Shown here piece by piece: positions 1 through 64,000 of a stretch of 64,000 nucleotides of DNA (position 1 is its first letter; each line of letters starts with the position of its first letter). Location: NCBI GenBank assembly GCA_041481445.1, contig JBGPBV010000020.1, forward strand, positions 288 through 64,287, written 5' to 3'. Origin of the DNA: Vicinamibacteria bacterium. Its GTDB lineage: Bacteria; Acidobacteriota; Vicinamibacteria; Fen-336. The notes beneath the pieces are model-generated. The model did not search any database, was not told the origin of the DNA, and saw nothing but the letters and a program-made list of their open reading frames with translations. A program made the position numbers and the translations under genes.

Positions 1-2001
1 GAGGACGACGCCGTCGCGGTCGGGAACCGCACGAACCCGGTACGGCGCGATCGCGCGCGACACCGTGAACGACGTCTCCGTGCCGTCCGCCGTGCGGACG
101 CGGACGACGGCAGATTCGAGCGGCGACGGCAGGGGCGAGCCCATCCAGAGGGTCGCCTCGTAGGCAGGGGCCGCCGTCGTCGGGCGCACGCGCAGCCAGG
201 CCCGGTGGCGCGACCATCGGCCGTCCCGGCGCGGGTTCGAGAATCCGCGCGCCGCGCCGTAGTCGCCTCGCCCCAGCCGGACCTCGTCCGTCATCGGCGC
301 CGGCAGCTCGCGCCAGGCCGCCTCCAGCGCGAGCCACGGGTCCACGTTCCATGAGAACGCGTTCGCCGTTTCCACGGCCTGGGAGGCCTCCTCCGTCCTT
401 CCCGCCGCCGCCAGGAGGGCGGGGGCCACCACCGTCGGGACCCACACGTGCGGCTTGCGCTCGGCCGCGCGCTGGTACGCGGCGAGGGCGCCCGCGGGAT
501 CGCCCGCTCGGGCGAGCAGCCCCCCCAGACGGAGCCAGGGCCGCGAGGCCACGGGGTCCGCCCTCGCTGCCCGCTCCGCTTGTCGCACCACTTCGGCGCG
601 ATCCCCGGAGGACGCGGCGACGTCCATCGCATGCAGCGCCGGCCACGCACGCGCGGCGCGGAGCGCCGGGAGGACGTACGGTGCCACCACCAGCGCGACG
701 AGCACACCACCCACCGCGAGACCCGCGCGCAGGCGAAGCCGCCCGCCCTCGCCCCGGGCCAGCCGCGCGAGGCCCCCCGCCGCGCCCGCCAGGGCGAGCG
801 GCAGCAGCGTGCTGCGGTAGCGGATCTCGTTGTGGAAGACGACGACGACCATGAAGAGGTAATAGGCCGTCCAGGCCGCGATCAGCCCGCGCGCCGGCGA
901 ACGGGGAGAGGCGGCGAGGAAGACGGCGAAGAGGACGACGGCGGGCAGCACGATCGCGTCGTCGAGGACGATCAGCGCGGCCTGCCGCCAGAGCGGCATC
1001 GGCTCTTCGACCACCAACAGCAACTGCAGGCCGTCGGGACGGACGAGGTGCAGGAGGTTGCGCCAGGCCTTCTCCGCAAGCGCGCCCGGCTCCCGCGCGA
1101 TCCCGCGCAGGGCGAAGCGCAGCGCCATCGAGCGTTGCTCGGCCAGGGTCGGCTGCGCGCGGATCAGCGCCTCCTGGCGCGCGCGTCGTTCGCCTTCCAC
1201 GAGCGTGTTGTCGTCGTAGAGGTTGTAGATGCCGTTGGTCTCGACGGGGACGAAGTCGCCGGTCACGACCGCGTTGCGGATCGTCCAGGGCAGGACGGCC
1301 GCGGCCGCGCCGGCCGCGATCAGCACCGCGCGCGCGAGGGCAAGGCGGTCCCTCCCCTGCGACCAGCGCCAGGCCGCGGCCAGGGGAACGAACGCGGTCG
1401 CGACCGAACGCGCGAGCCCGGAGAGGCCGAGCACGAATCCGCCGGCCAGGGCCATCCATCGTCCGGCACGCCACGCACCGGCCTCCGAGACCGACCGTCG
1501 CTCCACCTCCTCCACGAGCAGGACGAGGCCGGCCAGGAGCAGCACGTTCGAGACGTTCTCCGTCAGCGTGGACGTGCACTGCTCGATCGCGTGGAAGTCG
1601 ATCGCGTAGACGACGCCGGCCCACAGGCCGAACCGCCCGGCCACGCGGCGGCCCAGATGCGCGGTCAGCACGGCCGCGAGCACGTCGAGCAGGATCTGCG
1701 CGACCTGGATCGCCAGCAGGTGCGGCCCGAAGACGGCCATGAGACCGGCCAGGAACAGGTAGTACAGCGGCGCGATCGTCCACGGACCGAGCCAGAGATG
1801 CCAGGCGTCGCTCGAGAGCACGAACGACCACGGGCGCGGATGCTCGAGGATGGCCAGCGCGCCGTGGAAGTAGTTGTACGGGTGCGAATACAGCAGCGGC
1901 TCGTCGGCGGCGAACAGGAACAGGGCGCGCGCCAGGAGCGCGGCCAGCGCCGTGGGCACCCACCAGGGCAGGCGGCGGGCGGCCCGCGCGGGCGTGGACA
2001 T
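1..2001 (-). CDS. GT-C (ArnT/PMT-like, GT39-like) membrane glycosyltransferase, 3' end outside window
   Basis: ATG at 2001 (MSTPARAARRLPWWVPTALAALLARALFLFAADEPLLYSHPYNY...). Many hydrophobic helices, a DE pair after the first TM, and APLYYLFLAG and TLTEN motifs. The frame runs off position 1, which would explain its absence from the ORF track. Confidence 0.75.
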   Translation of the reverse strand, partial: MSTPARAARRLPWWVPTALAALLARALFLFAADEPLLYSHPYNYFHGALAILEHPRPWSFVLSSDAWHLWLGPWTIAPLYYLFLAGLMAVFGPHLLAIQVAQILLDVLAAVLTAHLGRRVAGRFGLWAGVVYAIDFHAIEQCTSTLTENVSNVLLLAGLVLLVEEVERRSVSEAGAWRAGRWMALAGGFVLGLSGLARSVATAFVPLAAAWRWSQGRDRLALARAVLIAAGAAAAVLPWTIRNAVVTGDFVPVETNGIYNLYDDNTLVEGERRARQEALIRAQPTLAEQRSMALRFALRGIAREPGALAEKAWRNLLHLVRPDGLQLLLVVEEPMPLWRQAALIVLDDAIVLPAVVLFAVFLAASPRSPARGLIAAWTAYYLFMVVVVFHNEIRYRSTLLPLALAGAAGGLARLARGEGGRLRLRAGLAVGGVLVALVVAPYVLPALRAARAWPALHAMDVAASSGDRAEVVRQAERAARADPVASRPWLRLGGLLARAGDPAGALAAYQRAAERKPHVWVPTVVAPALLAAAGRTEEASQAVETANAFSWNVDPWLALEAAWRELPAPMTDEVRLGRGDYGAARGFSNPRRDGRWSRHRAWLRVRPTTAAPAYEATLWMGSPLPSPLESAVVRVRTADGTETSFTVSRAIAPYRVRAVPDRDGVVL

Positions 2002-2013
2002 CGGGGCGGGGAT

Positions 2014-2024
2014 GCTATCATAGC
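2014..2024. promoter_or_regulatory. Symmetric bidirectional -10 element (GCTATCATAGC)
   Basis: TG-C-TATCAT on + and TATGAT on -, within a 36-bp divergent gap. Confidence 0.5.
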
Positions 2025-2037
2025 GACGGCTTCGGAA

Positions 2038-2673
2038 ATGCTTTTGGCTCTTGGGCTAACGGGTGTGCTACTGAGCCTGGCCGCGGCCTCTCCCCCGCCC
2101 GCGGCCGCGCCGGCCGAGACCCTGGCCCGGCGCGTGGAAGCCCGGCATCGCCGGGTCTCCGACCTGACCGCCCACTTCGTCCAGACCTACCGCTCGGGCG
2201 CGCTCGGCCGCGAAGTGGTCGAGCGGGGCGTGCTCTCGCTCAAGCCGCCCAGCCGGATGCGGTGGGACTACCGCGACCCCGAGAAGAAGACGTTCGTGTC
2301 GGACGGCAAGACCTCGTACTTCTACGTGCCGGCCGACCGCCAGGTCATCCGGCGCGACCAGGCCGACGCCCGCGACCTTCCGGCCATGCTCCTGTCCGGC
2401 CACGCCGACATCGTCGGCACCTTCGAGGTCGCGCTCGAGACCGCGCCCCCCGGCCTCCAGCGGCTGCGGCTGACTCCGCGCAAGCCGGAGCCGGAGATCG
2501 AGCGGCTGTACGTCGACGTGGACGACGGCGACCGGATCCGGTCCATCCTCGTCATCGACGCCCAGGGGAACCGGAGCCAGTTCGCGTTCGACGCCATCCG
2601 CGAGAACGTCGGCCTCGACGATCGCCTGTTCCGCTTCGAGGTCCCGCGCGGGGTCGAGGTGATCTCCGGGTGA
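2038..2673 (+). CDS. lolA: Outer-membrane lipoprotein carrier protein LolA
   Basis: Signal peptide, then LTAHFVQTY, KPPSRMRWDYRDPEKKTFVSDGK, and C-terminal FRFEVPRGVEVI, all typical of LolA. Confidence 0.9.
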   Translation: MLLALGLTGVLLSLAAASPPPAAAPAETLARRVEARHRRVSDLTAHFVQTYRSGALGREVVERGVLSLKPPSRMRWDYRDPEKKTFVSDGKTSYFYVPADRQVIRRDQADARDLPAMLLSGHADIVGTFEVALETAPPGLQRLRLTPRKPEPEIERLYVDVDDGDRIRSILVIDAQGNRSQFAFDAIRENVGLDDRLFRFEVPRGVEVISG

Positions 2674-4493
2674 GGCGCGCCACCGGCCTCGTCGCCATGG
2701 CCGCGGCCGGGCTGGCCGCCCTCCTCGCCGGCTGCGCGACCTCCTCCGCCTTCCGCGCCGGCGAGGGCGCCGAGCGCCGCCAGGATTACGACAAGGCCGT
2801 GCTCGAGTACTCGAAGGCGCTCAAGGAGAGCCCGAACAACCTGGATTACCGCGTGAGCCTCGAGCGGGCGCGGCTGCGCGCCTCCCAGGAGCACACTACG
2901 GCGGGACGGCGCCTGGTCGCGCGCGGCCTGTACAAGGAAGCGCTCGACGAGCTCAAGCTCGCCTTCGACCTCAACCCGACCTCCTCCACGCTGCCGCGCG
3001 AGATCGAGGCCACGGAGGCGCAGCGGCGCGCGGGCACGGCCGCGCCCAGCGTCGAGGACCTGAAGGACCGTGCGCGTGAGCGGTCCCTGCCCGGCCTCGC
3101 CCTCGGCCCCGGGGCCCAGGAGCCCCTCGGGCTCTCCTTCCGCAACGCGAGCCTCCGCGAGACCTACCAGGCCCTGGGCAAGGCCGCCGGCGTCAACTTC
3201 GTGTTCGACCCCGAGTTCCGCGACCAGCCCATCACCATCGACCTGAAGGACGTCAAGTTCGAGCAGGCCATCGGCGCCATCGCCAGCGTGGGGCACACCT
3301 TCCACCGCGTGCTGGACAGCCACGTGCTCATGGTGGTGCCGGACACCCCCAACAAGCGGCGCGACTACGAGCAGCAGGTCGTGAAGACGTTCTTCCTCTC
3401 CAACGCCGACCTCAAGGAGACGATCGACCTGCTGCGCATCGTGCTCGGGGCGCGCCGGGTGGCCCCGCTGCCGGGCGCGAACGCCCTCACCATCAACGAC
3501 ACCCCGGACAAGGTGGCCGCCGCCGAGCGCATCATCGACGTCGTGGACAAGCAGCGGTCGGAGGTCATGGTCGAGGTGGAGATCCTCGAGGTGAACCGGA
3601 CCAAGCTCAAGGAGTACGGGATCGAGATCACCTCGCCGCCGGGGGGGAGCGGGATCGCGGGCGCCATCTTCCCCTCCGGGACGATCACGGAGACGGTGCG
3701 CGACTCGGCCGGCAATGGCCTCTTCGACCGCACGCGCCCGATGACCCTGAACGACAACCCGTACAGCGCCTCCAACCTGATCGTGACCGCCCTGCCCGGC
3801 GTGATCTACCGCCTGCTCCAGACCGACACCTCCTCGCGCATCCTGGCCCAGCCCCAGCTCCGCACCGTGGAGGGCCAGACCGCCCAGGCCCGCTTCGGCG
3901 ACATGGTCCCGGTGCCGGTCACGACGTTCTCGCCCATCGCCACCGGGGGCGTGGCCCAGCAACCGGTGACGTCCTTCGAGTACAAGAACGTGGGCGTCAA
4001 CATCGACATCACGCCGCGCGTGCACCACGACGGCGAGGTCACCCTCGTCCTCAAGCTCGAGATCTCGCAGGTGGGCCCGCTCTTCCAGAACCTCCCCACC
4101 TTCAACAGCCGCACGGTCACGAACCAGATACGGCTCAAGGACGGCGAGACCAACATCATCGCGGGCCTGATCAGCGACCGGGAGCAGCACAGCCTCACCG
4201 GCATCCCGGGCCTGGCCAGCCTCCCCTTCGTGGGCCGCCTGTTCGCGCGCAACCACGACGAGGGGTCCCAGACGGACATCGTGATGACCCTGACCCCGCA
4301 CATCGTCCGGCGGACGCAGTTCACGGAGGACGACCTGAAGTCGTTCCAGGTCGGCGGCGAGACCTCGCCCCTCATCTTCGAGGTGCCGCCGATCCCGCCC
4401 ATCCCCACGCCCCCGCCGCGCTCGTCCGAGCCCACGCGCATCGAGCCGATCCGGCCGCCGGTGCCGGTGCCGTCGCCGAGCCCGATCACCTGA
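2670..4493 (+). CDS. Lipoprotein secretin (GspD/PilQ family) with N-terminal TPR-like region, paralog 1
   Basis: GTGA overlap with the lolA stop; lipobox LAGC; TPR-like helices; STN-like SFRNASLRETYQALGKAAGVNFVFD; secretin core EYKNVGVNIDITPRVH, RLKDGETNIIAGLI, GIPGLASLPFVGRLF, MTLTPHIV; Pro-rich tail. Alternative start at ATG 2697. Confidence 0.88.
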   Translation: MRRATGLVAMAAAGLAALLAGCATSSAFRAGEGAERRQDYDKAVLEYSKALKESPNNLDYRVSLERARLRASQEHTTAGRRLVARGLYKEALDELKLAFDLNPTSSTLPREIEATEAQRRAGTAAPSVEDLKDRARERSLPGLALGPGAQEPLGLSFRNASLRETYQALGKAAGVNFVFDPEFRDQPITIDLKDVKFEQAIGAIASVGHTFHRVLDSHVLMVVPDTPNKRRDYEQQVVKTFFLSNADLKETIDLLRIVLGARRVAPLPGANALTINDTPDKVAAAERIIDVVDKQRSEVMVEVEILEVNRTKLKEYGIEITSPPGGSGIAGAIFPSGTITETVRDSAGNGLFDRTRPMTLNDNPYSASNLIVTALPGVIYRLLQTDTSSRILAQPQLRTVEGQTAQARFGDMVPVPVTTFSPIATGGVAQQPVTSFEYKNVGVNIDITPRVHHDGEVTLVLKLEISQVGPLFQNLPTFNSRTVTNQIRLKDGETNIIAGLISDREQHSLTGIPGLASLPFVGRLFARNHDEGSQTDIVMTLTPHIVRRTQFTEDDLKSFQVGGETSPLIFEVPPIPPIPTPPPRSSEPTRIEPIRPPVPVPSPSPIT

Positions 4494-4499
4494 GGCGAC

Positions 4500-4697
4500 A
4501 TGACCGCGGGCGGATCGACGGACAAGACCGTCGGCCTGATCGGCGGGATCGGGCCGGAGTCGACGATCGAGTACTACCGGCACCTGATCGAGCTGCCCCT
4601 GATCTTCCGGGAGGCGACCAGCGCCTTTCTGCCCCTCCTGGATACGACCGCCATCCACGTGGATAGAATCGTGGCCGAGATGCTGGGAGGCTCGTGA
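4500..4697 (+). pseudogene. Asp/Glu racemase family remnant with a large in-frame internal deletion
   Basis: N-terminus KTVGLIGGIGPESTIEYYRHLI joined directly to the C-terminal ELPLIF...LLDTTAIHVDRIV. Only 65 aa against about 230 aa for the family; no cysteines remain. Confidence 0.75.
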
Positions 4698-5155
4698 TGA
4701 AGGCCGGCGCCGGCCGTGCCATCCTCCTCGCCGGGCTCGTGGCGGGAGTGCTCGACATCCTCGCCGCCATCGCCCTCACCGTCGCGCTGGGCGGCCAGAC
4801 CGTGCGGATGCTCAAGGGCATCGCCGGCGGCTTGCTGGGCCGCGCCGCCGCGCAGAAGGGAGGCCTCCCGACGGCCGCCCTCGGACTCTTCCTCCACTTC
4901 GTGATCGCGACGGGGGCGGCGGCGGTGTTCTACGTGGCCAGCCGCAGGATGCCCGTCCTGCTCGCCCGCCCGGTGCTCGCGGGCATCCTGTACGGGGTGG
5001 TCGTCTACCTGGTCATGAACCTGGTCGTCCTGCCGCTCTCCGCCCTCGGGTGGCGACCGCTGGTCCTGAACACCACGACCGCCATCCTGGTCGTGATCCA
5101 CATGCTGTGCGTCGGGCTGCCCATCGCGCTCGTCGTGCGGCGCCATTCACGCTGA
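4697..5155 (+). CDS. Hypothetical membrane protein (about 4 TM, DUF1440-like)
   Basis: AGLVAGVLDI, LGLFLHFVIA, GILYGVVVYLVMNLVVLPLS, IHMLCVGLPIAL; GGAGG upstream. Confidence 0.75.
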   Translation: MKAGAGRAILLAGLVAGVLDILAAIALTVALGGQTVRMLKGIAGGLLGRAAAQKGGLPTAALGLFLHFVIATGAAAVFYVASRRMPVLLARPVLAGILYGVVVYLVMNLVVLPLSALGWRPLVLNTTTAILVVIHMLCVGLPIALVVRRHSR

Positions 5156-5164
5156 GGTGAGGCC

Positions 5165-5641
5165 ATGATCATCGGAGCACACTCGATCGTCTACAGCGCG
5201 AGCCCGGAGGCGGACCGCGCCTTCCTGCGCGACGTGCTGAAGCTGCCGCACGTCGACGTCGGAGAGGGCTGGCTGATCTTCGGGCTGCCGCCGGCGGAGG
5301 TCGCCGTCCATCCCGCGGAGGAGAACGACGTCCACGAGCTCTACTTGATGTGCGAGGACGTCGCCGCGTTCGTGACCGCCATGGGGAAGTCGGGCATCAC
5401 CTGCGAGCCGGTGCAGAACCAGGGCTGGGGACTGCTCACGCAGTTGCGGCTGCCCGGGGGCGGCAAGATCGGCGTGTACCAGCCGCGGCACGCCCGGCCC
5501 AGGACGGTGGCGCCGAGCGGCGGAGGTGCGAAGCGGGCCCGGCCGAAGCCGTCGCGGGCGAAGGCCAAGGGCCGGACGAAGGCGGCGGCGCGTTCCCGGG
5601 CGAAGAAGCCGGCGAAGGGACGGGCCGGCCGGAAGCGTTAG
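5165..5641 (+). CDS. VOC/glyoxalase-family protein with a Lys/Arg/Ala-rich C-terminal tail
   Basis: MIIGAHSIVYS...DRAFLRDVL, GWLIFGLPPAEVAVHP, ELYLMCEDV, QGWGLLTQLRLPGGGKIGVYQPRH. Confidence 0.85.
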   Translation: MIIGAHSIVYSASPEADRAFLRDVLKLPHVDVGEGWLIFGLPPAEVAVHPAEENDVHELYLMCEDVAAFVTAMGKSGITCEPVQNQGWGLLTQLRLPGGGKIGVYQPRHARPRTVAPSGGGAKRARPKPSRAKAKGRTKAAARSRAKKPAKGRAGRKR

Positions 5642-6948
5642 GCCTTCACCTCGGCCGGGACGCGGTCGATCTTCACCTTGCTGATGCGGTTCTTCTCGAC
5701 GTCCACCACGGTGAGCCGCCAGTCCCCGACCTGCACGACCTCGCCCCCGCGTGGGACCGCGCCCAGGCAGTCGAGCATGAAGCCGGCCACGGTGTCGAAG
5801 TCCTCCGACTCCGGGATGGGGATCTCGTAGTTCTGGCGGAGGTCGGCCGCGGAGACGGTGCCGTCCACGACCAGGGAGCCGTCGCGCATCTTCTCGACCG
5901 GCCGCTCCTCCCAGTCGTACTCATCCTGGATCTCCCCGACGATCTCCTCCAGGAGGTCCTCCAGGGTCACCAGGCCGACCAGCGAACCGTGCTCGTCGAT
6001 GACGAGCGCGAAGTGCGTGCGCCGCTTCTGCAGCTCCTTGAGCAGCTCGCCGACCTTCTTGGTCTGGGGCACGAAGTGGACGGGATGGAGGATCTTGCGC
6101 AGCACCACCGGCTGGTGCTTCTCGAGCAGGCGCAGCGCGTCCTTGATGTAGACGACGCCGACCATGTTGTCGGGGCTGCCGTCGAAGACGGGGATGCGGC
6201 TGAAGCCGCTCTCCACCATCAGCCGCCCCACCTCCTCCGGCGGGGTGTCCACGTCGAGGGCGAAGATCTTCGGCCGGGGCACCATCACCTTCTTGACCGC
6301 CGTCTCCGAGAACTCGAACACGCTGTGGATCAGCTCCTCCTCCGTCTGGTCGAGGACCCCCTGCTCGCGGCCCTCCTTGACCAGGTGCTTGATCTCCTCC
6401 TCGGAGACGAACGTCCGGTGGCCGAGGTCGCGGATCCGGAAGAGGTACAGGACGGCGCGGGTGGAGGCGGTCAGGAAGGCGATCACCACCCGCGAGAACC
6501 GGGCCAGCATGTCCAGCGGCCAGGCCACGATCACCGCGACCGTGTCCGTGAACCGGAGGGCCAGGGCCTTCGGCACCAGCTCGCCCAGGATCAGCTCGAC
6601 GTAGACGATGGCGATCCCGATGATGAACGTGGCCTCGATGGGGGCCGGGATCCAGTTCCCGAGCACGGACTGGTGGATGAACGGCTCCAGGTAACGGCTG
6701 GCCAGGTAGCCACCGATGACCCCGGCCAGGGTCCCGCACAGCGTGACCCCGATCTGGACCGTGGCCAGGAAGCGGTCCATGTTGTCCTGGAGGCGCTTGA
6801 CCCAGCGGGCGCCCCGGCTGCCCTCCGCGATGAGCTGCTCGACGCGGCTCCGCCGCATCGAAAGGACGGCGATCTCGCTCCCGGAGAAGAAGCCGTTCCC
6901 CAGCAGGCACAAGAAGATGGCGAGGATGAGGACGACCGGTGTCGTCAC
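5638..6948 (-). CDS. Hemolysin-family (CNNM-CBS-CorC/HlyC) Mg/Co transport-related protein
   Basis: NGFFSGSEIAVLS, FLATVQIGVT, GELVPKALAL, VMVPR, FSRIPV, DEHGSLVGLVTLEDLLEEIVGEIQDEYD. Confidence 0.92.
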   Translation of the reverse strand: MTTPVVLILAIFLCLLGNGFFSGSEIAVLSMRRSRVEQLIAEGSRGARWVKRLQDNMDRFLATVQIGVTLCGTLAGVIGGYLASRYLEPFIHQSVLGNWIPAPIEATFIIGIAIVYVELILGELVPKALALRFTDTVAVIVAWPLDMLARFSRVVIAFLTASTRAVLYLFRIRDLGHRTFVSEEEIKHLVKEGREQGVLDQTEEELIHSVFEFSETAVKKVMVPRPKIFALDVDTPPEEVGRLMVESGFSRIPVFDGSPDNMVGVVYIKDALRLLEKHQPVVLRKILHPVHFVPQTKKVGELLKELQKRRTHFALVIDEHGSLVGLVTLEDLLEEIVGEIQDEYDWEERPVEKMRDGSLVVDGTVSAADLRQNYEIPIPESEDFDTVAGFMLDCLGAVPRGGEVVQVGDWRLTVVDVEKNRISKVKIDRVPAEVKA

Positions 6949-7102
6949 GGCGTGAAGCTTGCCCTCATGGATAGCCGCTCATCTTATCAGATCAGGATGG
7001 CGGCGCCCTGTCCCATGACCCGAGCCACCTTGTCTCCCCCGGCGGTCTTTGATAGCGTGGCGTCCGGGACGCGCGACCGATCCGAGAGCAGGAGGGAAAG
7101 CC

Positions 7103-8521
7103 TTGTCCAACGGGGAATTCGACGTCACGGTGATCGGCAGCGGTCCCGGCGGCTACGTGGCGGCCATCCGCGCCGCCCAGATGGGGCTGCGCACCGCCTG
7201 CATCGAGCGCGATCCCGCCGGCCTCGGAGGGACCTGCCTCCTGCGCGGCTGCATCCCGACCAAGGCCCTCCTCCACACCGCCGACCTGTACGAGGAGTTC
7301 AAGCGGGCCAAGGAGTACGGGATCACGGCCGAGGGCGTGACCCTCGACTTCAACGCGGTGATGAGCCGCAAGACCCGGATCGTCAACCGCCTGAGCAAGG
7401 GCATCGAGAGCTATCTCTTCAAGAAGAACAAGATCACCCTCTTCAAGGGCCAGGCCCGCCTCGACGGCGCGGGACGGGTCGTCGTGAGGAACGAGAGCGG
7501 CGACACGCCGATCAAGACCAGGAACGTCATCCTGGCCACCGGCTCGCGGCCCCGCAGCCTGCCCGGCCTGGCCATCGACGGCCGCACGATCATCTCCTCC
7601 GACGAGATCCTGCAGATCCCGGCCGTCCCGCGGTCCCTGGTGGTGATCGGGGCGGGCGCGGTGGGGATGGAGTTCGCGTCGCTGTTCGCCCGGTTCGGCT
7701 CCGCGGTCACGGTGATCGAGCTGCTGCCGCGGATCCTGCCCCTGGAGGACGAGGAGATCTCGAACGAGGCGGGCAAGCTCCTCGGCAAGCAGATGACGAT
7801 CCACACCGGGGCCAAGACGGAGGGCGCGCTCAAGACCACGCAAGGGGTCGAGGTGGCCTTCCGGTCCGCGGACGGGCAGGCCAAGAGCGTGACCGCGGAC
7901 GTGCTGCTCGTGGCCGTCGGCCGCGGCCCGGTGACCGACGGGCTCGGGCTCGAGTCCACGAAGGTCCAGCTCGACCGCGGCTACATCAAGACGAACGAGC
8001 TGATGGCCACCGACGAGCCGGGCATCTACGCCATCGGCGACGTCGTGACCGTGAACGGCGGGCCCCACCCGCAGCTCGCGCACCTGGCCTCCGCGGAGGG
8101 GATCGGGGTGGCGGAGAGGCTGGCCGGCAAGGACGTGGAGGCCGTGAACTACGACCACGTGCCCGCCGCGACCTACTGCATGCCCGAGGTCGCCAGCGTG
8201 GGCCTGACCGAGGCGGAGGCGAAGAAGCGCGGCCGCGACGTCAAGGTCGGCCGCTTCAACTTCGGCAACCTCGCCAAGCCGCGCATCATCGGCCAGGACT
8301 TCGGCCTCGTGAAGATCGTGTCCGACGCGAAGTACGACGAGGTCCTGGGCATCCACATGGTCGGCCCGCACGTCACCGACCTCATCTCGGAAGCCTGCGT
8401 GGCCCTCCGGCTCGAGTCCACGACCGAGGAGCTCATGCGCACCATCCACCCGCACCCGACCCTGCCCGAGGCGCTCATGCAGGCGGCGGAGGCGGTCTAC
8501 GGCCACGCGATCGATGCCTAG
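7103..8521 (+). CDS. lpdA: Dihydrolipoyl dehydrogenase (E3)
   Basis: GSGPGGYVAAIRAAQ, redox GGTCLLRGCIPTK, GAGAVGMEF, HPHPTLPE. TTG start after GGAGGG. Confidence 0.95.
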   Translation: MSNGEFDVTVIGSGPGGYVAAIRAAQMGLRTACIERDPAGLGGTCLLRGCIPTKALLHTADLYEEFKRAKEYGITAEGVTLDFNAVMSRKTRIVNRLSKGIESYLFKKNKITLFKGQARLDGAGRVVVRNESGDTPIKTRNVILATGSRPRSLPGLAIDGRTIISSDEILQIPAVPRSLVVIGAGAVGMEFASLFARFGSAVTVIELLPRILPLEDEEISNEAGKLLGKQMTIHTGAKTEGALKTTQGVEVAFRSADGQAKSVTADVLLVAVGRGPVTDGLGLESTKVQLDRGYIKTNELMATDEPGIYAIGDVVTVNGGPHPQLAHLASAEGIGVAERLAGKDVEAVNYDHVPAATYCMPEVASVGLTEAEAKKRGRDVKVGRFNFGNLAKPRIIGQDFGLVKIVSDAKYDEVLGIHMVGPHVTDLISEACVALRLESTTEELMRTIHPHPTLPEALMQAAEAVYGHAIDA

Positions 8522-8529
8522 GAAAGAAA

Positions 8530-10749
8530 ATGACTGACGTCATCATGCCCCAGATGGGGGAATCGATCGCCGAAGGCACCATCACCAAGTGGATGAAGAA
8601 GGTCGGCGATCGCGTGCAGCGCGACGAGCCGCTCTTCGAGATCTCGACGGACAAGGTCGACGCGGAGATCCCCGCCCCCGCCGCCGGGGTGCTGAAGGAG
8701 ATCCGGGTGGAGCCGGGGTCCACGGTGCCCATCAACACCGTGGTCGCGATCATCAGCGAGGGCGAGGCCGCGGCCGTGACCGTGACCCCGGGCGCCACCA
8801 CCGTATTCCCTGCCCTGAGCGCGCCGCCGCCCGCCGCCGCCGCCCCGCCGCCGAGCGCGCCGGGCACGGGTGCCGATTCCTCGGCGTCCCGGCCCGCCGC
8901 GTCCGCACCGGCCGCGCCGGCCTCCACGCCGTCGTCTACGCCGGCTCCGCCGCCGGCCGCCCCGCCGTCCAGCGCGTCCAGTCCGGCGAGTCCGCCCAGT
9001 CCCTGGCCGAGCCCTCCTCCCGCGGGCCCGGCCTCGAGCCCGTTGCCGCCGCCTTCGTCGTTCTCCATGACGGCGCCGATCGCCGCGCTACAGCCTCCCG
9101 CAGCCGCCCCACCCGCCGCGGCCCCGGCCCCCGCGCCCGCTCCGGAGAGGGCGCGGGCCGACATGACGGCGGAGGAGCTGCGGCAGACGCGATCCTCACC
9201 GGTGGTGCGCAAGATCGCGGCCGAGCACAACGTCGATATCCGGCAGGTGTCCGGCACTGGCATCGCCGGACGCGTCACCAAGCAGGACATCCTCGACTAC
9301 GTGGAGGGGCGGCCGGTATCGGGCGCGCCCGCGCCGCCGCCGGCGCCGCCACCTCCGGCGACGCCGCTGGCCTCTCCCTTGACCCTGCCGCCGACCATGG
9401 GACCGCTCGTGACTCCGGCACCGGCGCCATCGCCGGCGCCTGCACCTCCCGCGCCCCCGGCCACCGCCGCCCCGACGGCCACGCCGCCCTATCCGCCGGT
9501 GCCCGTGCCGCCGGCGCCGACACCGGCACCCGCGCCCGCGCCGGCCCCGAGCGCTCCCGTGGCGGCGCCGTCCGTGAGTGCACCGCCCGCCAGCACGGCG
9601 GCGCCGAACGTACCTCCGGCCAGCGCGCCTTCCGTTCCGGCGCCCGCCCCGGCGGCGAGCGCGCCTGCGCCGACGCCGTTCACGAGCCCCGCTCAGGCAC
9701 CGACGGCACCCTCGATCTCGGTGCCGCCGGGCGCGGCGGGCCCGCCGAGATCAGGCCCGGTGAGCCCACCGTCGGCTTCCGCGGCGACCCTGCGACCGGC
9801 GCCCTCGGCTCCGCCGGCAGCGCCGCCCGCATCGACGATACGGACTCCGTTTGCCCCGTCCGTTCCGTGGGTGCCGTCCGCGCCTCTGGTTCCGCCCTCG
9901 GCTCCGCCCGCTCCGCCGGTGGCCGCCGCCGCGCCGCCGACACTCATCTTGCCTGCGCTGGCGGTGCCCGCGGCCCCGGTCGCTCCCGCCCCCTCGGCTC
10001 CTGGACGGGAAGCCGCCCCGCCGGCGGCGCCGTTCGTCCCGCCCTTCCTCTCCGCCGAGCGGGTCGAGAGCGTGCGGATGACGCCCATCCGCAAGAAGAC
10101 GGCCGAGCACATGGTGATGTCGAAGCGCATCTCCGCGCACGTCACCACCGTCTCCCACGTCGACATGACGCGGGTGGCGCAGCTCCGCGACAAGTACCGG
10201 CCGGGCTACCAGGAGCGCGCCGGGATCAAGCTCACCTACATGCCGTTCATCGTGAAGGCCACCGTCGACGCCTTGAAGGCCTTCCCGATCCTCAACGCGG
10301 CGGTGGACGGGGACAACATCGTCTACAAGAAGGACCTCAACATCGGGATGGCGGTGGCGCTGGACTGGGGCCTGATCGTGCCCGTGCTGCGCAACGCGGA
10401 CGAGAAGAACGTGCTCGGCCTGGCCCGCGCCATCGGCGACCTGGCCGAGCGCGCGCGCGGCAAGAAGCTCAAGATCGACGAGATCCAGGGCGGCACGTTC
10501 ACGATCACCAACCCCGGCGTGTTCGGGAGCCTCTTCGGCACGCCCATCATCAACCAGCCCCAGGTGGGGATCCTCGGGGTGGGGACGATCGAGAAGCGGC
10601 CGATCGTGCGCGACGATGCGATCGCCATCCGGACCATGTGCTACTTCGCGCTCAGCTTCGACCACCGGATCGTCGACGGCGCCGACGCCGACCGCTTCAT
10701 GGCGCACCTCAAGAAGGGCCTCCAGGAGTTCGACGAATCGGCGCTCTAG
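8530..10749 (+). CDS. sucB: 2-oxoacid dehydrogenase E2 dihydrolipoamide acyltransferase (SucB/DlaT-like) with very long Pro/Ala linkers
   Basis: Lipoyl domain MPQMGESIAEGTI...ISTDKVD; E3-binding SPVVRKIAAEHNVD...GTGIAGRVTKQDI; catalytic GGTFTITNPG and SFDHRIVDG. Confidence 0.88.
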   Translation: MTDVIMPQMGESIAEGTITKWMKKVGDRVQRDEPLFEISTDKVDAEIPAPAAGVLKEIRVEPGSTVPINTVVAIISEGEAAAVTVTPGATTVFPALSAPPPAAAAPPPSAPGTGADSSASRPAASAPAAPASTPSSTPAPPPAAPPSSASSPASPPSPWPSPPPAGPASSPLPPPSSFSMTAPIAALQPPAAAPPAAAPAPAPAPERARADMTAEELRQTRSSPVVRKIAAEHNVDIRQVSGTGIAGRVTKQDILDYVEGRPVSGAPAPPPAPPPPATPLASPLTLPPTMGPLVTPAPAPSPAPAPPAPPATAAPTATPPYPPVPVPPAPTPAPAPAPAPSAPVAAPSVSAPPASTAAPNVPPASAPSVPAPAPAASAPAPTPFTSPAQAPTAPSISVPPGAAGPPRSGPVSPPSASAATLRPAPSAPPAAPPASTIRTPFAPSVPWVPSAPLVPPSAPPAPPVAAAAPPTLILPALAVPAAPVAPAPSAPGREAAPPAAPFVPPFLSAERVESVRMTPIRKKTAEHMVMSKRISAHVTTVSHVDMTRVAQLRDKYRPGYQERAGIKLTYMPFIVKATVDALKAFPILNAAVDGDNIVYKKDLNIGMAVALDWGLIVPVLRNADEKNVLGLARAIGDLAERARGKKLKIDEIQGGTFTITNPGVFGSLFGTPIINQPQVGILGVGTIEKRPIVRDDAIAIRTMCYFALSFDHRIVDGADADRFMAHLKKGLQEFDESAL

Positions 10750-10793
10750 TCGAAGCCGCGGGACCCGAGGCGTCCCCGTCCGCGCCGCGACCC

Positions 10794-11429
10794 CTGGAGG
10801 TCCGCCACCTCGGCCGCGTGCCCTACGGCCAGGGGCTGGAGATGCAGGCACGGCTGGTGTCCGACCGGCAGCAGGGCCGCCTCCCCGACACCCTCCTCCT
10901 CCTCGAGCACGACCCGGTGTTCACGCTGGGGCGCAACGCGCGCGCGGAGAACGTCCTCCTGTCCGCGGAGGCCCTGGCCGCGCGCGGGTTCGAGGTGTTC
11001 GAGACCGGCCGGGGCGGGGACGTCACCTACCACGGCCCGGGGCAGGTGGTCGGCTATCCCATCCTGGACCTCGCCCCCGACCGCTGCGACGTCCACCGCT
11101 ACGTGCGCGACCTCGAGGAGGTGATGATCCGGACCTGCGCCGACTACGGCCTCGAGGCCTCCCGCGTGGCCGGGATGACGGGGGCCTGGGTGGCGGACGA
11201 GAAGATCGGCGCCATCGGCGTGCGCATCGCGCGCTGGGTGACCTCGCACGGCTTCGCGCTCAACGTGACGACCGACCTCGCGCCCTTCGGGCTCATCGTG
11301 CCCTGCGGCATCCGCGGGCGCGGCGTCACCAGCCTGGAGCGGCGGCTGGGGCGCGCGGTGCCTTTGGCGGAAGTCGAGGAGCGCCTGGCCGCGCACCTGG
11401 CCGCGGTGCTCGGCCGCACGATCGTCTGA
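10794..11429 (+). CDS. lipB: Lipoyl(octanoyl) transferase LipB (start uncertain)
   Basis: LLLEHDPVFTLG, RGGDVTYHGPGQVVGYPI, KIGAIGV, SHGFALNV, IVPCGI. No ATG near the expected start; CTG 10794 or GTG 10818 are the options. Confidence 0.92.
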   Translation: MEVRHLGRVPYGQGLEMQARLVSDRQQGRLPDTLLLLEHDPVFTLGRNARAENVLLSAEALAARGFEVFETGRGGDVTYHGPGQVVGYPILDLAPDRCDVHRYVRDLEEVMIRTCADYGLEASRVAGMTGAWVADEKIGAIGVRIARWVTSHGFALNVTTDLAPFGLIVPCGIRGRGVTSLERRLGRAVPLAEVEERLAAHLAAVLGRTIV

Positions 11430-11505
11430 GGCTCTAGGGCCGCGCGGCGCCCAGCCGCGCGTCGGCGATGACGGCGACACGCGCCTCGTACGCGCGCCGG
11501 CGGCG

Positions 11506-12060
11506 TCAGTGGTTGGCGGTGTCGCGACGCAGCTTCAGGGTCAGCGTCACCGCCCCGATCCGCTTGTTCGCCTCCGACGAGACGGGCACGCTGACCTGGA
11601 TGGCGTAGGTGCCGCTGCTGGCGTCGAAGGCGGGCTCTTCCACGAACGCCTCCCGCCCCTCGAGATAGGTCCGCTGCCACTTCGCCTCGTCGCCCTGCCA
11701 GTAGTCGGAGGTCTCCGCGATGCTGCACACCAGCGTCCCCCGGTCGTTCATGACGAAGGCCTCGACCACGACGGGATCCGCCTTCACCAGGTCGCGCACG
11801 CGGTCGGAGCAGGGCGCCTTGACGATCACCTGCCGCCGGGGGTCGCGCTTGTTCGCGATCCAGGCGGCGTCCTTCTTGCGGATGTCGTCCGGCGTCTCGG
11901 TAAGGGCGTTGCTCGCGGCCACCGCGCGGTGGATGGCGGGATCGCGGGCGATCGACTGCGCGAGCCCCACCCGCGCGTACGCCGTCTCCTTCACGGTGGC
12001 CGCGGACGACCCCGCCGCCTGCATCGCCAGCGCCAGCATGACCGCGCCGACCACGAGCAT
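11506..12060 (-). CDS. Secreted stand-alone PDC/Cache sensor-domain protein
   Basis: Signal peptide; EAFVMNDRGTLV, TSDYWQGDEAKWQ, FDASSGTYAIQVSVPV, IGAVTLTL. Confidence 0.75.
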   Translation of the reverse strand: MLVVGAVMLALAMQAAGSSAATVKETAYARVGLAQSIARDPAIHRAVAASNALTETPDDIRKKDAAWIANKRDPRRQVIVKAPCSDRVRDLVKADPVVVEAFVMNDRGTLVCSIAETSDYWQGDEAKWQRTYLEGREAFVEEPAFDASSGTYAIQVSVPVSSEANKRIGAVTLTLKLRRDTANH

Positions 12061-12069
12061 TCTCCCCCC

Positions 12070-13088
12070 TCAGGCCTGGCCCCGCCGGCTCTCCGCGAAG
12101 AGCCGCGCGTTGCGCAGGGCCACCACCAGGAACTCGGCGATCGTCTCCCCCACCGCCACCGCGTCGAGGTCGAACGCCCCGGCGCGCTCGGTCTGGAAGT
12201 CGATCGCGCCCACCACCTCGCCACCGTCGAGCAGCGGGATCACCATCTCGGAATGCGTCCCCGGAACGTCGGGATGATAGTCGGGATCGCGCGAGACGTC
12301 GGCCACCACCTGGGGAGCGCGCTTGCGCAGCGCGCGGCCGATCACGCCCCCCGCCGGACCCTGGGCCCGTCCCGCGCTGCGGCGCCCGACGCCGGGCCGG
12401 CCCGCCCACCGGCCCACGAGCACGCCCTCGTCGTCGAGCACGACCACCGCCACGTACGTGTGGTTCATGCGGGCCTGGATCACCTCCGCCGCCTCCTGCA
12501 TGAGGCGCTCGGGATCCAGGATGGAGGCGATGCGGTGCGCGACCGAGCTCAGGAGCGCGATCTGCTCCGCGCGGTGCTGGCTCTTCTGCTCGGACCGGCG
12601 CAGGGCCTCGTTCGCGCGCTCCAACTCGCGCGCCTTCTCCACCGCCTGCGCCCCCTGGTCCTGGGTCTCCTGGAGGCGGCGATGTTTCTCCTCCTCGCTG
12701 GCCCGCAGCAGGGCCTGCAGCCGCCGTCCGGCCATCTCGGCCACGGCGAGCGCGGCTTCGCCGCCTCCGTCCGGCTCCGTGCCGGCGGCGGAGAGCGCGG
12801 CCAGGCAGCTGAGGTCGAGATGGGAGAGGGCCTGGGCACGCCACTGGAGGCTCGTCCCCGACCGGGCGCGGCGCGCCCCCTCGCGAGCCTCCTCCTCCAG
12901 CATCTCCTCCGCCTCACCCCGGGCCAGGCGCTCGAGGACGGAGTCGAGCTCTTGCGTGCACGACTCCCGCAGGTCGCCTCCGGCGGGGCTGGCCGCCTCT
13001 CCCAGCACGCGCAGCCAGGCCTCCAGGATGACCGCCCGGTGGGCCTGGAGGCGCGGCGCGGCCTTCTGCAGGGCGGAGGCCAGCGGCG

Positions 13089-13092
<4 letters not shown>
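12070..13092 (-). CDS. GAF-domain protein with helical N-terminal domain and no output domain
   Basis: GTGA overlap with the menG stop; coiled coil, then GVIGRAL...VADVSRDPDY...SEMVIPL...VGAIDFQ...AFD...ALRNARLF, then stop. Confidence 0.8.
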
Positions 13093-13838
<746 letters not shown>

Positions 13839-13917
13839 GCCGCCCGGCGCGCGGCAGCGGCGGCGCGCGGAGCCGCGCCATTCTAAGGCGTGCGCGCCCC
13901 CCTGTCTCGCCGCCGCC

Positions 13918-14781
13918 TCAGGACAGCCTCAGGGCGAGGACGGTGAACGCGAGGTAGCCGACGCTGATCCAGCCGTTGACGGCGAAGAAGGCGGCGTCGA
14001 CGCGGGAGAGGTCGAAGGCGGAGACGAGCGAGTGCTCGTACACGAGGAGGGCGGCCACCGCGGCCACGCCGAGGAGGTACACCGGGTGCAGCGGGACCAG
14101 CGCGTAGAGCGAGAAGAGGAGCGCCACCGCCGCCGCGTGCAGGGCGCGGGCGATCACGAGGGCCGGCCCCGGCCCGAGCCGCGCGGGCAGCGAGCGCAGG
14201 CCTTCACGGCGGTCGAAATCGACGTCCTGGCAGGCGTAGATGGTGTCGAACCCGGCCACCCAGAAGAGCACGGCCAGGCCGAGCACGACCGGGGCCCAGG
14301 CGAACCCGCCGCGCACGGCCAGCCAGGCCCCGACCGGCGCGATCGCGAGGGCGAGGCCGAGGACGACGTGCGAGAGCGAGGTGAAGCGCTTGGTGTACGA
14401 GTAGCCGAGCACGACGAGCAGGGCCACGGGCGAGAGGGCGAGGCACCGCGGGTTGAGCATGGCGGCGGCGCCCACGAGGGCGGCCGCGGAGAGAAGGACG
14501 AAGAGCCAGACCTCGCCGCGGGAGAGCAGCCCGCGCGGCAGCTCGCGTCCGGCCGTGCGCGGGTTCCGGGAGTCGAGGGCGTGGTCGGCGAGCCGGTTGA
14601 ACCCCATGGCCGCGCTCCGCGCCCCCACCATCGCCACCACGATCCACGGCAGCTCGCGCCAGGGGACGCGCCCGCCGGCGGCGATGGCGGCGGAGGCGAG
14701 CGCGAACGGGAGCGCGAAGACCGAGTGCGAGAACCTGATCATCCGGCCGTAGACGAGCGCGCGGGAGACGAGCGACTTCAT
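13918..14781 (-). CDS. mqnP: UbiA-like polyprenyltransferase of the futalosine pathway (MqnP)
   Basis: MIRFSHSVFALPFA, ARSAAMGFNRLADHALDSRNPRTAGRELP, YSYTKRFT, WVAGFDTIYACQDVDFD. Confidence 0.85.
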   Translation of the reverse strand: MKSLVSRALVYGRMIRFSHSVFALPFALASAAIAAGGRVPWRELPWIVVAMVGARSAAMGFNRLADHALDSRNPRTAGRELPRGLLSRGEVWLFVLLSAAALVGAAAMLNPRCLALSPVALLVVLGYSYTKRFTSLSHVVLGLALAIAPVGAWLAVRGGFAWAPVVLGLAVLFWVAGFDTIYACQDVDFDRREGLRSLPARLGPGPALVIARALHAAAVALLFSLYALVPLHPVYLLGVAAVAALLVYEHSLVSAFDLSRVDAAFFAVNGWISVGYLAFTVLALRLS

Positions 14782-15953
14782 GCGCGGACCCCGCGGAGGC
14801 GCGCCTCGCCGGAGAACAGGAAGCCGAAGGGATCGGACAGGGCGCGCGGGCCCTCCGCGAAGGCGAAGGCGGCTCGGGACCCGGCGCCGATCCAGCCCAG
14901 GTCGTCGAAGCCGAGCGCTTCCGCCCCGTGGCGGGTGGCGACCCGCAGGAGCCACTCCGGCTCCAGGCGCGGGAACGCGCGCCGCAGCGCGCGCACGTCC
15001 TCCCAGAGGTCGAGGCTGGGGGCGCTGGCCAGGCTGTCCGTGCCCACGCACAGGCGCACGCCGGCCTCGCGCAGCTCGGGGACGGGAGCGAGGCCGACGC
15101 CGAGGGCGAGGTTGCTGCGCGGGCACAGGACGACGGAGACGTGGCGCGCGGCCAGGAGGGCGCGGTCGCCCGCGTCCACCTGGACGCCGTGGGCGGCGAC
15201 GAGCCCCGGCCTCAGGATGCCCAGACCGTCCAGGTAACGGACGGGGCTGATCCCGGGCGGCTCGAACCGCACGTGGCCGAGCCCACGGCGGCCGAGGAAC
15301 GCGCTCCACTCCGCGTCGCCTCCCTCGAAGAACCGCCGCTCGTGAAGGGACTCCGCGAGATGGATGGCGGAGACGCCTCCCGCGCGCCCCATCGCGTCGA
15401 GGAGGGCGGGCGAGACCGAGAAGGGGGCGTGGGCGGCCAGCGACACCGCCACGCCGTCCGTCTCCAGCTCCGAAAGCCTCGCCTGCGCGCGCTCGACCAC
15501 GCGCGGCGCCGTCTCCGGGTCCCAGCCGATCAGCTCGAAGAAGACCCGGGCGCGGAGGGAGGAGCGCGCCAGGAGGTCCAGGTGCGGGAGCGCGTTCGAG
15601 ACGTCGCCCACGCCCGCCGTCCCCGTGCGCTCCAGCTCCTCGATGCCGGCGGCCGCGCGTGTGCGCACGGTCTCGGGCGCGTCCTCGCCCCGCGCGGCCA
15701 CGACGCGCTCGACCCAGTCCACGAACCCGCCCCCGGGCGGGATCCGGCCGGCCAGGTGCGACAGCTCGAGGTGGCAATGCGCGTTGACCAGCCCCGGCAC
15801 GAGCACGCCCGGACCGAGGTCACGCGCCTCGCCCGCGGGGGCCTGGGCGGCGGGTCCCACCCACTCCACGCGCCCGTCGCGCACGGCCACCGCCGCCTCG
15901 CGCAGGGGCGGGCGGTCCACCGGCGCCACCCATCCGGCACGGAGGACGATCAC
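14778..15953 (-). CDS. Metal-dependent amidohydrolase, probable aminofutalosine deaminase
   Basis: PGLVNAHCHLELS, AAHAPFSV, IHLAES, AHGVQ, LCPRSN, GTDSLAS; translationally coupled to mqnP. Confidence 0.75.
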   Translation of the reverse strand: MIVLRAGWVAPVDRPPLREAAVAVRDGRVEWVGPAAQAPAGEARDLGPGVLVPGLVNAHCHLELSHLAGRIPPGGGFVDWVERVVAARGEDAPETVRTRAAAGIEELERTGTAGVGDVSNALPHLDLLARSSLRARVFFELIGWDPETAPRVVERAQARLSELETDGVAVSLAAHAPFSVSPALLDAMGRAGGVSAIHLAESLHERRFFEGGDAEWSAFLGRRGLGHVRFEPPGISPVRYLDGLGILRPGLVAAHGVQVDAGDRALLAARHVSVVLCPRSNLALGVGLAPVPELREAGVRLCVGTDSLASAPSLDLWEDVRALRRAFPRLEPEWLLRVATRHGAEALGFDDLGWIGAGSRAAFAFAEGPRALSDPFGFLFSGEARLRGVRA

Positions 15954-15962
15954 CGCCCGAGT

Positions 15963-18053
15963 CTACTCGACGCGGACGGCCTGGAAGGCTTCGCTGATCC
16001 GTCCCGAGGCCGGGTCGCGCAGGCGGACGCGCAGCGTGTAGCTCCCGGCGGCGAGGTCGGCCGGCGTGAGGTTGAGGACGAAGCGGCGGAAGCCGTCCGT
16101 GCCCGCCACCGACCGCGCCACCTCCACGCGTCCGATGCGGACGGGCGCGCCGTCGGCGGACACGAGCTGGGGCTTGATCTCGAAGGAGGCGCCGGGGTCG
16201 TAGGAACGCCCACCGTCGTAGACGAGCAGGCACACGCGCTCGGTGCGGCCGTTGGCCATGGACGGGCGCACGCGGGGCGTGAACGGGTCGTCGCCCACGT
16301 GGAAGGGCGAGGGCGACGACGGCGAGCCCGCCCGCGGCGGGGCGTCGATGACGACCCACTGGGCGGGGTCGTCCATGAACAGGGGCGGGAACAGCATCAC
16401 CTCGGGGGCGTCGAAGCCGGGCAGGGTCAGGTCGAGCCAGGACGAGCCCATCCGGCCGGTGGTGGCCTCGCGGACGAGGACGCGCAGCGAATGGCGGCCC
16501 GAGGGCAGGACGAAGGAGCCGCGGCACTGGAGGCCGCGGCCGCGCAGCTTGTCGCCCACGCGGGCGGGATCGAGATTGGAGGCCACGGCCACGAAGTCCT
16601 CGACCGCCCCCTTCTCGTCGAGCGCGTAGGCGTAGAGCTCGAGGCCGATCGTGGTGGCGCCGAGCAGCGCCCGCGGGTCCACCTCCACCACGAACGGGAG
16701 CACGGCCGTTCCCGCCTCCGTCTTGTAGGGGAGGGCGAGCACGCGCACGGGCAGCTCCGACTCCGCCATGCCCTTGGCCACGACCTCCGCCGCCTCGAAG
16801 CGGCGGCCGAGCGCGGTGCGGTCGTGCTCGGCCCCCCGCTCGAAGTAGCCGGCGCGATGGGACACGGAGACGTCGCGCATCTTCGCCCTCACGCGCAGCT
16901 TGTGGAACTTGCCCTCCCCGCGAGTGGCCGCGGGCTCGAAGGCCACCAGGTAGTAGCGCCGGCTCATCTCCGCGATCTCGCGCAGGGCCACCCCGAGGTC
17001 GTTCGTGTCCTTGAACAGCCGGCCGCCGGAGAGGTTCGCAATCTCGGCCAGCGACTCCTGGCCGGAGTGACGGATGGGCTCGCCCGGGCCCTGGGAGGCG
17101 TCGCCGCGGGCGGAGAGGCCCGAGAGGTCGACCGCGTGCACCACCGCGTCGGAGGCGGAGAAGGCGCGGAGCGTGCGCGTCATCTCCTCGCGCAGCCCGG
17201 TGTCGCCGAACCGGTTCTCGCTCTGCACCTCCCACAGCCGGCCGCGCACGACCGCGTCGGAGTCCTGGAGGGCCTGGGCCGTGTTCTGCGCGCCGAGGGC
17301 GGACTCCTCGAAGCCGGTGGAGAGGAACACGACCTGCTTGCGGCCCTGCACGGCCTGGAGCGCGCTGGCGAGCTGGCCGAGGCCGTCGAACAGGGCGAGC
17401 ACGCGCTGGCGGTACACGGCCTGCTGCGTCCGCTCGAAGCGGATCTGCACCGCGCGCATGGCGTCCGCCACCGCGTTGCCGGTCTCTTCGGCCACGGTGT
17501 CCGGCATGGCCGCGCCCACCTCGCGCAGGTCGTAGGCGAGGCCGAGCGGGTCCGCGCGCCGGTCGAGCTGGAGGACGCCGAGGGTCTCCACGGCGCGCCG
17601 GAGCTGCGCCTGGTCCGAGGTGAAGGCCAGGAGGAGCCGCACGCCGTGGTTGGCGGAGAAGGTGGCGACGGAGGCGAGGTCGGAGGGAGCGAGGGAGGCG
17701 ATGAACTCGATGGCGGCCTTCCGCGAGCGCACGAGGCCGTTGACGCTCGAGAACGAGAGGTCGAACAGGAGCAGGAACTGGCGGCGGGCGGCGGGCGAGT
17801 CGCGGGTCTGCTCGGGCAGGAGCTCGGCCGCGTCGATCTCGCGCAAGCCCACCAGCTTCACCGGCCGGCCGTCGTCGGTGACCTCGAAGTCGTCGGCGCC
17901 GAGCCCGGTGACGGCCCGGCCCTGCCGGTCGGTGACGAACACGGGCACCGTGACGACCGTGATCGCGGCGCTGAACTCCGGAGGCGCCGGTGGCGTCGCG
18001 GCAAGCGCGGATGCCGTCGCGGCGAGAACGGCGACGGCAACCAGCGTCCGCAT
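15963..18053 (-). CDS. Secreted VWA-domain protein (acidobacterial VWFA-related) with C-terminal Ig-like domains
   Basis: Signal peptide; VVTVPVFVTDRQGRAVTGLGADDFEVTDDG; MIDAS DLSFS; GRKQVVFLSTGF; YYLVAFEP...GKFHKLRVR...HRAGYF. Confidence 0.85.
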   Translation of the reverse strand: MRTLVAVAVLAATASALAATPPAPPEFSAAITVVTVPVFVTDRQGRAVTGLGADDFEVTDDGRPVKLVGLREIDAAELLPEQTRDSPAARRQFLLLFDLSFSSVNGLVRSRKAAIEFIASLAPSDLASVATFSANHGVRLLLAFTSDQAQLRRAVETLGVLQLDRRADPLGLAYDLREVGAAMPDTVAEETGNAVADAMRAVQIRFERTQQAVYRQRVLALFDGLGQLASALQAVQGRKQVVFLSTGFEESALGAQNTAQALQDSDAVVRGRLWEVQSENRFGDTGLREEMTRTLRAFSASDAVVHAVDLSGLSARGDASQGPGEPIRHSGQESLAEIANLSGGRLFKDTNDLGVALREIAEMSRRYYLVAFEPAATRGEGKFHKLRVRAKMRDVSVSHRAGYFERGAEHDRTALGRRFEAAEVVAKGMAESELPVRVLALPYKTEAGTAVLPFVVEVDPRALLGATTIGLELYAYALDEKGAVEDFVAVASNLDPARVGDKLRGRGLQCRGSFVLPSGRHSLRVLVREATTGRMGSSWLDLTLPGFDAPEVMLFPPLFMDDPAQWVVIDAPPRAGSPSSPSPFHVGDDPFTPRVRPSMANGRTERVCLLVYDGGRSYDPGASFEIKPQLVSADGAPVRIGRVEVARSVAGTDGFRRFVLNLTPADLAAGSYTLRVRLRDPASGRISEAFQAVRVE

Positions 18054-18140
18054 GATTCCGACCTCGGAAGACCTGAGTGTAGTGGGTCCTCGACGAGGCA
18101 GTAAAGCGCGATCTGGAAAGGAGATCTCCAGCCTGGCCGG

Positions 18141-18156
18141 ATCCAACATGTTGGAT
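18141..18156. promoter_or_regulatory. Perfect 16-bp palindrome ATCCAACATGTTGGAT (candidate activator site)
   Basis: Exact inverted repeat in an AT-richer divergent intergenic region, about 120 bp upstream of a -24/-12 motif. Confidence 0.55.
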
Positions 18157-18234
18157 TTGGCGCCGTGCTGTCCATTTGCATGGACTGAAGTGAAGGCCGA
18201 AATCCGATAGCGCTCAGACAAAACTAATCAACGC

Positions 18235-18247
18235 TATCAATCATTTA
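18235..18247 (+). promoter_or_regulatory. IHF-like binding site
   Basis: TATCAATCATTTA matches WATCAANNNNTTR exactly, with an A-rich tract upstream. Confidence 0.55.
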
Positions 18248-18275
18248 CGCCGACCAAAGGGCCCAGAAATCGGTG

Positions 18276-18291
18276 TGGCCTGAGTCTTGCG
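18276..18291 (+). promoter_or_regulatory. Sigma-54 (-24/-12) promoter of the TonB-dependent receptor
   Basis: TGGCCTGAGTCTTGCG gives GG-N10-GC and is close to the consensus TGGCACN5TTGC. Confidence 0.65.
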
Positions 18292-18361
18292 AGTTGCGAG
18301 CAGACTCTTTCCGTCCTGAAAAATGAACCAGACTGGCTTCTCGCAGGAGGTCCAAGCGGAT

Positions 18362-21262
18362 ATGAAGAGAACTCTGCTCGTCCTCGCGGTGCTCCTGGCG
18401 GTGGCTCTCCCCGTCCAGGCCCAGCTCGCCACGGGCAACATCTACGGATTGGTCAGTGACGAGTCCGGCGCGCCGCTGCCCGGGGCCGCCGTCCTGATCA
18501 AGGGCGCCAACGGCACCACCACCACCACCACCGGCTCGGACGGCCGGTTCCGCGTCCTGAACCTGTCCCCCGGCAGCTACAAGGTCACGGCGAGCCTCAC
18601 CGGCTTCTCGACGGTGAACCGCGACAACGTCGCCGTGAGCACCGGGACCAGCGTGGACCTGGGCTTCACGATGAAGGTGGCCTCCGTCGAGGAGACGATC
18701 ACGGTCACCGCGGAGACGCCGGTCATCGACAGCAAGAAGACCGGGACCGCCACCGTGTTCACGCAGGACGAGCTCTCCAAGGTCCCGAACTCCCGCGACC
18801 CCTGGGCCCTCCTGCGCACGGTGCCAGGCGTGGTCATGGACCGCGTGAACATCGCGGGCAACGAGAGCGGCCAGCAGTCGAACTACCGCGCCAAGGGCGC
18901 GGCCGGGGCCGACGGCGTGTGGGCCATGGACGGCGTGACCGTCACCGACATGGCGGCCATCGGCGCCTCCCCCACCTACTTCGACTACGACGCGTTCCAG
19001 GAGATCCAGATCGCCACCAGCGGCAACGACATCAAGCAGCCGACCGGCGGCGTGGGGATCAACTTCGTGACCAAGCGCGGCACCAACCAGTTCCACGGCA
19101 ACGTCCACGGCTACTTCACGCACGAGGACCTGGCCTCCAGCAACGTGCCGGACGAGCTGGCCGCCACCGGCATCACTTCGGACACCGCCAACCACAACAA
19201 GCAGGTCGCCGACTACGGCTTCGACCTGGGTGGCCCGATCGTCAAGGACAAGCTCTGGTTCTGGGGCTCCTGGGGCAAGCAGGACATCCGGCTCGTCCGC
19301 TCCTCGGGCCACCTGGTCGACAAGACCCTGCTCAAGGACAATAACGTCAAGGTCAACTGGCAGGCCACCAAGAGCGACATGATCAGCGGCTACTGGTTCC
19401 TGGGCGACAAGCAGAAGTTCGGCCGCGCTCCCGGCAACCAGCAGGTCGAGCCGGACACCGCGACCTGGAACCAGAGCGACGCCTTCCCGGAGAGCCGGCC
19501 GCACGGCCTCTGGAAGCTCGAGGACAACCACATCTTCAACCCGAACTTCTTCCTGAGCACGAAGGTCGCCTACTACGGCACCGGCTTCCAGCTCTTCCCC
19601 CGGGGCGGACTGGACGCGCAGGCCGGCATGTCGGCCCGGCTGGGTCAGACCTTCGGATCGACGCAGCTCTCCCTCAACGTGCGGCCGCAGTACATCGCCA
19701 ACGCCGACGCCAACTACTTCTTCAACGCGATGGGCGGAAGCCACGAGCTGAAGTTCGGCGGCGGCTACCGTTGGACGGAGGCCCTGACCGGCACCCTCTG
19801 GCCCGGTGACATGGTGGTCTCCTTCGACAACTCCGCGTCCAACCAGCGCGTGCGGGTCTATCGCGAAGGCAAGGGTGTCAACCGGACGTACTACACGAGC
19901 GCCTACTTCGGCGACACGTTCACCAAGGACCGGATGACCCTGAACGTGGGCGTGCGCTGGGACCACCAGAACGGCCGCGCGGCGGCGACGGAGACGCAGT
20001 CCAACGGCGCCTTTCCGAATCTCGTGCCCGGCATCTCGTTCGCCGGCTACGACTCGCCGTTCACCTGGAACGACCTGTCCCCTCGCGTCGGCCTCACCTA
20101 TGCGCTGGACAAGTCCCGCAAGACGCTCCTGCGCGCCTCCTACGCCCACTACGTCACCCAGCTCGACACGGGCACGGTGGGCTACGCCAACCCGACGGCG
20201 AACGCCGGATATGCCGAGTACCCCTGGACCGACCTCAACGGCGACCACCTGGCCCAGCCGGGCGAGGTGAACACGTCAGGCGCGCCCCTCGCCGTGGCCG
20301 GCGGCTTCAACCCGGCGGCGCCGACCGCGGCCATCTCCCCCAACATCATCGATCCCAACCTCAAGGCGCCCCAGACCAACGAAGGCGTGTTTGGCCTGGA
20401 CCGCGAGCTGTTCCCGAACTTCGCGGTGTCGATGACCTACACCTACCGCAAGTTCTCGCGGTTCCTCACCGCCCCCCGCAACGGCATGACCGCCGCCGAC
20501 TACACGCCGGGCGTCCTCCTCACCGGCACGATTCCGGGCGGCCCGTCCTACAGCGTGCAGACCTACAACCCGATCGCGGCCAAGGTCAGCGCGGGCAACA
20601 GCGGCCGCTTCGAGACCAACAGCGACGACTACCGCCAGACGTTCAACGGCGTCGAGCTCTCCATGACCAAGCGCCTCTCCAACAAGTGGATGGCGCGGTT
20701 CGCGGGCTCGTACAACGACCACACCGAGAGCTGGAAGAGCACGCCGTACTCGACGGGCTCGGTGGTCCTGTTCAACGTGCCCTTCAACCCGACCCGCCTC
20801 GACACCGACGCCCTCGTTTCTGGCGGGCAGGTGGCGCCGCGCAGCGCGGGCAGCGGCTCCGGCGACATCTTCATCAACGCCAAGTGGGCCATCAACACGT
20901 ACGCCCTCTACCAGCTCCCCTGGAACATGGAGATCGCGGGCAACCTGTTCGGCAAGCAGGGCACGCCCTACCCCGTCTACTTCAACCAGGCCCTCGGCCT
21001 CGACGGGACGCAGCGGGTGCTCGTGAGCCCGACGATCGACGACATGCGGTTCAAGGACCTGTGGGACCTCGACCTGCGCCTGGCCAAGAATTTCCGCTTC
21101 GGGAGCCGGGGCAGCATGATCTTCACCGCCGACCTGTTCAACGTGTTCAACAGCAACACCGAGCTCAACCGTCAGCGGAACGTCGGGTCCACGGCGTTCC
21201 ATTCGCTCACCGACAACCTGTCGCCTCGCATCCTGCGGCTGGGCGTCCGCATGAGCTTCTAG
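18362..21262 (+). CDS. TonB-dependent receptor, Oar-like, with carboxypeptidase-regulatory-like N-domain
   Basis: Signal peptide; GNIYGLVSDESGAPLPGA; EETITVTAETPVID; GGVGINFVTKRGTNQFHG; GGPIVKDKLWFW; C-terminal PRILRLGVRMSF ending in Phe. Confidence 0.92.
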   Translation: MKRTLLVLAVLLAVALPVQAQLATGNIYGLVSDESGAPLPGAAVLIKGANGTTTTTTGSDGRFRVLNLSPGSYKVTASLTGFSTVNRDNVAVSTGTSVDLGFTMKVASVEETITVTAETPVIDSKKTGTATVFTQDELSKVPNSRDPWALLRTVPGVVMDRVNIAGNESGQQSNYRAKGAAGADGVWAMDGVTVTDMAAIGASPTYFDYDAFQEIQIATSGNDIKQPTGGVGINFVTKRGTNQFHGNVHGYFTHEDLASSNVPDELAATGITSDTANHNKQVADYGFDLGGPIVKDKLWFWGSWGKQDIRLVRSSGHLVDKTLLKDNNVKVNWQATKSDMISGYWFLGDKQKFGRAPGNQQVEPDTATWNQSDAFPESRPHGLWKLEDNHIFNPNFFLSTKVAYYGTGFQLFPRGGLDAQAGMSARLGQTFGSTQLSLNVRPQYIANADANYFFNAMGGSHELKFGGGYRWTEALTGTLWPGDMVVSFDNSASNQRVRVYREGKGVNRTYYTSAYFGDTFTKDRMTLNVGVRWDHQNGRAAATETQSNGAFPNLVPGISFAGYDSPFTWNDLSPRVGLTYALDKSRKTLLRASYAHYVTQLDTGTVGYANPTANAGYAEYPWTDLNGDHLAQPGEVNTSGAPLAVAGGFNPAAPTAAISPNIIDPNLKAPQTNEGVFGLDRELFPNFAVSMTYTYRKFSRFLTAPRNGMTAADYTPGVLLTGTIPGGPSYSVQTYNPIAAKVSAGNSGRFETNSDDYRQTFNGVELSMTKRLSNKWMARFAGSYNDHTESWKSTPYSTGSVVLFNVPFNPTRLDTDALVSGGQVAPRSAGSGSGDIFINAKWAINTYALYQLPWNMEIAGNLFGKQGTPYPVYFNQALGLDGTQRVLVSPTIDDMRFKDLWDLDLRLAKNFRFGSRGSMIFTADLFNVFNSNTELNRQRNVGSTAFHSLTDNLSPRILRLGVRMSF

Positions 21263-21281
21263 CCGTTTCCCTTTCTCGCGT

Positions 21282-21320
21282 AGGCCCCGGGGCTTGACGG
21301 CCCTGGGGCCTTTTTGTTTT
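21282..21320 (+). terminator. Intrinsic (Rho-independent) terminator
   Basis: Hairpin AGGCCCCGGGGC-TTGACG-GCCCTGGGGCCT followed by TTTTGTTTT, 20 bp after the receptor stop. Confidence 0.88.
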
Positions 21321-21328
21321 GCTGGCTC

Positions 21329-22168
21329 ATGCGTCTCGCCGTGACTCTTGCCTTGCTCGGCCTCGCCGCCGCCCAGGACACTCCGCCCGTCCTGCCGCCG
21401 GGCCAGGCCCCGACCTTCGGGCACTACGGGCCGCCGCAGCCCGTCGAGGTGTCGGAGATCATGTTCGGGAGCTACCAGCGCCGTCCGGTCATCGTGCGCG
21501 GCGAGATCATGCCGCTCGACCTCCAGGGGCAGTATTACCAGTTCCACGACCGCACCGGCACCGTCGTCCTGATGACGGTCGGCGAGCTCGGCGGAGCCAT
21601 GCACGACCTGATCGGGCGGGAGGTCCGGATCGTCGGCCTCGTGCGCGAGCTCGTGACGAAGCAGGACACCTGCCCCGGGCCCAACATGCGTCCGGTGCCC
21701 GAGAGCTACTGCCTCGACCCCGAGCTGCCGATCACGCCCGACCTCGTCGGCGACCGCGCGGGGTGGCCGAAATGGTCGATCACGGCCTGGTCCATCTCCG
21801 ACAACGGCCCGCTCACGGGGCGCAAGCGCGACGTGGAGCGCTCGGCCCTGGCCGACGTCCTCTCCGGCGAGACCCTCCCCGACAAGGACGTGAAGGTCGT
21901 GGGACGGTTCTGCGGGGCCCGGCTCTGCGGCACCATCGGTCCCGCTCCCGAGGCCTCGGCCTGGGTCGTCGAGGAGGAGGGGACCGCGGTCTGGGTCGTG
22001 GGCAAGGAGCCCAAGGGCAAGGGCTGGCGCCTCGATCCGGCCTACAAGGGCGACACCACGCGCTGGGTCGAAGTCATAGGGCGGCTCCAGGCCTGCGGAG
22101 CCGGCTCGCGGTGCCTGCGCGCGCGGACGGTCACTCTCGTCGCGCGCCCGGCCACGCCGGCTCCGTGA
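21329..22168 (+). CDS. Exported hypothetical protein, possibly two OB-fold-like repeats
   Basis: Signal peptide MRLAVTLALLGLAAA; repeated V-x-V-x-G segments (PVIVRG, EVRIVG, DVKVVG, WVEVIG); six Cys. Confidence 0.7.
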   Translation: MRLAVTLALLGLAAAQDTPPVLPPGQAPTFGHYGPPQPVEVSEIMFGSYQRRPVIVRGEIMPLDLQGQYYQFHDRTGTVVLMTVGELGGAMHDLIGREVRIVGLVRELVTKQDTCPGPNMRPVPESYCLDPELPITPDLVGDRAGWPKWSITAWSISDNGPLTGRKRDVERSALADVLSGETLPDKDVKVVGRFCGARLCGTIGPAPEASAWVVEEEGTAVWVVGKEPKGKGWRLDPAYKGDTTRWVEVIGRLQACGAGSRCLRARTVTLVARPATPAP

Positions 22169-22205
22169 TCGGGGCGAGGCTATACTTCGCGCGGTGAGGT
22201 CCCCC

Positions 22206-23132
22206 ATGAAGACACAGGCGCTCGTCGTCGCGGCCGCGGTCGCGCTCGCCGCACCTGCCTTCGTCTCGGCCCAGGACTGGAGGGGCGTCGGCCGGCTCGA
22301 GGGCCGCGTGCTCGATCCCGACGGCAAGCCGGTGGCCGACGCCTCGGTCAAGCTCGCCCTCCCCGCGCGCGGCGGCGGGGGCACCACGCTGAAGACGGAC
22401 AAGAAGGGCCGCTGGGCCGTCGGCGGCATCGCCTCCGGGCGCTGGGACATCGACATCGAGGCCGCCGGCTTCGTGACCAAGCGCGTCTCCGCCAACCTCG
22501 GCGCCGAGAGCGAGCGGGTGCCGCCGATCGAGGTCAAGGTCGAGCGCGCCGCTCCCGCCGGCCCTCCGCTGGAGGTGCTCGAAGCCGTGCGCAAGGGCGA
22601 CGAGGCCTACAAGGCGGGACGCTTCGCGGAGGCGCGCGTGGAGTACGAGAAGCTCCTCGTCCTGCGCCCCGACCTCGCCAAGACCCTCCACGAGCAGATC
22701 GCGCGCTGCTACAGCCAGGAAGGCAACGCGACCAAGGAGCTCGAGCACCTGCAGTTCCTGCTGGACGCCGAGCCCACGGACCAGGCGCTGCGGCTGCTGA
22801 TGGCCCAGGAGGCGCTCAAGGGCGGCCTCCTCGACCGCGGGCGCGAGCTGCTGAAGGGAGTCGACGACTCCGCCGTGCGCGACCCGAACGTCTACTTCAA
22901 CATCGCCGCCCTGTTCCTGAACCAGTCCAAGCCGGAGGACGCGATCGGGTACCTCTCGCGCGCGGTGGCCGTCGACCCGACCTACCTCGACGGCTACTTC
23001 CAGCGCGGGCTGGCCTACGTGTCGCTCGGACGGATGGCGGAGGCCAAGGCCGACCTCAAGAAGGTGGTCGAGCTGGCGCCCGATTCGCCACAGGCACAGA
23101 CGGCGAAGAAGGGCCTCGAGCAGCTGAAGTAG
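22206..23132 (+). CDS. Exported TPR protein with carboxypeptidase-regulatory-like domain
   Basis: Signal peptide; GRLEGRVLDPDGKPV...KTDKKGRW; several TPR repeats (VYFNIAALF, YFQRGLAY). TATACT at 22181. Confidence 0.85.
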   Translation: MKTQALVVAAAVALAAPAFVSAQDWRGVGRLEGRVLDPDGKPVADASVKLALPARGGGGTTLKTDKKGRWAVGGIASGRWDIDIEAAGFVTKRVSANLGAESERVPPIEVKVERAAPAGPPLEVLEAVRKGDEAYKAGRFAEARVEYEKLLVLRPDLAKTLHEQIARCYSQEGNATKELEHLQFLLDAEPTDQALRLLMAQEALKGGLLDRGRELLKGVDDSAVRDPNVYFNIAALFLNQSKPEDAIGYLSRAVAVDPTYLDGYFQRGLAYVSLGRMAEAKADLKKVVELAPDSPQAQTAKKGLEQLK

Positions 23133-23255
23133 CGTCGTAACGGGCCTCCATTCGTGAGCCAAGTCACGAAGATCCCGGCCTGCCCCCGGAATGACGAGCG
23201 CCGGCGACGTGTCACGGCTAGAATGGGCCGTCCTCGGAAGCCTTCGGAGGTATCC

Positions 23256-23837
23256 ATGATGTCTTGGCGGGTGCTCGCTGTGACTGGTGTGACGGTCTGC
23301 CTGGCGGCAGTGTCGACAGCGGTCGAGACGACGAGCGTGAAGCCGCTCGGGGCGTATCCCTTCGGCCTCCCGGGCGACTCGGCCACGCCGGGCGCGGCTC
23401 CGAAGGCCCTGCTGTGGTGCCAGGGCACGAACCTCGTGGGCGTCGTCGTCCCGGACGAGAAGAGCAGCGACTGCGGGTCCCCGAAGCGGCAGGCGCCCCA
23501 CGCGTACCTCCTCAAGGACGGCCAATGCGAAGCGGACGGTAGCGCGGTTTCGTTTGGCTTCATGGTGGCGCGAAAGGCGTGGGTCTTCGAGTCCTCCGGC
23601 CCGAAGCGCCAGGAGCGCACGGAATGGCTGCTGCATCACTTCGAGGGCACGCTGAAGGACGGCCATCTCAAGGGCGCCCTGGTCCAGGTCGACATTGCCC
23701 ACCCGGGCCATCCGTTCCAGAAGAAGGCGGTGGAGGTCGAGGCCCTGCCCGGCGACCAGCCGCCTTTTGCGGACGACGTCACCTGGAAGGGCCACATCAC
23801 GCAGACGTTCTGCCTGCCTCCCGGCACCACCCCCTGA
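23256..23837 (+). CDS. Exported hypothetical protein
   Basis: GGAGG upstream, signal-like N-terminus, several Cys; codon usage looks less GC-biased than neighbours. Confidence 0.6.
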   Translation: MMSWRVLAVTGVTVCLAAVSTAVETTSVKPLGAYPFGLPGDSATPGAAPKALLWCQGTNLVGVVVPDEKSSDCGSPKRQAPHAYLLKDGQCEADGSAVSFGFMVARKAWVFESSGPKRQERTEWLLHHFEGTLKDGHLKGALVQVDIAHPGHPFQKKAVEVEALPGDQPPFADDVTWKGHITQTFCLPPGTTP

Positions 23838-23862
23838 ACCGCGACGGGCGGCCGTCGCGCCT

Positions 23863-24999
23863 CTACCCCGCCAGCGACGTGGCGGGCGCGTTCTGGGCCG
23901 GCATCTCCGGGGTGGCGTGTGACCAGCAGTAGGGGTCGCCCACGATCTCGTAGTGCATCGTGCGGCGCTTGGGAGAGAACCCCGCGTCCATGATGTTGCG
24001 GGCGATCTCCGCCTCCGTCAGGCGGAAGTGCGCGCCCGCCGCCGAGACCACGTTCTCCTCGATCATCAGGGAGCCGAAGTCGTTGGCCCCGAACCGCAGC
24101 GAGACCTGGCCGATCTTCCCGCCCTGGGTGACCCACGAGGCCTGCACGTTCGGGAAGTTGTCGAGCATGACGCGCGCCACCGCGAGCGTGCGCAGGTACT
24201 GGAACGAGGTCAGCTCGTCGCCGGCCAGCGCGGTGTTCGACGGCTGGAACGTCCAGGCGATGAAGGCGGTGAATCCGTGGGTCCGGTCCTGCAGGTCGCG
24301 CAGGTGGACGAGGTGCTCGATGCGCTCCTCGAGCGTCTCCACGTGCCCGAACATCATCGTGGCCGTCGTCTTCATGCCGAGGCCGTGCGCCACCTCCATG
24401 ACCTCGAGCCACTCACCGGTGGTGCCCTTGGCGATGCCGATGACCTCGCGCACGCGGTCGGAGAGCACCTCCGCTCCCCCGCCCGGGATCGAGTCGAGGC
24501 CGGCCTTGACCAGGCGGCGCAGGGCGGTCTCCGTGGACAGGCTCGAGACGCGGCAGATGTGCTTCACCTCCGCCGGGCTCAGGCCGTGGATCCACAGCGA
24601 CGGGTACGTGCCCTTCATCCAGGAGAACAGCTCCTCGTAGAACTCGATGCCGAGGTCGGGGTGCAGGCCGCCCTGGAGCAGGATCTGCGACCCGCCCAGC
24701 GCGAGCGTCTCCTCGATCTTCTGGGCGAGCTGGGCCTTGGTGAGGAGGTAGCCCTCCTTGGACGGCAGGTCGCGGTAGAACGCGCAGAACGCGCATTGCG
24801 CCGTGCAGACGTTCGTGTAGTTGATGTTGCGGTCGATGATGTAGGTGACCAGGCCCTCGGGGTGCAGCCGCTCGCGCACGGAATCGGCCAGCGCGCCCAG
24901 CTCGAGCAGGGAGCCGTCGCGCAGGAGCGCGGCGCCCTCCGCCGGCGTGAGCCGCTCGCCCGCCTCGACCTTCCCCACGATCGTCTCAGCGATGGCCAT
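23863..24999 (-). CDS. mqnC: Cyclic dehypoxanthinyl futalosine synthase (radical SAM)
   Basis: VTYIIDRNINYTNVCTAQCAFCAFYR, LLQGGLHP, SIPGGGAEVL, TATMMFGHVE, QASWVTQG, GANDFGSLMIEENVVSAAG. Confidence 0.93.
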   Translation of the reverse strand: MAIAETIVGKVEAGERLTPAEGAALLRDGSLLELGALADSVRERLHPEGLVTYIIDRNINYTNVCTAQCAFCAFYRDLPSKEGYLLTKAQLAQKIEETLALGGSQILLQGGLHPDLGIEFYEELFSWMKGTYPSLWIHGLSPAEVKHICRVSSLSTETALRRLVKAGLDSIPGGGAEVLSDRVREVIGIAKGTTGEWLEVMEVAHGLGMKTTATMMFGHVETLEERIEHLVHLRDLQDRTHGFTAFIAWTFQPSNTALAGDELTSFQYLRTLAVARVMLDNFPNVQASWVTQGGKIGQVSLRFGANDFGSLMIEENVVSAAGAHFRLTEAEIARNIMDAGFSPKRRTMHYEIVGDPYCWSHATPEMPAQNAPATSLAG

Positions 25000-25768
25000 G
25001 GAACCTCAGAAGGGGCACGCGCTCGATGAGCCCGCCCTCGAGCGCCCGCGCGTAGAACTCGCGGAGACCGGCCAGCTCCGCCTCCCCCAGCGCATAGGAG
25101 ATGTTGCCGCGCAGGTACGACTCGTTGAGGGCCGCGCGCTCCGGGTGGCCATTATAGGACGTGGCGATGGGACCGATCGCAGCCAGGCCGGCGGCCAGCG
25201 CGGCCTGGAGACGGGCGACGTCGTCCGCGCTCACCACGCCCGCCGGTCCCGCCCAGAAGGCGTAGACGAACGGATGGCCCGTGCGCTCCGTCCACTCCGC
25301 GCCGAGGTCGAGGCGCGAGGCGTCCCCGTCGTAGTAGAGGGCGGGATCGCCGATGACCAGGGCGGCGTCCGCGGCGTTGAGCATGATGGGGACGTCGGGC
25401 GGCATCGGCGTGTACTCGGGGTCGCGGCCCAGGCGGTCGCGCAGCAGGACGCGCACCAGGGCCGCGCTCGTCCGGCTGGAGGTGTCGACGGCGACCCTCC
25501 GGACGTGCTCCAGGCGGCCGCGGTAGAGCAGGCTCACCGACCGCACCGGCCCCCGGCTGGCGATGGCGATCCCGGGCACGATCGCGTAGTCCCCCTCCGC
25601 GTATTCGATGGACGGGATCAACCCGAGGTCGAGCTCGCCCGCGTGCAGGCGGGCCGCGATCCGCGACGGGAGGTCGCGCACGACCTGGAACCGCGGGTCT
25701 CCCCCGAGCCCGTGCACGGTGGGCACGGCATTGAGGTAGGAGACGACGCCCAGGCGGAGGGGCCTCAC
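24986..25768 (-). CDS. mqnA: Chorismate dehydratase
   Basis: LRLGVVSYLNAVP, LGLIPSIEY, GPVRSVSL, SSRTSAAL, ALVIGDPAL, DLGAEWTERTGHPFVYAFW; GTGA overlap with mqnE. Confidence 0.9.
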   Translation of the reverse strand: MRPLRLGVVSYLNAVPTVHGLGGDPRFQVVRDLPSRIAARLHAGELDLGLIPSIEYAEGDYAIVPGIAIASRGPVRSVSLLYRGRLEHVRRVAVDTSSRTSAALVRVLLRDRLGRDPEYTPMPPDVPIMLNAADAALVIGDPALYYDGDASRLDLGAEWTERTGHPFVYAFWAGPAGVVSADDVARLQAALAAGLAAIGPIATSYNGHPERAALNESYLRGNISYALGEAELAGLREFYARALEGGLIERVPLLRFHGHR

Positions 25769-26898
25769 CACTCCCTCACGACGTTGAAGACCGTGTCGCG
25801 CTCCACCGGCCGGCGTCCCGCCTCGCGGATCAGGCGCACCAGCTCGTGGACGGTCATGGACTGCGCGGTGGGCGCGCCCGCGTCGTGGGCGATCTTCTCC
25901 TCCGTCACCGTCCCGTCGATGTCGTCCGCCCCGAAGCTGAGGCCGACCTGGGCCAGCCTGGGGCCGATCATGATCCAGTACGACTTGATGTGCGGCACGT
26001 TGTCGAGCAGCAGGCGCGCCACCGCGATGGCCTTGAGGTCCTCGTACCCCGTCGTCTCCGGCAGGCGCATCGCCGGCGCTTCCCAGGGCTGGAAGGCGAG
26101 GGGGATGAAGGTCACGAACCCGCGCGTCTCGTCCTGGAGGGCACGGAGCTGCAGGAGGTGGTCGACGCGGTCCTCGACCGACTCGATGTGCCCGTAGAGC
26201 ATCGTGGCGTTGGTCGGGATGCCCAGGCGGTGGGCCTGGCGCATGACGTCGAGCCACTGGGCGGCGTCCGCCTTGCCGCGGATGATCTTGTCGCGGGTGG
26301 CCTTGGCGAAGATCTCCGCCCCTCCCCCCGGCATGGAGTCGAGCCCGGCCTCGCGCAGCTCGCTGAGCACCCGCTCGACGCTCAGGCGGTACAGGCGGTG
26401 GAAGAAGAAGATCTCGACCGCGGTGAAGGCCTTCACGTGGATGTGGGGGCGCACGCGCTTGATCCCGCGCATCATGTCCGTGAAGTACGACCAGGGCAGG
26501 TCGGGATGGAGGCCGCCCACGATGTGCACCTCGCGCACCTGTTCCGGCAGGGCGGCGACCGTCGCGAAGATGTCGTCCAGGGCCATCGTGTAGGCGCGCG
26601 GCTCGTCCTTCTTCGCGGCGAAGGCGCAGAAGTCGCAGGTGGCGGCGCAGACGTTCGTGTGGTTGATGTGCGTGTTCCACACGAAGTAGGCGGCGTCGCC
26701 GTGGAGCCGCTCGCGGACGTGGTTGGCCAGGGAGGCCAGGCCCAGGAGGTCGTGGGTCTTGTACAGGGCGACGCCGTCCGCGAACCAGAGGCGCTCGCCG
26801 GCCCAGACCTTGTCCCGGATGGGCAGGAGGGCGGCGTCTCGAACGCGGGCCGCGGCGCGGGGTGCGAGAGAGCTGGTGGACGACACGGGCGTGCCCAA
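25765..26898 (-). CDS. mqnE: Aminofutalosine synthase (radical SAM)
   Basis: HINHTNVCAATCDFCAF, EVHIVGGLHP, HVKAFTAVEI, TNATMLYGHIE, PHIKSYW, GADDIDGTVTEEKIAHDAG. Confidence 0.93.
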   Translation of the reverse strand: MGTPVSSTSSLAPRAAARVRDAALLPIRDKVWAGERLWFADGVALYKTHDLLGLASLANHVRERLHGDAAYFVWNTHINHTNVCAATCDFCAFAAKKDEPRAYTMALDDIFATVAALPEQVREVHIVGGLHPDLPWSYFTDMMRGIKRVRPHIHVKAFTAVEIFFFHRLYRLSVERVLSELREAGLDSMPGGGAEIFAKATRDKIIRGKADAAQWLDVMRQAHRLGIPTNATMLYGHIESVEDRVDHLLQLRALQDETRGFVTFIPLAFQPWEAPAMRLPETTGYEDLKAIAVARLLLDNVPHIKSYWIMIGPRLAQVGLSFGADDIDGTVTEEKIAHDAGAPTAQSMTVHELVRLIREAGRRPVERDTVFNVVREW

Positions 26899-26938
26899 GT
26901 CCTGCCTAGCCTATCACGTAGCCCGCGCCGGCCGTGCC

Positions 26939-29086
26939 TCAGCGCCGCCAGCGGCGCAGGAAGTAGTACTCGTTGACCGGCCGGTCGTCGGTGAGCGGCG
27001 CGGCCACCCGCGCCAGGCTCGGCCAGTCGAAGGCGATCTCCTGCCGCAGCACGGCGTCGAGCTGCTCCTCCGGCGTCGGATAGGGTCCCCATTCCACGAG
27101 GTCGGCGCGGGCCGCCAGAGGCATGCGCGCCACCAGCTCCTCGACCGTCGCCCCCTGGATCGGCTGCCCGCTGGCCAGCAGGTGGACGCCCCATCCCTCC
27201 ACCGACGTGAAGCCGCGCACGTGCGGGAACACCTGGTGCAGGGCCAGCACGAAGGCGGTGGCGACGCGCGGCTCCGCCCCGGGTATCCAGGTCTGCAGGA
27301 TCCCGTCCGGGGCCAGGCGGGCCCGGATGGCCCGGTAGAACTCGCGCGAATAGAGCAGGCTCGAGCCGGCCGCCTCCACCGGGGGTGGAGGGTCGACCAC
27401 GACCACGTCGAACTGCTCGACCGTGCGGTCGAGGAACCGCCGCCCGTCGTCCACCACCACCCGCGCGTGCGGAGACGAAAGCACGTCCGCGGCGTCGGCG
27501 TGGAACTCGCCGAAGAACTTCGGCACGCTCGGCACCAGCTCCACCGCCGTCGTCTCGATGCCCCACCGGCTCATCGACCGGAAGCTCGTGCCCATGCCGA
27601 AGCAGATCACGAGCCCGCGCTGGGGCGGCCGCGGGCGCAGGGCGAGGGGGAGGTGGCACATGAACTTCGTGATCGGGGTCAGCACGGTCATGCTGATGCC
27701 GTTCACGAACAGCTGGCGGTGGCGGCCCTGGCCCGAGACGATCACGTTGGCGGTGGCGTCGCGGCGGACGTGGGCGTCCGGGAAACGCGCCTCCTCTCCG
27801 CGCGTGAGGGCCATCATGGCGGCGGCGGCGGCGGTCGCGGCCAGGAGGGGTCCCCATGCCGGCCGGCGGGCCCTCGCCATCCCGATCCCGACCAGGACGA
27901 GCGAGAGCAGGAACAGGGCCGGCCGCTCCCCCACCCAGGGCAGGAGCAGGAAGCCGCCGGCGAGCGGCCCCACGATGCTCCCCACGCCGTTGACCGCCCA
28001 GGCCGCCCCCGCCTTCCGGGCCGCGCCGCCCGACCAGAGGTCGACGAGCCAGGGGGTGACGAAGCCGAGGGCGGCGGAGAGGGGAGCCACGGCCAGGGTC
28101 ACGGCGACGATGGAGCGCAGGGGCGGCAGGATGACGGCTCCGAAGCGCAGCATGCCGGGGAGGCGCGGATCGGCGGCGACGGCCGGGAGCATGGCCACGA
28201 CGGACATGGCCAGCCAGGCGGCCGCCGGAGGCCCCTGGGGTGGGAGCCTTGCGCTCCGAGCGCGATAGACGAGCGATCCGGCCAGGGTCGCGACGAGGTA
28301 GGAGGCCAGGATGAGCGCGAAGGCGTAGACGACGTTGCCGAGGAGGGGCGCGAACTGCCGCACCCACACCACCTCCATCGCCATGCTCGCGAAGCCGGTC
28401 CCGAACAGGGCGGCCAGCGTCACCGGGTCGCCCTTGCCGGAAGGCACGGTGGCGCCCTCCGGCACGGGCGCCGCCGGCGCGCGGAGGCTCAAGGCCAGGC
28501 TCCCCGCGGCCAGCAGGCTGTTGAGCCCCGCCCCCAGGTCGAGCGTGCCCTGCAGCCCGTAGAGCTCGATGAGCGCGAAGGCGGCGGCGACGGTACCCAC
28601 GGCCGCCCCCAGCACGTTGGCCGCGTAGAGGTGCCCCACCGACGAGCGGCCGTGGCGGACGCGCGGCCCGATCGCGGCCAGGGCCAGCGGGAGGGTCGCG
28701 CCCATGGCCACGCAGAACGGAAGCAGGGCCATCGTCACCCAGAGGGCGGAGGCCAGGTGGTACGCGGCCGATCCCCAGGCTTCGCCGCCGAGCAGCGCCC
28801 GGCCGGCGACGAGGGCAGGGGGCACGACCTTCGACGACAGCGCGATCGTGAGCTCGCAGACGGCATAGAGGAGCAGCACGCGGCGCGTGCTCCGGACGCG
28901 GTCCACGACACGCCCGCCCAGCCCGTTGCCCAGCGCGAGGCCGGCCATGAAGACGGAGACGACGATGGCCACCATGGCCGCGGTGACCCCGAAGCGGGCC
29001 ATGGCCAGGCGCAGCCACACGACCTGGCACAGCAGAGCGCAGAAGCCGGACACCACGAAGAAGGCGAAGAACCACCGGTCGCGCAC
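26939..29086 (-). CDS. Fused MFS-like membrane domain / spermidine-synthase-like protein
   Basis: Duplicated TM blocks (FVVSGFCALLCQVVW...; FGTGFASMAMEVVW...), LYAANVLGAAVG, then ICFGMGTS, VELVPSV, DDGRRFL, FDVVVVD, LYSREFY. Confidence 0.85.
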   Translation of the reverse strand: MRDRWFFAFFVVSGFCALLCQVVWLRLAMARFGVTAAMVAIVVSVFMAGLALGNGLGGRVVDRVRSTRRVLLLYAVCELTIALSSKVVPPALVAGRALLGGEAWGSAAYHLASALWVTMALLPFCVAMGATLPLALAAIGPRVRHGRSSVGHLYAANVLGAAVGTVAAAFALIELYGLQGTLDLGAGLNSLLAAGSLALSLRAPAAPVPEGATVPSGKGDPVTLAALFGTGFASMAMEVVWVRQFAPLLGNVVYAFALILASYLVATLAGSLVYRARSARLPPQGPPAAAWLAMSVVAMLPAVAADPRLPGMLRFGAVILPPLRSIVAVTLAVAPLSAALGFVTPWLVDLWSGGAARKAGAAWAVNGVGSIVGPLAGGFLLLPWVGERPALFLLSLVLVGIGMARARRPAWGPLLAATAAAAAMMALTRGEEARFPDAHVRRDATANVIVSGQGRHRQLFVNGISMTVLTPITKFMCHLPLALRPRPPQRGLVICFGMGTSFRSMSRWGIETTAVELVPSVPKFFGEFHADAADVLSSPHARVVVDDGRRFLDRTVEQFDVVVVDPPPPVEAAGSSLLYSREFYRAIRARLAPDGILQTWIPGAEPRVATAFVLALHQVFPHVRGFTSVEGWGVHLLASGQPIQGATVEELVARMPLAARADLVEWGPYPTPEEQLDAVLRQEIAFDWPSLARVAAPLTDDRPVNEYYFLRRWRR

Positions 29087-29147
29087 GGGCTCCCTTCGGC
29101 CGCCGCGGGGCGGGCGGGCCGCGCAGCTTAGCGCGAGAGGCGCGTCT

Positions 29148-29176
29148 TTGTGAAGGTGACGCCGATCGTGAACAAT
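29148..29176 (+). promoter_or_regulatory. Sigma70-like promoter, probably leaderless, for ubiD
   Basis: TTGTGA-N17-AACAAT, 7 nt before ATG 29184, with no SD sequence. Confidence 0.45.
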
Positions 29177-29183
29177 CGCGGCC

Positions 29184-31013
29184 ATGGCGGACGAGACCTT
29201 CCCTGACCTGCGCGCGTTCCTCGAGGTCCTGCGGCGGCAGGGGTCCCTGGCGGTCGTGGAGGCGCCGGTGGACGCGCGCCTGGAGGCGGCGGAGGTCCAT
29301 CGGCGCGTGATCGCGGCCGGAGGGCCTGCCCTCCTCTTCACGAACGTGCGCGGGGCCTCTTTCCCCCTCGTCACCAACCTGTTCGGCACGCGCGCCCGCG
29401 CCGAGCTGGCCTTCGGGCGCCGCCCCCACCGCCTGGTCCGCCGCCTGGCCGAGCTGGCGCAGACGCTGCTGCCGCCGTCGCCGCGCGCGCTCTGGGAGGC
29501 GCGCGACGTGCTCGGGGAGGCCTGGCGGGTGGGCCGGCGGCGCCGGAGCCGCGGTCCCGTGACCGAGGTGGTGGAGACCGAGCCCCGCCTGGACCGTCTC
29601 CCCGTCCTGACCTGCTGGCCCGAGGACGGCGGGCCCTTCGTCACCCTGCCCGCGGTCTACACCGAGCACCCCGACCGCCCCGGCCACAACGTCGGCGTCT
29701 ACCGGATGCAGGTCCACGGCCCGCGCACGACCGGCATGCACTGGCAGATCGGCAAGGGGGGCGGCTTCCACTACGCGGCGGCGGAGAAAGCCGGCCGCGC
29801 CCTCCCCGTCACCGTCTTCCTCGGCGGGCCGCCCGCGCTCCTGCTCTCCGCGGTCGCTCCCCTGCCCGAGAACGTGCCCGAGCTGATGCTGGCCTCGCTG
29901 ATCGCGGGCCGGCGCCTCGACTCCTGCCCGGGGCCGGGGCCGCATCCCCTGGTGGCCAACGCGGAGTTCGCGCTCGTGGGCGAGGTGGCGCCCGGGCGGC
30001 GCCAGCCCGAAGGCCCGTTCGGCGACCACTACGGCTACTACTCGCTCCGGCACGACTACCCCGTGTTCGAGGTGCAGGCGATCGCCCATCGGCGCGACGC
30101 GATCTACCCGGCCACGGTGGTCGGCAAGCCGCGCCAGGAGGACTTCTACATCGGCGACCTCCTCCAGGAGCTGCTCTCGCCCTTGTTCCCGCTGGTCATG
30201 CCCGGCGTGGAGAGCCTCTGGAGCTACGGAGAGACGGGGTATCACTCCCTGGCCGCGGCCGTGGTCAAGGAGCGCTACGGCCGGGAGGCGATGGCCAGCG
30301 CCTTCCGCATCCTGGGCGAGGGCCAGCTCTCGCTGACGAAGTTCCTGCTCGTGACCGACCGGCCGGCCGACCTGCGCGACTTCCCGGCCACGCTCGAGCA
30401 CGTGCTCGCGCGCACCCGCCCCGAGACCGACCTGTTCGTGTTCGCGAACCTGTCGATGGACACCCTCGACTACACGGGGCCCCGCGTGAACGAGGGGTCG
30501 AAGGGCGTCTGGCTCGGCCTCGGCGATCCGGTGCGGGAGCTGCCGCGGGCCTTCGCTCCCCGCGCGCCCATGCCCGCGGACGTGACCGACGTCCGCGTGT
30601 TCTGCCCGGGTGCGCTCGTCCTGGGCGGTCCTCCGTACGCGCGCGACGCGGAGGCGGGCCCGCGCCTGGCCGCCCACCCCGCGTTCGCGGACTGGCCGCT
30701 CCTCGTCCTCACCGACGAGCCGCGGCGGGCCGCGCGCAGCTCCATCAACTTCCTCTGGACGACGTTCACGCGCTTCGAGCCCGCGGCCGACATCCACGCC
30801 GCCGGGCGCACGGTGATCCGCAACCAGGTCTCGCTGCGCCCGCCCATCCTGATCGACGCCCGCCTCAAGCCCGGCTTCCCGCGCGAGCTCCTCGCCGACG
30901 AGGCCACCGCCGCCACCGTCACCCGCCGCTGGAAGGAGTACTTCCCGGACGGCATGGAGATGGGCGACGCCTCGACCGCGAGCCTCGATCCCGCCTCCTC
31001 CAGCGGACCTTGA
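29184..31013 (+). CDS. UbiD-family decarboxylase (MqnL-like, long form)
   Basis: GGPALLFTNV, DGGPFVTLP, NVGVYRMQ, EGPFGDHYGYY, ATVVGKPRQED, DTLDY; lies beside the mqn genes. Confidence 0.9.
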   Translation: MADETFPDLRAFLEVLRRQGSLAVVEAPVDARLEAAEVHRRVIAAGGPALLFTNVRGASFPLVTNLFGTRARAELAFGRRPHRLVRRLAELAQTLLPPSPRALWEARDVLGEAWRVGRRRRSRGPVTEVVETEPRLDRLPVLTCWPEDGGPFVTLPAVYTEHPDRPGHNVGVYRMQVHGPRTTGMHWQIGKGGGFHYAAAEKAGRALPVTVFLGGPPALLLSAVAPLPENVPELMLASLIAGRRLDSCPGPGPHPLVANAEFALVGEVAPGRRQPEGPFGDHYGYYSLRHDYPVFEVQAIAHRRDAIYPATVVGKPRQEDFYIGDLLQELLSPLFPLVMPGVESLWSYGETGYHSLAAAVVKERYGREAMASAFRILGEGQLSLTKFLLVTDRPADLRDFPATLEHVLARTRPETDLFVFANLSMDTLDYTGPRVNEGSKGVWLGLGDPVRELPRAFAPRAPMPADVTDVRVFCPGALVLGGPPYARDAEAGPRLAAHPAFADWPLLVLTDEPRRAARSSINFLWTTFTRFEPAADIHAAGRTVIRNQVSLRPPILIDARLKPGFPRELLADEATAATVTRRWKEYFPDGMEMGDASTASLDPASSSGP

Positions 31014-31037
31014 CCGGCCCCTCCCTGTCCGTATAAT
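31010..31037 (+). promoter_or_regulatory. Sigma70 promoter of the M23 peptidase gene
   Basis: TTGACC-N16-TATAAT, overlapping the ubiD stop codon. Confidence 0.65.
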
Positions 31038-31130
31038 CGCGCCGGCACGGGACTTCCGGGCTCCGTACCGTCAGGTCCAATCGGGTCGCGCGACGCGGCG
31101 CGACAGGCCGCTCCGAACCGTTCGTCGGGG

Positions 31131-32432
31131 GTGAGGATGAGACCACGCTGCGCCGTCGGCGCCGGGATCCTGCTGCTGTTGCCCACCTACCTGCCCAGCC
31201 ATCTTCCCGAGCTCTCGGAATCGGTGGGGGAAGGCGCGGCCGCCGCCGAGGCCATCGCGGTGCGGACGGTCACGGCGGCGGTCGAGCAGCCCGCGCGCGT
31301 GCTCCGCGGGACGGTCGGCCGGCGCGCCACCCTGGGGACGATGCTGCGCGACACCCTGCACCCCACGGGCGTGCACCGCCTGGTCGAGGCCTCGCGCCCC
31401 GTGTACGACCTGGCCCGGATCTCCGTGGGCCATCCCTTCGGGGTGACCTTCGGGCCCGACGGCCTGCTCGCCGCGTTCACCTACGGGATCGACGAGCTGC
31501 GCACGCTGCGGGTGACCCGGCAGGGCGAGGAGTACCGGGCCGAGGTCGTGAAGCGCGAGTACGACGTCACCGTGGCCAGCGTCCGCGGCGAGATCAAGTC
31601 GAGCCTGTTCGGGGCAGTGACCGGCGCGGGCGAGGAGGACCAGCTCGCCCTCGACCTGGCCGACATCTTCATGTGGGACGTCGACTTCAACACCGAGCTG
31701 CAGAAGGGCGACTCCTTCCGGGTGGCGGTGGAGAAGCTCTCGCTCGACGGCACCTTCAGCCGCTACGGGCGCATCCTGGCCGCCGAGCTCGTGCGCGGCG
31801 ACCGCGTCTTGCGGGCCGTGCGCTTCGAGGGCCGGAACGGGCCCGGGTACTTCATGCCGGACGGCCGGCCCATGCGCAAGGCGTTCCTGCGCTCGCCCCT
31901 GCGCTTCACGCGCATCAGCTCCGGCTTCAGCCACGCCCGCCTGCATCCGATCCTGGGCGTGGTGCGGCCCCACTTCGGCGTGGACTTCGCCGCCCCCGTG
32001 GGCACGCCCGTGCGCGCCTCCGCGGACGGCGTGGTCATCGCGGCCGGCACCGACGGGGGCTACGGCAAGGTCGTGCGGCTGCGCCATGCCAACGGCTACG
32101 AGACGCTCTACGGCCACCTGTCGCGCATCGACGTGCGCGTCGGCCAGCGTCTGGAGCAGAGCACGGTCCTGGGCGCGGTCGGGATGACCGGCCTCGCCAC
32201 CGGCCCCCACCTCGATTACCGCATGATCCGGGGCGGCGCCTACGTCAACCCCCTGCGCATGCAGTCTCCTCCCGCCGATCCGATCTCGGCCGACGAGGAG
32301 GACGCGTTCCAGGCCGTCCGCGACCGCCAGCTCGCCCTCCTCGGGCCGGCCGCGGCCGGGCTCGCCGTCGCCCAGGCGGGCACGGCGCCCGCCCCGGTGG
32401 TGGCGCACACGTTCTCGGGCGCCTCTCCGTAG
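31131..32432 (+). CDS. M23-family peptidoglycan DD-endopeptidase (MepM-like)
   Basis: IFMWDVDF...LQKGDSF, FLRSPL...RISSGF, HFGVDFAAPVGTPV, YGHLS, TGPHLDY. Confidence 0.92.
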   Translation: MRMRPRCAVGAGILLLLPTYLPSHLPELSESVGEGAAAAEAIAVRTVTAAVEQPARVLRGTVGRRATLGTMLRDTLHPTGVHRLVEASRPVYDLARISVGHPFGVTFGPDGLLAAFTYGIDELRTLRVTRQGEEYRAEVVKREYDVTVASVRGEIKSSLFGAVTGAGEEDQLALDLADIFMWDVDFNTELQKGDSFRVAVEKLSLDGTFSRYGRILAAELVRGDRVLRAVRFEGRNGPGYFMPDGRPMRKAFLRSPLRFTRISSGFSHARLHPILGVVRPHFGVDFAAPVGTPVRASADGVVIAAGTDGGYGKVVRLRHANGYETLYGHLSRIDVRVGQRLEQSTVLGAVGMTGLATGPHLDYRMIRGGAYVNPLRMQSPPADPISADEEDAFQAVRDRQLALLGPAAAGLAVAQAGTAPAPVVAHTFSGASP

Positions 32433-32451
32433 ACGCGAGCCTCAGAGCGCC

Positions 32452-33519
32452 ATGCTCACCGGCAAGAACGTCCTCCGCGCCTTCCTCGTCTTCGTGCCGG
32501 TGAGCCTGTGGCTGGGCATGACCCATGCCTCGCCGACCTGGGTCTTCGTCACCTGCTGCCTGGCCATCCTGCCCCTGGCCGGGCTCATGGGCGAGGCGAC
32601 CGAGCACCTCACCCACCACACCGGTCCCGGCATCGGCGGCCTCCTCAACGCGACCTTCGGCAACGCGGCCGAGCTGATCATCGCGTTCATGGCCCTGTGG
32701 GCGGGCGAGAAGGAGATCGTCAAGGCCTCCCTCACCGGCTCCATCATCGGGAACATCCTGATGGTCCTGGGCCTGGCCATGGTCGCGGGGGGCTGGCGCC
32801 ACAAGGAGCTGCGCTTCAGCCGCATGGCCGCGGAGACGGGGAGCAGCATGATGGTGCTGGCGGTGGTGGCCCTCGTCATCCCCGCCATCTACGCCCAGGT
32901 CACCCAGCACACCCACCCCGAGCACACCGAGTCCCTCAGCTTCGACATCTCCTGGGTGTTGATCGTGACCTACGCGGCGAGCCTGATCTTCTCGCTCAAG
33001 ACCCACCAGCACCTCTTCCTCGGGGAGGGGGCGGACGACGAGAAGGAGGAGCACGGCCGCCCCTGGTCCACGGGGCGGAGCCTGGCCGTCCTCTTCGTGG
33101 CCGCCGCGTTCGTGGGCTGGGTGAGCGAGCACCTCGTGCACGCGGTGGGGGCGGCGGGCGAGGCCCTGGGCCTGCGCAAGGTCTTCATGGGGGTCGTGGT
33201 CCTGGCCGTGATCGGCAACGCGGCCGAGCACTCCACGGCCGTGCTCGTGGCCGCCAAGGGGAAGATGGACCTCGCCCTCGGCATCGCGATGGGCTCCTCC
33301 ATGCAGATCGCGCTCTTCGTCGCGCCCCTGCTCGTGATCGCGGGCCACCTCTTCGGCCATCCCCTCGGCCTCGAGTTCACGATCATGGAGGTGGTGGCGG
33401 TGTTCCTCTCCGTGGGCGCGGTGTCCCTCCTCGTGCACGACGGCAAGACCAACTGGTTCGAGGGCCTCCAGCTCCTCGCCATCTACCTGATCCTGGCCAT
33501 CGCGTTCTACTACCTCTGA
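32452..33519 (+). CDS. Ca2+/H+ antiporter (CAX family)
   Basis: GGLLNATFGNAAELII, GSIIGNIL, IGNAAEHSTA, GSSMQIALFVAP. Confidence 0.93.
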   Translation: MLTGKNVLRAFLVFVPVSLWLGMTHASPTWVFVTCCLAILPLAGLMGEATEHLTHHTGPGIGGLLNATFGNAAELIIAFMALWAGEKEIVKASLTGSIIGNILMVLGLAMVAGGWRHKELRFSRMAAETGSSMMVLAVVALVIPAIYAQVTQHTHPEHTESLSFDISWVLIVTYAASLIFSLKTHQHLFLGEGADDEKEEHGRPWSTGRSLAVLFVAAAFVGWVSEHLVHAVGAAGEALGLRKVFMGVVVLAVIGNAAEHSTAVLVAAKGKMDLALGIAMGSSMQIALFVAPLLVIAGHLFGHPLGLEFTIMEVVAVFLSVGAVSLLVHDGKTNWFEGLQLLAIYLILAIAFYYL

Positions 33520-33549
33520 GCCTTGCCGACCTGTTACACTCCAGGGGTC

Positions 33550-34167
33550 GTGCGCAAGGGCGTGGCGTTCGTCGTGGCGGGCCTGCTCGTGGCGCGCCCG
33601 GGGGCTACGGAGACGGAGGTGCGCAAGGTCGGCGACAAGGTCGACCTGCGGGCCAGCACCGCCCCCATCTCGGAGGTTCTGGACCGGCTGGCGCGCGAGA
33701 CGGGCATGAAGGTCACCTACGACGGCGCTCCCCCCCGCGCGCGCATCAACGTCACCCTCTCCGGCGTCACCCCCGTCCAGGCCGTCGTCTCCATCCTCGA
33801 GGGCCAGGGCCTCAACTACGCGTTGCGGATGGACCCGACCTCCACCAAGGTCGAGACGCTGATGCTGGTGGCGGGCGGCGGCACGGCCGGCCCCGCCGCG
33901 GCCCCTGCTCCTCCGGCGCGCGGCCAGCGCGCGATCGAGCGGGACCCGGAAGGCACGGGCGACACCGACGAGGACCCGCCGCCGGCAGAGGCCCAGCCGG
34001 CGACGGAAGAGCCGCCGCAGCGTCGCCCGGGGCTCATGCCCCAGTTCCCGGGTGGCATGCCCGCCGGTCCCGGAGGTCCCGTGATGCCCCTGACCCTGCC
34101 GACTCCGGCTCCCCCCCAGGCCGCGCCGAACGGGCCCCAGGGGACGCCGAACACGCCCCAGGACTGA
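33550..34167 (+). CDS. Exported protein with a stand-alone STN-like domain and an acidic, Pro-rich tail
   Basis: Signal-like N-terminus; VDLRASTAPISEVLDRLARETGMKVTYDG...INVTLSGVTPVQAVVSILEGQGLNY. TGTTACACT ends 9 nt before the GTG. Confidence 0.65.
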   Translation: MRKGVAFVVAGLLVARPGATETEVRKVGDKVDLRASTAPISEVLDRLARETGMKVTYDGAPPRARINVTLSGVTPVQAVVSILEGQGLNYALRMDPTSTKVETLMLVAGGGTAGPAAAPAPPARGQRAIERDPEGTGDTDEDPPPAEAQPATEEPPQRRPGLMPQFPGGMPAGPGGPVMPLTLPTPAPPQAAPNGPQGTPNTPQD

Positions 34168-34194
34168 CGCGCCCGCCTCCGCGCCCCGCCGCGC

Positions 34195-34845
34195 TCAGCG
34201 CGGCATATTGGGAGGCGCTCCACCCGGAGGCATGGTCAACGGTCCGACGGGTCCTCCGGGACCGCCGGCCCCCCCGGCCGGTCCGGGCCCCTGTTGCTTG
34301 CCCAGGCGCCGCGGCTGCCCGGCCAGGAACAGCCATTCGTTGTACTTCGTCCGGCCGTTGAAGAGGCGCAGGCTCGTGTCCGTGCTCGTGCTGGCCACGC
34401 CCGCGATGGCACCGAACGACGTGCCGCCCGCGGGTCCGAACGCGGAGGGAGGGCCGGACGGGCTCGGTCGTGGAGCGGGACCCGGGCTCGGGCGGATGCC
34501 GGGCTGGCCGCCTCCGCCCGTGGGGACCATCTCTCCCGGCCGCACGAACCGCCACTTGCCGTCCTTCGTCATCGGGTCCTTGAACTGGCGGCGCAGGAAC
34601 TTGCCCTTCACGAGCACCTCCAGCGAGGCCGGGAAGGCGTTGCCGTTCTTGCGCTGGTACTCCTCGATCGCGCGCGCGATCTGGTCCCCGCGGAAGTAGA
34701 GCTCCTGCTCGCGGTCGTCCTGCATCAGGTATTTCCAGGTGGAGACCCCCGCGCCCATGAGGATCATCATGACCGTGATCGCAGCCAGGAGGATGACGAG
34801 GGCGAAGCCGCCCTCGCGGCCGGCCGGCGGGCCGAGGGCGCTCCG
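34195..34845 (-). CDS. Non-E5 (GspK/PilX-like) prepilin with a Pro/Gly-rich insertion (start uncertain)
   Basis: REGG|FALVILLAAITVMMIL..., DREQELYFRGDQIARAIEEY, FPASLEVL, FLRRQFKDPMT, KYNEWLF. Nearest canonical starts are GTG 34956 or ATG 34770. Confidence 0.75.
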   Translation of the reverse strand, partial: RSALGPPAGREGGFALVILLAAITVMMILMGAGVSTWKYLMQDDREQELYFRGDQIARAIEEYQRKNGNAFPASLEVLVKGKFLRRQFKDPMTKDGKWRFVRPGEMVPTGGGGQPGIRPSPGPAPRPSPSGPPSAFGPAGGTSFGAIAGVASTSTDTSLRLFNGRTKYNEWLFLAGQPRRLGKQQGPGPAGGAGGPGGPVGPLTMPPGGAPPNMPR

Positions 34846-34846
34846 C

Positions 34847-35491
34847 CTACCGGGAGGCGGGCGCGTAGGCCTGCGCGCGCTGCAGGACCTTCTCGACGTA
34901 GGCGCGCGTCTCCGGATAGGGCGGCACGCCGCCGTGGCGCGCCACCGCGCCTTCACCGGCGTTGTAGGCGGCCAGGGCCCGCTTCACGTCGCCCTGGTAG
35001 CGGTCGATGAGGGCGCGGAGATGGCGCGTCCCGCCCTCGACGTTGTCCGCGGGGTCGAACGCGTCGGTGACGCCGAGGGAGCGCGCGGTGGCGGGCATGA
35101 GCTGCATCAGCCCCTGGGCGCCCTTGGGCGAGACGGCGTCGGGCCGGAAGGCCGACTCCACCGCGATCACGGCGCGCACCAGCTCGGGGTCGATCGAATG
35201 ACGGCGAGCGGCGGCCGTCACCAGCGCGGCCAGGTCCGTCGGGCCCGAGGCCACCGGCGCCGCCGCCAGCTCCTCGAGGACCTCGTCGGGCACGATGCCG
35301 CGCAGCTCCGTCTCCACCACGCCGACTTCCCCGCCGCCGGCCAGGGACATGACGACGGTCCCCGCCTCGACCCGGTGCGCGGTCACCTTCAGGGTCGCCC
35401 CGCTGCGCAGGACGGCGATGTCGGCGCGCGCGGCGGACGACGCCCCCAGCAGGAGGACGGCGGCGGCGGCGGTGAGGATGGGCAGTCTCAT
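34847..35491 (-). CDS. Lytic transglycosylase (SLT domain)
   Basis: AVIAVESAFRPDAVSPKGAQGLMQLMPAT, ALAAYNAGEGAV, ETRAYV. Confidence 0.93.
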   Translation of the reverse strand: MRLPILTAAAAVLLLGASSAARADIAVLRSGATLKVTAHRVEAGTVVMSLAGGGEVGVVETELRGIVPDEVLEELAAAPVASGPTDLAALVTAAARRHSIDPELVRAVIAVESAFRPDAVSPKGAQGLMQLMPATARSLGVTDAFDPADNVEGGTRHLRALIDRYQGDVKRALAAYNAGEGAVARHGGVPPYPETRAYVEKVLQRAQAYAPASR

Positions 35492-36249
35492 AGGACCGGG
35501 ATCGTGAGCGCCGTCGATTTTATCATGGCCGTCGCGCCGGGCGCTGAAGCGGTCACCTGGACCGATCCCTGAACGGTCCGTTTCGTGCGCATGACGTTCT
35601 CCGCCTCCCCGTTGTTGTTCGTGAAGACCGGCCCCTGGATGTCGAAGAACTCGGTGGGCTTGTCGGCGTCATCGACCTCGAAGAAGACGGGCACGTTCGC
35701 GATGCCATTGCCGCTCGCGCCGGTGACGCGCGCGAAGACGTGAGTGGAGTTCGAGGTCGTGATCCGCGGCGGGTCCGCACGCAGGCAGCACACGGTCGTG
35801 ACGTTGGCGTTGCCGACGGTCACGGTGGTGGTTTGCTGAGTGAGCCCGGTTCCCCCCGTGGACGTCGGCGGAGTCGGGCTGGCACTGGGGCTGGCGCCAC
35901 TGGACGGAAGACCCGCGCCGCCGGAGGTGGCAGTAATGAGCGCCGTCCCCGATCGGCTGTCCGACGTGAAGTTCACCTTGGCGATGCCGTTCCTGGTCTT
36001 CCCTTGCGGCTCGATGAAGCCGAGGTTGGTGAAGAACAGGACGACCGTGCCGTCCGCCACGGGAGTCCCCGCGGGCTCGAACACGACCGCCGTGATCACG
36101 GAGACACCGCCGTCGGCCGGTACAAACGTCGGGTTGGCCTGGAGGCCGATGGTCGATCCCCCGGGCGCCAGGAAGAGCGCGTCCGCGCACGAGAGGAGGG
36201 CGCCCACGAGCACCGCGCCCGCGAGCCACGACAAGTGGCGGGCGCTCAC
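35488..36249 (-). CDS. Lipoprotein with two Ig-like (Big_1/invasin-type) domains
   Basis: Lipobox LLSC; ANPTFVPADGGVSVITAVV...GTPVADGTVVLF; S/T/P linker; second domain ADPPRI...NVPVFF...TNNNGEA. Confidence 0.7.
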   Translation of the reverse strand: MSARHLSWLAGAVLVGALLSCADALFLAPGGSTIGLQANPTFVPADGGVSVITAVVFEPAGTPVADGTVVLFFTNLGFIEPQGKTRNGIAKVNFTSDSRSGTALITATSGGAGLPSSGASPSASPTPPTSTGGTGLTQQTTTVTVGNANVTTVCCLRADPPRITTSNSTHVFARVTGASGNGIANVPVFFEVDDADKPTEFFDIQGPVFTNNNGEAENVMRTKRTVQGSVQVTASAPGATAMIKSTALTIPVL

Positions 36250-38726
36250 GGGCCCACCGTGATCCGCGACGTGCCCGCCACGGGCACGGCGACAGTACCG
36301 GAAGCAGATGTGGTCATGAGAGCCTCCACGGCGACGATCGCGGCGCCGGGCTTCAGACCCCGGAACGTCATCGTCGCCACTACGCCGGAGCCGGCGGAGC
36401 CGGCCGCCCGCGTGAACTGCACGCGCAGGCGTCCCGTCTCCAGCCCCCGGTTCACCCCCACCGGCGAGCCGTCGAGCGTCAAGAGCGGCCCCGGCGACAC
36501 GTCCTGCGCGTCGAGAAGGGAAGGATCGTAGGTCACGGTCAGGTCGATCCCGCGGAGGTCCTGCGCCCCCATCACCACGACACCGACGGTGCCCGTTCCG
36601 CCCACCGGGATCCGGACCTCGGCCGGAGAGAAGACCGCCGTCGCGCCCCGTGCCGCCGGCCCAGAGGGACCCGCCCCGGCGGGCCCGGACGCGGGCGAAG
36701 AGGGAGGCATCGTAGCAGACGGCCCGGCGCCCGACGAGAGCGGAGACGGCGACGGGCTCGGCGGCGGCGCCACGGGCGGCGTCACGCCCGCGGGCGGGCC
36801 GACGCCGGAGGCGGGCGGGATGTTCGCGGGCACGCCCGGCGGCGGGACGGGCGGAGAGAGCGAGCCGGGTGCGGGAGCGCCGGGCGACGGGGACGGCGCG
36901 GCCGCCGGGGCGACAGGGGCGCCGGGCGCCTGCGGAGACGTGCTCCCGACCGGCGCGAGCTGATCCTCGGGCACGCCGAGAGGCAGCGTCCGCGACGGGT
37001 TCATCTTCGTCAGCTCGCGCGTGCCGATGTAGACCGGCTGCATGTCCGCGGCCGTCACCTTCGGCGCGCGCACGAGATGGGGCGTGAGCGACATGAGGAT
37101 CTCCTGGTCCTCGTGCGTCTTCTTCCTCGAGGTCAGGAACTTGTTCAGGATCGGGATGCTCTGCACGCCGAGGATCCCGGCGAAGGTGTCGGTGTCGGTG
37201 CTGGCGAGCAGGCCGCCCAGGAGGGTGGTCTCGCCGTCGTGCAGGCGCAGCGTGCCGGTGACCTTGCGCGTCAGGAAGGTCGGCACGTTGAGGGGGTTCG
37301 CGCCCGTCCCCACGTTCCGGTCCGCCCCGATGCTCGAGAACTCCGCGTCCATTTCCAGCGAGATGTCGCCGTTGGGGTTGACCCTGGGCGTGATCTCCAG
37401 GTTCACGCCCACGTTCTTGTAGTTGAACGACGTCGCGGGCGCGAACGTGCTCGACCCGGCCTGGGTGGAGGTGAAGGTCGTGACCGGGATCGGGACCTCG
37501 GTGCCGATGCGCAGGCTCGTCTTCTTGCCCTCCGCCGCGCGCAGGCGCGGGTTGGCCAGGAGGCGCCCGGTGTCCTCGTTCTGCAGGAAGCGGACGAGCA
37601 CGGTGGAGGGGATGCTGACCACGAAGTCGGAGACGTTGAGCGACGAGAGCACCTGGGCCCGCACGTTCGTGAAGCCATTGCTGAGCTCACCGGCCGTGCC
37701 CGTGGGCGCGAAGGTCGCCTGGGCGGAGTAGTTCGACAGCTCGATGCCGTATTGCTTGAGCTTGTTGCGGTTGACCTCGAGGATCTCCAGCTCCACCACC
37801 ACCTCCCCCCGGGCCTTGTCGTGCAGGCCCACGATCTTCTCCGCCACCGCCACTTCGTCGGGGGTGCCGAACACGGTCATCGCGCCCAGGGCGGCGTTGG
37901 ACACCACGGTCAGGGTCTGGCTGCCGATGCCGGTCTTGATGAGCGTCTCCATGTCCTTGGTCTCGGCGTTCTCGAGGTAGAACGTGCGCAGCACGCGCTC
38001 GTCGTAGGTCCGCCGCTTGGCCGCCGACTCCGGGATGATGATGATCGTGGTGGTGTCGAGGACCTTGTAGAAGAGCCGGTTCACGAACGTGATGCGGTCC
38101 AGCGCGTCCTTGAAGCTCTCGTTGCGGAGGTCGATCGACACCCCCGTCTTGTCGCGGAAGGACTCGTCGAAGAGGACGTTGACGCCGGCCAGCCGTCCCA
38201 TCGTCTCCAGGATCTTCTGGAGGCTCGCGTTCTCGAACTTGATCGAGATGGGGGCCGTGCTCTGGGGGGAGAGGACGGGCAGGGGCGGAGGCGCCGCCTG
38301 CGCGAGGGCCTTCATCTGGTCGAAGTCGGACAGGCGCTTCTTCTGCGCCTCCTGCTCGCGGATGCGCTCCTGGACCATGACGAGGTCGTCGGCGGCGGAC
38401 TTGTTCCCCGGATCGTAGTTGGCGGCGATCTGCAGCTCCTGCGCCGCCTGGTCGAGCTGGTCGGCCTGGAGATGGCGCCTGGCCGTCTCGTAGTGCTGGC
38501 GGCTGGCCTGGACGCGCGCGTTCTCGAGAGCGATCTTGTAGCCGATGTTGCCGGGATCCTTCTGCAGGGCCTTCGTGAACCGGGCCACGGCCAGGTCCCA
38601 GTTCCCTTTCTTCGCCTCCCCCTCGCCCTGGCGGTAGGCCCAGCGGGAGGCGCAGCCCGCCTGGACGGCGACGGCCAGGGCCAGGATCGCCCACCTCATC
38701 CACGTCGATGGCCGCCTTGGCCCCAT
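36246..38726 (-). CDS. Lipoprotein secretin (GspD/PilQ family) with TPR N-terminus and C-terminal cohesin-like domain, paralog 2
   Basis: Lipobox QAGC; TPR-like helices; NYKNVGVNLEITPRVN; LHDGETTLLGGL; MSLTPHLV; about 110-aa Pro linker; cohesin-like TVTYDPSLL...GSGVVATMTFRGLKPG. TGATG coupling to the upstream gene. Confidence 0.88.
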   Translation of the reverse strand: MGPRRPSTWMRWAILALAVAVQAGCASRWAYRQGEGEAKKGNWDLAVARFTKALQKDPGNIGYKIALENARVQASRQHYETARRHLQADQLDQAAQELQIAANYDPGNKSAADDLVMVQERIREQEAQKKRLSDFDQMKALAQAAPPPLPVLSPQSTAPISIKFENASLQKILETMGRLAGVNVLFDESFRDKTGVSIDLRNESFKDALDRITFVNRLFYKVLDTTTIIIIPESAAKRRTYDERVLRTFYLENAETKDMETLIKTGIGSQTLTVVSNAALGAMTVFGTPDEVAVAEKIVGLHDKARGEVVVELEILEVNRNKLKQYGIELSNYSAQATFAPTGTAGELSNGFTNVRAQVLSSLNVSDFVVSIPSTVLVRFLQNEDTGRLLANPRLRAAEGKKTSLRIGTEVPIPVTTFTSTQAGSSTFAPATSFNYKNVGVNLEITPRVNPNGDISLEMDAEFSSIGADRNVGTGANPLNVPTFLTRKVTGTLRLHDGETTLLGGLLASTDTDTFAGILGVQSIPILNKFLTSRKKTHEDQEILMSLTPHLVRAPKVTAADMQPVYIGTRELTKMNPSRTLPLGVPEDQLAPVGSTSPQAPGAPVAPAAAPSPSPGAPAPGSLSPPVPPPGVPANIPPASGVGPPAGVTPPVAPPPSPSPSPLSSGAGPSATMPPSSPASGPAGAGPSGPAARGATAVFSPAEVRIPVGGTGTVGVVVMGAQDLRGIDLTVTYDPSLLDAQDVSPGPLLTLDGSPVGVNRGLETGRLRVQFTRAAGSAGSGVVATMTFRGLKPGAAIVAVEALMTTSASGTVAVPVAGTSRITVGP

Positions 38727-39292
38727 CAGTTCCCCTTGAGCGGGATCCGGCGCACGTGCTCCGAACCCACCTCCTGGACGTCCACCGATTCCAGCCCGAT
38801 GCGGACCACGCGATACCGGTTGGCCACCACCTCGCCCGCCTGCGCGGTGAGCACTTCCTTGTGATCGGTCATCAAGACCGCCACCTTGAGGCCCTTCCGC
38901 CCTTCGAACGCGCCAATGTACTTGAGGTTCATCGGGGGCAGGGGCGGCGGGGTGGGGGGCGCGACCACGGGCGGGGGCGTGGCCGCGTCCTCCTCCGCCT
39001 GCGCCCTGGCCACGCTGGATCCCGGCGGAGGGGGTGGTGGAGGCGGAGGCGTGGCGAAGTCGAAGAGGTCGCGCTTCCCGATGCCCGAGTCCGGGCGCGG
39101 CCGCTCGAGCCGCGCGAGGTCGATGCGCGGGACGTCCGGCTCGCGCTTGACTCCCGGGCGCGCGCCCGTCGTGGCCGCGGGCGCGGTGGGCACGGCGGCG
39201 GGCGTCGTCTCGCGGAAGACGGCCCAGCCCACGGAGAGGAGCGCCGCCACCGCCACCGCGGGGACGACCCACCGGCGGCCCTTGATCACCAT
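38726..39292 (-). CDS. PilP/GspC-like membrane-anchored protein
   Basis: N-terminal TM, KRDLFDF, poly-Pro, LKYIG...VAVL...AQAGEVVANRYRVVRIG; lies directly before the secretin. Confidence 0.7.
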   Translation of the reverse strand: MVIKGRRWVVPAVAVAALLSVGWAVFRETTPAAVPTAPAATTGARPGVKREPDVPRIDLARLERPRPDSGIGKRDLFDFATPPPPPPPPPGSSVARAQAEEDAATPPPVVAPPTPPPLPPMNLKYIGAFEGRKGLKVAVLMTDHKEVLTAQAGEVVANRYRVVRIGLESVDVQEVGSEHVRRIPLKGN

Positions 39293-39735
39293 TCGTTGTA
39301 GGCCGTTCCCTTGAGGGAGGTCGCCGCGGAGGCGCTCTTGACGTCGTAGATGCCGGACTGGGCGGTGGGGTCGTCCGGGTCCGGCTCCGCGTTCACGACC
39401 TCCCAGTCCGCCTGTCCGGTCATGGGGTCCGCGGGGATCTTGCGCAGGTAGCCCTGTTCCTTGAGCTCGTCGAGCGACGTCGGGTAGCGCCCCTTGTCCG
39501 CGTAGAACTGGTCGATCACGTCGCGGAAGAGGAACAGGTCCTGGGCGAGGGTGGCCTCCTTGGCCCCGATGATGGCCGCCTTGTAGTTGGGCAGCGCCAC
39601 CGCGGCCAGGATGCCGACGATCATCACGACGGTCATCAGCTCGAGCAACGTGAAACCCTGCTCTTGCAGGCAGCGGGTGCGGCGCAGCACCCGTTGCGCC
39701 ACCGCTGACCGGCACCTTCGCGTTGCGCTCACCAT
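39286..39735 (-). CDS. GspG-like prepilin (N-methylation motif)
   Basis: QG|FTLLELMTVVMIVGILAAVALP, KEATL, DQFYADKGRYPTSLDEL, YLRKIPADPMT. Confidence 0.9.
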   Translation of the reverse strand: MVSATRRCRSAVAQRVLRRTRCLQEQGFTLLELMTVVMIVGILAAVALPNYKAAIIGAKEATLAQDLFLFRDVIDQFYADKGRYPTSLDELKEQGYLRKIPADPMTGQADWEVVNAEPDPDDPTAQSGIYDVKSASAATSLKGTAYNEW

Positions 39736-40190
39736 GCCCTGTACTTCGTCCCGTCCAGGCCCTTGCCCTCGCTGAGCGAGTAGACGTCCCAGACGTTCTC
39801 CCCGCACCAGCTCGTGTCGTCGGGATCGTCCTGGTAGCAGCGCTTGCCCCATTCCGCCTTCCCCGTCATCGGGTCGAAAGGGACGCTGCGGAGGAACTTG
39901 AGCTTGCTGTCGATCTTGCCCACCTGGCTCACGCCCTTGACGAGCACGTCGAGGTCCTTGGGATACCCCTCGCTGCCCACCTGGACGTCGGTCCCGCCGA
40001 TCCGCCCCTGCCTCACCGCATCATGGTAGCCGTCCAGGGCCGTGCGCAGGATCCGCAGCGTGCGACGCAGCTCGATCTCCTTCTGGCGCTTTCGGACCAC
40101 CTTGGCGGTGGGAAGGATCGCGGTGGCGAGGATCATGAGGACCGCCATCGTGGCCAGCAGCTCGAAGTAGGTGAACCCCCGGGGCTTCAA
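39729..40190 (-). CDS. GspG-like prepilin (N-methylation motif)
   Basis: RG|FTYFELLATMAVLMILA, QKEIELRRTLRILRTALDGY, YPKDLDVLV, FLRSVPFDPMT, GTKYRAW. Confidence 0.9.
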   Translation of the reverse strand: MKPRGFTYFELLATMAVLMILATAILPTAKVVRKRQKEIELRRTLRILRTALDGYHDAVRQGRIGGTDVQVGSEGYPKDLDVLVKGVSQVGKIDSKLKFLRSVPFDPMTGKAEWGKRCYQDDPDDTSWCGENVWDVYSLSEGKGLDGTKYRAW

Positions 40191-40768
40191 CGAGTCTCCT
40201 CCCCCGCCCGGGCCCCGGTCGCGTCCGTGGCCGGCGTGCGATAGAAGGCGGTCATCGCGAGGTCGAGGTCGGCTTCGCCGCCGCTGGCCCGCTTGCGGAA
40301 CTGGATCTGGTCGACGGTGACGAAGTAGGAGGACCGCTCCAGGCGTTCGAGGAAGGCGGCCAGCTCGTGGTAGGTGCCCGAGACGGGCATGTGGACCTGA
40401 AGCAGGGAGACGCCCTCCCCGCCCTTCACGTCCTCCGGGGTATACGTGAAGCCCCCGACCTTCAGACCCAGCTCCCGGGCCAGCGCCGTGATCTCCGCGC
40501 GCACCTGCGACAGCGTCGCCTTGGGCCCGAGGCGGGCGTAGAAGCGCCCTACGTCCGCCTGGTTGGAGCGCATGGTGTCGGCCCGGCCGCGCAGGGCCTC
40601 GGTGATGCGGCGGTCCCTCTCCACCTCGTCGCGCAGGACCTGCAGGCGCGCGGCCGCGCTCCGCTCCCGCAGGGACCGCGGCATCGTGTAGGAGAAATAG
40701 ACGCCCGCGTTGAGCATGACCAGGACGAGCAACGGGACCTTCAGGCGGTCGCGCCAGCGACGCCTCAC
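40187..40768 (-). CDS. PilO/GspM-like protein
   Basis: One TM, coiled coil, PVSGTYHELAAFLERLERSSYFVTVDQI. Confidence 0.8.
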   Translation of the reverse strand: MRRRWRDRLKVPLLVLVMLNAGVYFSYTMPRSLRERSAAARLQVLRDEVERDRRITEALRGRADTMRSNQADVGRFYARLGPKATLSQVRAEITALARELGLKVGGFTYTPEDVKGGEGVSLLQVHMPVSGTYHELAAFLERLERSSYFVTVDQIQFRKRASGGEADLDLAMTAFYRTPATDATGARAGEETR

Positions 40769-41658
40769 GAGGAGACCCCCGAGGGCACCGAGCGCCGGGG
40801 CCGGACGCCGGACGGAGTCATGGGCAGCACGGGCGGCGTGATCGCGTGCGAGGGGGCGGCCACCGGCGGCGCGGCCGCGCCTCCGACCGGCGGGACCGCT
40901 CCTCCCGCCGGCGGGACCGCGTCCGCCGCGGGCGGAGCGGCTCCTCCCGCGGGCGGCCGGCGCAGCGGGGCCACACCCGCGGTGGCCGGAGCGCCCTCCG
41001 ACGGCACGCCCTCCGTCGCGGCGGGGGCGCCCTGCGTCGCCAACGGGACCTCGGCCTCGTCGGATGGGGCCGCTTCGGTTGCGGGCGCGGCGGAGCCCGC
41101 CGGCGGCGGACCTTCCGCCGTCACCGTGGCCGGCCGGTACCGCATCGTGTAGTGGAACTCGCCGTTCTCGCCCTCGCTGAGGGGGAACACGGTGTCGAAG
41201 CTCCCCCCTTCCTCGAGGGCGCGCATGAACTGCCACCCGACCTCGGGCGAGCGCACCATCGCCTGCACGTCGAGCGCGATCTCGCCCTGGTGCACGGCGG
41301 GCGCGATCGACACGAGGCGGGCCCCGTCGGGCAGCCTCTCCTCCAGGCGCGCGAACAGCCCCGTCCACGAGAACGCGCGGCGGTACACGAGGTCCTTGAC
41401 CACCAGCCAGCGCGCGAGGGCCTTGGGCTCCGGGTTCAGGTTGCGCAGGCTCGCCTGCTCGGCCCGCAGGCTGGCCGAGGCCTTCTCGAGCTGCAAGACC
41501 TCGTCGTGCAGGGCCGAGGTGCGCCGGGGCAGCAGGGCCCGTACCACGAGGGCGTGGCGCGCGGTGAGCGCGAGCACGGCCACGGTCGCGACCGCGAAGA
41601 TGAGGTTGGGCAGCCGCTCGTTGCGGAACGGACGGCGCGCGAGGTTGGCCGGCCTCAT
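40765..41658 (-). CDS. PilN-like protein with a long Pro/Ala tail
   Basis: NLARRPFRNER, TM, coiled coil, RRAFSWTGLFARLEERLPDGARLVSIAP. Confidence 0.8.
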   Translation of the reverse strand: MRPANLARRPFRNERLPNLIFAVATVAVLALTARHALVVRALLPRRTSALHDEVLQLEKASASLRAEQASLRNLNPEPKALARWLVVKDLVYRRAFSWTGLFARLEERLPDGARLVSIAPAVHQGEIALDVQAMVRSPEVGWQFMRALEEGGSFDTVFPLSEGENGEFHYTMRYRPATVTAEGPPPAGSAAPATEAAPSDEAEVPLATQGAPAATEGVPSEGAPATAGVAPLRRPPAGGAAPPAADAVPPAGGAVPPVGGAAAPPVAAPSHAITPPVLPMTPSGVRPRRSVPSGVSS

Positions 41659-42638
41659 GCCGGCGCTCCCAGGCAGGCGGCCGCCCCCGCCAGCGCGTGA
41701 GCCGCCGGTCCGGGATCGGGGGTGCCGAGCACGCGCCAGGGGTCGACCGGCTCCGGCCGCACCCCCAGCGGCGGCTCCAGCACCGCCGCCGCCTCGTCCG
41801 GAGGGAGCGCGGTCACACGGAACAGGACCTGCTCCAGGCCGGGGCTGCCCAGCCGCTCGCGGGCGTACACGAGGGTCTGCGCGGCCTCCCGGGCCACTTC
41901 CGCGGGCGAGTTCACGATCGCGCCGGTCAGCGTCCGCGCGAGCACGGGCCAGCCGTGCCGCACCAGGACGAGGGTGGCGTAGCCCTCGTCCCAGTTCACG
42001 AGGAGCCGGTCGCCCCCCGATTCCGGACCGAAGGCGGAGCGGCACAGGGCCAGCGCGCTCAGCTCGACCAGGCCGGGCTCGAGGCCCACCGAGAGGCACA
42101 CCTCCTCGTAGGCCTCGACCACGCTGCCGAGCGCGGCCACCGCCACCAGCGCGTCTCCCGCGCGCGGCGAGCGGACGTGGGCGACACGCGCCTCGCGCAC
42201 GTCGAAGGGCAGCGATTTCCGGAGGCGGAAGCGGACGAGCTCGTCCAGCTCCGAGGCGCGCGCGGCCTGGAACTCGGCGGGGGGGACGAGGGCGACCCGG
42301 CCCACGGGATCGGGCAGCACGAGGGCCACCGGCGCCCCGCCCAGGACCCCCGCCCGCTCGAGCGCGCCCCGCAGCGCGGTCCGGAAGCGGTCAGGGTCGG
42401 CCAGGTTGTCCTGGGTCAGGGAGGGCTGGAGGACGCCCGGGGGCAGCTCCACGACGGCGGCCGCGGCCAGCGCGATCGCCCGTTTCTCGCGGCGCAGGCG
42501 GACCACGCCGATCCCGCCCGGCCGCACCTCGACCGCCACCTGGGGACGCTCGGGCTCGAGCAGGCTCCGCCAGGCGCGGGCGGCGAGGCCGGCCACGGCG
42601 GGGCGGCCCGAGGACAGGACGGGCGGCGCCGCCGTCAC
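41655..42638 (-). CDS. PilM/GspL-like cytoplasmic alignment protein
   Basis: VALVLPD, VRFRLRKSLPFD, YEEVCLSVGLEPGLV; lies between the ATPase and pilN. Confidence 0.75.
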   Translation of the reverse strand: MTAAPPVLSSGRPAVAGLAARAWRSLLEPERPQVAVEVRPGGIGVVRLRREKRAIALAAAAVVELPPGVLQPSLTQDNLADPDRFRTALRGALERAGVLGGAPVALVLPDPVGRVALVPPAEFQAARASELDELVRFRLRKSLPFDVREARVAHVRSPRAGDALVAVAALGSVVEAYEEVCLSVGLEPGLVELSALALCRSAFGPESGGDRLLVNWDEGYATLVLVRHGWPVLARTLTGAIVNSPAEVAREAAQTLVYARERLGSPGLEQVLFRVTALPPDEAAAVLEPPLGVRPEPVDPWRVLGTPDPGPAAHALAGAAACLGAPA

Positions 42639-44266
42639 CCCACCTCCACGAACGTCACCTTGTTGATCTCGTGGAGGGTGGTGTGCCCAGCCAGGGCCTT
42701 GTTCACGGCCGACTCGCGCAGGAAGACCATCCCCTCCTCGCGCGCCGCCCGCTTGATCTCGGCGCTGGAGCGGCGGGCCAGGATCAGCTCGCGCACGTTG
42801 TCGCTGAGGTCGAGCAGCTCGGAGATGGCCATGCGGCCCTTGTACCCGGTCCCGCCGCACTCCAGGCAGCCCGCCCCTTCGTAGAACCAGACGTCGCCGT
42901 AGGTGGCGGGGTTGAGGCCGGACTCGGTGAGCATCTGCGGGCTCGCCCGCACCTTGCGCTTGCAGTGCAGGCAGATGGTGCGCACCAGGCGCTGGGCCTG
43001 CACGCAGTTGAGGGCGGACACGAAGTTGTAGGGCTCGATCTTCATGTTGAGGAAGCGGCCCAGCACGTCGATGACGTTGTTGGCGTGGACGGTCGTGAAG
43101 ACGAGGTGGCCGGTGAGGGCGGACTGGATCGCGATGTCCGCCGTCTCCGCGTCGCGGATCTCCCCCACCATGATCTTGTCGGGGTCGTGGCGCAGGATCG
43201 AGCGCAGGCCGCGGGCGAAGGTCAGCCCCTTCTTCTCGTTCACCGGGATCTGGGTGATGCCCTTGAGCTGGTACTCGACGGGGTCCTCGATGGTGATGAT
43301 CTTGTCCTCTTCGCTCTTGATCTCGCTCAGCGCGGCGTAGAGGGTGGTGGTCTTGCCGGAGCCGGTGGGCCCGGTCACCAGCACCATCCCATACGGCTCG
43401 CGGATGAAGCGCCGGAAGCGCGCCATCTCCTTCTCGTCGAAGCCGAGGACGTCGAGGCGCAGCGAGGTGAACTGCTCGGACAGGCTCTCCTTGTCCAGGA
43501 TGCGGATGACCGCGTCCTCGCCGTGCACGGAGGGCATGATCGAGACGCGGAAGTCGATCGACCGGCCGCGGATCTTCACCCGGAAGCGGCCGTCCTGGGG
43601 CACGCGCTTCTCCGCGATGTCCAGCTCGGCCATGACCTTGATGCGGCTGATGATCGTGGCGTGGTGCTCCTTGGCGATCGGCTTCATGGCCGGCTGGAGC
43701 ACCCCGTCGATGCGGTACTTGATCACGACCTCGGTGTCGCGGGTCTCGATGTGGATGTCGGAGGCGCGGCGGTTGAGGGCGTCGAACACCGCAGAGTCGA
43801 TGAGGCGGATGATCGGCGAGGCGTCGGCTTGGATCTTGTCGATGGAGAGGACGTCCTCCCCGTTGTCGTCGTCGCGGAGGATCTGGATCTTGAAGGACTC
43901 CGAGGCCTCCTCCAGGACCCGCGTGGTGCCCGAGCCGCGCTTGAGGGCCTCCCCGATCGCCGTGGGCGTACCCACCGCGGGCTGGATGGGGGTCTGGAGC
44001 AGCAGGCTCAGGTCGTCCACCACCGTGATGTCGGTGGGGTCGGCCATCACGAGCACGAGGCGGCCGTTCTCGCGCCGGTAGGGCAGGAAGTTGTAGCGGA
44101 ACATCAGCTCGACGGGCACCGACTGCAGGATCTCGGGGTCGGGGGCGAAGGAGCCCACGTCCACGTACTCGAGCCCGTAGCGGGTGGCCAGGGCGCGGGC
44201 CGCCTCCTCCTCGGAGGCGCCGCCAACCGCGCCCGGCACCGTCGGGATGCGGACGGGATCCGCCAT
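42635..44266 (-). CDS. GspE/PilB-family assembly ATPase
   Basis: ASDIHIE, LDIAEKRVPQDGR, Walker A GPTGSGKTT, TIEDPVE, LRHDPDKIMVGEIRD, TGHLVFTTVH, Zn motif CLHC...CLEC. Confidence 0.95.
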   Translation of the reverse strand: MADPVRIPTVPGAVGGASEEEAARALATRYGLEYVDVGSFAPDPEILQSVPVELMFRYNFLPYRRENGRLVLVMADPTDITVVDDLSLLLQTPIQPAVGTPTAIGEALKRGSGTTRVLEEASESFKIQILRDDDNGEDVLSIDKIQADASPIIRLIDSAVFDALNRRASDIHIETRDTEVVIKYRIDGVLQPAMKPIAKEHHATIISRIKVMAELDIAEKRVPQDGRFRVKIRGRSIDFRVSIMPSVHGEDAVIRILDKESLSEQFTSLRLDVLGFDEKEMARFRRFIREPYGMVLVTGPTGSGKTTTLYAALSEIKSEEDKIITIEDPVEYQLKGITQIPVNEKKGLTFARGLRSILRHDPDKIMVGEIRDAETADIAIQSALTGHLVFTTVHANNVIDVLGRFLNMKIEPYNFVSALNCVQAQRLVRTICLHCKRKVRASPQMLTESGLNPATYGDVWFYEGAGCLECGGTGYKGRMAISELLDLSDNVRELILARRSSAEIKRAAREEGMVFLRESAVNKALAGHTTLHEINKVTFVEVG

Positions 44267-44270
44267 CTCT

Positions 44271-45482
44271 TTAGACCCCCTGCCGCTCGACGCCGCCGAT
44301 GGCCTCGAACAGCGGCAGGTAGAAGGCCAGGAGCATGGCGGCCACGACGAAGGCCATGAACACGAGCAGGACCGGCTCCACGAGCGACAGCACCTTGGCC
44401 ATGCTCGTCTCCATCTCCTCGTCGTAGAAGTCGGCCACGGAGTTGAGCATTTCCCCCAGCGCGCCCGTCTGTTCGCCCACCTTCACCATCTCGAGGGTCA
44501 GCTGGTCCATCATCCCCGTCGACTCGAGCGCGTTGGTCAGACTCCGCCCCTCGCGGATCTGGTGCGTCGCTCCGGATACAGCCGCGGCGATGGCCTTATT
44601 CCCGATCGAGTTCCCGGCCACCTCGAGGGCGTTGAGGAGGGGCAGTCCACCCTGGAGCAGGGCGGAGAGCGTCCGCGCGAGCTGGCTGGTCGCATACATC
44701 TGCATCAGGCGGCCGAAATACGGCAGCGCGAGGAGGAAACGGTTGATCGTGATCGCGGAGCCCTCCCGCCGCGCCCAGGCCTTGAAGCCCAGCCAGGACC
44801 CCACCACGGCCAGGACCACCCAGAACAGGTTCCGCTTGAAACCGAGGGCGATCGCCATCAGGACACGCGTGACCAGCGGCAGCTCCAGGTCCATGCCGTT
44901 GTAGAAGTCCTGGAACTGCGGGATCACCTTCAGGAGCATGACCGCGAGCAGCACCCCCATCATGACGAACAGCATGATCGGGTAGACGGAGGCGGCGATG
45001 GCCCGCTTGCGGAGCGCGTTCGTGAGGCGCAGGTACTGGCCCAGCCGCCGCAGGACTCCCTCCAGGTTGCCGCTGCGCTCCCCGGCGATCAGGCTCGCGG
45101 ACAGGATCGGCGGGTAGAGCTGGCCTTCGGCCTTGAAGGCGTCGGAGAGGGCTACCCCCGACTTCACCTTCTCCCGGATCGTCTCCAGCGACCGCTTGAA
45201 GGTCGGCTCCTGCTGCCGCTCGAGCATGATGTCAAGGGACTGGACCAGGGGCAGCCCGGCCTTGAGCAGCGCGGCCAGCTCCTGGGTGAAGGTGAGCAGC
45301 CGCTCGGTCGGGATGTGGGGCCGGCGCAGGCCCAGGTCGCGGAGGCCGAACCCGCGGCGGACGGAGAAGAGGTAGTACCCCTTCTGCTCGAGGTCCGTGC
45401 GGAGGGCGGACTCGTCCGGGGCGGAGAACGTCTGCTCCACCACTTCCCCCGACGGCGTGCCGACCTTGCAGACGTAGTCCAT
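44271..45482 (-). CDS. GspF/PilC-family inner-membrane platform protein
   Basis: FTQELAALLKAGLPL, AGERSGNL, KVGEQTGAL, LSLVEP, YLPLF. Confidence 0.93.
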   Translation of the reverse strand: MDYVCKVGTPSGEVVEQTFSAPDESALRTDLEQKGYYLFSVRRGFGLRDLGLRRPHIPTERLLTFTQELAALLKAGLPLVQSLDIMLERQQEPTFKRSLETIREKVKSGVALSDAFKAEGQLYPPILSASLIAGERSGNLEGVLRRLGQYLRLTNALRKRAIAASVYPIMLFVMMGVLLAVMLLKVIPQFQDFYNGMDLELPLVTRVLMAIALGFKRNLFWVVLAVVGSWLGFKAWARREGSAITINRFLLALPYFGRLMQMYATSQLARTLSALLQGGLPLLNALEVAGNSIGNKAIAAAVSGATHQIREGRSLTNALESTGMMDQLTLEMVKVGEQTGALGEMLNSVADFYDEEMETSMAKVLSLVEPVLLVFMAFVVAAMLLAFYLPLFEAIGGVERQGV

Positions 45483-45512
45483 GCGCTCCGGCCCCCGAGG
45501 GGCCGATCGTCT

Positions 45513-45540
45513 AATTTAACAGGCCGCAGCCAAGATCCAA
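45513..45540 (-). promoter_or_regulatory. Putative sigma70 promoter of the pilus-like operon
   Basis: Minus strand TTGGAT-N16-TAAATT with an extended TG, in an AT-richer 96-bp gap. Confidence 0.45.
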
Positions 45541-45578
45541 AACTGCAACGACTTGCGGCCAGCCGCCCCGCTGTCGGG

Positions 45579-46892
45579 TCAGCGCGCCCGGGCCACCACG
45601 AGCGTCATGTCGTCCTCGGCCTGGGCGCCCGCGGACCAGCCCTGGACCTCGCCCAACAGGGAGTACAAGGCGATACGGGCGGATGATTCCCCGCCCAGGC
45701 GCACGGCCGCCTCCTTGAGGCGCTCGACGCCGTACATCTCGCCGCCGGGGTTCGCGCGATCGGTGAGGCCGTCGCTGTAGAAGACGAACAGGTCGTCGCG
45801 CTCGAAGGGCACCGAGCCCTGCTCGTACTCGGAGTCCTCCACCAGGCCGAGCACGGTCCCGCCCTGCATGAGGTCGCGGGCCTCGCGCCGGGGCGCCACG
45901 AGGAACGGGTAATGGTGGCCGGCGTTGACGTAGTCGAGGCTTCCGGCCTCCAGGTCGAAGACGCCGAAGAAGAGGCTGGCGAACAGGCCATTGGGGACGA
46001 CGTCCCAGAACATCCGGTTCACCTTGGCCACCAGCGTCTGTGGGCAGACGTTCTCCGCCTCCACCTGGGCGCGGATCGAGGCCTTGAGGTTCGCGGCCAG
46101 CAGGGCCGCCGGCACCCCCTTGCCCATCACGTCGCCGATCGCGAAGGCCAGGCGGTGCGGGCCGAGCGAGACGAAGTCGTAGAAGTCGCCCCCGATCTCG
46201 CGGAAGGGGATGAACTCCCGCGCGACCTCGAGCCGCGCGTGCTGGAGGGGCACCGGGAGCAGGCTGCGCTGGACGTTCGAGGCCAAACGCAGCTCCTCCG
46301 CCATGCGGCTGGCCAGCACCTCCAGCCGCCCGTAGAGGCCCTGCAGCTCCGCGTTCTTGCGCGAGAGCTCCGACATCCAGCCCCGCACGCGCACCGCGGA
46401 ATGCACGCGGGCCAGGAGCTGGCGCTCGCCCAGGCCCGCCGCCACCACGTCGTCGATGGCGGCCTGGTAGGCCGGACGGAGGCGCGGGCGCGAGCCCTCG
46501 CGCATCACCAGGAGCACCGCCGGCCGGGAGGTCTCGTGGCGGTCGGCCAGCGGGGCCAGCACGCGGCTCAGGCCGCGCGTCCCCAGCGCCGCGTCCAGGA
46601 GCAGGACCTCGAAACCGGCGTCGGCGAGGCCGTCCGCCTCCTCCACCCCGAACGCGGACATGTCGTAGGCGCGCGTCAGCAGGCGCCGGCGGCGCACTCC
46701 CGGCAGCCGGCCGATCAGCGCGACGCGCGGGCGCGGGGCGGGGGGCGGCGGCACGGGGGTCGCGGCGCGGGGCGACTCCGCGGTCAAGACGCGCGCGACG
46801 TCGAGGGCGGCGTCGCCGGCCGAGGATCGGCGGGCCGCGCGCGGCCGCCGGCGCTCCGGCACGGCCATCCAGCCCTCACGCGGCGCCGCCAT
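45579..46892 (-). CDS. PP2C/SpoIIE (RsbU-like) phosphatase with degenerate receiver-like N-terminus
   Basis: ASNVQRSLLP, IGGDFYDF, IGDVMGKGVPAAL, YVNAGH, YSDGLTD, EDDMTLV; TGATG coupling to the response regulator. Confidence 0.9.
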   Translation of the reverse strand: MAAPREGWMAVPERRRPRAARRSSAGDAALDVARVLTAESPRAATPVPPPPAPRPRVALIGRLPGVRRRRLLTRAYDMSAFGVEEADGLADAGFEVLLLDAALGTRGLSRVLAPLADRHETSRPAVLLVMREGSRPRLRPAYQAAIDDVVAAGLGERQLLARVHSAVRVRGWMSELSRKNAELQGLYGRLEVLASRMAEELRLASNVQRSLLPVPLQHARLEVAREFIPFREIGGDFYDFVSLGPHRLAFAIGDVMGKGVPAALLAANLKASIRAQVEAENVCPQTLVAKVNRMFWDVVPNGLFASLFFGVFDLEAGSLDYVNAGHHYPFLVAPRREARDLMQGGTVLGLVEDSEYEQGSVPFERDDLFVFYSDGLTDRANPGGEMYGVERLKEAAVRLGGESSARIALYSLLGEVQGWSAGAQAEDDMTLVVARAR

Positions 46893-47578
46893 CAGGTGGG
46901 ATCGACGAACTTGTACCCGGTCCCGTGGATGGTGAGGATGTAGCGCGGCTCCGAGCCGCTGTCGCCGATCTTGGCGCGCAGCTTGGCGATGTGGGTGTCG
47001 ACGGTGCGGGTGGACGGATAGCTCTCGTAGCCCCACACGTCCTCGAGCAGCTTCTCGCGGGACACGGTGTCGCCCTTGCGCTCGATCAGGTAGCGCAGCA
47101 GCTCGAACTCGCGCGGGGAGAGGTCGAGGGCCTCCCCGCCCTTCTTGGCCTGGTAGACCTCGAAGTCCAGCTCGATGTCGGCGAACCGGTAGCGGGCCAG
47201 GCGCTTCTTGCTCCCCTCCGTCCGGCGCAGGATCGCGCGCACGCGGGCGAGCAGCTCGCGGATCGAGAAGGGCTTGGTGACGTAGTCGTCCGCGCCCAGC
47301 TCCAGGCCCACCACCTTGTCGATCTCCTGGCCGCGCGCGGTCAGCATCACGATCGGCTTGTCGAACCCCTCGCCGCGCAGGGTCTTGCAGACCTCGAGGC
47401 CGGAGAGCTTCGGCAGCATGATGTCGAGGATCACGAGGTCGGGCTTGGCCGCGCGGGCCCGCTCCAGGCCGGTCACGCCGTCGGAGGCGGTGAGGACCTC
47501 GTAGCCCTCGAACTCGAAGTTGTCCTTCAAGCCGAGCACCATGTCGGGTTCGTCTTCGACGACGAGAATCTTTGCCAC
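46892..47578 (-). CDS. OmpR/PhoB-family response regulator
   Basis: ILVVEDE, LDIMLP, MLTARG, GADDYVTKPF, winged helix TRTVDTHIAKLRAKI. Confidence 0.95.
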   Translation of the reverse strand: MAKILVVEDEPDMVLGLKDNFEFEGYEVLTASDGVTGLERARAAKPDLVILDIMLPKLSGLEVCKTLRGEGFDKPIVMLTARGQEIDKVVGLELGADDYVTKPFSIRELLARVRAILRRTEGSKKRLARYRFADIELDFEVYQAKKGGEALDLSPREFELLRYLIERKGDTVSREKLLEDVWGYESYPSTRTVDTHIAKLRAKIGDSGSEPRYILTIHGTGYKFVDPT

Positions 47579-47586
47579 TGGGTGGA

Positions 47587-49134
47587 TTATCTCCCCGTTC
47601 CGCTCTTGCCCACAGGAAGGACCAGCGTGAACGTGCTGCCCTTGCCGGGGGCGCTCTCGAGCTGCACCTCGCCGCCGTGCGCCTCCATGATGTGGCGGAC
47701 CAGGGCCAGGCCGAGACCGCTGCCCTTGGTCTCGTGCACCAGGCTGTCCTCGCCCCGGTAGAACTTCTCGAAGATCTTCTTCTGCTCGCTGCGCGGGATG
47801 CCGATGCCGCGGTCGGTCACGGCGACCAGGACGTGCGAGCCCTGCCAACCCACGTCGATGCGGATGGACTTGACGTCGCGGGAGTACTTGATCGCGTTGT
47901 TCACGAGGTTGAGGATGGCCTGCCCCAGGGCCTCCTCGTCCGCGGGGACGTGCGGCAGGTCCTCCTCCACGTTCACGGCCAGCTCGAAGCCCTGCTGCTC
48001 GATCTGGAAGCGGTAGGACTCGATGACGTCGCGCACGACGCGGGCCACGTCGGTGGGGGCGAACCGGTACTCCTTGCGCCCGGCCTCGATGCGCGAGAAG
48101 TCGAGGATGTTGTTGATGAGCTGGGTGAGGCGGTGGCTCTCCTTGTTGATGACGCGGTAGTACTGCTGGGCCTTCTCCGGGCTGGGCACGCGCCCGAGCT
48201 CGAGGGTCTCCGCGAAGAGCCGGACCAGGGCCAGCGGCGTCTTGAGCTCGTGGCTGACGTTGGCCACGAAGTCGCTCTTGAGCCGGGCCAGGTGCACCTC
48301 CCGGCGCACGTTGCTGTAGACGAGGTAGAGCCCGGCGGCCAGCATCAGGTCGATGAACCCGATCACGGACACCGTCCCCATCTCCCACCAGCGCACGCCC
48401 TGCTCGATGGAGACGTCCTTGTAGCGCATGGCGAGCTTGAGGCCGTGGAACGAGAGGCTGTCCATCGGATGGTAGACCTCGAAGCGGCCGTCGGGGGTGG
48501 GGGCCGTCTCGTAGATCACGTCCGCCCCGCGGCTGACGCGGACCACCAGCGTCTGGTCGGGGTTGGGGAAGTCCTTCTCGAAGTACTTGCGTATGAGCCG
48601 CCGCTGGACGAACTCGGGCGCGTAGCGGTAGCGCAGGATGCCGGACACGGTGCCGTGCGTGTCGACCCAGGGCACGGCCTCCTCGTTCGAGGGTCCCGCC
48701 GGCGGGTCCATGCCCGACAGCACCTCGCGCGGCGTCTCCGTCCACTTGCCGGGCCTGGGCGCCGGCCGCGTGCGCCCGGGAGAAGAGCCCTCCAGGCGCA
48801 GGCTCACGAACATGTCGGGGTCGAAGCCGGCGTCCTGGAGGGCGGGCCCGATCGCCTCCCGCCGTCCGTCGAGCAGCCTCTCCCCGCCCACGGCGCGCGC
48901 GGCGTCGAGGGCCTGGCTCTGCGCGCTCATGACCAGGTCCTTCTCGACGTAGTACAAGGTCCGCTCGGCCCGCTTGACCTCCAGCGCCTGCTTGCCCTTG
49001 GCCAGCTCGGGCACGAACTCGATCGAGACGTACGACAGGGCCAGCGACGGCAGCAGGACCGCGCCCACGAAGATGGAGATCAGCCGGCCCTTGCCGTCCT
49101 GCGGGGCCGAGACGTCGCGGGTGGGATCGCCCAC
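47587..49134 (-). CDS. Sensor histidine kinase (2 TM, HisKA, HATPase)
   Basis: FVANVSHELKTPL, NLVNNAIKYS, DRGIGI, IFEKFYR, GSGLGL. Start is GTG 49134 or ATG 49152. Confidence 0.93.
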   Translation of the reverse strand: MGDPTRDVSAPQDGKGRLISIFVGAVLLPSLALSYVSIEFVPELAKGKQALEVKRAERTLYYVEKDLVMSAQSQALDAARAVGGERLLDGRREAIGPALQDAGFDPDMFVSLRLEGSSPGRTRPAPRPGKWTETPREVLSGMDPPAGPSNEEAVPWVDTHGTVSGILRYRYAPEFVQRRLIRKYFEKDFPNPDQTLVVRVSRGADVIYETAPTPDGRFEVYHPMDSLSFHGLKLAMRYKDVSIEQGVRWWEMGTVSVIGFIDLMLAAGLYLVYSNVRREVHLARLKSDFVANVSHELKTPLALVRLFAETLELGRVPSPEKAQQYYRVINKESHRLTQLINNILDFSRIEAGRKEYRFAPTDVARVVRDVIESYRFQIEQQGFELAVNVEEDLPHVPADEEALGQAILNLVNNAIKYSRDVKSIRIDVGWQGSHVLVAVTDRGIGIPRSEQKKIFEKFYRGEDSLVHETKGSGLGLALVRHIMEAHGGEVQLESAPGKGSTFTLVLPVGKSGTGR

Positions 49135-49234
49135 GGACGACGAGGGTACCATCCGCCCCGGGCCGGGTCCGTCCACAAAACGCAACCTTGAGTGAAACGT
49201 TGTGATGGACGGCCGGGGGCGAGCCTGCCGCCGA

Positions 49235-51040
49235 TCAGGGCCGGTAGCGGCTGACCAGTGCCTCGGCGATGGCGCGCGCCCCGAGCGCAATCTGGGCCAG
49301 GAACAGGATGCGCCCGGCCATCCGGCGCGCGCCGCCTTTCTGCTCGAGCCGCGCCACGCCCGTCCCCGCCGAGAGGGCTACCGCCGCCGTCAGGCCGTAC
49401 AGGTAGCGGACCTCCAGCGGCGACACGATCGCGGGGACGGCCAGGGCCAGGCCGGCCAGCCAGTAGGCGGAGAGGTCGCGCGCCGGGCGACCGTCCGCTC
49501 TCGGGCGCGGCCGTCCCCACCAGGCCAGCACGATCGCGGGCACGCCCCACTGGCCCAGCGCGCCCAGTACCTGCAGCCGCGCGGCATCCCAGGCCGTTCG
49601 CGACGCGCCCCTCCCCTGCCCGCCGCCCTCGAGCAGGCGCGGGAGCTGCTCCCAGACGAGGCCGAGGAAGTGGGCATAGTACGCGGCGGCCACCACCACC
49701 CCGACCCCGGCCGCCCACAGCCGCGTGCGGTCCCGGTCCCGCGCTCTCGTGTCCGTGATGACCAACAACATCACCAGCGCCATCACGAACACGAAGCTCG
49801 AGAAGTGCGCGAGGGCGGCCGCGGCGAGGAGGGCGGCTCCCACCGGCCAGCGCCCGGGCGCGCGCCCCGCCCACCAGCAGAACAGCAGCACGGTCGCGTC
49901 CTGTCCGAATGCGTTCGACAGGTTCCCGTACGAGTAGGCGACGTCGAACGTGCCGGGGAGCACCTGGAGCAGGACGGTGGAGAATGCCGCCGCCGCCGGC
50001 CCCCAGGCGACGAGCGCGAGCAGGAACACGCCCGCCGTCGCGAGGAGGCCGGCCACGGCCGCGCCCACGCGCACGAGCATGACCGTGTCCAGGCCGGCGC
50101 GCGCCAGCGGCGCCAGGAGCGCGTAGAACGACACGCCGTACGGGAACCGGAAGGGGTGCGCGTGCTGCGTCACGCTGACCGGGAAGAGATCGCCAAGGGC
50201 GACGGCGGCGAGCTTGTTGGCGTGGAAGACGGCGTCGCTCGTCACCATCACCGGCGACGTGCCGGCCACGATCTGCACGAGCCATCCGGCCAGGAGGGCC
50301 ACGAACGCGGCGGGGCCCGCGCCCGCATGCCGGGCCTCCACCGCACGCGCGAAGGCCAGCGCGACCAGGCACCCTGCGCCGACGAGACCGCCGAGCCCCA
50401 GCGCGTACGGCGAGCGCGCGAGGCCGGACGGCCAGAGGAGGGCCGACTGGAGGACGACCACGCCGATCGCGATCGCGCCGGCGGGCCAGGCCCGCGCGCC
50501 CGCGAGCCGGGAGGTGAGGAACGCGACGGCCGCCGATACGAGGAGCTCCAGGAGCAGGCCCGGCGCGGGAAGACGAGGCGGGGCCGTCCAGTCGATCGCC
50601 ACCCGTCCCAGACGCGCGCCGAGCTGCCGTCCGTCGCCGGCGCGGAAGGTCTCGCTGGCCAGCTCGATCGTCCGCGTGGCTCGCCTCGTGGCGGGCAGCG
50701 TGAACGACACCGCGTGCGCGCCTTTCTCGAGGCGGCCGAGGAGGACGCCGTCGGCGGCGACCGTGACCGGCCCCCGCGCCTCGCGGATGTCCACCGCGAG
50801 CGAGAGGGGGGCATCGGGCAGATCGCGGAACCCGAACGTCGCCAAGGCCGTCGTCCAGCGCTCTGGTCCCGCGCCCGGAGGGATCTCGCGGCGGTGCAGG
50901 CCGGTGGCGAACGCGTCCTCGCTCCCGCGGGACACGTCGGCGGCCGGCTTCGGTCCGATCGCGGACAGGACACAGGCCGCCGCCACCGCCACCACCGCGG
51001 CCGCGGCCAGGGCCGCCACGTCCTTCCCGGACCGGATCAT
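49235..51040 (-). CDS. Polytopic membrane protein, GT-C glycosyltransferase-like, with N-terminal periplasmic beta domain
   Basis: TM, periplasmic domain containing ERWT, then many TMs with SDAVFH, FPYGVSFYALLAP and EVRYLY. Confidence 0.6.
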   Translation of the reverse strand: MIRSGKDVAALAAAAVVAVAAACVLSAIGPKPAADVSRGSEDAFATGLHRREIPPGAGPERWTTALATFGFRDLPDAPLSLAVDIREARGPVTVAADGVLLGRLEKGAHAVSFTLPATRRATRTIELASETFRAGDGRQLGARLGRVAIDWTAPPRLPAPGLLLELLVSAAVAFLTSRLAGARAWPAGAIAIGVVVLQSALLWPSGLARSPYALGLGGLVGAGCLVALAFARAVEARHAGAGPAAFVALLAGWLVQIVAGTSPVMVTSDAVFHANKLAAVALGDLFPVSVTQHAHPFRFPYGVSFYALLAPLARAGLDTVMLVRVGAAVAGLLATAGVFLLALVAWGPAAAAFSTVLLQVLPGTFDVAYSYGNLSNAFGQDATVLLFCWWAGRAPGRWPVGAALLAAAALAHFSSFVFVMALVMLLVITDTRARDRDRTRLWAAGVGVVVAAAYYAHFLGLVWEQLPRLLEGGGQGRGASRTAWDAARLQVLGALGQWGVPAIVLAWWGRPRPRADGRPARDLSAYWLAGLALAVPAIVSPLEVRYLYGLTAAVALSAGTGVARLEQKGGARRMAGRILFLAQIALGARAIAEALVSRYRP

Positions 51041-51128
51041 TGCCGTGGAGTCTAACGTCAGGACACCGGCGGGCATTAGGTCGGGCCGCGCACCCGCCGC
51101 GGCGTTTTGTGATGAAATCGTCTCGCCG

Positions 51129-52205
51129 ATGCGCGCCGTCACCGTCGTTCCCGGCCGGGCGCACAGCCTGCAGGTCCGCGATGATGTCCCCGACACGCGC
51201 GCCCTTGACGGGCAGGCCGTGGTGCGCGTGCTCGAGACCGGCGTCTGCGGGACGGATGTCGACATCGAGATGGCCCTCTTCGGCGACGCCCCGCCGGGCA
51301 ACCCGTACCTGATCCTCGGGCACGAGAACCTCGGACGTGTGGAGCGCGCGCCCCGGGACGGCTCCCTCCAGGAGGGCGACCTCGTGGTGGCGACGGTGCG
51401 CCGCCCCTGCCCCGAGCGCTGCCGCTCCTGCCAGAGCGGCCAGCAGGACATGTGCCTCACCGGGCACTACCTGGAGCGGGGCATCAAGGGCCTGCACGGC
51501 TTCATGTCCGATCGCTATGCGGAGTCGCCCCGCTACCTCATCCCCGTTCCGCCCGAGCTGCGCCCGGTGGCCGTGCTCGTCGAGCCGCTCAGCTTCATCG
51601 AGAAGGGGATCGAGCAAGCCCTGCGCTTCCAGCAGCGCCTGGCCTGGGACCCGGGGACCGCGCTCGTGCTCGGGGCGGGGCCCATCGGCCTGCTCGCCGC
51701 GCTCGTCCTGCGCCTGCGCGGCCTGGAGGTGGCGGTGGCCTCGCGCGGACCGGCGGACTCGCCCGCCGCGCGCCTCGCCGAGGACGCCGGCATGCGCTAC
51801 CTCAGCACGCAGACGACGCGGGTGGACGAGATCCCGAAGGCCCTCGGGCCGCGCGACGTCATCTTCGAATCGACGGGATCGGCGTCGGTGATCGTGCCCG
51901 CGATGCACGCCCTGGGCCAGGCCGGGGTCTGCATCCTGGGCAGCGTGACCACCCAGAAGGAGACGATCGAGTTCGACATCGCGGCCTGGAACCAGGACCT
52001 CGTGCTCGGCAACCGCGTGGTGCTGGGCACCGTCAACGCCGCGCGCCGGCATTTCGAGGCGGGGGTGCGGGACCTGGCCGCGGCCCAGGAGCGCTTCCCG
52101 GGCTGGCTCGAGCGCGTGATCACGCGGCGCCTGCCCGTGGCCGAGGCCCGGCAGGCCTTCGACAGGAGCCCGGGCCAGATCAAGTCCGTGCTCCGGTTCG
52201 ACTGA
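51129..52205 (+). CDS. Zn-dependent MDR glucose 1-dehydrogenase
   Basis: GVCGTD, ILGHENLG, VATVRRPC...C..C...DMC, ERGIKGLHGF, LGAGPIG, GTVNA. Confidence 0.85.
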   Translation: MRAVTVVPGRAHSLQVRDDVPDTRALDGQAVVRVLETGVCGTDVDIEMALFGDAPPGNPYLILGHENLGRVERAPRDGSLQEGDLVVATVRRPCPERCRSCQSGQQDMCLTGHYLERGIKGLHGFMSDRYAESPRYLIPVPPELRPVAVLVEPLSFIEKGIEQALRFQQRLAWDPGTALVLGAGPIGLLAALVLRLRGLEVAVASRGPADSPAARLAEDAGMRYLSTQTTRVDEIPKALGPRDVIFESTGSASVIVPAMHALGQAGVCILGSVTTQKETIEFDIAAWNQDLVLGNRVVLGTVNAARRHFEAGVRDLAAAQERFPGWLERVITRRLPVAEARQAFDRSPGQIKSVLRFD

Positions 52206-52217
52206 GGCGCTCCCAGC

Positions 52218-52685
52218 GTGTCCCATCCCGACGACGGCCGCAAGACGATCGCCACCAACCGGAAGGCGTTCTTCAACTACGAGATCTTCGACCGCGCGGA
52301 GGCCGGGGTCGCGCTCGTCGGATCCGAGGTCAAGTCCATCCGCGAGGGCGGCCTGAACTTCCGCGACTCCTTCGTGGAGCTGCGCGGGGGCGAGCTGTTC
52401 CTGGTGGGATGCCGCATCGGGCCCTACAGCCACGGCAACCAGCAGAACCACGCCGAGGGCCGCGACCGCAAGCTGCTCCTGCACCGGCGCGAGATCAACA
52501 AGCTCGGGGGCAAGGCGACCGAGAAGGGCTACACGATCGTGCCCCTGCACGCGTACTTCAAGAACGGCAAGGTCAAGGTCGAGATCGGCCTGGCCCGGGG
52601 CAAGAAGAGCCACGACAAGCGCGAGTCCATCAAGCGCAAGGACATCGAGCGCGAGACGCGGCAGGCGGTCCGGGAGCGGCGGTAG
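52218..52685 (+). CDS. smpB: SsrA-binding protein
   Basis: NRKAFFNYEI, EAGVALVGSEVKSIR, RKLLLHRREI, GKKSHDKRESIK. Confidence 0.96.
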   Translation: MSHPDDGRKTIATNRKAFFNYEIFDRAEAGVALVGSEVKSIREGGLNFRDSFVELRGGELFLVGCRIGPYSHGNQQNHAEGRDRKLLLHRREINKLGGKATEKGYTIVPLHAYFKNGKVKVEIGLARGKKSHDKRESIKRKDIERETRQAVRERR

Positions 52686-52687
52686 GC

Positions 52688-53641
52688 CTAACGCGCCGAT
52701 CGCGCCGCGACCAGATCGGCGGCCAGATGGATCGCCGCCATCAGGCTGCCTTCATCGGCGATGCCCTTCTCGACGATGTCGAAGCCGGTGCCGTGGTCCA
52801 CGGACGTGCGCACGAAGGGCAGGCCGAGGGTCACGTTGACGGCGTGGCCGAAGGCGGCCAGCTTCACCGGGATCAGCCCCTGGTCGTGGTACTGCGCGAG
52901 CACGGCGTCGAACTCCCCGCGCGAGGCGCGCGCGAACAGGCTGTCGGCGGGAAAAGGTCCGCTCACTTCGAGCCCTTCCGCGCGGAGCCGAGCGACCGCG
53001 GGGGCGATCACCTCGATCTCTTCGCGGCCGAACATCCCCGATTCGCCCGCGTGCGGGTTGAGGCCGCAGACGGCGATGCGGCGCGAGGGTGCGCCCAGCC
53101 GGGGCAGCTCGCGGTGCAGCAGGCGGGCCACGCGCTCCACCTCCGCGCCGGTGACGGCGTCCGGCACGCTGCGCAGCGACCGGTGGATCGTGACGAGCGC
53201 GACGCGCAGCGAGCCGCCCACGAACAGCATGGCCACGTCGGACACGCCGGCCACGTCCGCGAGCATCTCCGTGTGGCCGGGCCAGCGGTGGCCGGCGGCG
53301 GCCAGGGACTCCTTGTTGAGGGGCGCGGTCACCAGGGCGTCCACGTGCCCCGCCATCGCATCGCGCGCCGCCTGCCGCACCGCTTCCGCGGCGACCCGGC
53401 CGCCCTCGGCCGACGTCACGCCCAGCCGCAGCTCCCCGCCCACGGGGACGTCCGCGACGCGCACGCCCAGGCTCTCGGGCGCGCGAAGAGAGAAGCGGGC
53501 GGCCCGCTCGCGCAGCGCCCTTAGCGGGCCGTAGACGACGACCTCGGCCGCGGGCAGGTCGGTCCGGGCCAGCGCCTTGAGCACGACCTCCGGACCGATG
53601 CCCGCGGGGTCGCCGACGGTGAGCGCCAGCCGTGTCGTCAT
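52688..53641 (-). CDS. pdxA: 4-hydroxythreonine-4-phosphate dehydrogenase family protein
   Basis: GDPAGIGPE, TAPLNK, GHTEML, GLNPHAGE, YHDQGLIPVK, RTSVDHGT. Confidence 0.92.
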   Translation of the reverse strand: MTTRLALTVGDPAGIGPEVVLKALARTDLPAAEVVVYGPLRALRERAARFSLRAPESLGVRVADVPVGGELRLGVTSAEGGRVAAEAVRQAARDAMAGHVDALVTAPLNKESLAAAGHRWPGHTEMLADVAGVSDVAMLFVGGSLRVALVTIHRSLRSVPDAVTGAEVERVARLLHRELPRLGAPSRRIAVCGLNPHAGESGMFGREEIEVIAPAVARLRAEGLEVSGPFPADSLFARASRGEFDAVLAQYHDQGLIPVKLAAFGHAVNVTLGLPFVRTSVDHGTGFDIVEKGIADEGSLMAAIHLAADLVAARSAR

Positions 53642-53702
53642 CTGCGCAGGCTACCAGTTCCGCCCGGTGAAAAATGGTACCGTTCGACAACGGGGACGCC
53701 AC

Positions 53703-54110
53703 ATGAGCACGATGATGATCAACACGCTGCGCGGGATCAACATCCTCCTCGTGGAGGACGATGAGGACTCGCAGGACATGATGCGCGCCATGCTCGAGAT
53801 GGAAGGCGCGTCCGTGGCCTGCGCGAAGTCGGCCGCGGAAGGCCTCCGCGCGTTCTTCGCGCGCCGCCCCCACGTCCTGGTGTGCGACCTCGGCCTTCCC
53901 GGCGCGGACGGGTACGCCTTCATCCGCCAGATCCGCGAGCTGCCGATGGAGCTGGGCGGGGCCACCGGCGCCGTGGCCGTGACCGCCTACGCGGCGGAGA
54001 TGCCGACCAAGGTCCTGCACGCCGGGTTCCAGGCCCACCTGCCCAAGCCCGTGGAGCCGGCCCAGCTCGTCCAGGCGGTGGCCGCCCTCGCCTTCAAGGA
54101 GCGCCAGTAG
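53703..54110 (+). CDS. Single-domain response regulator
   Basis: ILLVEDD, VCDLGLPGADG, AVTAY, AGFQAHLPKP. Confidence 0.88.
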   Translation: MSTMMINTLRGINILLVEDDEDSQDMMRAMLEMEGASVACAKSAAEGLRAFFARRPHVLVCDLGLPGADGYAFIRQIRELPMELGGATGAVAVTAYAAEMPTKVLHAGFQAHLPKPVEPAQLVQAVAALAFKERQ

Positions 54111-56628
54111 CGGCGCGGAAGCGCACCCAGGCGTCCTTGGCGCGGACCTCCACCGGCACCACGCTGGCGCGGCCGAGGTCCTCCCCCGCGGACATCGGAA
54201 GCACGAGCGTCGACTCCCGCTCCGGCCCGAGCGCCACCTCGCGGCCGAACCATCGGAGAAGGTCGCCCGCCCGGGCCTCCGCCCGGCGGACGTCCACGCG
54301 CACCGACACCGCGGCCGGACCGTCCACCAGGAACAGCCCCTCCGGCCCTGCCAGCCGGAACCCGCCGTCCTCGGGCGCGCTGCGGTCGACGGCGGTCGCG
54401 CGCACCACCGGCCCGCCGACGCGATAGCGGTCCTCGAGCGCGAACATCGGGTACGGGAACTCGCCACGCACACGCCGCGGGACGAGGGCCTCGGGCACGA
54501 CGCGCGCCTCGTCGAGCCGCGCGCGCCCGGCCTCGCCGATCGCGGTGAGGCCCACCTGCCGCGCGCCGCCGGGCAGGAGCAGGGGGAACGCCGCCGCGGG
54601 CTGGGCGTCGGTGAGAACGGCCTCCCCCAGGGGCAGCTCGGCCGCGTACAGCTCGATCACCATCCGGAACGGACCTGGCTCCACGCCCGCGGCGCGCAGC
54701 TCGACGCGATAGGCGCCGGGAGGCAGGCCCGTCCGCCGCGAGTTGCGCTGCTGGCCCGCGGACAGGACCCACGGCCCCTTCTGCAGCTCGATCGGCAGAG
54801 CCAGCGCGCGCAGGCTGGGCGGTCCCATGGGACCGCCCCAGTTGTCCGGATCCCAGCGGTCGATCACGTCCTCGGTGGCCACGCGCTGGTCCACGAGCGG
54901 ACGGTCGCGCACCGCGCCCGCCACGAGCGCGCAGGCGGCGCAGCCGGCCACCAGCCCCGGCACGCGGAAGCGCCAGGCGAGCGCGACGGCGGCGGCGATG
55001 GTGACGGCGAGGACGACCGTCCCGAGGTCGCGCTCGAAGAACGAGGGCAGGAACGCGTCGAGGTCGACCGACGGGGCCAGGTTCCGCAGGAGGAGGCTCT
55101 CGCCGTCCGGACGGTTGTGCAGGATGCGGGGCGCGTCCGCGGCCAGCCCGACCAGGACCAGGCCGCAGGCGCCGAGAAGGGCGGCGGCGTCCTTGCGCGC
55201 CCGGGCCGCGGGGGCGGCGGCGAGCGCGAGGGCAGGCAGGGCGGGCAGGAGGAAGCGCGCGGGCGGGCTCGACCCGCCCCACCACGTCGTGAACGCGCCT
55301 CCCACCACGAGGGGCACCGCCGTGAGCACGAGGGCGCGCAGCGCGTCGCCCGTTCGCCGCCGCAGGAGCCAGAAGAGCCCCGGAAAGGCGAGAAGCCACG
55401 CGGGCGCGGACGTGAGCAGGCCGAACTGCCGGTCGAGCAGCAGCGCGGAGGCGCCCCAGGGCACGCGGCCGAGATCGATGTCGGGCGGGCCGAAGGCCGC
55501 GGACAGTGAGGCCGCGCCGTACGTGACACGGAAGTACCACAGCAGGCCCGCCACCATCGCCCCGGAGACGGCGACCGCGAGCGCGCGGACGCGCCACGAC
55601 ACGGGTCGCAGCAGGGTCAGGAGCAGGCCGGCGGCGCCGAGGGGGAGGAACTTCGAGTGCAGCCAGGGCATCGCGCCCGCGGCCGCGGCCGCGAGGAGAC
55701 AGCGGCGCCATCCCGGCCGGCCGCGCGCCGCCCACAGGAAGATCGCGGTGCCCAGCGCCGCCGGCAGCTCCGGGTACACGCTCACGGCGTAGATCGGCAT
55801 CGGGGGCGTGAACGTGAACAGCGCCCAGGCCAGCGCCGCCGCCTTGTCCCCCGCCGCGTCCAGGGTGACGCGGTGCACGAGCAGGCCGGCCAGCGCCGCC
55901 ATCGCGCACAGCACGAGCTGCGCGCCGCGCAGGGAGCCCAGCCCATAGCCGGGCAGGATCAGCAGGGGCAGGCCGGGCGAGTGCAGGGAGAAGAGGCGCC
56001 CTTCCGGCGTGGAGGGCGACGGGTGCGGGGCGAGCCGGCCGGGGAAGAACGCGGAGTACTCCTGGCGCGCGAACTCGTCCGTGAGGTCGAGATCACGGTC
56101 CGTCCAGAGGCTGTGCGCCATCACGAGGTAGTGCGGCTCGTCCCCCTGGGGACCGGCGGGGCCGGGGATGCGCCCGCTGAGGGCGGCGTCGAACGCAAAC
56201 GCGGAGAGGAGCAGGACCACGGCCGGGACGGGGCCCGGCTCCCCCACCGCGATCGCGCGCGCGAGCGCGAGCCCGACCACCCCTCCCGCCACCAGCGACA
56301 GGACCGGGCCCTGGATGGCGAGCAGGGCCAGACCATGGCCGGTGTACACGGGAAGGAGCGGGGCGCCGGCCAGCGCGAAACCGAGCAGGGGCGTGCGCCA
56401 CCGTCGCGGCGCCCGATGCGTGGCCACGGCGAAGGCAAGGCCGCCCACGATGGCCAGGATCACGCGCGTCGCGCCGGGCGGGTCCGAGATCCCTCGCCAC
56501 ACCCCCTGGCCGGCGGTGACGACGTGGAACCGCGCGTCCCACAGCGCCAGGGCCAGCGCCACCGAGAGAGCCACGCCGGCGCTGAGGACGACGTCCGGTC
56601 GTCGGGGCGGGAGTGTCGGCGTGGCCAT
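54094..56628 (-). CDS. GT-C glycosyltransferase-like polytopic membrane protein with C-terminal periplasmic domains
   Basis: GDEPHYLVMAHSLWTDRDLDL, HSPGLPLL, YPELPA, LLDRQFGLL, WWGGSSPPARFLLP. Confidence 0.7.
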   Translation of the reverse strand: MATPTLPPRRPDVVLSAGVALSVALALALWDARFHVVTAGQGVWRGISDPPGATRVILAIVGGLAFAVATHRAPRRWRTPLLGFALAGAPLLPVYTGHGLALLAIQGPVLSLVAGGVVGLALARAIAVGEPGPVPAVVLLLSAFAFDAALSGRIPGPAGPQGDEPHYLVMAHSLWTDRDLDLTDEFARQEYSAFFPGRLAPHPSPSTPEGRLFSLHSPGLPLLILPGYGLGSLRGAQLVLCAMAALAGLLVHRVTLDAAGDKAAALAWALFTFTPPMPIYAVSVYPELPAALGTAIFLWAARGRPGWRRCLLAAAAAGAMPWLHSKFLPLGAAGLLLTLLRPVSWRVRALAVAVSGAMVAGLLWYFRVTYGAASLSAAFGPPDIDLGRVPWGASALLLDRQFGLLTSAPAWLLAFPGLFWLLRRRTGDALRALVLTAVPLVVGGAFTTWWGGSSPPARFLLPALPALALAAAPAARARKDAAALLGACGLVLVGLAADAPRILHNRPDGESLLLRNLAPSVDLDAFLPSFFERDLGTVVLAVTIAAAVALAWRFRVPGLVAGCAACALVAGAVRDRPLVDQRVATEDVIDRWDPDNWGGPMGPPSLRALALPIELQKGPWVLSAGQQRNSRRTGLPPGAYRVELRAAGVEPGPFRMVIELYAAELPLGEAVLTDAQPAAAFPLLLPGGARQVGLTAIGEAGRARLDEARVVPEALVPRRVRGEFPYPMFALEDRYRVGGPVVRATAVDRSAPEDGGFRLAGPEGLFLVDGPAAVSVRVDVRRAEARAGDLLRWFGREVALGPERESTLVLPMSAGEDLGRASVVPVEVRAKDAWVRFRAATGAP

Positions 56629-56691
56629 GGCGGCGCCAGTATCGCAAATGACGGCGCCACGCCCGTATCATCGAGAGGGGGGCCCCTTGGC

Positions 56692-57669
56692 ATGACCAGC
56701 ATCCTCAAGCTGCCCGACGTCTGGCGCGTCACCCGCGAGATGGACCTCGAGTCCATCCGGCGCGACGCCCTTGGCCGGTTCCGGATCCTGCTCCTGGCCG
56801 GGCCCGCGACCGCGGCGGAGGCGGCGGCCCGGCTCCTCTCCGGCGGGGACGTCCATCCGTGGCTCGAGGTCCGGGCTCCCGGCGACCTCGATCCGACCGG
56901 CGAGGAGGCGGCCACGATCACGGCCGTGGTGGCTCTCACCGGGAGCGAAGCCGTGTCGCCCGCCCTGGCCACGGCCATCGAGACCCTGGGACGGAAGAGC
57001 GTCCCCCTCGTCACCGTGGTCGTGGGCGAGAGCCGGAATGTCCACGCCGTCGCGCGCGCGGGCGAGACCGCGCGCGTCCTCGTGCCGTCGCTCGACGAGG
57101 ACGGTCTCGACACGATCGCGGGCGCGCTCGTGGCCGCCGTCCCCCCCGGCGTCCGCCTCGCCCTGGCCCGCCAGCTCCCGCCCCTCCGCCCGGCCGTGTT
57201 CGACCGTCTCATCGACGAGACGGCGCGGGCGAACGCGACCTACGCGTTCACGGCCGCGATGGCGGAGACGGTGCCCATCCTCGACGTGCCCCTCAACATC
57301 GCGGACATCCTCGTCCTCACCAAGAACCAGCTCCTGATGGGCTACAAGATCGCGCTCGGCGCGGGCAAGAGCGGGCGCGCGCGCGACCTGATCGGCGAGG
57401 TGCTGGGCGTGGTGGGGGGCGGGTTCCTGATGCGCCAGGCCGCGCGCCAGCTCGTGGGCCTGATCCCCGTGGTCGGGCTCGTCCCGAAGGTCGCGATCGC
57501 CTATACCGGCACCTGGGCGATCGGACGGGCGGTGGTCGTCTGGGCCATCCAGGGCCGCAAGCTCTCGCCCCGCGCGATCGGGAAGCTGACGCGCGAGATG
57601 GCGGGGCGCGGCCGCGAGTTCGCACGCAGCCTCATCGGCCAGCGCAAGCGCTCAGCGGCCGCGAAGTAG
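56692..57669 (+). CDS. DUF697/YcjF-like protein
   Basis: LIDETARANA...ADILVLTKNQLLMGYKIA...RQAARQLVGLIP...VAIAYTGTWAIG. Confidence 0.7.
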   Translation: MTSILKLPDVWRVTREMDLESIRRDALGRFRILLLAGPATAAEAAARLLSGGDVHPWLEVRAPGDLDPTGEEAATITAVVALTGSEAVSPALATAIETLGRKSVPLVTVVVGESRNVHAVARAGETARVLVPSLDEDGLDTIAGALVAAVPPGVRLALARQLPPLRPAVFDRLIDETARANATYAFTAAMAETVPILDVPLNIADILVLTKNQLLMGYKIALGAGKSGRARDLIGEVLGVVGGGFLMRQAARQLVGLIPVVGLVPKVAIAYTGTWAIGRAVVVWAIQGRKLSPRAIGKLTREMAGRGREFARSLIGQRKRSAAAK

Positions 57670-58368
57670 GGAGGCGGCCTCGGCGTCGAGCAGGAACCAG
57701 GCGCGCCGGGCCTCCCGCGCGACGATGGCGACGGGCAGGGTCGAGAACGGATCCTCGATCGCCTCACGGATGACGGCGGCCTTGGCCTGCCCCAGTGCGA
57801 CGACGACGACCTCGTTCGCGGCGGCCAGGACCGGCCGGGTGAGGGTCAGGCGACGGGGCGGCGGCTTGGGTGAGTCGTCGATGACCGCGACCAGCCGTCG
57901 CTCCTCGGCGAGGACCGGATGGCCCGGGAACAGCGAGCACACGTGGCCGTCCGGACCCACGCCGAGCAGGACCAGGTCCAGGCGCGGCGGCGTTCCCGCG
58001 ACGCGCTGGAGCTCCGCCTCGTAGTCCGCGGCCGCCCTCGCGGGAAGGGCGGCGTCGGCGGCCATGCGATGGATGCGCGCGGAGGGCACCCGGGCGGGAT
58101 CGAGCCAGAGAGCGCGCGCGACCCCGTAGTTCGACTCCGGGTCCGAGGGAGGAACCGCGCGCTCGTCCCCCCAGAAGAACTCCGTGCGCGACCAGTCGAG
58201 AGGAAGGCGGGCCAGGCGGGGGAAGAACGTCGTGGCCACCGACCCTCCGGGCAGGGCCAGCGAGAACGAGCCGCGCACGCCCGTGGCCGCCCGCCCGGCC
58301 TCGAGGACGCGGTGGGCCAGGCCCTCGACCAGGGACGCCGTCTTGTCAACCAGCGTTTCCGGGGGCAT
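57652..58368 (-). CDS. pgl: 6-phosphogluconolactonase
   Basis: ALPGGS, FFWGDERAVP...SNY, LLGVGPDGHVCSLFP, SPKPPPRRLTLT. Confidence 0.93.
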   Translation of the reverse strand: MPPETLVDKTASLVEGLAHRVLEAGRAATGVRGSFSLALPGGSVATTFFPRLARLPLDWSRTEFFWGDERAVPPSDPESNYGVARALWLDPARVPSARIHRMAADAALPARAAADYEAELQRVAGTPPRLDLVLLGVGPDGHVCSLFPGHPVLAEERRLVAVIDDSPKPPPRRLTLTRPVLAAANEVVVVALGQAKAAVIREAIEDPFSTLPVAIVAREARRAWFLLDAEAASLLRGR

Positions 58369-58409
58369 AGTACCCGCTCCGCCGTGCGACGGTACTACAC
58401 CCCCGAAGG

Positions 58410-60476
58410 ATGAGCATGCCCACCCCGGATCTCGACACCCTCTCGATCAACACCATCCGGACGCTCTCGATGGACGCGGTCCAGCAGGCCAACTCCGGCC
58501 ATCCGGGGACTCCGATGGCCATGGCCCCCGTGGCCTATGCCCTCTGGCAGCGGCACCTCCGCTTCGACCCCGCCGACCCCATCTGGCCCAACCGCGACCG
58601 CTTCGTCCTGTCCATGGGCCACGCGTCGATGCTGCTCTACTCGATGCTCCACCTCACCGGCGTGCGGGCGGTGAACCCGCAGTACGAGGCCCTGGGCGAG
58701 CCGTCCGTCCCCCTCGAGTCGATCAAGCGCTTCCGGCAGCTCGACAGCAAGTGTCCCGGCCACCCCGAGTACCGCTGGACGTCCGGCGTGGAGACGACGA
58801 CGGGCCCCCTGGGCCAGGGCGTGGCCACCAGCGTCGGCATGGCCATCGCGGGAAAGTGGATGGCCGCCCACTTCAACCGGCCCGACTTCGCGATGTTCGA
58901 CTTCGACGTGTACGCGCTCTGCGGAGACGGATGCCTGATGGAGGGCGTGTCGCAGGAGGCGGCCTCGCTGGCCGGGCACCTCAAGCTCGACAACCTGTGC
59001 TGGATCTACGACAACAACCGCATCACGATCGAGGGCTCCACCGCGCTCGCCTTCAGCGACGACGTGGCCACGCGCTTCATCGGCTACGGCTGGAACGTGA
59101 CGCGGGTCGGCGACGCCAACGACCTGGCCATGCTCGATCGGGCGTTCGAGACGGCCAAGAAGACCACGGACCGCCCGACCCTCGTCATCGTGGACAGCCA
59201 CATCGGCTACGGCGCGCCCACCAAGCAGGACAGCCACGCCGCCCACGGCGAGCCGCTCGGCGAGGACGAGATCCGCCTGACCAAGCAGTTCTACGGCTGG
59301 CCGCCGGAGGCGAAGTTCCTCGTCCCCGAGGAGGTGCGCCAGCACTTCGCGGCCGGGATCGGCGCGCGCGGGGCCACCCTGCGCAGGGAGTGGATGGACC
59401 GCTTCGCCGCCTACAAGGCGAAGTACCCGGCGGAAGCGGACGCCCTCTATCGGATGCAGCACCGGCAGCTTCCGGAAGGGTGGGACAAGGACATCCCCGT
59501 CTTCCCCGCCGACCCCAAGGGCATGGCCGGGCGCGAGGCCTCGGCCAAGGTGCTCAATGCCATCGGCAAGAACGTGCCCTGGCTCGTCGGTGGCTCCGCC
59601 GACCTCACGCCCTCCACCAAGACCCGCCTCACCTTCGACGGCGCGGGCGACTTCGAGGCGGGCAGCTACGGCGGGCGGAACCTGCACTTCGGGATCCGCG
59701 AGCACGCGATGGGCTCCGTGCTCAACGGCCTCTCCCTGTCGAAGGTGCGGCCCTACGGCTCGGGGTTCCTGATCTTCAGCGACTACGGGCGTCCGGCCAT
59801 CCGCCTGGCCGCCATCATGGAGATCCCCGTCATCTACGTGTTCACGCACGACTCGATCGGCGTGGGCGAGGACGGCCCGACGCATCAGCCGATCGAGCAG
59901 ATCCTCTCCCTGCGCGCGATACCGGGGCTGGTGAACATCCGGCCGGGGGACGCGAACGAGGTGTCGGAGGCCTGGCGCGTGATCATGCAGTTCCGGCACG
60001 AGCCGGTGTGCCTGATCCTGACCCGGCAGGCCCTCCCCACCTTCGACCGCTCGAAGTATGCTCCGGCCTCGGGGCTGGCCAAGGGCGCCTACGTGCTCGC
60101 CGACGCGCCGGGCGGACGCCCGGAGGTGCTGCTGCTCGCCACCGGGAGCGAAGTGAGCCTGTGCGCGGCCGCCCACGAGATCCTGGTCAAGGAGGGCGTC
60201 CAGAGCCGCGTGGTGAGCATGCCGTCGTGGGAGCTCTTCGAGCACCAGGGCCAGGACTACAAGGACTCCGTGCTGCCGCCCTCCGTGACCGCGCGCGTCT
60301 CCGTCGAGCAGGCGGCCACCCTGGGCTGGGAGCGCTACGTCGGCCTCACCGGCCGGACGATCGGGATGCGGACCTTCGGCGCCTCCGCCCCCCTCAAGGA
60401 GCTGCAGAAGAAGTTCGGGTTCGACCCCGAGAGCGTGGCCGCGGCCGCGCGCGAGCAGCTCGGCCGGAAGAGATGA
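58410..60476 (+). CDS. tkt: Transketolase
   Basis: DAVQQANSGHPG, NRDRFVLS, GHPE, TTGPLGQG, GDGCLMEG, FGIREHAM, THDSIGVGEDGPTHQP. Confidence 0.97.
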   Translation: MSMPTPDLDTLSINTIRTLSMDAVQQANSGHPGTPMAMAPVAYALWQRHLRFDPADPIWPNRDRFVLSMGHASMLLYSMLHLTGVRAVNPQYEALGEPSVPLESIKRFRQLDSKCPGHPEYRWTSGVETTTGPLGQGVATSVGMAIAGKWMAAHFNRPDFAMFDFDVYALCGDGCLMEGVSQEAASLAGHLKLDNLCWIYDNNRITIEGSTALAFSDDVATRFIGYGWNVTRVGDANDLAMLDRAFETAKKTTDRPTLVIVDSHIGYGAPTKQDSHAAHGEPLGEDEIRLTKQFYGWPPEAKFLVPEEVRQHFAAGIGARGATLRREWMDRFAAYKAKYPAEADALYRMQHRQLPEGWDKDIPVFPADPKGMAGREASAKVLNAIGKNVPWLVGGSADLTPSTKTRLTFDGAGDFEAGSYGGRNLHFGIREHAMGSVLNGLSLSKVRPYGSGFLIFSDYGRPAIRLAAIMEIPVIYVFTHDSIGVGEDGPTHQPIEQILSLRAIPGLVNIRPGDANEVSEAWRVIMQFRHEPVCLILTRQALPTFDRSKYAPASGLAKGAYVLADAPGGRPEVLLLATGSEVSLCAAAHEILVKEGVQSRVVSMPSWELFEHQGQDYKDSVLPPSVTARVSVEQAATLGWERYVGLTGRTIGMRTFGASAPLKELQKKFGFDPESVAAAAREQLGRKR

Positions 60477-60922
60477 AGATCGCCGTCGGCTCCGACCATG
60501 CCGGTTTCAGCCTGAAGCAGGAGGTGGCGGAGTCCCTGCGCGCGCAGGGCCACGACGTGGTGGACGTGGGCACCAGCTCCACCGCGCCCGTGGACTACCC
60601 CGACTACGCGGAGGCGGTGGCCCTGGCCGTGCGCGACGGGGGCGCGGAGCGGGCGGTGCTCGTCTGCGGGAGCGGGGTGGGGGCCTGCGTGGCCGCCAAC
60701 AAGGTGCCCGGCATCCGGGCCGCCATCTGCCACGACGTGTACTCCGCCCACCAGGGCGTCGAGCACGACGACATGAACGTCCTGGTCCTGGGCGGTCGCA
60801 TCATCGGGTCCGCCGTCGCCCACGAGCTCGTGCGGGCCTTCGTCGCCGCGCGCTACACCGGCGAGGAGCGCCACGCGCGCCGCCTGGCCAAGGTGCTGGC
60901 CATCGAGGCGCGCTACCGATAG
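60473..60922 (+). CDS. rpiB: Ribose-5-phosphate isomerase B
   Basis: MKIAVGSDHAG, DYPDYA, CGSGVG, ANKVPGIRAA, ERHARRL; ATGA overlap with tkt. Confidence 0.95.
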   Translation: MKIAVGSDHAGFSLKQEVAESLRAQGHDVVDVGTSSTAPVDYPDYAEAVALAVRDGGAERAVLVCGSGVGACVAANKVPGIRAAICHDVYSAHQGVEHDDMNVLVLGGRIIGSAVAHELVRAFVAARYTGEERHARRLAKVLAIEARYR

Positions 60923-60958
60923 GACGCGGGCCGGTGCGGCCCGCCGGGAGGAGACGTG

Positions 60959-63838
60959 ATGGGTACCACGACCGTGCAATCGTCGGCGGCCACCAGCAAG
61001 GTGGCCGCCCTGCGCCAGTACGGGCAATCCGTCTGGCTGGACTTCATCCGCCGTACGTTGATCCGCGGCGGCGAGCTCAAGCGGCTCGTCGACGAGGACG
61101 GGCTCGGGGGCGTGACCTCCAATCCCGCCATCTTCGAGAAGGCGATCGAGGGCAGCGACGACTACCGCGACGCGATCGAGGAGATCTCCAAGGACCCGGC
61201 CCTCTCCCCCAAGGACGTCTTCGAGCGGCTGGCCGTCAAGGACATCCAGGACGCGGCGGACGTGCTGCGGCCGGTCTACGACCGGACCAAGGCCCGGGAC
61301 GGCTACGTGTCGCTGGAGGTGGCTCCCGACCTGGCCAGCGACACCCGGGGCACGCTGGAAGAGGCGCGCCGCCTCTGGCAGGCGGTGGGCCGGCCGAACC
61401 TCATGATCAAGGTCCCGGCCACCCCGGAGGGCCGGCCCGCCATCCGCACCCTGCTCACCGAGGGCATCAACGTCAACATCACGCTCCTCTTCGCGCGCGA
61501 GGCCTACGAGGAGGTCGCGCAGGCCTACCTGGAGGCGCTCCAGGCCCGCGCCGCCGCCGGCCAGCCCGTCGACCGCATCGCCAGCGTGGCCAGCTTCTTC
61601 GTGAGCCGCATCGACACCGCCGTAGACGCCCAGCTCGAGGAGAAGATGAAGACGGCCACGGGCCCGGACAAGGCGCGCATGCTGCGCCTGCTGGGCAAGG
61701 TCGCCATCGCCAACGCCAAGGTCGCCTACCAGAGCTACAAGAAGACCTTCTCCGGTCCCGCCTGGGAGCCGCTCGCGAACAAGGGCGCGCAGACCCAGCG
61801 CGTGCTCTGGGCCAGCACCGGCACCAAGAACCCGAGCTACCGCGACACGATCTACGTGGAGGAGCTGATCGGGGCCGACACCGTCAACACGGTTCCCCCC
61901 GACACCCTCGGCGCCTTCCGCGACCACGGCCGCCTCCGCGCGAGCCTGGAGGAGGACGTGACGGGGGCCATGGACCTCCTCGACGACCTCGAGAAGTGCG
62001 GCATCTCCCTCGAGAAGGTGACGGACGACCTCCTCACCGACGGGCTCAAGAAGTTCGTGGACCCGTTCACGAAGCTGCTCAAGGCCGTGCAGCGCCGCTG
62101 CCGGGAGGCCAACAAGGCGCGCATCAACGTCCAGACCCATTCCCTGCCCAAGTCCCTCGGCGACGAGGTCGCCCTCAAGCTCAAGGAGTGGGACGCACAG
62201 GGCGGCACCCGGCGGCTGTGGGCGGGCGACGCCTCGCTGTGGACGGGCTCCGACGAGGCGAGATGGATCGGGTGGATCGGCGTCGTCCAGCAGCAGCTCG
62301 ACGACCTCACGCCGCTGCGCACGCTGCAGGAGGAGGTCCGCAAGGGAGGCTTCACGCACGTCCTGCTGCTCGGGATGGGCGGCTCCAGCCTCTGCCCCGA
62401 GGTGTGGAAGGAGACCTTCCGGCGCGTCGAAGGGTCGCCCGAGCTGTTCGTGCTCGACTCGACCGATCCCGCGCAGGTCAAGGCCTTCGAGGACAAGATC
62501 GACCTCGGCAAGACGCTCTTCATCGTGTCGAGCAAGTCCGGCTCCACCCTGGAGCCCAACATCTTCAAGGCCTACTTCTTCGACAAGGTGAAGCAGAAGC
62601 TGGGGGACAGGGCGGGGGGGCGGTTCATCACCGTGACCGATCCCGGCTCCAACCTGGAGAAAGAGGCCCGCGGCGACGGCTTCCGCCACATCCTGCCCGG
62701 CGTGAAGACGATCGGCGGCCGCTACTCGGCCCTGAGCAACTTCGGAATGGTCCCGGCCGCGGCCATGGGCCTGGACGTGGGACGGCTGCTCGACGAGGCG
62801 GAGCGCATGGTGCACGCCTGTGCGCCGGGCGTGCCCGCCGAGGACAACCCCGGGCTCGTGCTCGGCACCATCCTGGGCCTCGCCCACAACCACAAGATCG
62901 ACAAGCTGACGCTGGTGGCCTCCCCCGGCCTGCACGACCTCGGGGCCTGGCTCGAGCAGCTCCTGGCGGAGTCGACGGGCAAGGAGGGCAAGGGCATCGT
63001 CCCCGTGGACCGCGAGCACCTCGGACCTCCGGAGGCCTACGGCGACGACCGCGTCTTCGCCTACCTGCGGCTCGAGGAGGCGCCCGACGCCTCTCAGGAC
63101 GCCGCCATGGGCGCGCTCGAGAAGGCGGGCCAGCCGGTGGTGCGCATCCAGGTGGCCACGAAGTACGACCTGGCCGAGGAGTTCGTGCGCTGGGAGGTGG
63201 CCACCGCGATCGCGGGGGCGATCATGGGCATCAACCCCTTCAACCAGCCCGACGTGGAGGCCAGCAAGCTGGCCACGCGCGCGCTCACCTCGGAGTACGA
63301 GAAGACGGGCCGCCTGCCGGCGGAACAGCCCTTCTACGAGGGCGAGGGCGTCAAGCTGTTCGCGGACACGCGCAACGCGGAGGCCCTCCAGGGCGCGGTG
63401 AAGGCGCCGTCGCTGGCCGCCTACTTGAAGGCGCACCTCGGCCGCCTGGGCCCGGGCGACTACTTCGGCCTGCTCGCCTACGTCGAGATGAACGGCGCCC
63501 ACGAGGAGGCCTTGCAGGCCGCCCGGCATCGCGTGCGGGACGGCAAGAAGGTCGCGACCTGCCTGGGCTTCGGGCCGCGCTTCCTGCACTCCACCGGCCA
63601 GGCCTACAAGGGCGGCCCCAACAGCGGAGTGTTCCTGCAGGTCACCTGCGACGACGCGCGCGACCTGCCCGTGCCCGGCTCCAAGTACACCTTCGGCGTG
63701 GTGAAGGCGGCCCAGGCGCGCGGCGATTTCCAGGTCCTGGCCGAGCGCCACCGGCGCGCCCTGCGCGTCCACCTCGGTGCGGACGTGGCCGCCGGCCTGC
63801 GCACGCTGGGGGCGGCGATCGAGAAGGCGCTTTCATAA
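60959..63838 (+). CDS. Bifunctional transaldolase / glucose-6-phosphate isomerase
   Basis: Tal half: [36 protein letters not shown]. Pgi half: [35 protein letters not shown]. Confidence 0.93.
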
Positions 63839-63854
63839 GGGGAAAGGCAAACCA

Positions 63855-64000
63855 ATGCAGTTCGGCATGATCGGTCTCGGGCGCATGGGCGCCAACATGG
63901 TGCGGCGCCTCATGCGCAGCGGGCACAAGTGCGTCGTCTACGACCGCTCCGCTTCGGCGGTCGAGGGCCTGGCCAAGGAGGGCGCGACGGGGTCCTCCTC
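63855..64000 (+). CDS. gnd: Decarboxylating 6-phosphogluconate dehydrogenase, 5' fragment
   Basis: [32 protein letters not shown]; continues out of the window; pentose phosphate context. Confidence 0.85.

Follow-up and report, generated by a model that had tools for sequence, protein, structure and literature searches.

Among described systems, the nearest to the locus reported here are clusters termed "unorthodox T2SS" on replicons of Ralstonia, Burkholderia and Aliiroseovarius. The available text of PMC5080846 and PMC6428702 describes them solely as seven core gsp genes plus four hypothetical ones that separate gspE from gspD; it contains no test of their function. Denise, Abby and Rocha (2019) assigned 884 systems comprised of an ATPase, platform and pilin to no type, and report that atypical T2SS in Chlamydiae and Bacteroidetes branch apart (PMC6668835). 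Acidobacteria do not occur in the main text of that paper, and the accessible supplements comment on a "group of Acidobacteria and Firmicutes" only for the pilin trees; the present operon would be a system of the kind left among its "generic" TFF.

The window, a 64,000-nucleotide stretch from a Vicinamibacteria bacterium, carries 12 co-oriented, mostly overlapping genes on its minus strand (34195-45482) in the order F, E, M, N, O, G1, G2, P, D, Ig, SLT, G3. Stop and start codons overlap by 1-7 nt at E/M, M/N, N/O, O/G1, G2/P, P/D, D/Ig and Ig/SLT, and the 12 reading frames are uninterrupted, with high GC at third codon positions. The same 12 genes occur in identical order at 11 of 17 related loci, each from an independent assembly, so a chance arrangement is excluded. 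The initial annotation had described this array and its order, and our Pfam scan (T2SSF, T2SSE, PilO/T2SSM_b, N_methyl, secretin, Big_1 and SLT; zero matches for M, N and G3) agrees with it. Its term "minimal" is relative, as three conserved regulators are involved besides the 12 genes.

In the trees, the Ralstonia, Burkholderia and Aliiroseovarius ATPases and secretins group with those of the window, and the unorthodox clusters are members of one class with the operon. The shared layout runs platform, ATPase, four small unannotated genes, secretin and finally three pilins; B. ambifaria also has an SLT. Identity to the window is 44-51% for the ATPase, 31-46% for G1, 37-43% for G2 and 26-28% for the secretin, TPR region included; a cohesin match is found in L031 and L032, but not L068. 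The third pilin of the Ralstonia and Burkholderia clusters also lacks Glu5. Unlike the window, however, the Burkholderiales clusters add a canonical GspG (DPWG motif) before F, and in Aliiroseovarius a canonical GspG substitutes for the third pilin, while the locus also encodes an A24 peptidase. The unorthodox clusters also reside on plasmids or megaplasmids adjoining RHS genes and lack both the kinase/regulator/PP2C trio and the Ig-like lipoprotein, whereas G1 and G2 have shifted ahead of P and D in the window's lineage. The suggestion that similar clusters may exist in other phyla is borne out, as they are found in Proteobacteria as well as in 342 of 401 sampled Acidobacteriota genomes (scored by G1). 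The window thus represents one member of a large, already auto-annotated and uncharacterised class; the literature searched contains no experiment on any member and names no substrate.

F (44271-45482; 403 aa) is a GspF/PilC-family platform with two PF00482 repeats (183.6 bits), and scores 311.5 bits on the NCBIfam GspF model against a cut-off of 424. E (42635-44266; 543 aa) is a PilB/GspE-family assembly ATPase (PF00437, 440.5 bits) with an N-terminal T2SSE_N/MshEN domain. It scores 538.6 bits on the PilB model (cut-off 675.65) and 534.9 on that of GspE (cut-off 630.25), and is slightly closer to solved PilB structures (about 427 bits, full length) than to GspE (360 bits). M (41655-42638; 327 aa) is a divergent PilM-like cytoplasmic protein whose profile, built from 21 homologues, matches the PilM structures 2ych (E 5.3e-7) and 3jc8 (E 2.3e-6); the family numbers 1024 representatives at E<=1e-10. 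N (40765-41658; 297 aa) has no family match in Pfam or NCBIfam. Its position after M, its N-terminal NLAxRPFxNE peptide (kept in orthologues), one TM segment and a Pro/Ala-rich tail suggest a bitopic protein analogous to PilN. O (40187-40768; 193 aa) is PilO/GspM-like and bitopic, with matches to PF04350 PilO (32.3 bits) and PF10741 T2SSM_b (26.4 bits) and 36.2 bits on NF040576 GspM, below the cut-off of 60. P (38726-39292; 188 aa) bears an N-terminal membrane anchor and a Pro-rich linker; its only family match is NF041515 GspC_delta (26.5 bits, far under the cut-off of 150), and its location before the secretin gene points to a PilP/GspC-HR-like periplasmic role.

Three prepilins are encoded. 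G1 (39729-40190; 153 aa; G/FTYFE, with Glu5) is the best conserved and the candidate major pseudopilin, and JGI and NCBI pipelines label its homologues GspG or T2SS protein. G2 (39286-39690; G/FTLLE) has 134 aa if read from GTG 39690 and 149 aa if the alternative ATG at 39735 is the start. It reaches 46.9 bits on TIGR01710 GspG (cut-off 88.85), and its profile matches the GspG structures 5wda (E 3.2e-11) and 3g20 as well as 2kep and 1t92. Both G1 and G2 carry the N_methyl Pfam domain; on the contig, TIGR02532 matches solely at the G2 position, although the model fails to detect G1 and G3 too. G3 (34195 to about 34821; G/FALVI) is a third GspG-like prepilin with a Pro/Gly-rich insert and tail. 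Its start is approximate, with no ATG, GTG or TTG from 34956 to 34770. As first proposed, it lacks Glu5; the residue is likewise missing from all 13 orthologue rows of alignment A4 that retain the N-terminus. The pattern P-x-x-L-x-x-L, [FY]LR, DPMT and Y-x-x-W said to unite the three pilins is likewise real and is backed by full-length profile-profile matches (hhalign) for G1-G2 (99.9%, E 1e-36), G2-G3 (99.4%, E 7e-22) and G1-G3 (99.2%, E 8e-20). AF2 models of G1 (pLDDT 78.1) and G3 (pLDDT 66.1) both find EpsG as best structural match, G1 with 4lw9_A at Z 6.7 (rmsd 3.1 A, 90 residues) and G3 at Z 7.6 (rmsd 3.5 A, 93 residues); G1 also matches PulG 5wda (Z 5.9). These matches are of middling strength, all Z being below 8, and Foldseek gave E of at least 0.23 for G1 and zero matches for G3. 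By profile comparison and modelling, G1, G2 and G3 are paralogous over their full length and share a predicted GspG-like fold.

The secretin D (36246-38726; 826 aa) reads, in order, lipobox (AVQAGC), TPR, STN/N0-like domain, Secretin_N, secretin domain, a Pro-rich linker of about 150 aa and a C-terminal cohesin; the Pfam matches are TPR, STN/FecR_C, Secretin_N, Secretin and Cohesin. From the lipobox, D is probably lipidated. TPR was found in 11 of 11 orthologues scanned and cohesin in 9 of 11. On NCBIfam models it scores 124.6 bits for GspD, 108.2 for MshL (cut-off 250) and 107.1 for PilQ (cut-off 284), each far under the cut-off, and a domain scan found no AMIN. The adjoining Ig-like lipoprotein (35488-36249; 253 aa; Big_1/Invasin_D3 domains, lipobox LLSC) is restricted to close relatives, with matches in 12 of 17 Vicinamibacteria-type loci and 1 of 12 loci from other families. 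SLT (34847-35491; 214 aa) is a lytic transglycosylase with a signal peptide (PF01464, 105.3 bits); in L039, L040 and B. ambifaria L032 its gene is located upstream of F.

The earlier reading that the operon fits neither canonical T2SS nor T4aP is upheld. In trees without MSH, T4bP, Com or Tad references, E belongs to a clade of its own (support 100/100) apart from bona fide PilB and GspE, and D to another (99/97) apart from bona fide PilQ and GspD; none of the operon products reached an NCBIfam equivalog cut-off for T2SS, T4aP or MSH. Similarity to the canonical T2SS (Gsp/Eps/Pul) includes the ATPase, platform, secretin, GspG-like pseudopilins and absence of a retraction ATPase from the locus, along with the T2SSM_b match of O and the weak GspC match of P. 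Yet the operon lacks a PDZ-type GspC and GspH, I, J and K, and a model scan of its 12 products found no GspHIJK/PilIJK-type set; it has separate PilM-like and PilN-like proteins where T2SS has a fused GspL, and a secretin of TPR, N0, one N1 and cohesin rather than N0-N3 and an S domain. With the T4aP (PilBTC, PilMNOPQ, PilA) it shares a split M/N/O/P alignment complex before the secretin, a PilB-like ATPase with a T2SSE_N domain, and reliance on a shared prepilin peptidase encoded elsewhere, but not PilT, a PilA-type major pilin, the FimU/PilVWX/PilY1 set or AMIN domains.

The same genome holds a complete, separate T4aP. The absence of PilT and of a prepilin peptidase, reported for the window, extends to the whole contig, where a scan found no second T2SSE-family ATPase and no prepilin peptidase. 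PilT adjoins a separate pilB and pilC on contig C110; PilD, the single prepilin peptidase of the genome, adjoins a PilX/PilW-type minor-pilin set on contig C8; and a canonical PilMNOPQ lies on contig C1. These genes, with pilA, constitute the T4aP and do not supply the "missing" parts of the operon. A profile search of the genome found no PF08334 GspG, and no canonical T2SS was found in it. Since the T4aP is separate and complete and PF08334 GspG is absent, the operon is the only T2SS-like candidate in the genome.

Across Acidobacteriota, the synteny survey advised at the outset shows the gene set to be collinear across classes, and E is 83-91% identical inside the class and 64-71% phylum-wide. 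Among 151 Acidobacteriota genomes, the system and bona fide GspE are largely mutually exclusive: GspE above the TIGR02533 cut-off occurs in 20 of 23 genomes without a G1 match versus 6 of 128 with one (11 of 12 all-negative families versus 4 of 48 by family code), counts that run over related genomes, may reflect few events and score G1 absence by one protein query. One of the GspE loci is a full gspE-F-G-(H-I-J)-K-L-M-D cluster. Six genomes carry both, and the two systems are thus not strictly redundant. In genome G186 (99% complete, single contig), this ATPase and this secretin are the only ones present.

The flanks are also conserved. Upstream of F, on the minus strand, lie a SpoIIE/PP2C-type phosphatase (45579-46892; PF07228, 153.6 bits), an OmpR-type response regulator (46892-47542; Response_reg and Trans_reg_C) and a sensor histidine kinase (47587-49176; HisKA and HATPase_c). 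The phosphatase stop is 96 nt from the F start; the gene occurs in 10 of 17 related loci and is missing from L015 and L024, in both of which F directly follows the regulator. The regulator is 86-91% identical in 12 related loci, invariably just 5' of the operon, and tblastn matches to the kinase lie upstream of F in 11 of 17. Beyond G3, a divergent plus-strand gene (33550-34167) encodes a 205-aa protein with a signal sequence and Pro-rich tail; it has no Pfam match. Among 17 related loci, 11 show a tblastn match to it (36-58% identity) past G3 and on the opposite strand.

We propose, at roughly even confidence, that the operon specifies a T2SS-like exporter that spans the envelope and is driven by a short pseudopilus with the Glu5-less pilin as its cap. 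It would belong to a distinct class of type IV filament systems, one that also includes the unorthodox T2SS of Ralstonia and Burkholderia. The single prepilin peptidase would process G1, G2 and G3. Hexameric E, docked on F and on a ring of the PilM-, PilN- and PilO-like proteins, would polymerise a short periplasmic pseudopilus with a body of G1 and perhaps G2. G3 may sit at the tip, replacing the GspHIJK/PilIJK initiation complex; because it lacks Glu5, it would require no partner above it. P would connect the inner-membrane ring with D, which, being putatively lipidated and equipped with its own TPR module, would need no separate pilotin. SLT would open the peptidoglycan for assembly, and the growing pseudopilus would drive folded periplasmic proteins through D. 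In Vicinamibacteria, the upstream kinase, regulator and phosphatase may govern expression. Consistent with an exporter, no core TFF part is missing or broken, the pilins resemble pseudopilins (G2 by profile, G1 and G3 by model), the contig lacks a retraction ATPase as in T2SS, the ATPase is strongly conserved, and the operon is both the genome's sole T2SS-like candidate and the only such system in G186. The near mutual exclusion with GspE points the same way, with the six double carriers and the possibly few underlying events on the other side of the balance.

A less probable but still serious alternative is a true surface pilus for adhesion, biofilm formation or DNA uptake, with G1 as major pilin passing through D and the cohesin or Ig-like lipoprotein aiding attachment. 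The ring, split as in T4aP rather than built of GspL/M/C, argues for it and against an exporter, as do the marginal preference of E for PilB models and structures and the PilQ-like STN/N0 plus single N1 of the secretin, whose Ralstonia orthologue PGAP names PilQ; numerous genuine type IV pilins are further matches of the G3 model, at Z 5-6.5. MSH, Com and other non-retractile pili do not require PilT in the locus. However, by profile the globular domains of the pilins match GspG and not PilA-type pilins, the genome already has its full T4aP, the distribution is complementary to the canonical T2SS and not to T4aP, and D is far from PilQ in both tree and score, lacks AMIN and stays well under the MshL cut-off too.

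A specialised role, in which the exporter is expressed only under certain conditions and handles a small number of dedicated cargos instead of acting as a general pathway, is rather unlikely. The Hxc-type second T2SS of Pseudomonas offers a model for such a role, in which neighbours (the Ig-like lipoprotein here, RHS in Ralstonia/Burkholderia) would be cargo. Dedicated regulatory genes in 10-12 of 17 related loci, RHS repeat proteins adjoining the clusters in L031 and L032, the Ig-like gene inside the operon of close relatives and the coexistence with GspE in six genomes are consistent with it, but these neighbours are not conserved phylum-wide, and near-universal presence in the sampled genomes, together with the status of sole secretin system in G186, better fits a housekeeping role. 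Finally, that the operon is an inactive relic or assembly chimera merely resembling one, as the missing canonical G3 start in the window, L017 and L028 and an assembly of 280 contigs (92.7% complete, 2.7% contamination) could suggest, is very improbable and effectively refuted by synteny and conservation; also against it are the 12 open frames, the ATPase identity among related loci and an independent contig (run X1) that equals the window over 34150-35115 with zero differences and confirms the SLT-G3 junction.

Overall, the operon encodes a complete envelope machine of pilus-like type, shared by most Acidobacteria and some Proteobacteria, and a dominant soil phylum may rely on the T2SS-like system proposed here as its chief route of protein export.

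The 12-gene operon at 34195-45482 of the window (contig JBGPBV010000020.1, G+C ~72%) encodes a genuine and intact type IV filament (TFF) machine that is strongly conserved and belongs to a class of its own. Its co-oriented open frames lie on the minus strand, run from 45482 to 34195 and have high third-position G+C. Eight junctions overlap by 1-7 nt, which makes translational coupling likely, and a scan of 33400-49600 returned 0 promoter-like sites and 7 terminator-like sites (4.2 +/- 2.3 in shuffles). The operon opens with a GspF/PilC platform protein (F; PF00482, 183.6 bits) and a PilB/GspE-family ATPase (E; PF00437, 440.5 bits) that carries an N-terminal T2SSE_N (MshEN) domain. M has no Pfam match but is PilM-like by profile, and a profile of 21 M homologues matched the PilM structures 2ych (E 5.3e-7) and 3jc8. 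N has no family match in Pfam; it features one membrane segment and a conserved N-terminal NLAxRPFxNE peptide, which we take to be comparable to the PilM-binding end of PilN. O is PilO/GspM-like, matching PilO (32.3 bits) and T2SSM_b. Two prepilins follow, G1 and G2 (N_methyl/TIGR02532 in G2), then the weakly GspC-like P (GspC_delta, 26.5 bits against a cut-off of 150; no PilP match in Pfam) and the 826-aa secretin D (PF00263, 117 bits). D starts with a lipobox and TPR repeats, continues through an STN/N0-like domain, a single Secretin_N domain and the secretin domain itself, and ends, after a Pro-rich linker, in a C-terminal cohesin. The last three genes encode a Big_1 lipoprotein (Ig) and an SLT lytic transglycosylase, both recognized by Pfam, and a third prepilin, G3 (cleavage site G/FALVI), which lacks Glu5 and has no Pfam match.

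Open frames, Pfam and NCBIfam bear out the 12-gene TFF operon described in the initial annotation, with a single blemish at the start of G3. No ATG, GTG or TTG lies between 34956 and 34770 of the window. A canonical start is located 6-11 codons ahead of the cleavage-site glycine in 9/12 orthologues; in the other three loci (the window and L017 and L028, from other genomes) none of these codons occurs near the cleavage site, and the frame is still open far upstream, across the end of SLT. An independent contig (run X1) is identical at the SLT/G3 junction, so the gap is no obvious assembly error. Translation of G3 might use a non-canonical start codon, begin at GTG 34956 with a leader of 49 residues, or be coupled to SLT.

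The joint presence of an ATPase, a platform, prepilin-type pilins and a secretin places the operon in the TFF superfamily, and its products score below the cut-offs of the named systems. E reaches 534.9 bits on the GspE model TIGR02533 (cut-off 630.25) and 538.6 bits on the PilB model TIGR02538 (cut-off 675.65); against solved structures, it scores ~427 bits with PilB/PilF, 360 with GspE and 127 with BfpD. F obtains 311.5 bits on the GspF model (cut-off 424), M 17.3 bits on TIGR01175 (cut-off 133), and G2 and G1 obtain 46.9 and 17.7 bits, respectively, on the GspG model TIGR01710 (cut-off 88.85). D scores 124.6 bits on GspD TIGR02517 (cut-off 351.35) and 107.1 bits on PilQ TIGR02515 (cut-off 284.35), with no AMIN match. 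None of the components expected of a canonical T2SS (GspE, GspG, GspH/I/J/K, GspL/M/C, GspD) was recognized in the operon at equivalog level and, whereas GspL is a fused protein in that system, M and N are separate genes here. The arrangement appears, from sequence, analogous to PilM/N/O/P of the T4aP, its parts being putative members of these families. The operon lacks both a PilB equivalog and an AMIN-bearing PilQ. Unlike the corresponding component of the MSH pilus, D lies below the MshL threshold (TIGR02519, 108.2 bits; cut-off 250.2). The features of the operon are instead those of clusters termed "unorthodox T2SS", a class delimited here by F-E-M-N-O-P-D with three GspG-like pilins: an ATPase and a secretin of the class clades, a TPR-secretin with predicted lipidation and a C-terminal cohesin, and a triad of paralogous small pilins of which the third lacks Glu5.

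Phylogenies of the ATPase and secretin support this assignment. The ATPase tree contained the window's E with 6 close relatives, 13 orthologues drawn from further acidobacterial families, an orphan paralogue on contig C76 of the same genome, three proteobacterial homologues and a few unassigned paralogues. GspE was represented by ten acidobacterial proteins over the GspE cut-off and the two PGAP-annotated proteobacterial sequences of pO157 and Cupriavidus, and PilB by four rows (three over the PilB cut-off and the genome's own). Nine near-identical Vicinamibacteria rows, six duplicates, two partial rows and ownC12, a same-genome row with a branch length of 10, were omitted; one tree row was supplied by G049, a genome flagged unpublished. 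A quick tree of 45 rows recovered a 24-row clade (SH-aLRT 100) containing all cluster and proteobacterial ATPases and the C76 orphan. In a careful 44-row tree, the long-branch pair L062/ownC13 was placed inside the class clade and the constrained tree was 162.6 log-likelihood units higher; because the tree constrained to a class clade was the better one (p-AU 1), the free search had failed. The tree was rebuilt from 41 rows, without ownC13, L062 and L063. Here, the 24-row class clade (stem length, 1.9 changes per site) received 100/100 support, the PilB clade 100/99 and the GspE clade 92/82, with E outside the PilB clade; a class-specific ATPase clade was not rejected by the AU test. The careful secretin tree of 30 rows was congruent, with a class clade (99/97) of 12 acidobacterial cluster secretins, three proteobacterial secretins and the window's second secretin, separate from PilQ (100/100), acidobacterial GspD (96/97) and proteobacterial GspD (100/97). 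With ATPase and secretin in their own clades and all equivalog scores below cut-off, the earlier view that the operon fits neither canonical T2SS nor T4aP holds, and the separation in the trees is from these two reference systems rather than from every TFF type (MSH, T4bP, Com, Tad).

The whole genome (7.07 Mb in 280 contigs, 92.7% complete) contains 14 T2SSE-family matches, four secretins, three platform loci and one prepilin peptidase, most of which belong to a complete T4aP that is separate from the operon. Its genes are distributed as pilB-pilT-pilC on contig C110 and pilM-N-O-P-Q on C1 (PilM_2, 245 bits; PilQ, 420 bits with an AMIN domain). Contig C221 encodes a PilA-like pilin together with a two-component pair, and on C8 pilD neighbors a 1449-aa protein and minor pilins of the PilX_N and PilW types. 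The reported absence of a prepilin peptidase from the window was confirmed, as the sole PF01478 match, with A24_N_bact and Peptidase_A24 domains, is this C8 gene, whose product is the candidate to process G1-G3. PilT is likewise missing, here from the window's entire contig; PilT-like genes occur on other contigs, including the one next to pilB/pilC on C110, and the operon's machine may share a PilT encoded there. That the operon is a canonical system with its parts dispersed was rejected, since PilT, PilD and the minor pilins sit with the complete T4aP. No GspG (PF08334) match was found in the whole genome. The cohesin of D is the only one in the genome, in which no dockerin (PF00404) exceeds the cut-off and two sub-threshold matches score ~20 bits.

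Three further loci of the same genome were noted. The orphan ATPase (C76:2391-3848, locus L073) is 64% identical to E, falls inside the class ATPase clade and has unrelated genes on both sides; its surroundings include no platform, pilin or secretin gene. In the window, a LolA gene (2065-2673, plus strand) overlaps the start of the second TPR-secretin (2670-4493, plus strand), a 607-aa protein without a cohesin and without an accompanying ATPase or pilin. It nests in the class secretin clade beside Vicinamibacteria D proteins (84/74), is kept in 20/21 relatives at 59-86% identity and, in five of them, occurs on the contig of the D orthologue, 18-36 kb apart. Finally, an M23 peptidase with a Csd3-like domain is encoded on the opposite strand at 31131-32432 (plus), ~1.8 kb past the operon end.

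The three pilins, judged by their profiles, are paralogues of one another. Full-length hhalign comparisons gave 99.9% (E 1e-36) for G1-G2, 99.4% (E 7e-22) for G2-G3 and 99.2% (E 8e-20) for G1-G3, and the shared motif previously read from the three sequences is present in alignments of 15-16 orthologues per pilin. The G2 profile matches solved GspG chains (5wda, E 3.2e-11; 3g20; 2kep; 1t92) in the globular domain; those of G1 and G3 match solved chains through the N-terminal helix only. AF2 models had pLDDT values of 78.1 for G1 and 66.1 for G3, the latter with disordered Pro/Gly-rich parts. In VIA-align, both models came closest to EpsG, the major pseudopilin of Vibrio, G1 with Z 6.7 (90 residues, rmsd 3.1 A) and G3 with Z 7.6 (93 residues, rmsd 3.5 A); these Z values are middling. 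Foldseek returned nothing at E<=0.001 for the G1 model, although its top 8 rows were all GspG (E 0.23-0.82), and nothing relevant for the G3 model. G1 and G2 fall below the GspG cut-off; given the GspG-like fold, we consider the pilins remote homologues rather than GspG members. The absence of Glu5 from the third pilin extends to all 13 G3 rows in which the N-terminus is present. Also in agreement with the initial annotation, which saw no GspH/I/J set, matches of the 12 products to GspH, I, J or K do not extend past the N-terminal helix, and GspK-type chains were not among the structural matches listed for the G3 model.

The class is widespread in Acidobacteriota. The M profile matched 2207 proteins at E<=0.001 among 1.84 billion representatives (1024 of them at E<=1e-10, 161 at E<=1e-30); for M itself, 489 of 8000 candidates scored E<=0.001, almost all of them metagenomic and one named Vicinamibacteria. 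When a single genome of each species was scanned for the gene pattern, at least 17 loci were identified; those listed all come from MAGs of Acidobacteriota or Vicinamibacteria. Among these 17, 11 preserve the full 12-gene set and its order, P was not detected in one, four are collinear up to the contig end that truncates them, and one is a distant variant. E is 83-91% identical in 15 of these loci and the other parts 30-86%; an upstream kinase and regulator are found in 11-12, a PP2C phosphatase in 10 and a divergent 205-aa gene downstream of the operon in 11. Further afield, 342/401 Acidobacteriota genomes (197/228 genera) contain a G1 match at E<=1e-5. Eight of 12 loci from other families harbor F, E, D, G1, G2 and G3 collinearly, in the order (SLT)-F-E-M-N-O-P-D-G1-G2-G3 and with ATPases 64-71% identical to E. 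In the other four, two have no D within 20 kb, one has D and G1 only with its ATPase elsewhere, and in the last (35% G+C) F, E, N, D and G1 were detected. Because other families keep D-G1-G2-G3, the placement of G1/G2 before P/D and of Ig/SLT before G3 in the window represents a rearrangement specific to the lineage of the window. Conservation extends to the domain architecture of the secretin: of 11 orthologues scanned, the window's D included, all have TPR repeats and nine a cohesin.

Two loci from other families depart from this pattern. In L078 (G039:C2:4178000-4197999, family f33), N-O-P-D-G1-G2-G3 lies directly upstream of a T4aP-type pilB-pilT-pilC and a two-component pair, and an insertion splits the G1 match in two. 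In L045, the ATPase frame (2829-~5470) is open for 880 aa with no separate M match, which could reflect either fusion of E to M or a frameshift introduced in sequencing.

Presence of the class was compared with that of a canonical T2SS in 151 genomes to which both queries were applied. Genomes without a G1 match encode an ATPase that exceeds the GspE cut-off in 20/23 cases, versus 6/128 of those with one, a tally in which genomes are related and therefore not independent, G1 absence is defined by one protein query, and three genomes (G049, G024 and G152) are flagged unpublished. By family code, GspE occurs in 11/12 all-negative families versus 4/48 (hand count from two tables). One of these GspE loci is a textbook T2SS, in which GspE, F and G (PF08334, 124 bits) are followed by three further small genes and by K, L (as a fused protein), M and D; five more share the order E-F-G. 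In the bona fide acidobacterial T2SS of L053, a 466-aa fused protein contrasts with the separate M and N. The acidobacterial genome G186 (a single contig of ~4.9 Mb, 99% complete) harbors one PilB/GspE-like ATPase at E<=1e-80 and one secretin. Both (L043/L061/L090) belong to the operon's class, and the genome appears to have neither a T4aP nor a canonical T2SS.

The suggestion that similar clusters might exist in other phyla proved correct, as they were found on proteobacterial plasmids and megaplasmids. The best tblastn matches of E to plasmids (44-57% identity) are in Paraburkholderia, Burkholderia, Caballeronia, Ralstonia, Variovorax and Aliiroseovarius and, where annotated, are named only "GspE/PulE family protein". 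Loci on a Ralstonia megaplasmid, a B. ambifaria plasmid and an Aliiroseovarius plasmid are organized as [SLT]-GspG-F-E, four hypothetical genes, secretin and three pilins. G1 and G2 are 31-46% and 37-43% identical, respectively, to those of the window, and the secretins match D through the TPR region; the cohesin is present in Ralstonia (81 bits) and B. ambifaria and absent from Aliiroseovarius. In Ralstonia and Burkholderia, the third pilin resembles G3 and has no Glu5 (G/FTYLG). Large RHS-repeat proteins are encoded immediately beside the Ralstonia and B. ambifaria clusters (L031 and L032), and PMC6428702 describes one such cluster as missing together with an adjacent rhsB in some strains.

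The class is thus already known in a limited sense: its sequences are auto-annotated "type II secretion system protein", and it has been noted in passing in Ralstonia. The consulted sections of PMC5080846 and PMC6428702 describe the Ralstonia clusters as "unorthodox T2SS" with seven core genes and, between gspE and gspD, four additional hypothetical genes, and report no functional test. The TFF survey of Denise et al. (PMC6668835) leaves 884 "generic" systems unassigned; its main text does not mention Acidobacteria, and its accessible supplements yielded nothing usable for acidobacterial genus names. No functional study of the class was found in the searched literature outside subscription journals.

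The distribution of GspE relative to G1 suggests that the class functionally replaces the T2SS, and this favors a secretion piston over a surface pilus. Pseudopilin-like pilins, the lack of a linked retraction ATPase, a T4aP of the genome's own and no canonical T2SS point the same way, and from these sequence-based arguments we put the chances of a secretion piston at about even. A surface pilus, which the GspE-versus-G1 pattern disfavors, strikes us as the less likely of the two. For the secretion piston, homology and gene position suggest how individual parts would work: G3 may be a Glu5-less cap in place of the GspHIJK/PilIJK complex, the fused TPR module of D a putative built-in pilotin, and SLT a candidate wall-opening enzyme. 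We tentatively propose, as a reading that is more speculative than the piston itself, that the class would represent a third major branch of the diderm T2SS/T4aP lineage and serve general export of folded proteins in most Acidobacteriota, replacing the canonical T2SS. Its pseudopilus would start without a PilI/J/K-type complex, with a Glu5-less paralogue of the major pseudopilin as cap, and D would be self-piloting through its fused TPR lipoprotein module while the cohesin holds a partner. If so, a cap without PilI/J/K would depart from the licensing mechanism that PMC13533445 recently put forward as common to T4P, T2SS and Tad.

Three paralogous pseudopilins with no recognizable GspHIJK/PilIJK set offer a natural minimal case, one that tests whether tip initiation complexes are truly universal in type IV filaments. 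Likewise, a pilotin-like TPR module and a cohesin fused to a secretin bear on secretin targeting and possible binding partners. The reach of the class extends to replicons of plant-associated Proteobacteria, where it is listed as "unorthodox T2SS". Finally, Acidobacteriota are among the most abundant soil bacteria and are seen as living largely by secreted enzymes. If the machine is their main outer-membrane route, one uncharacterized system would underlie much of the ecology of the phylum.
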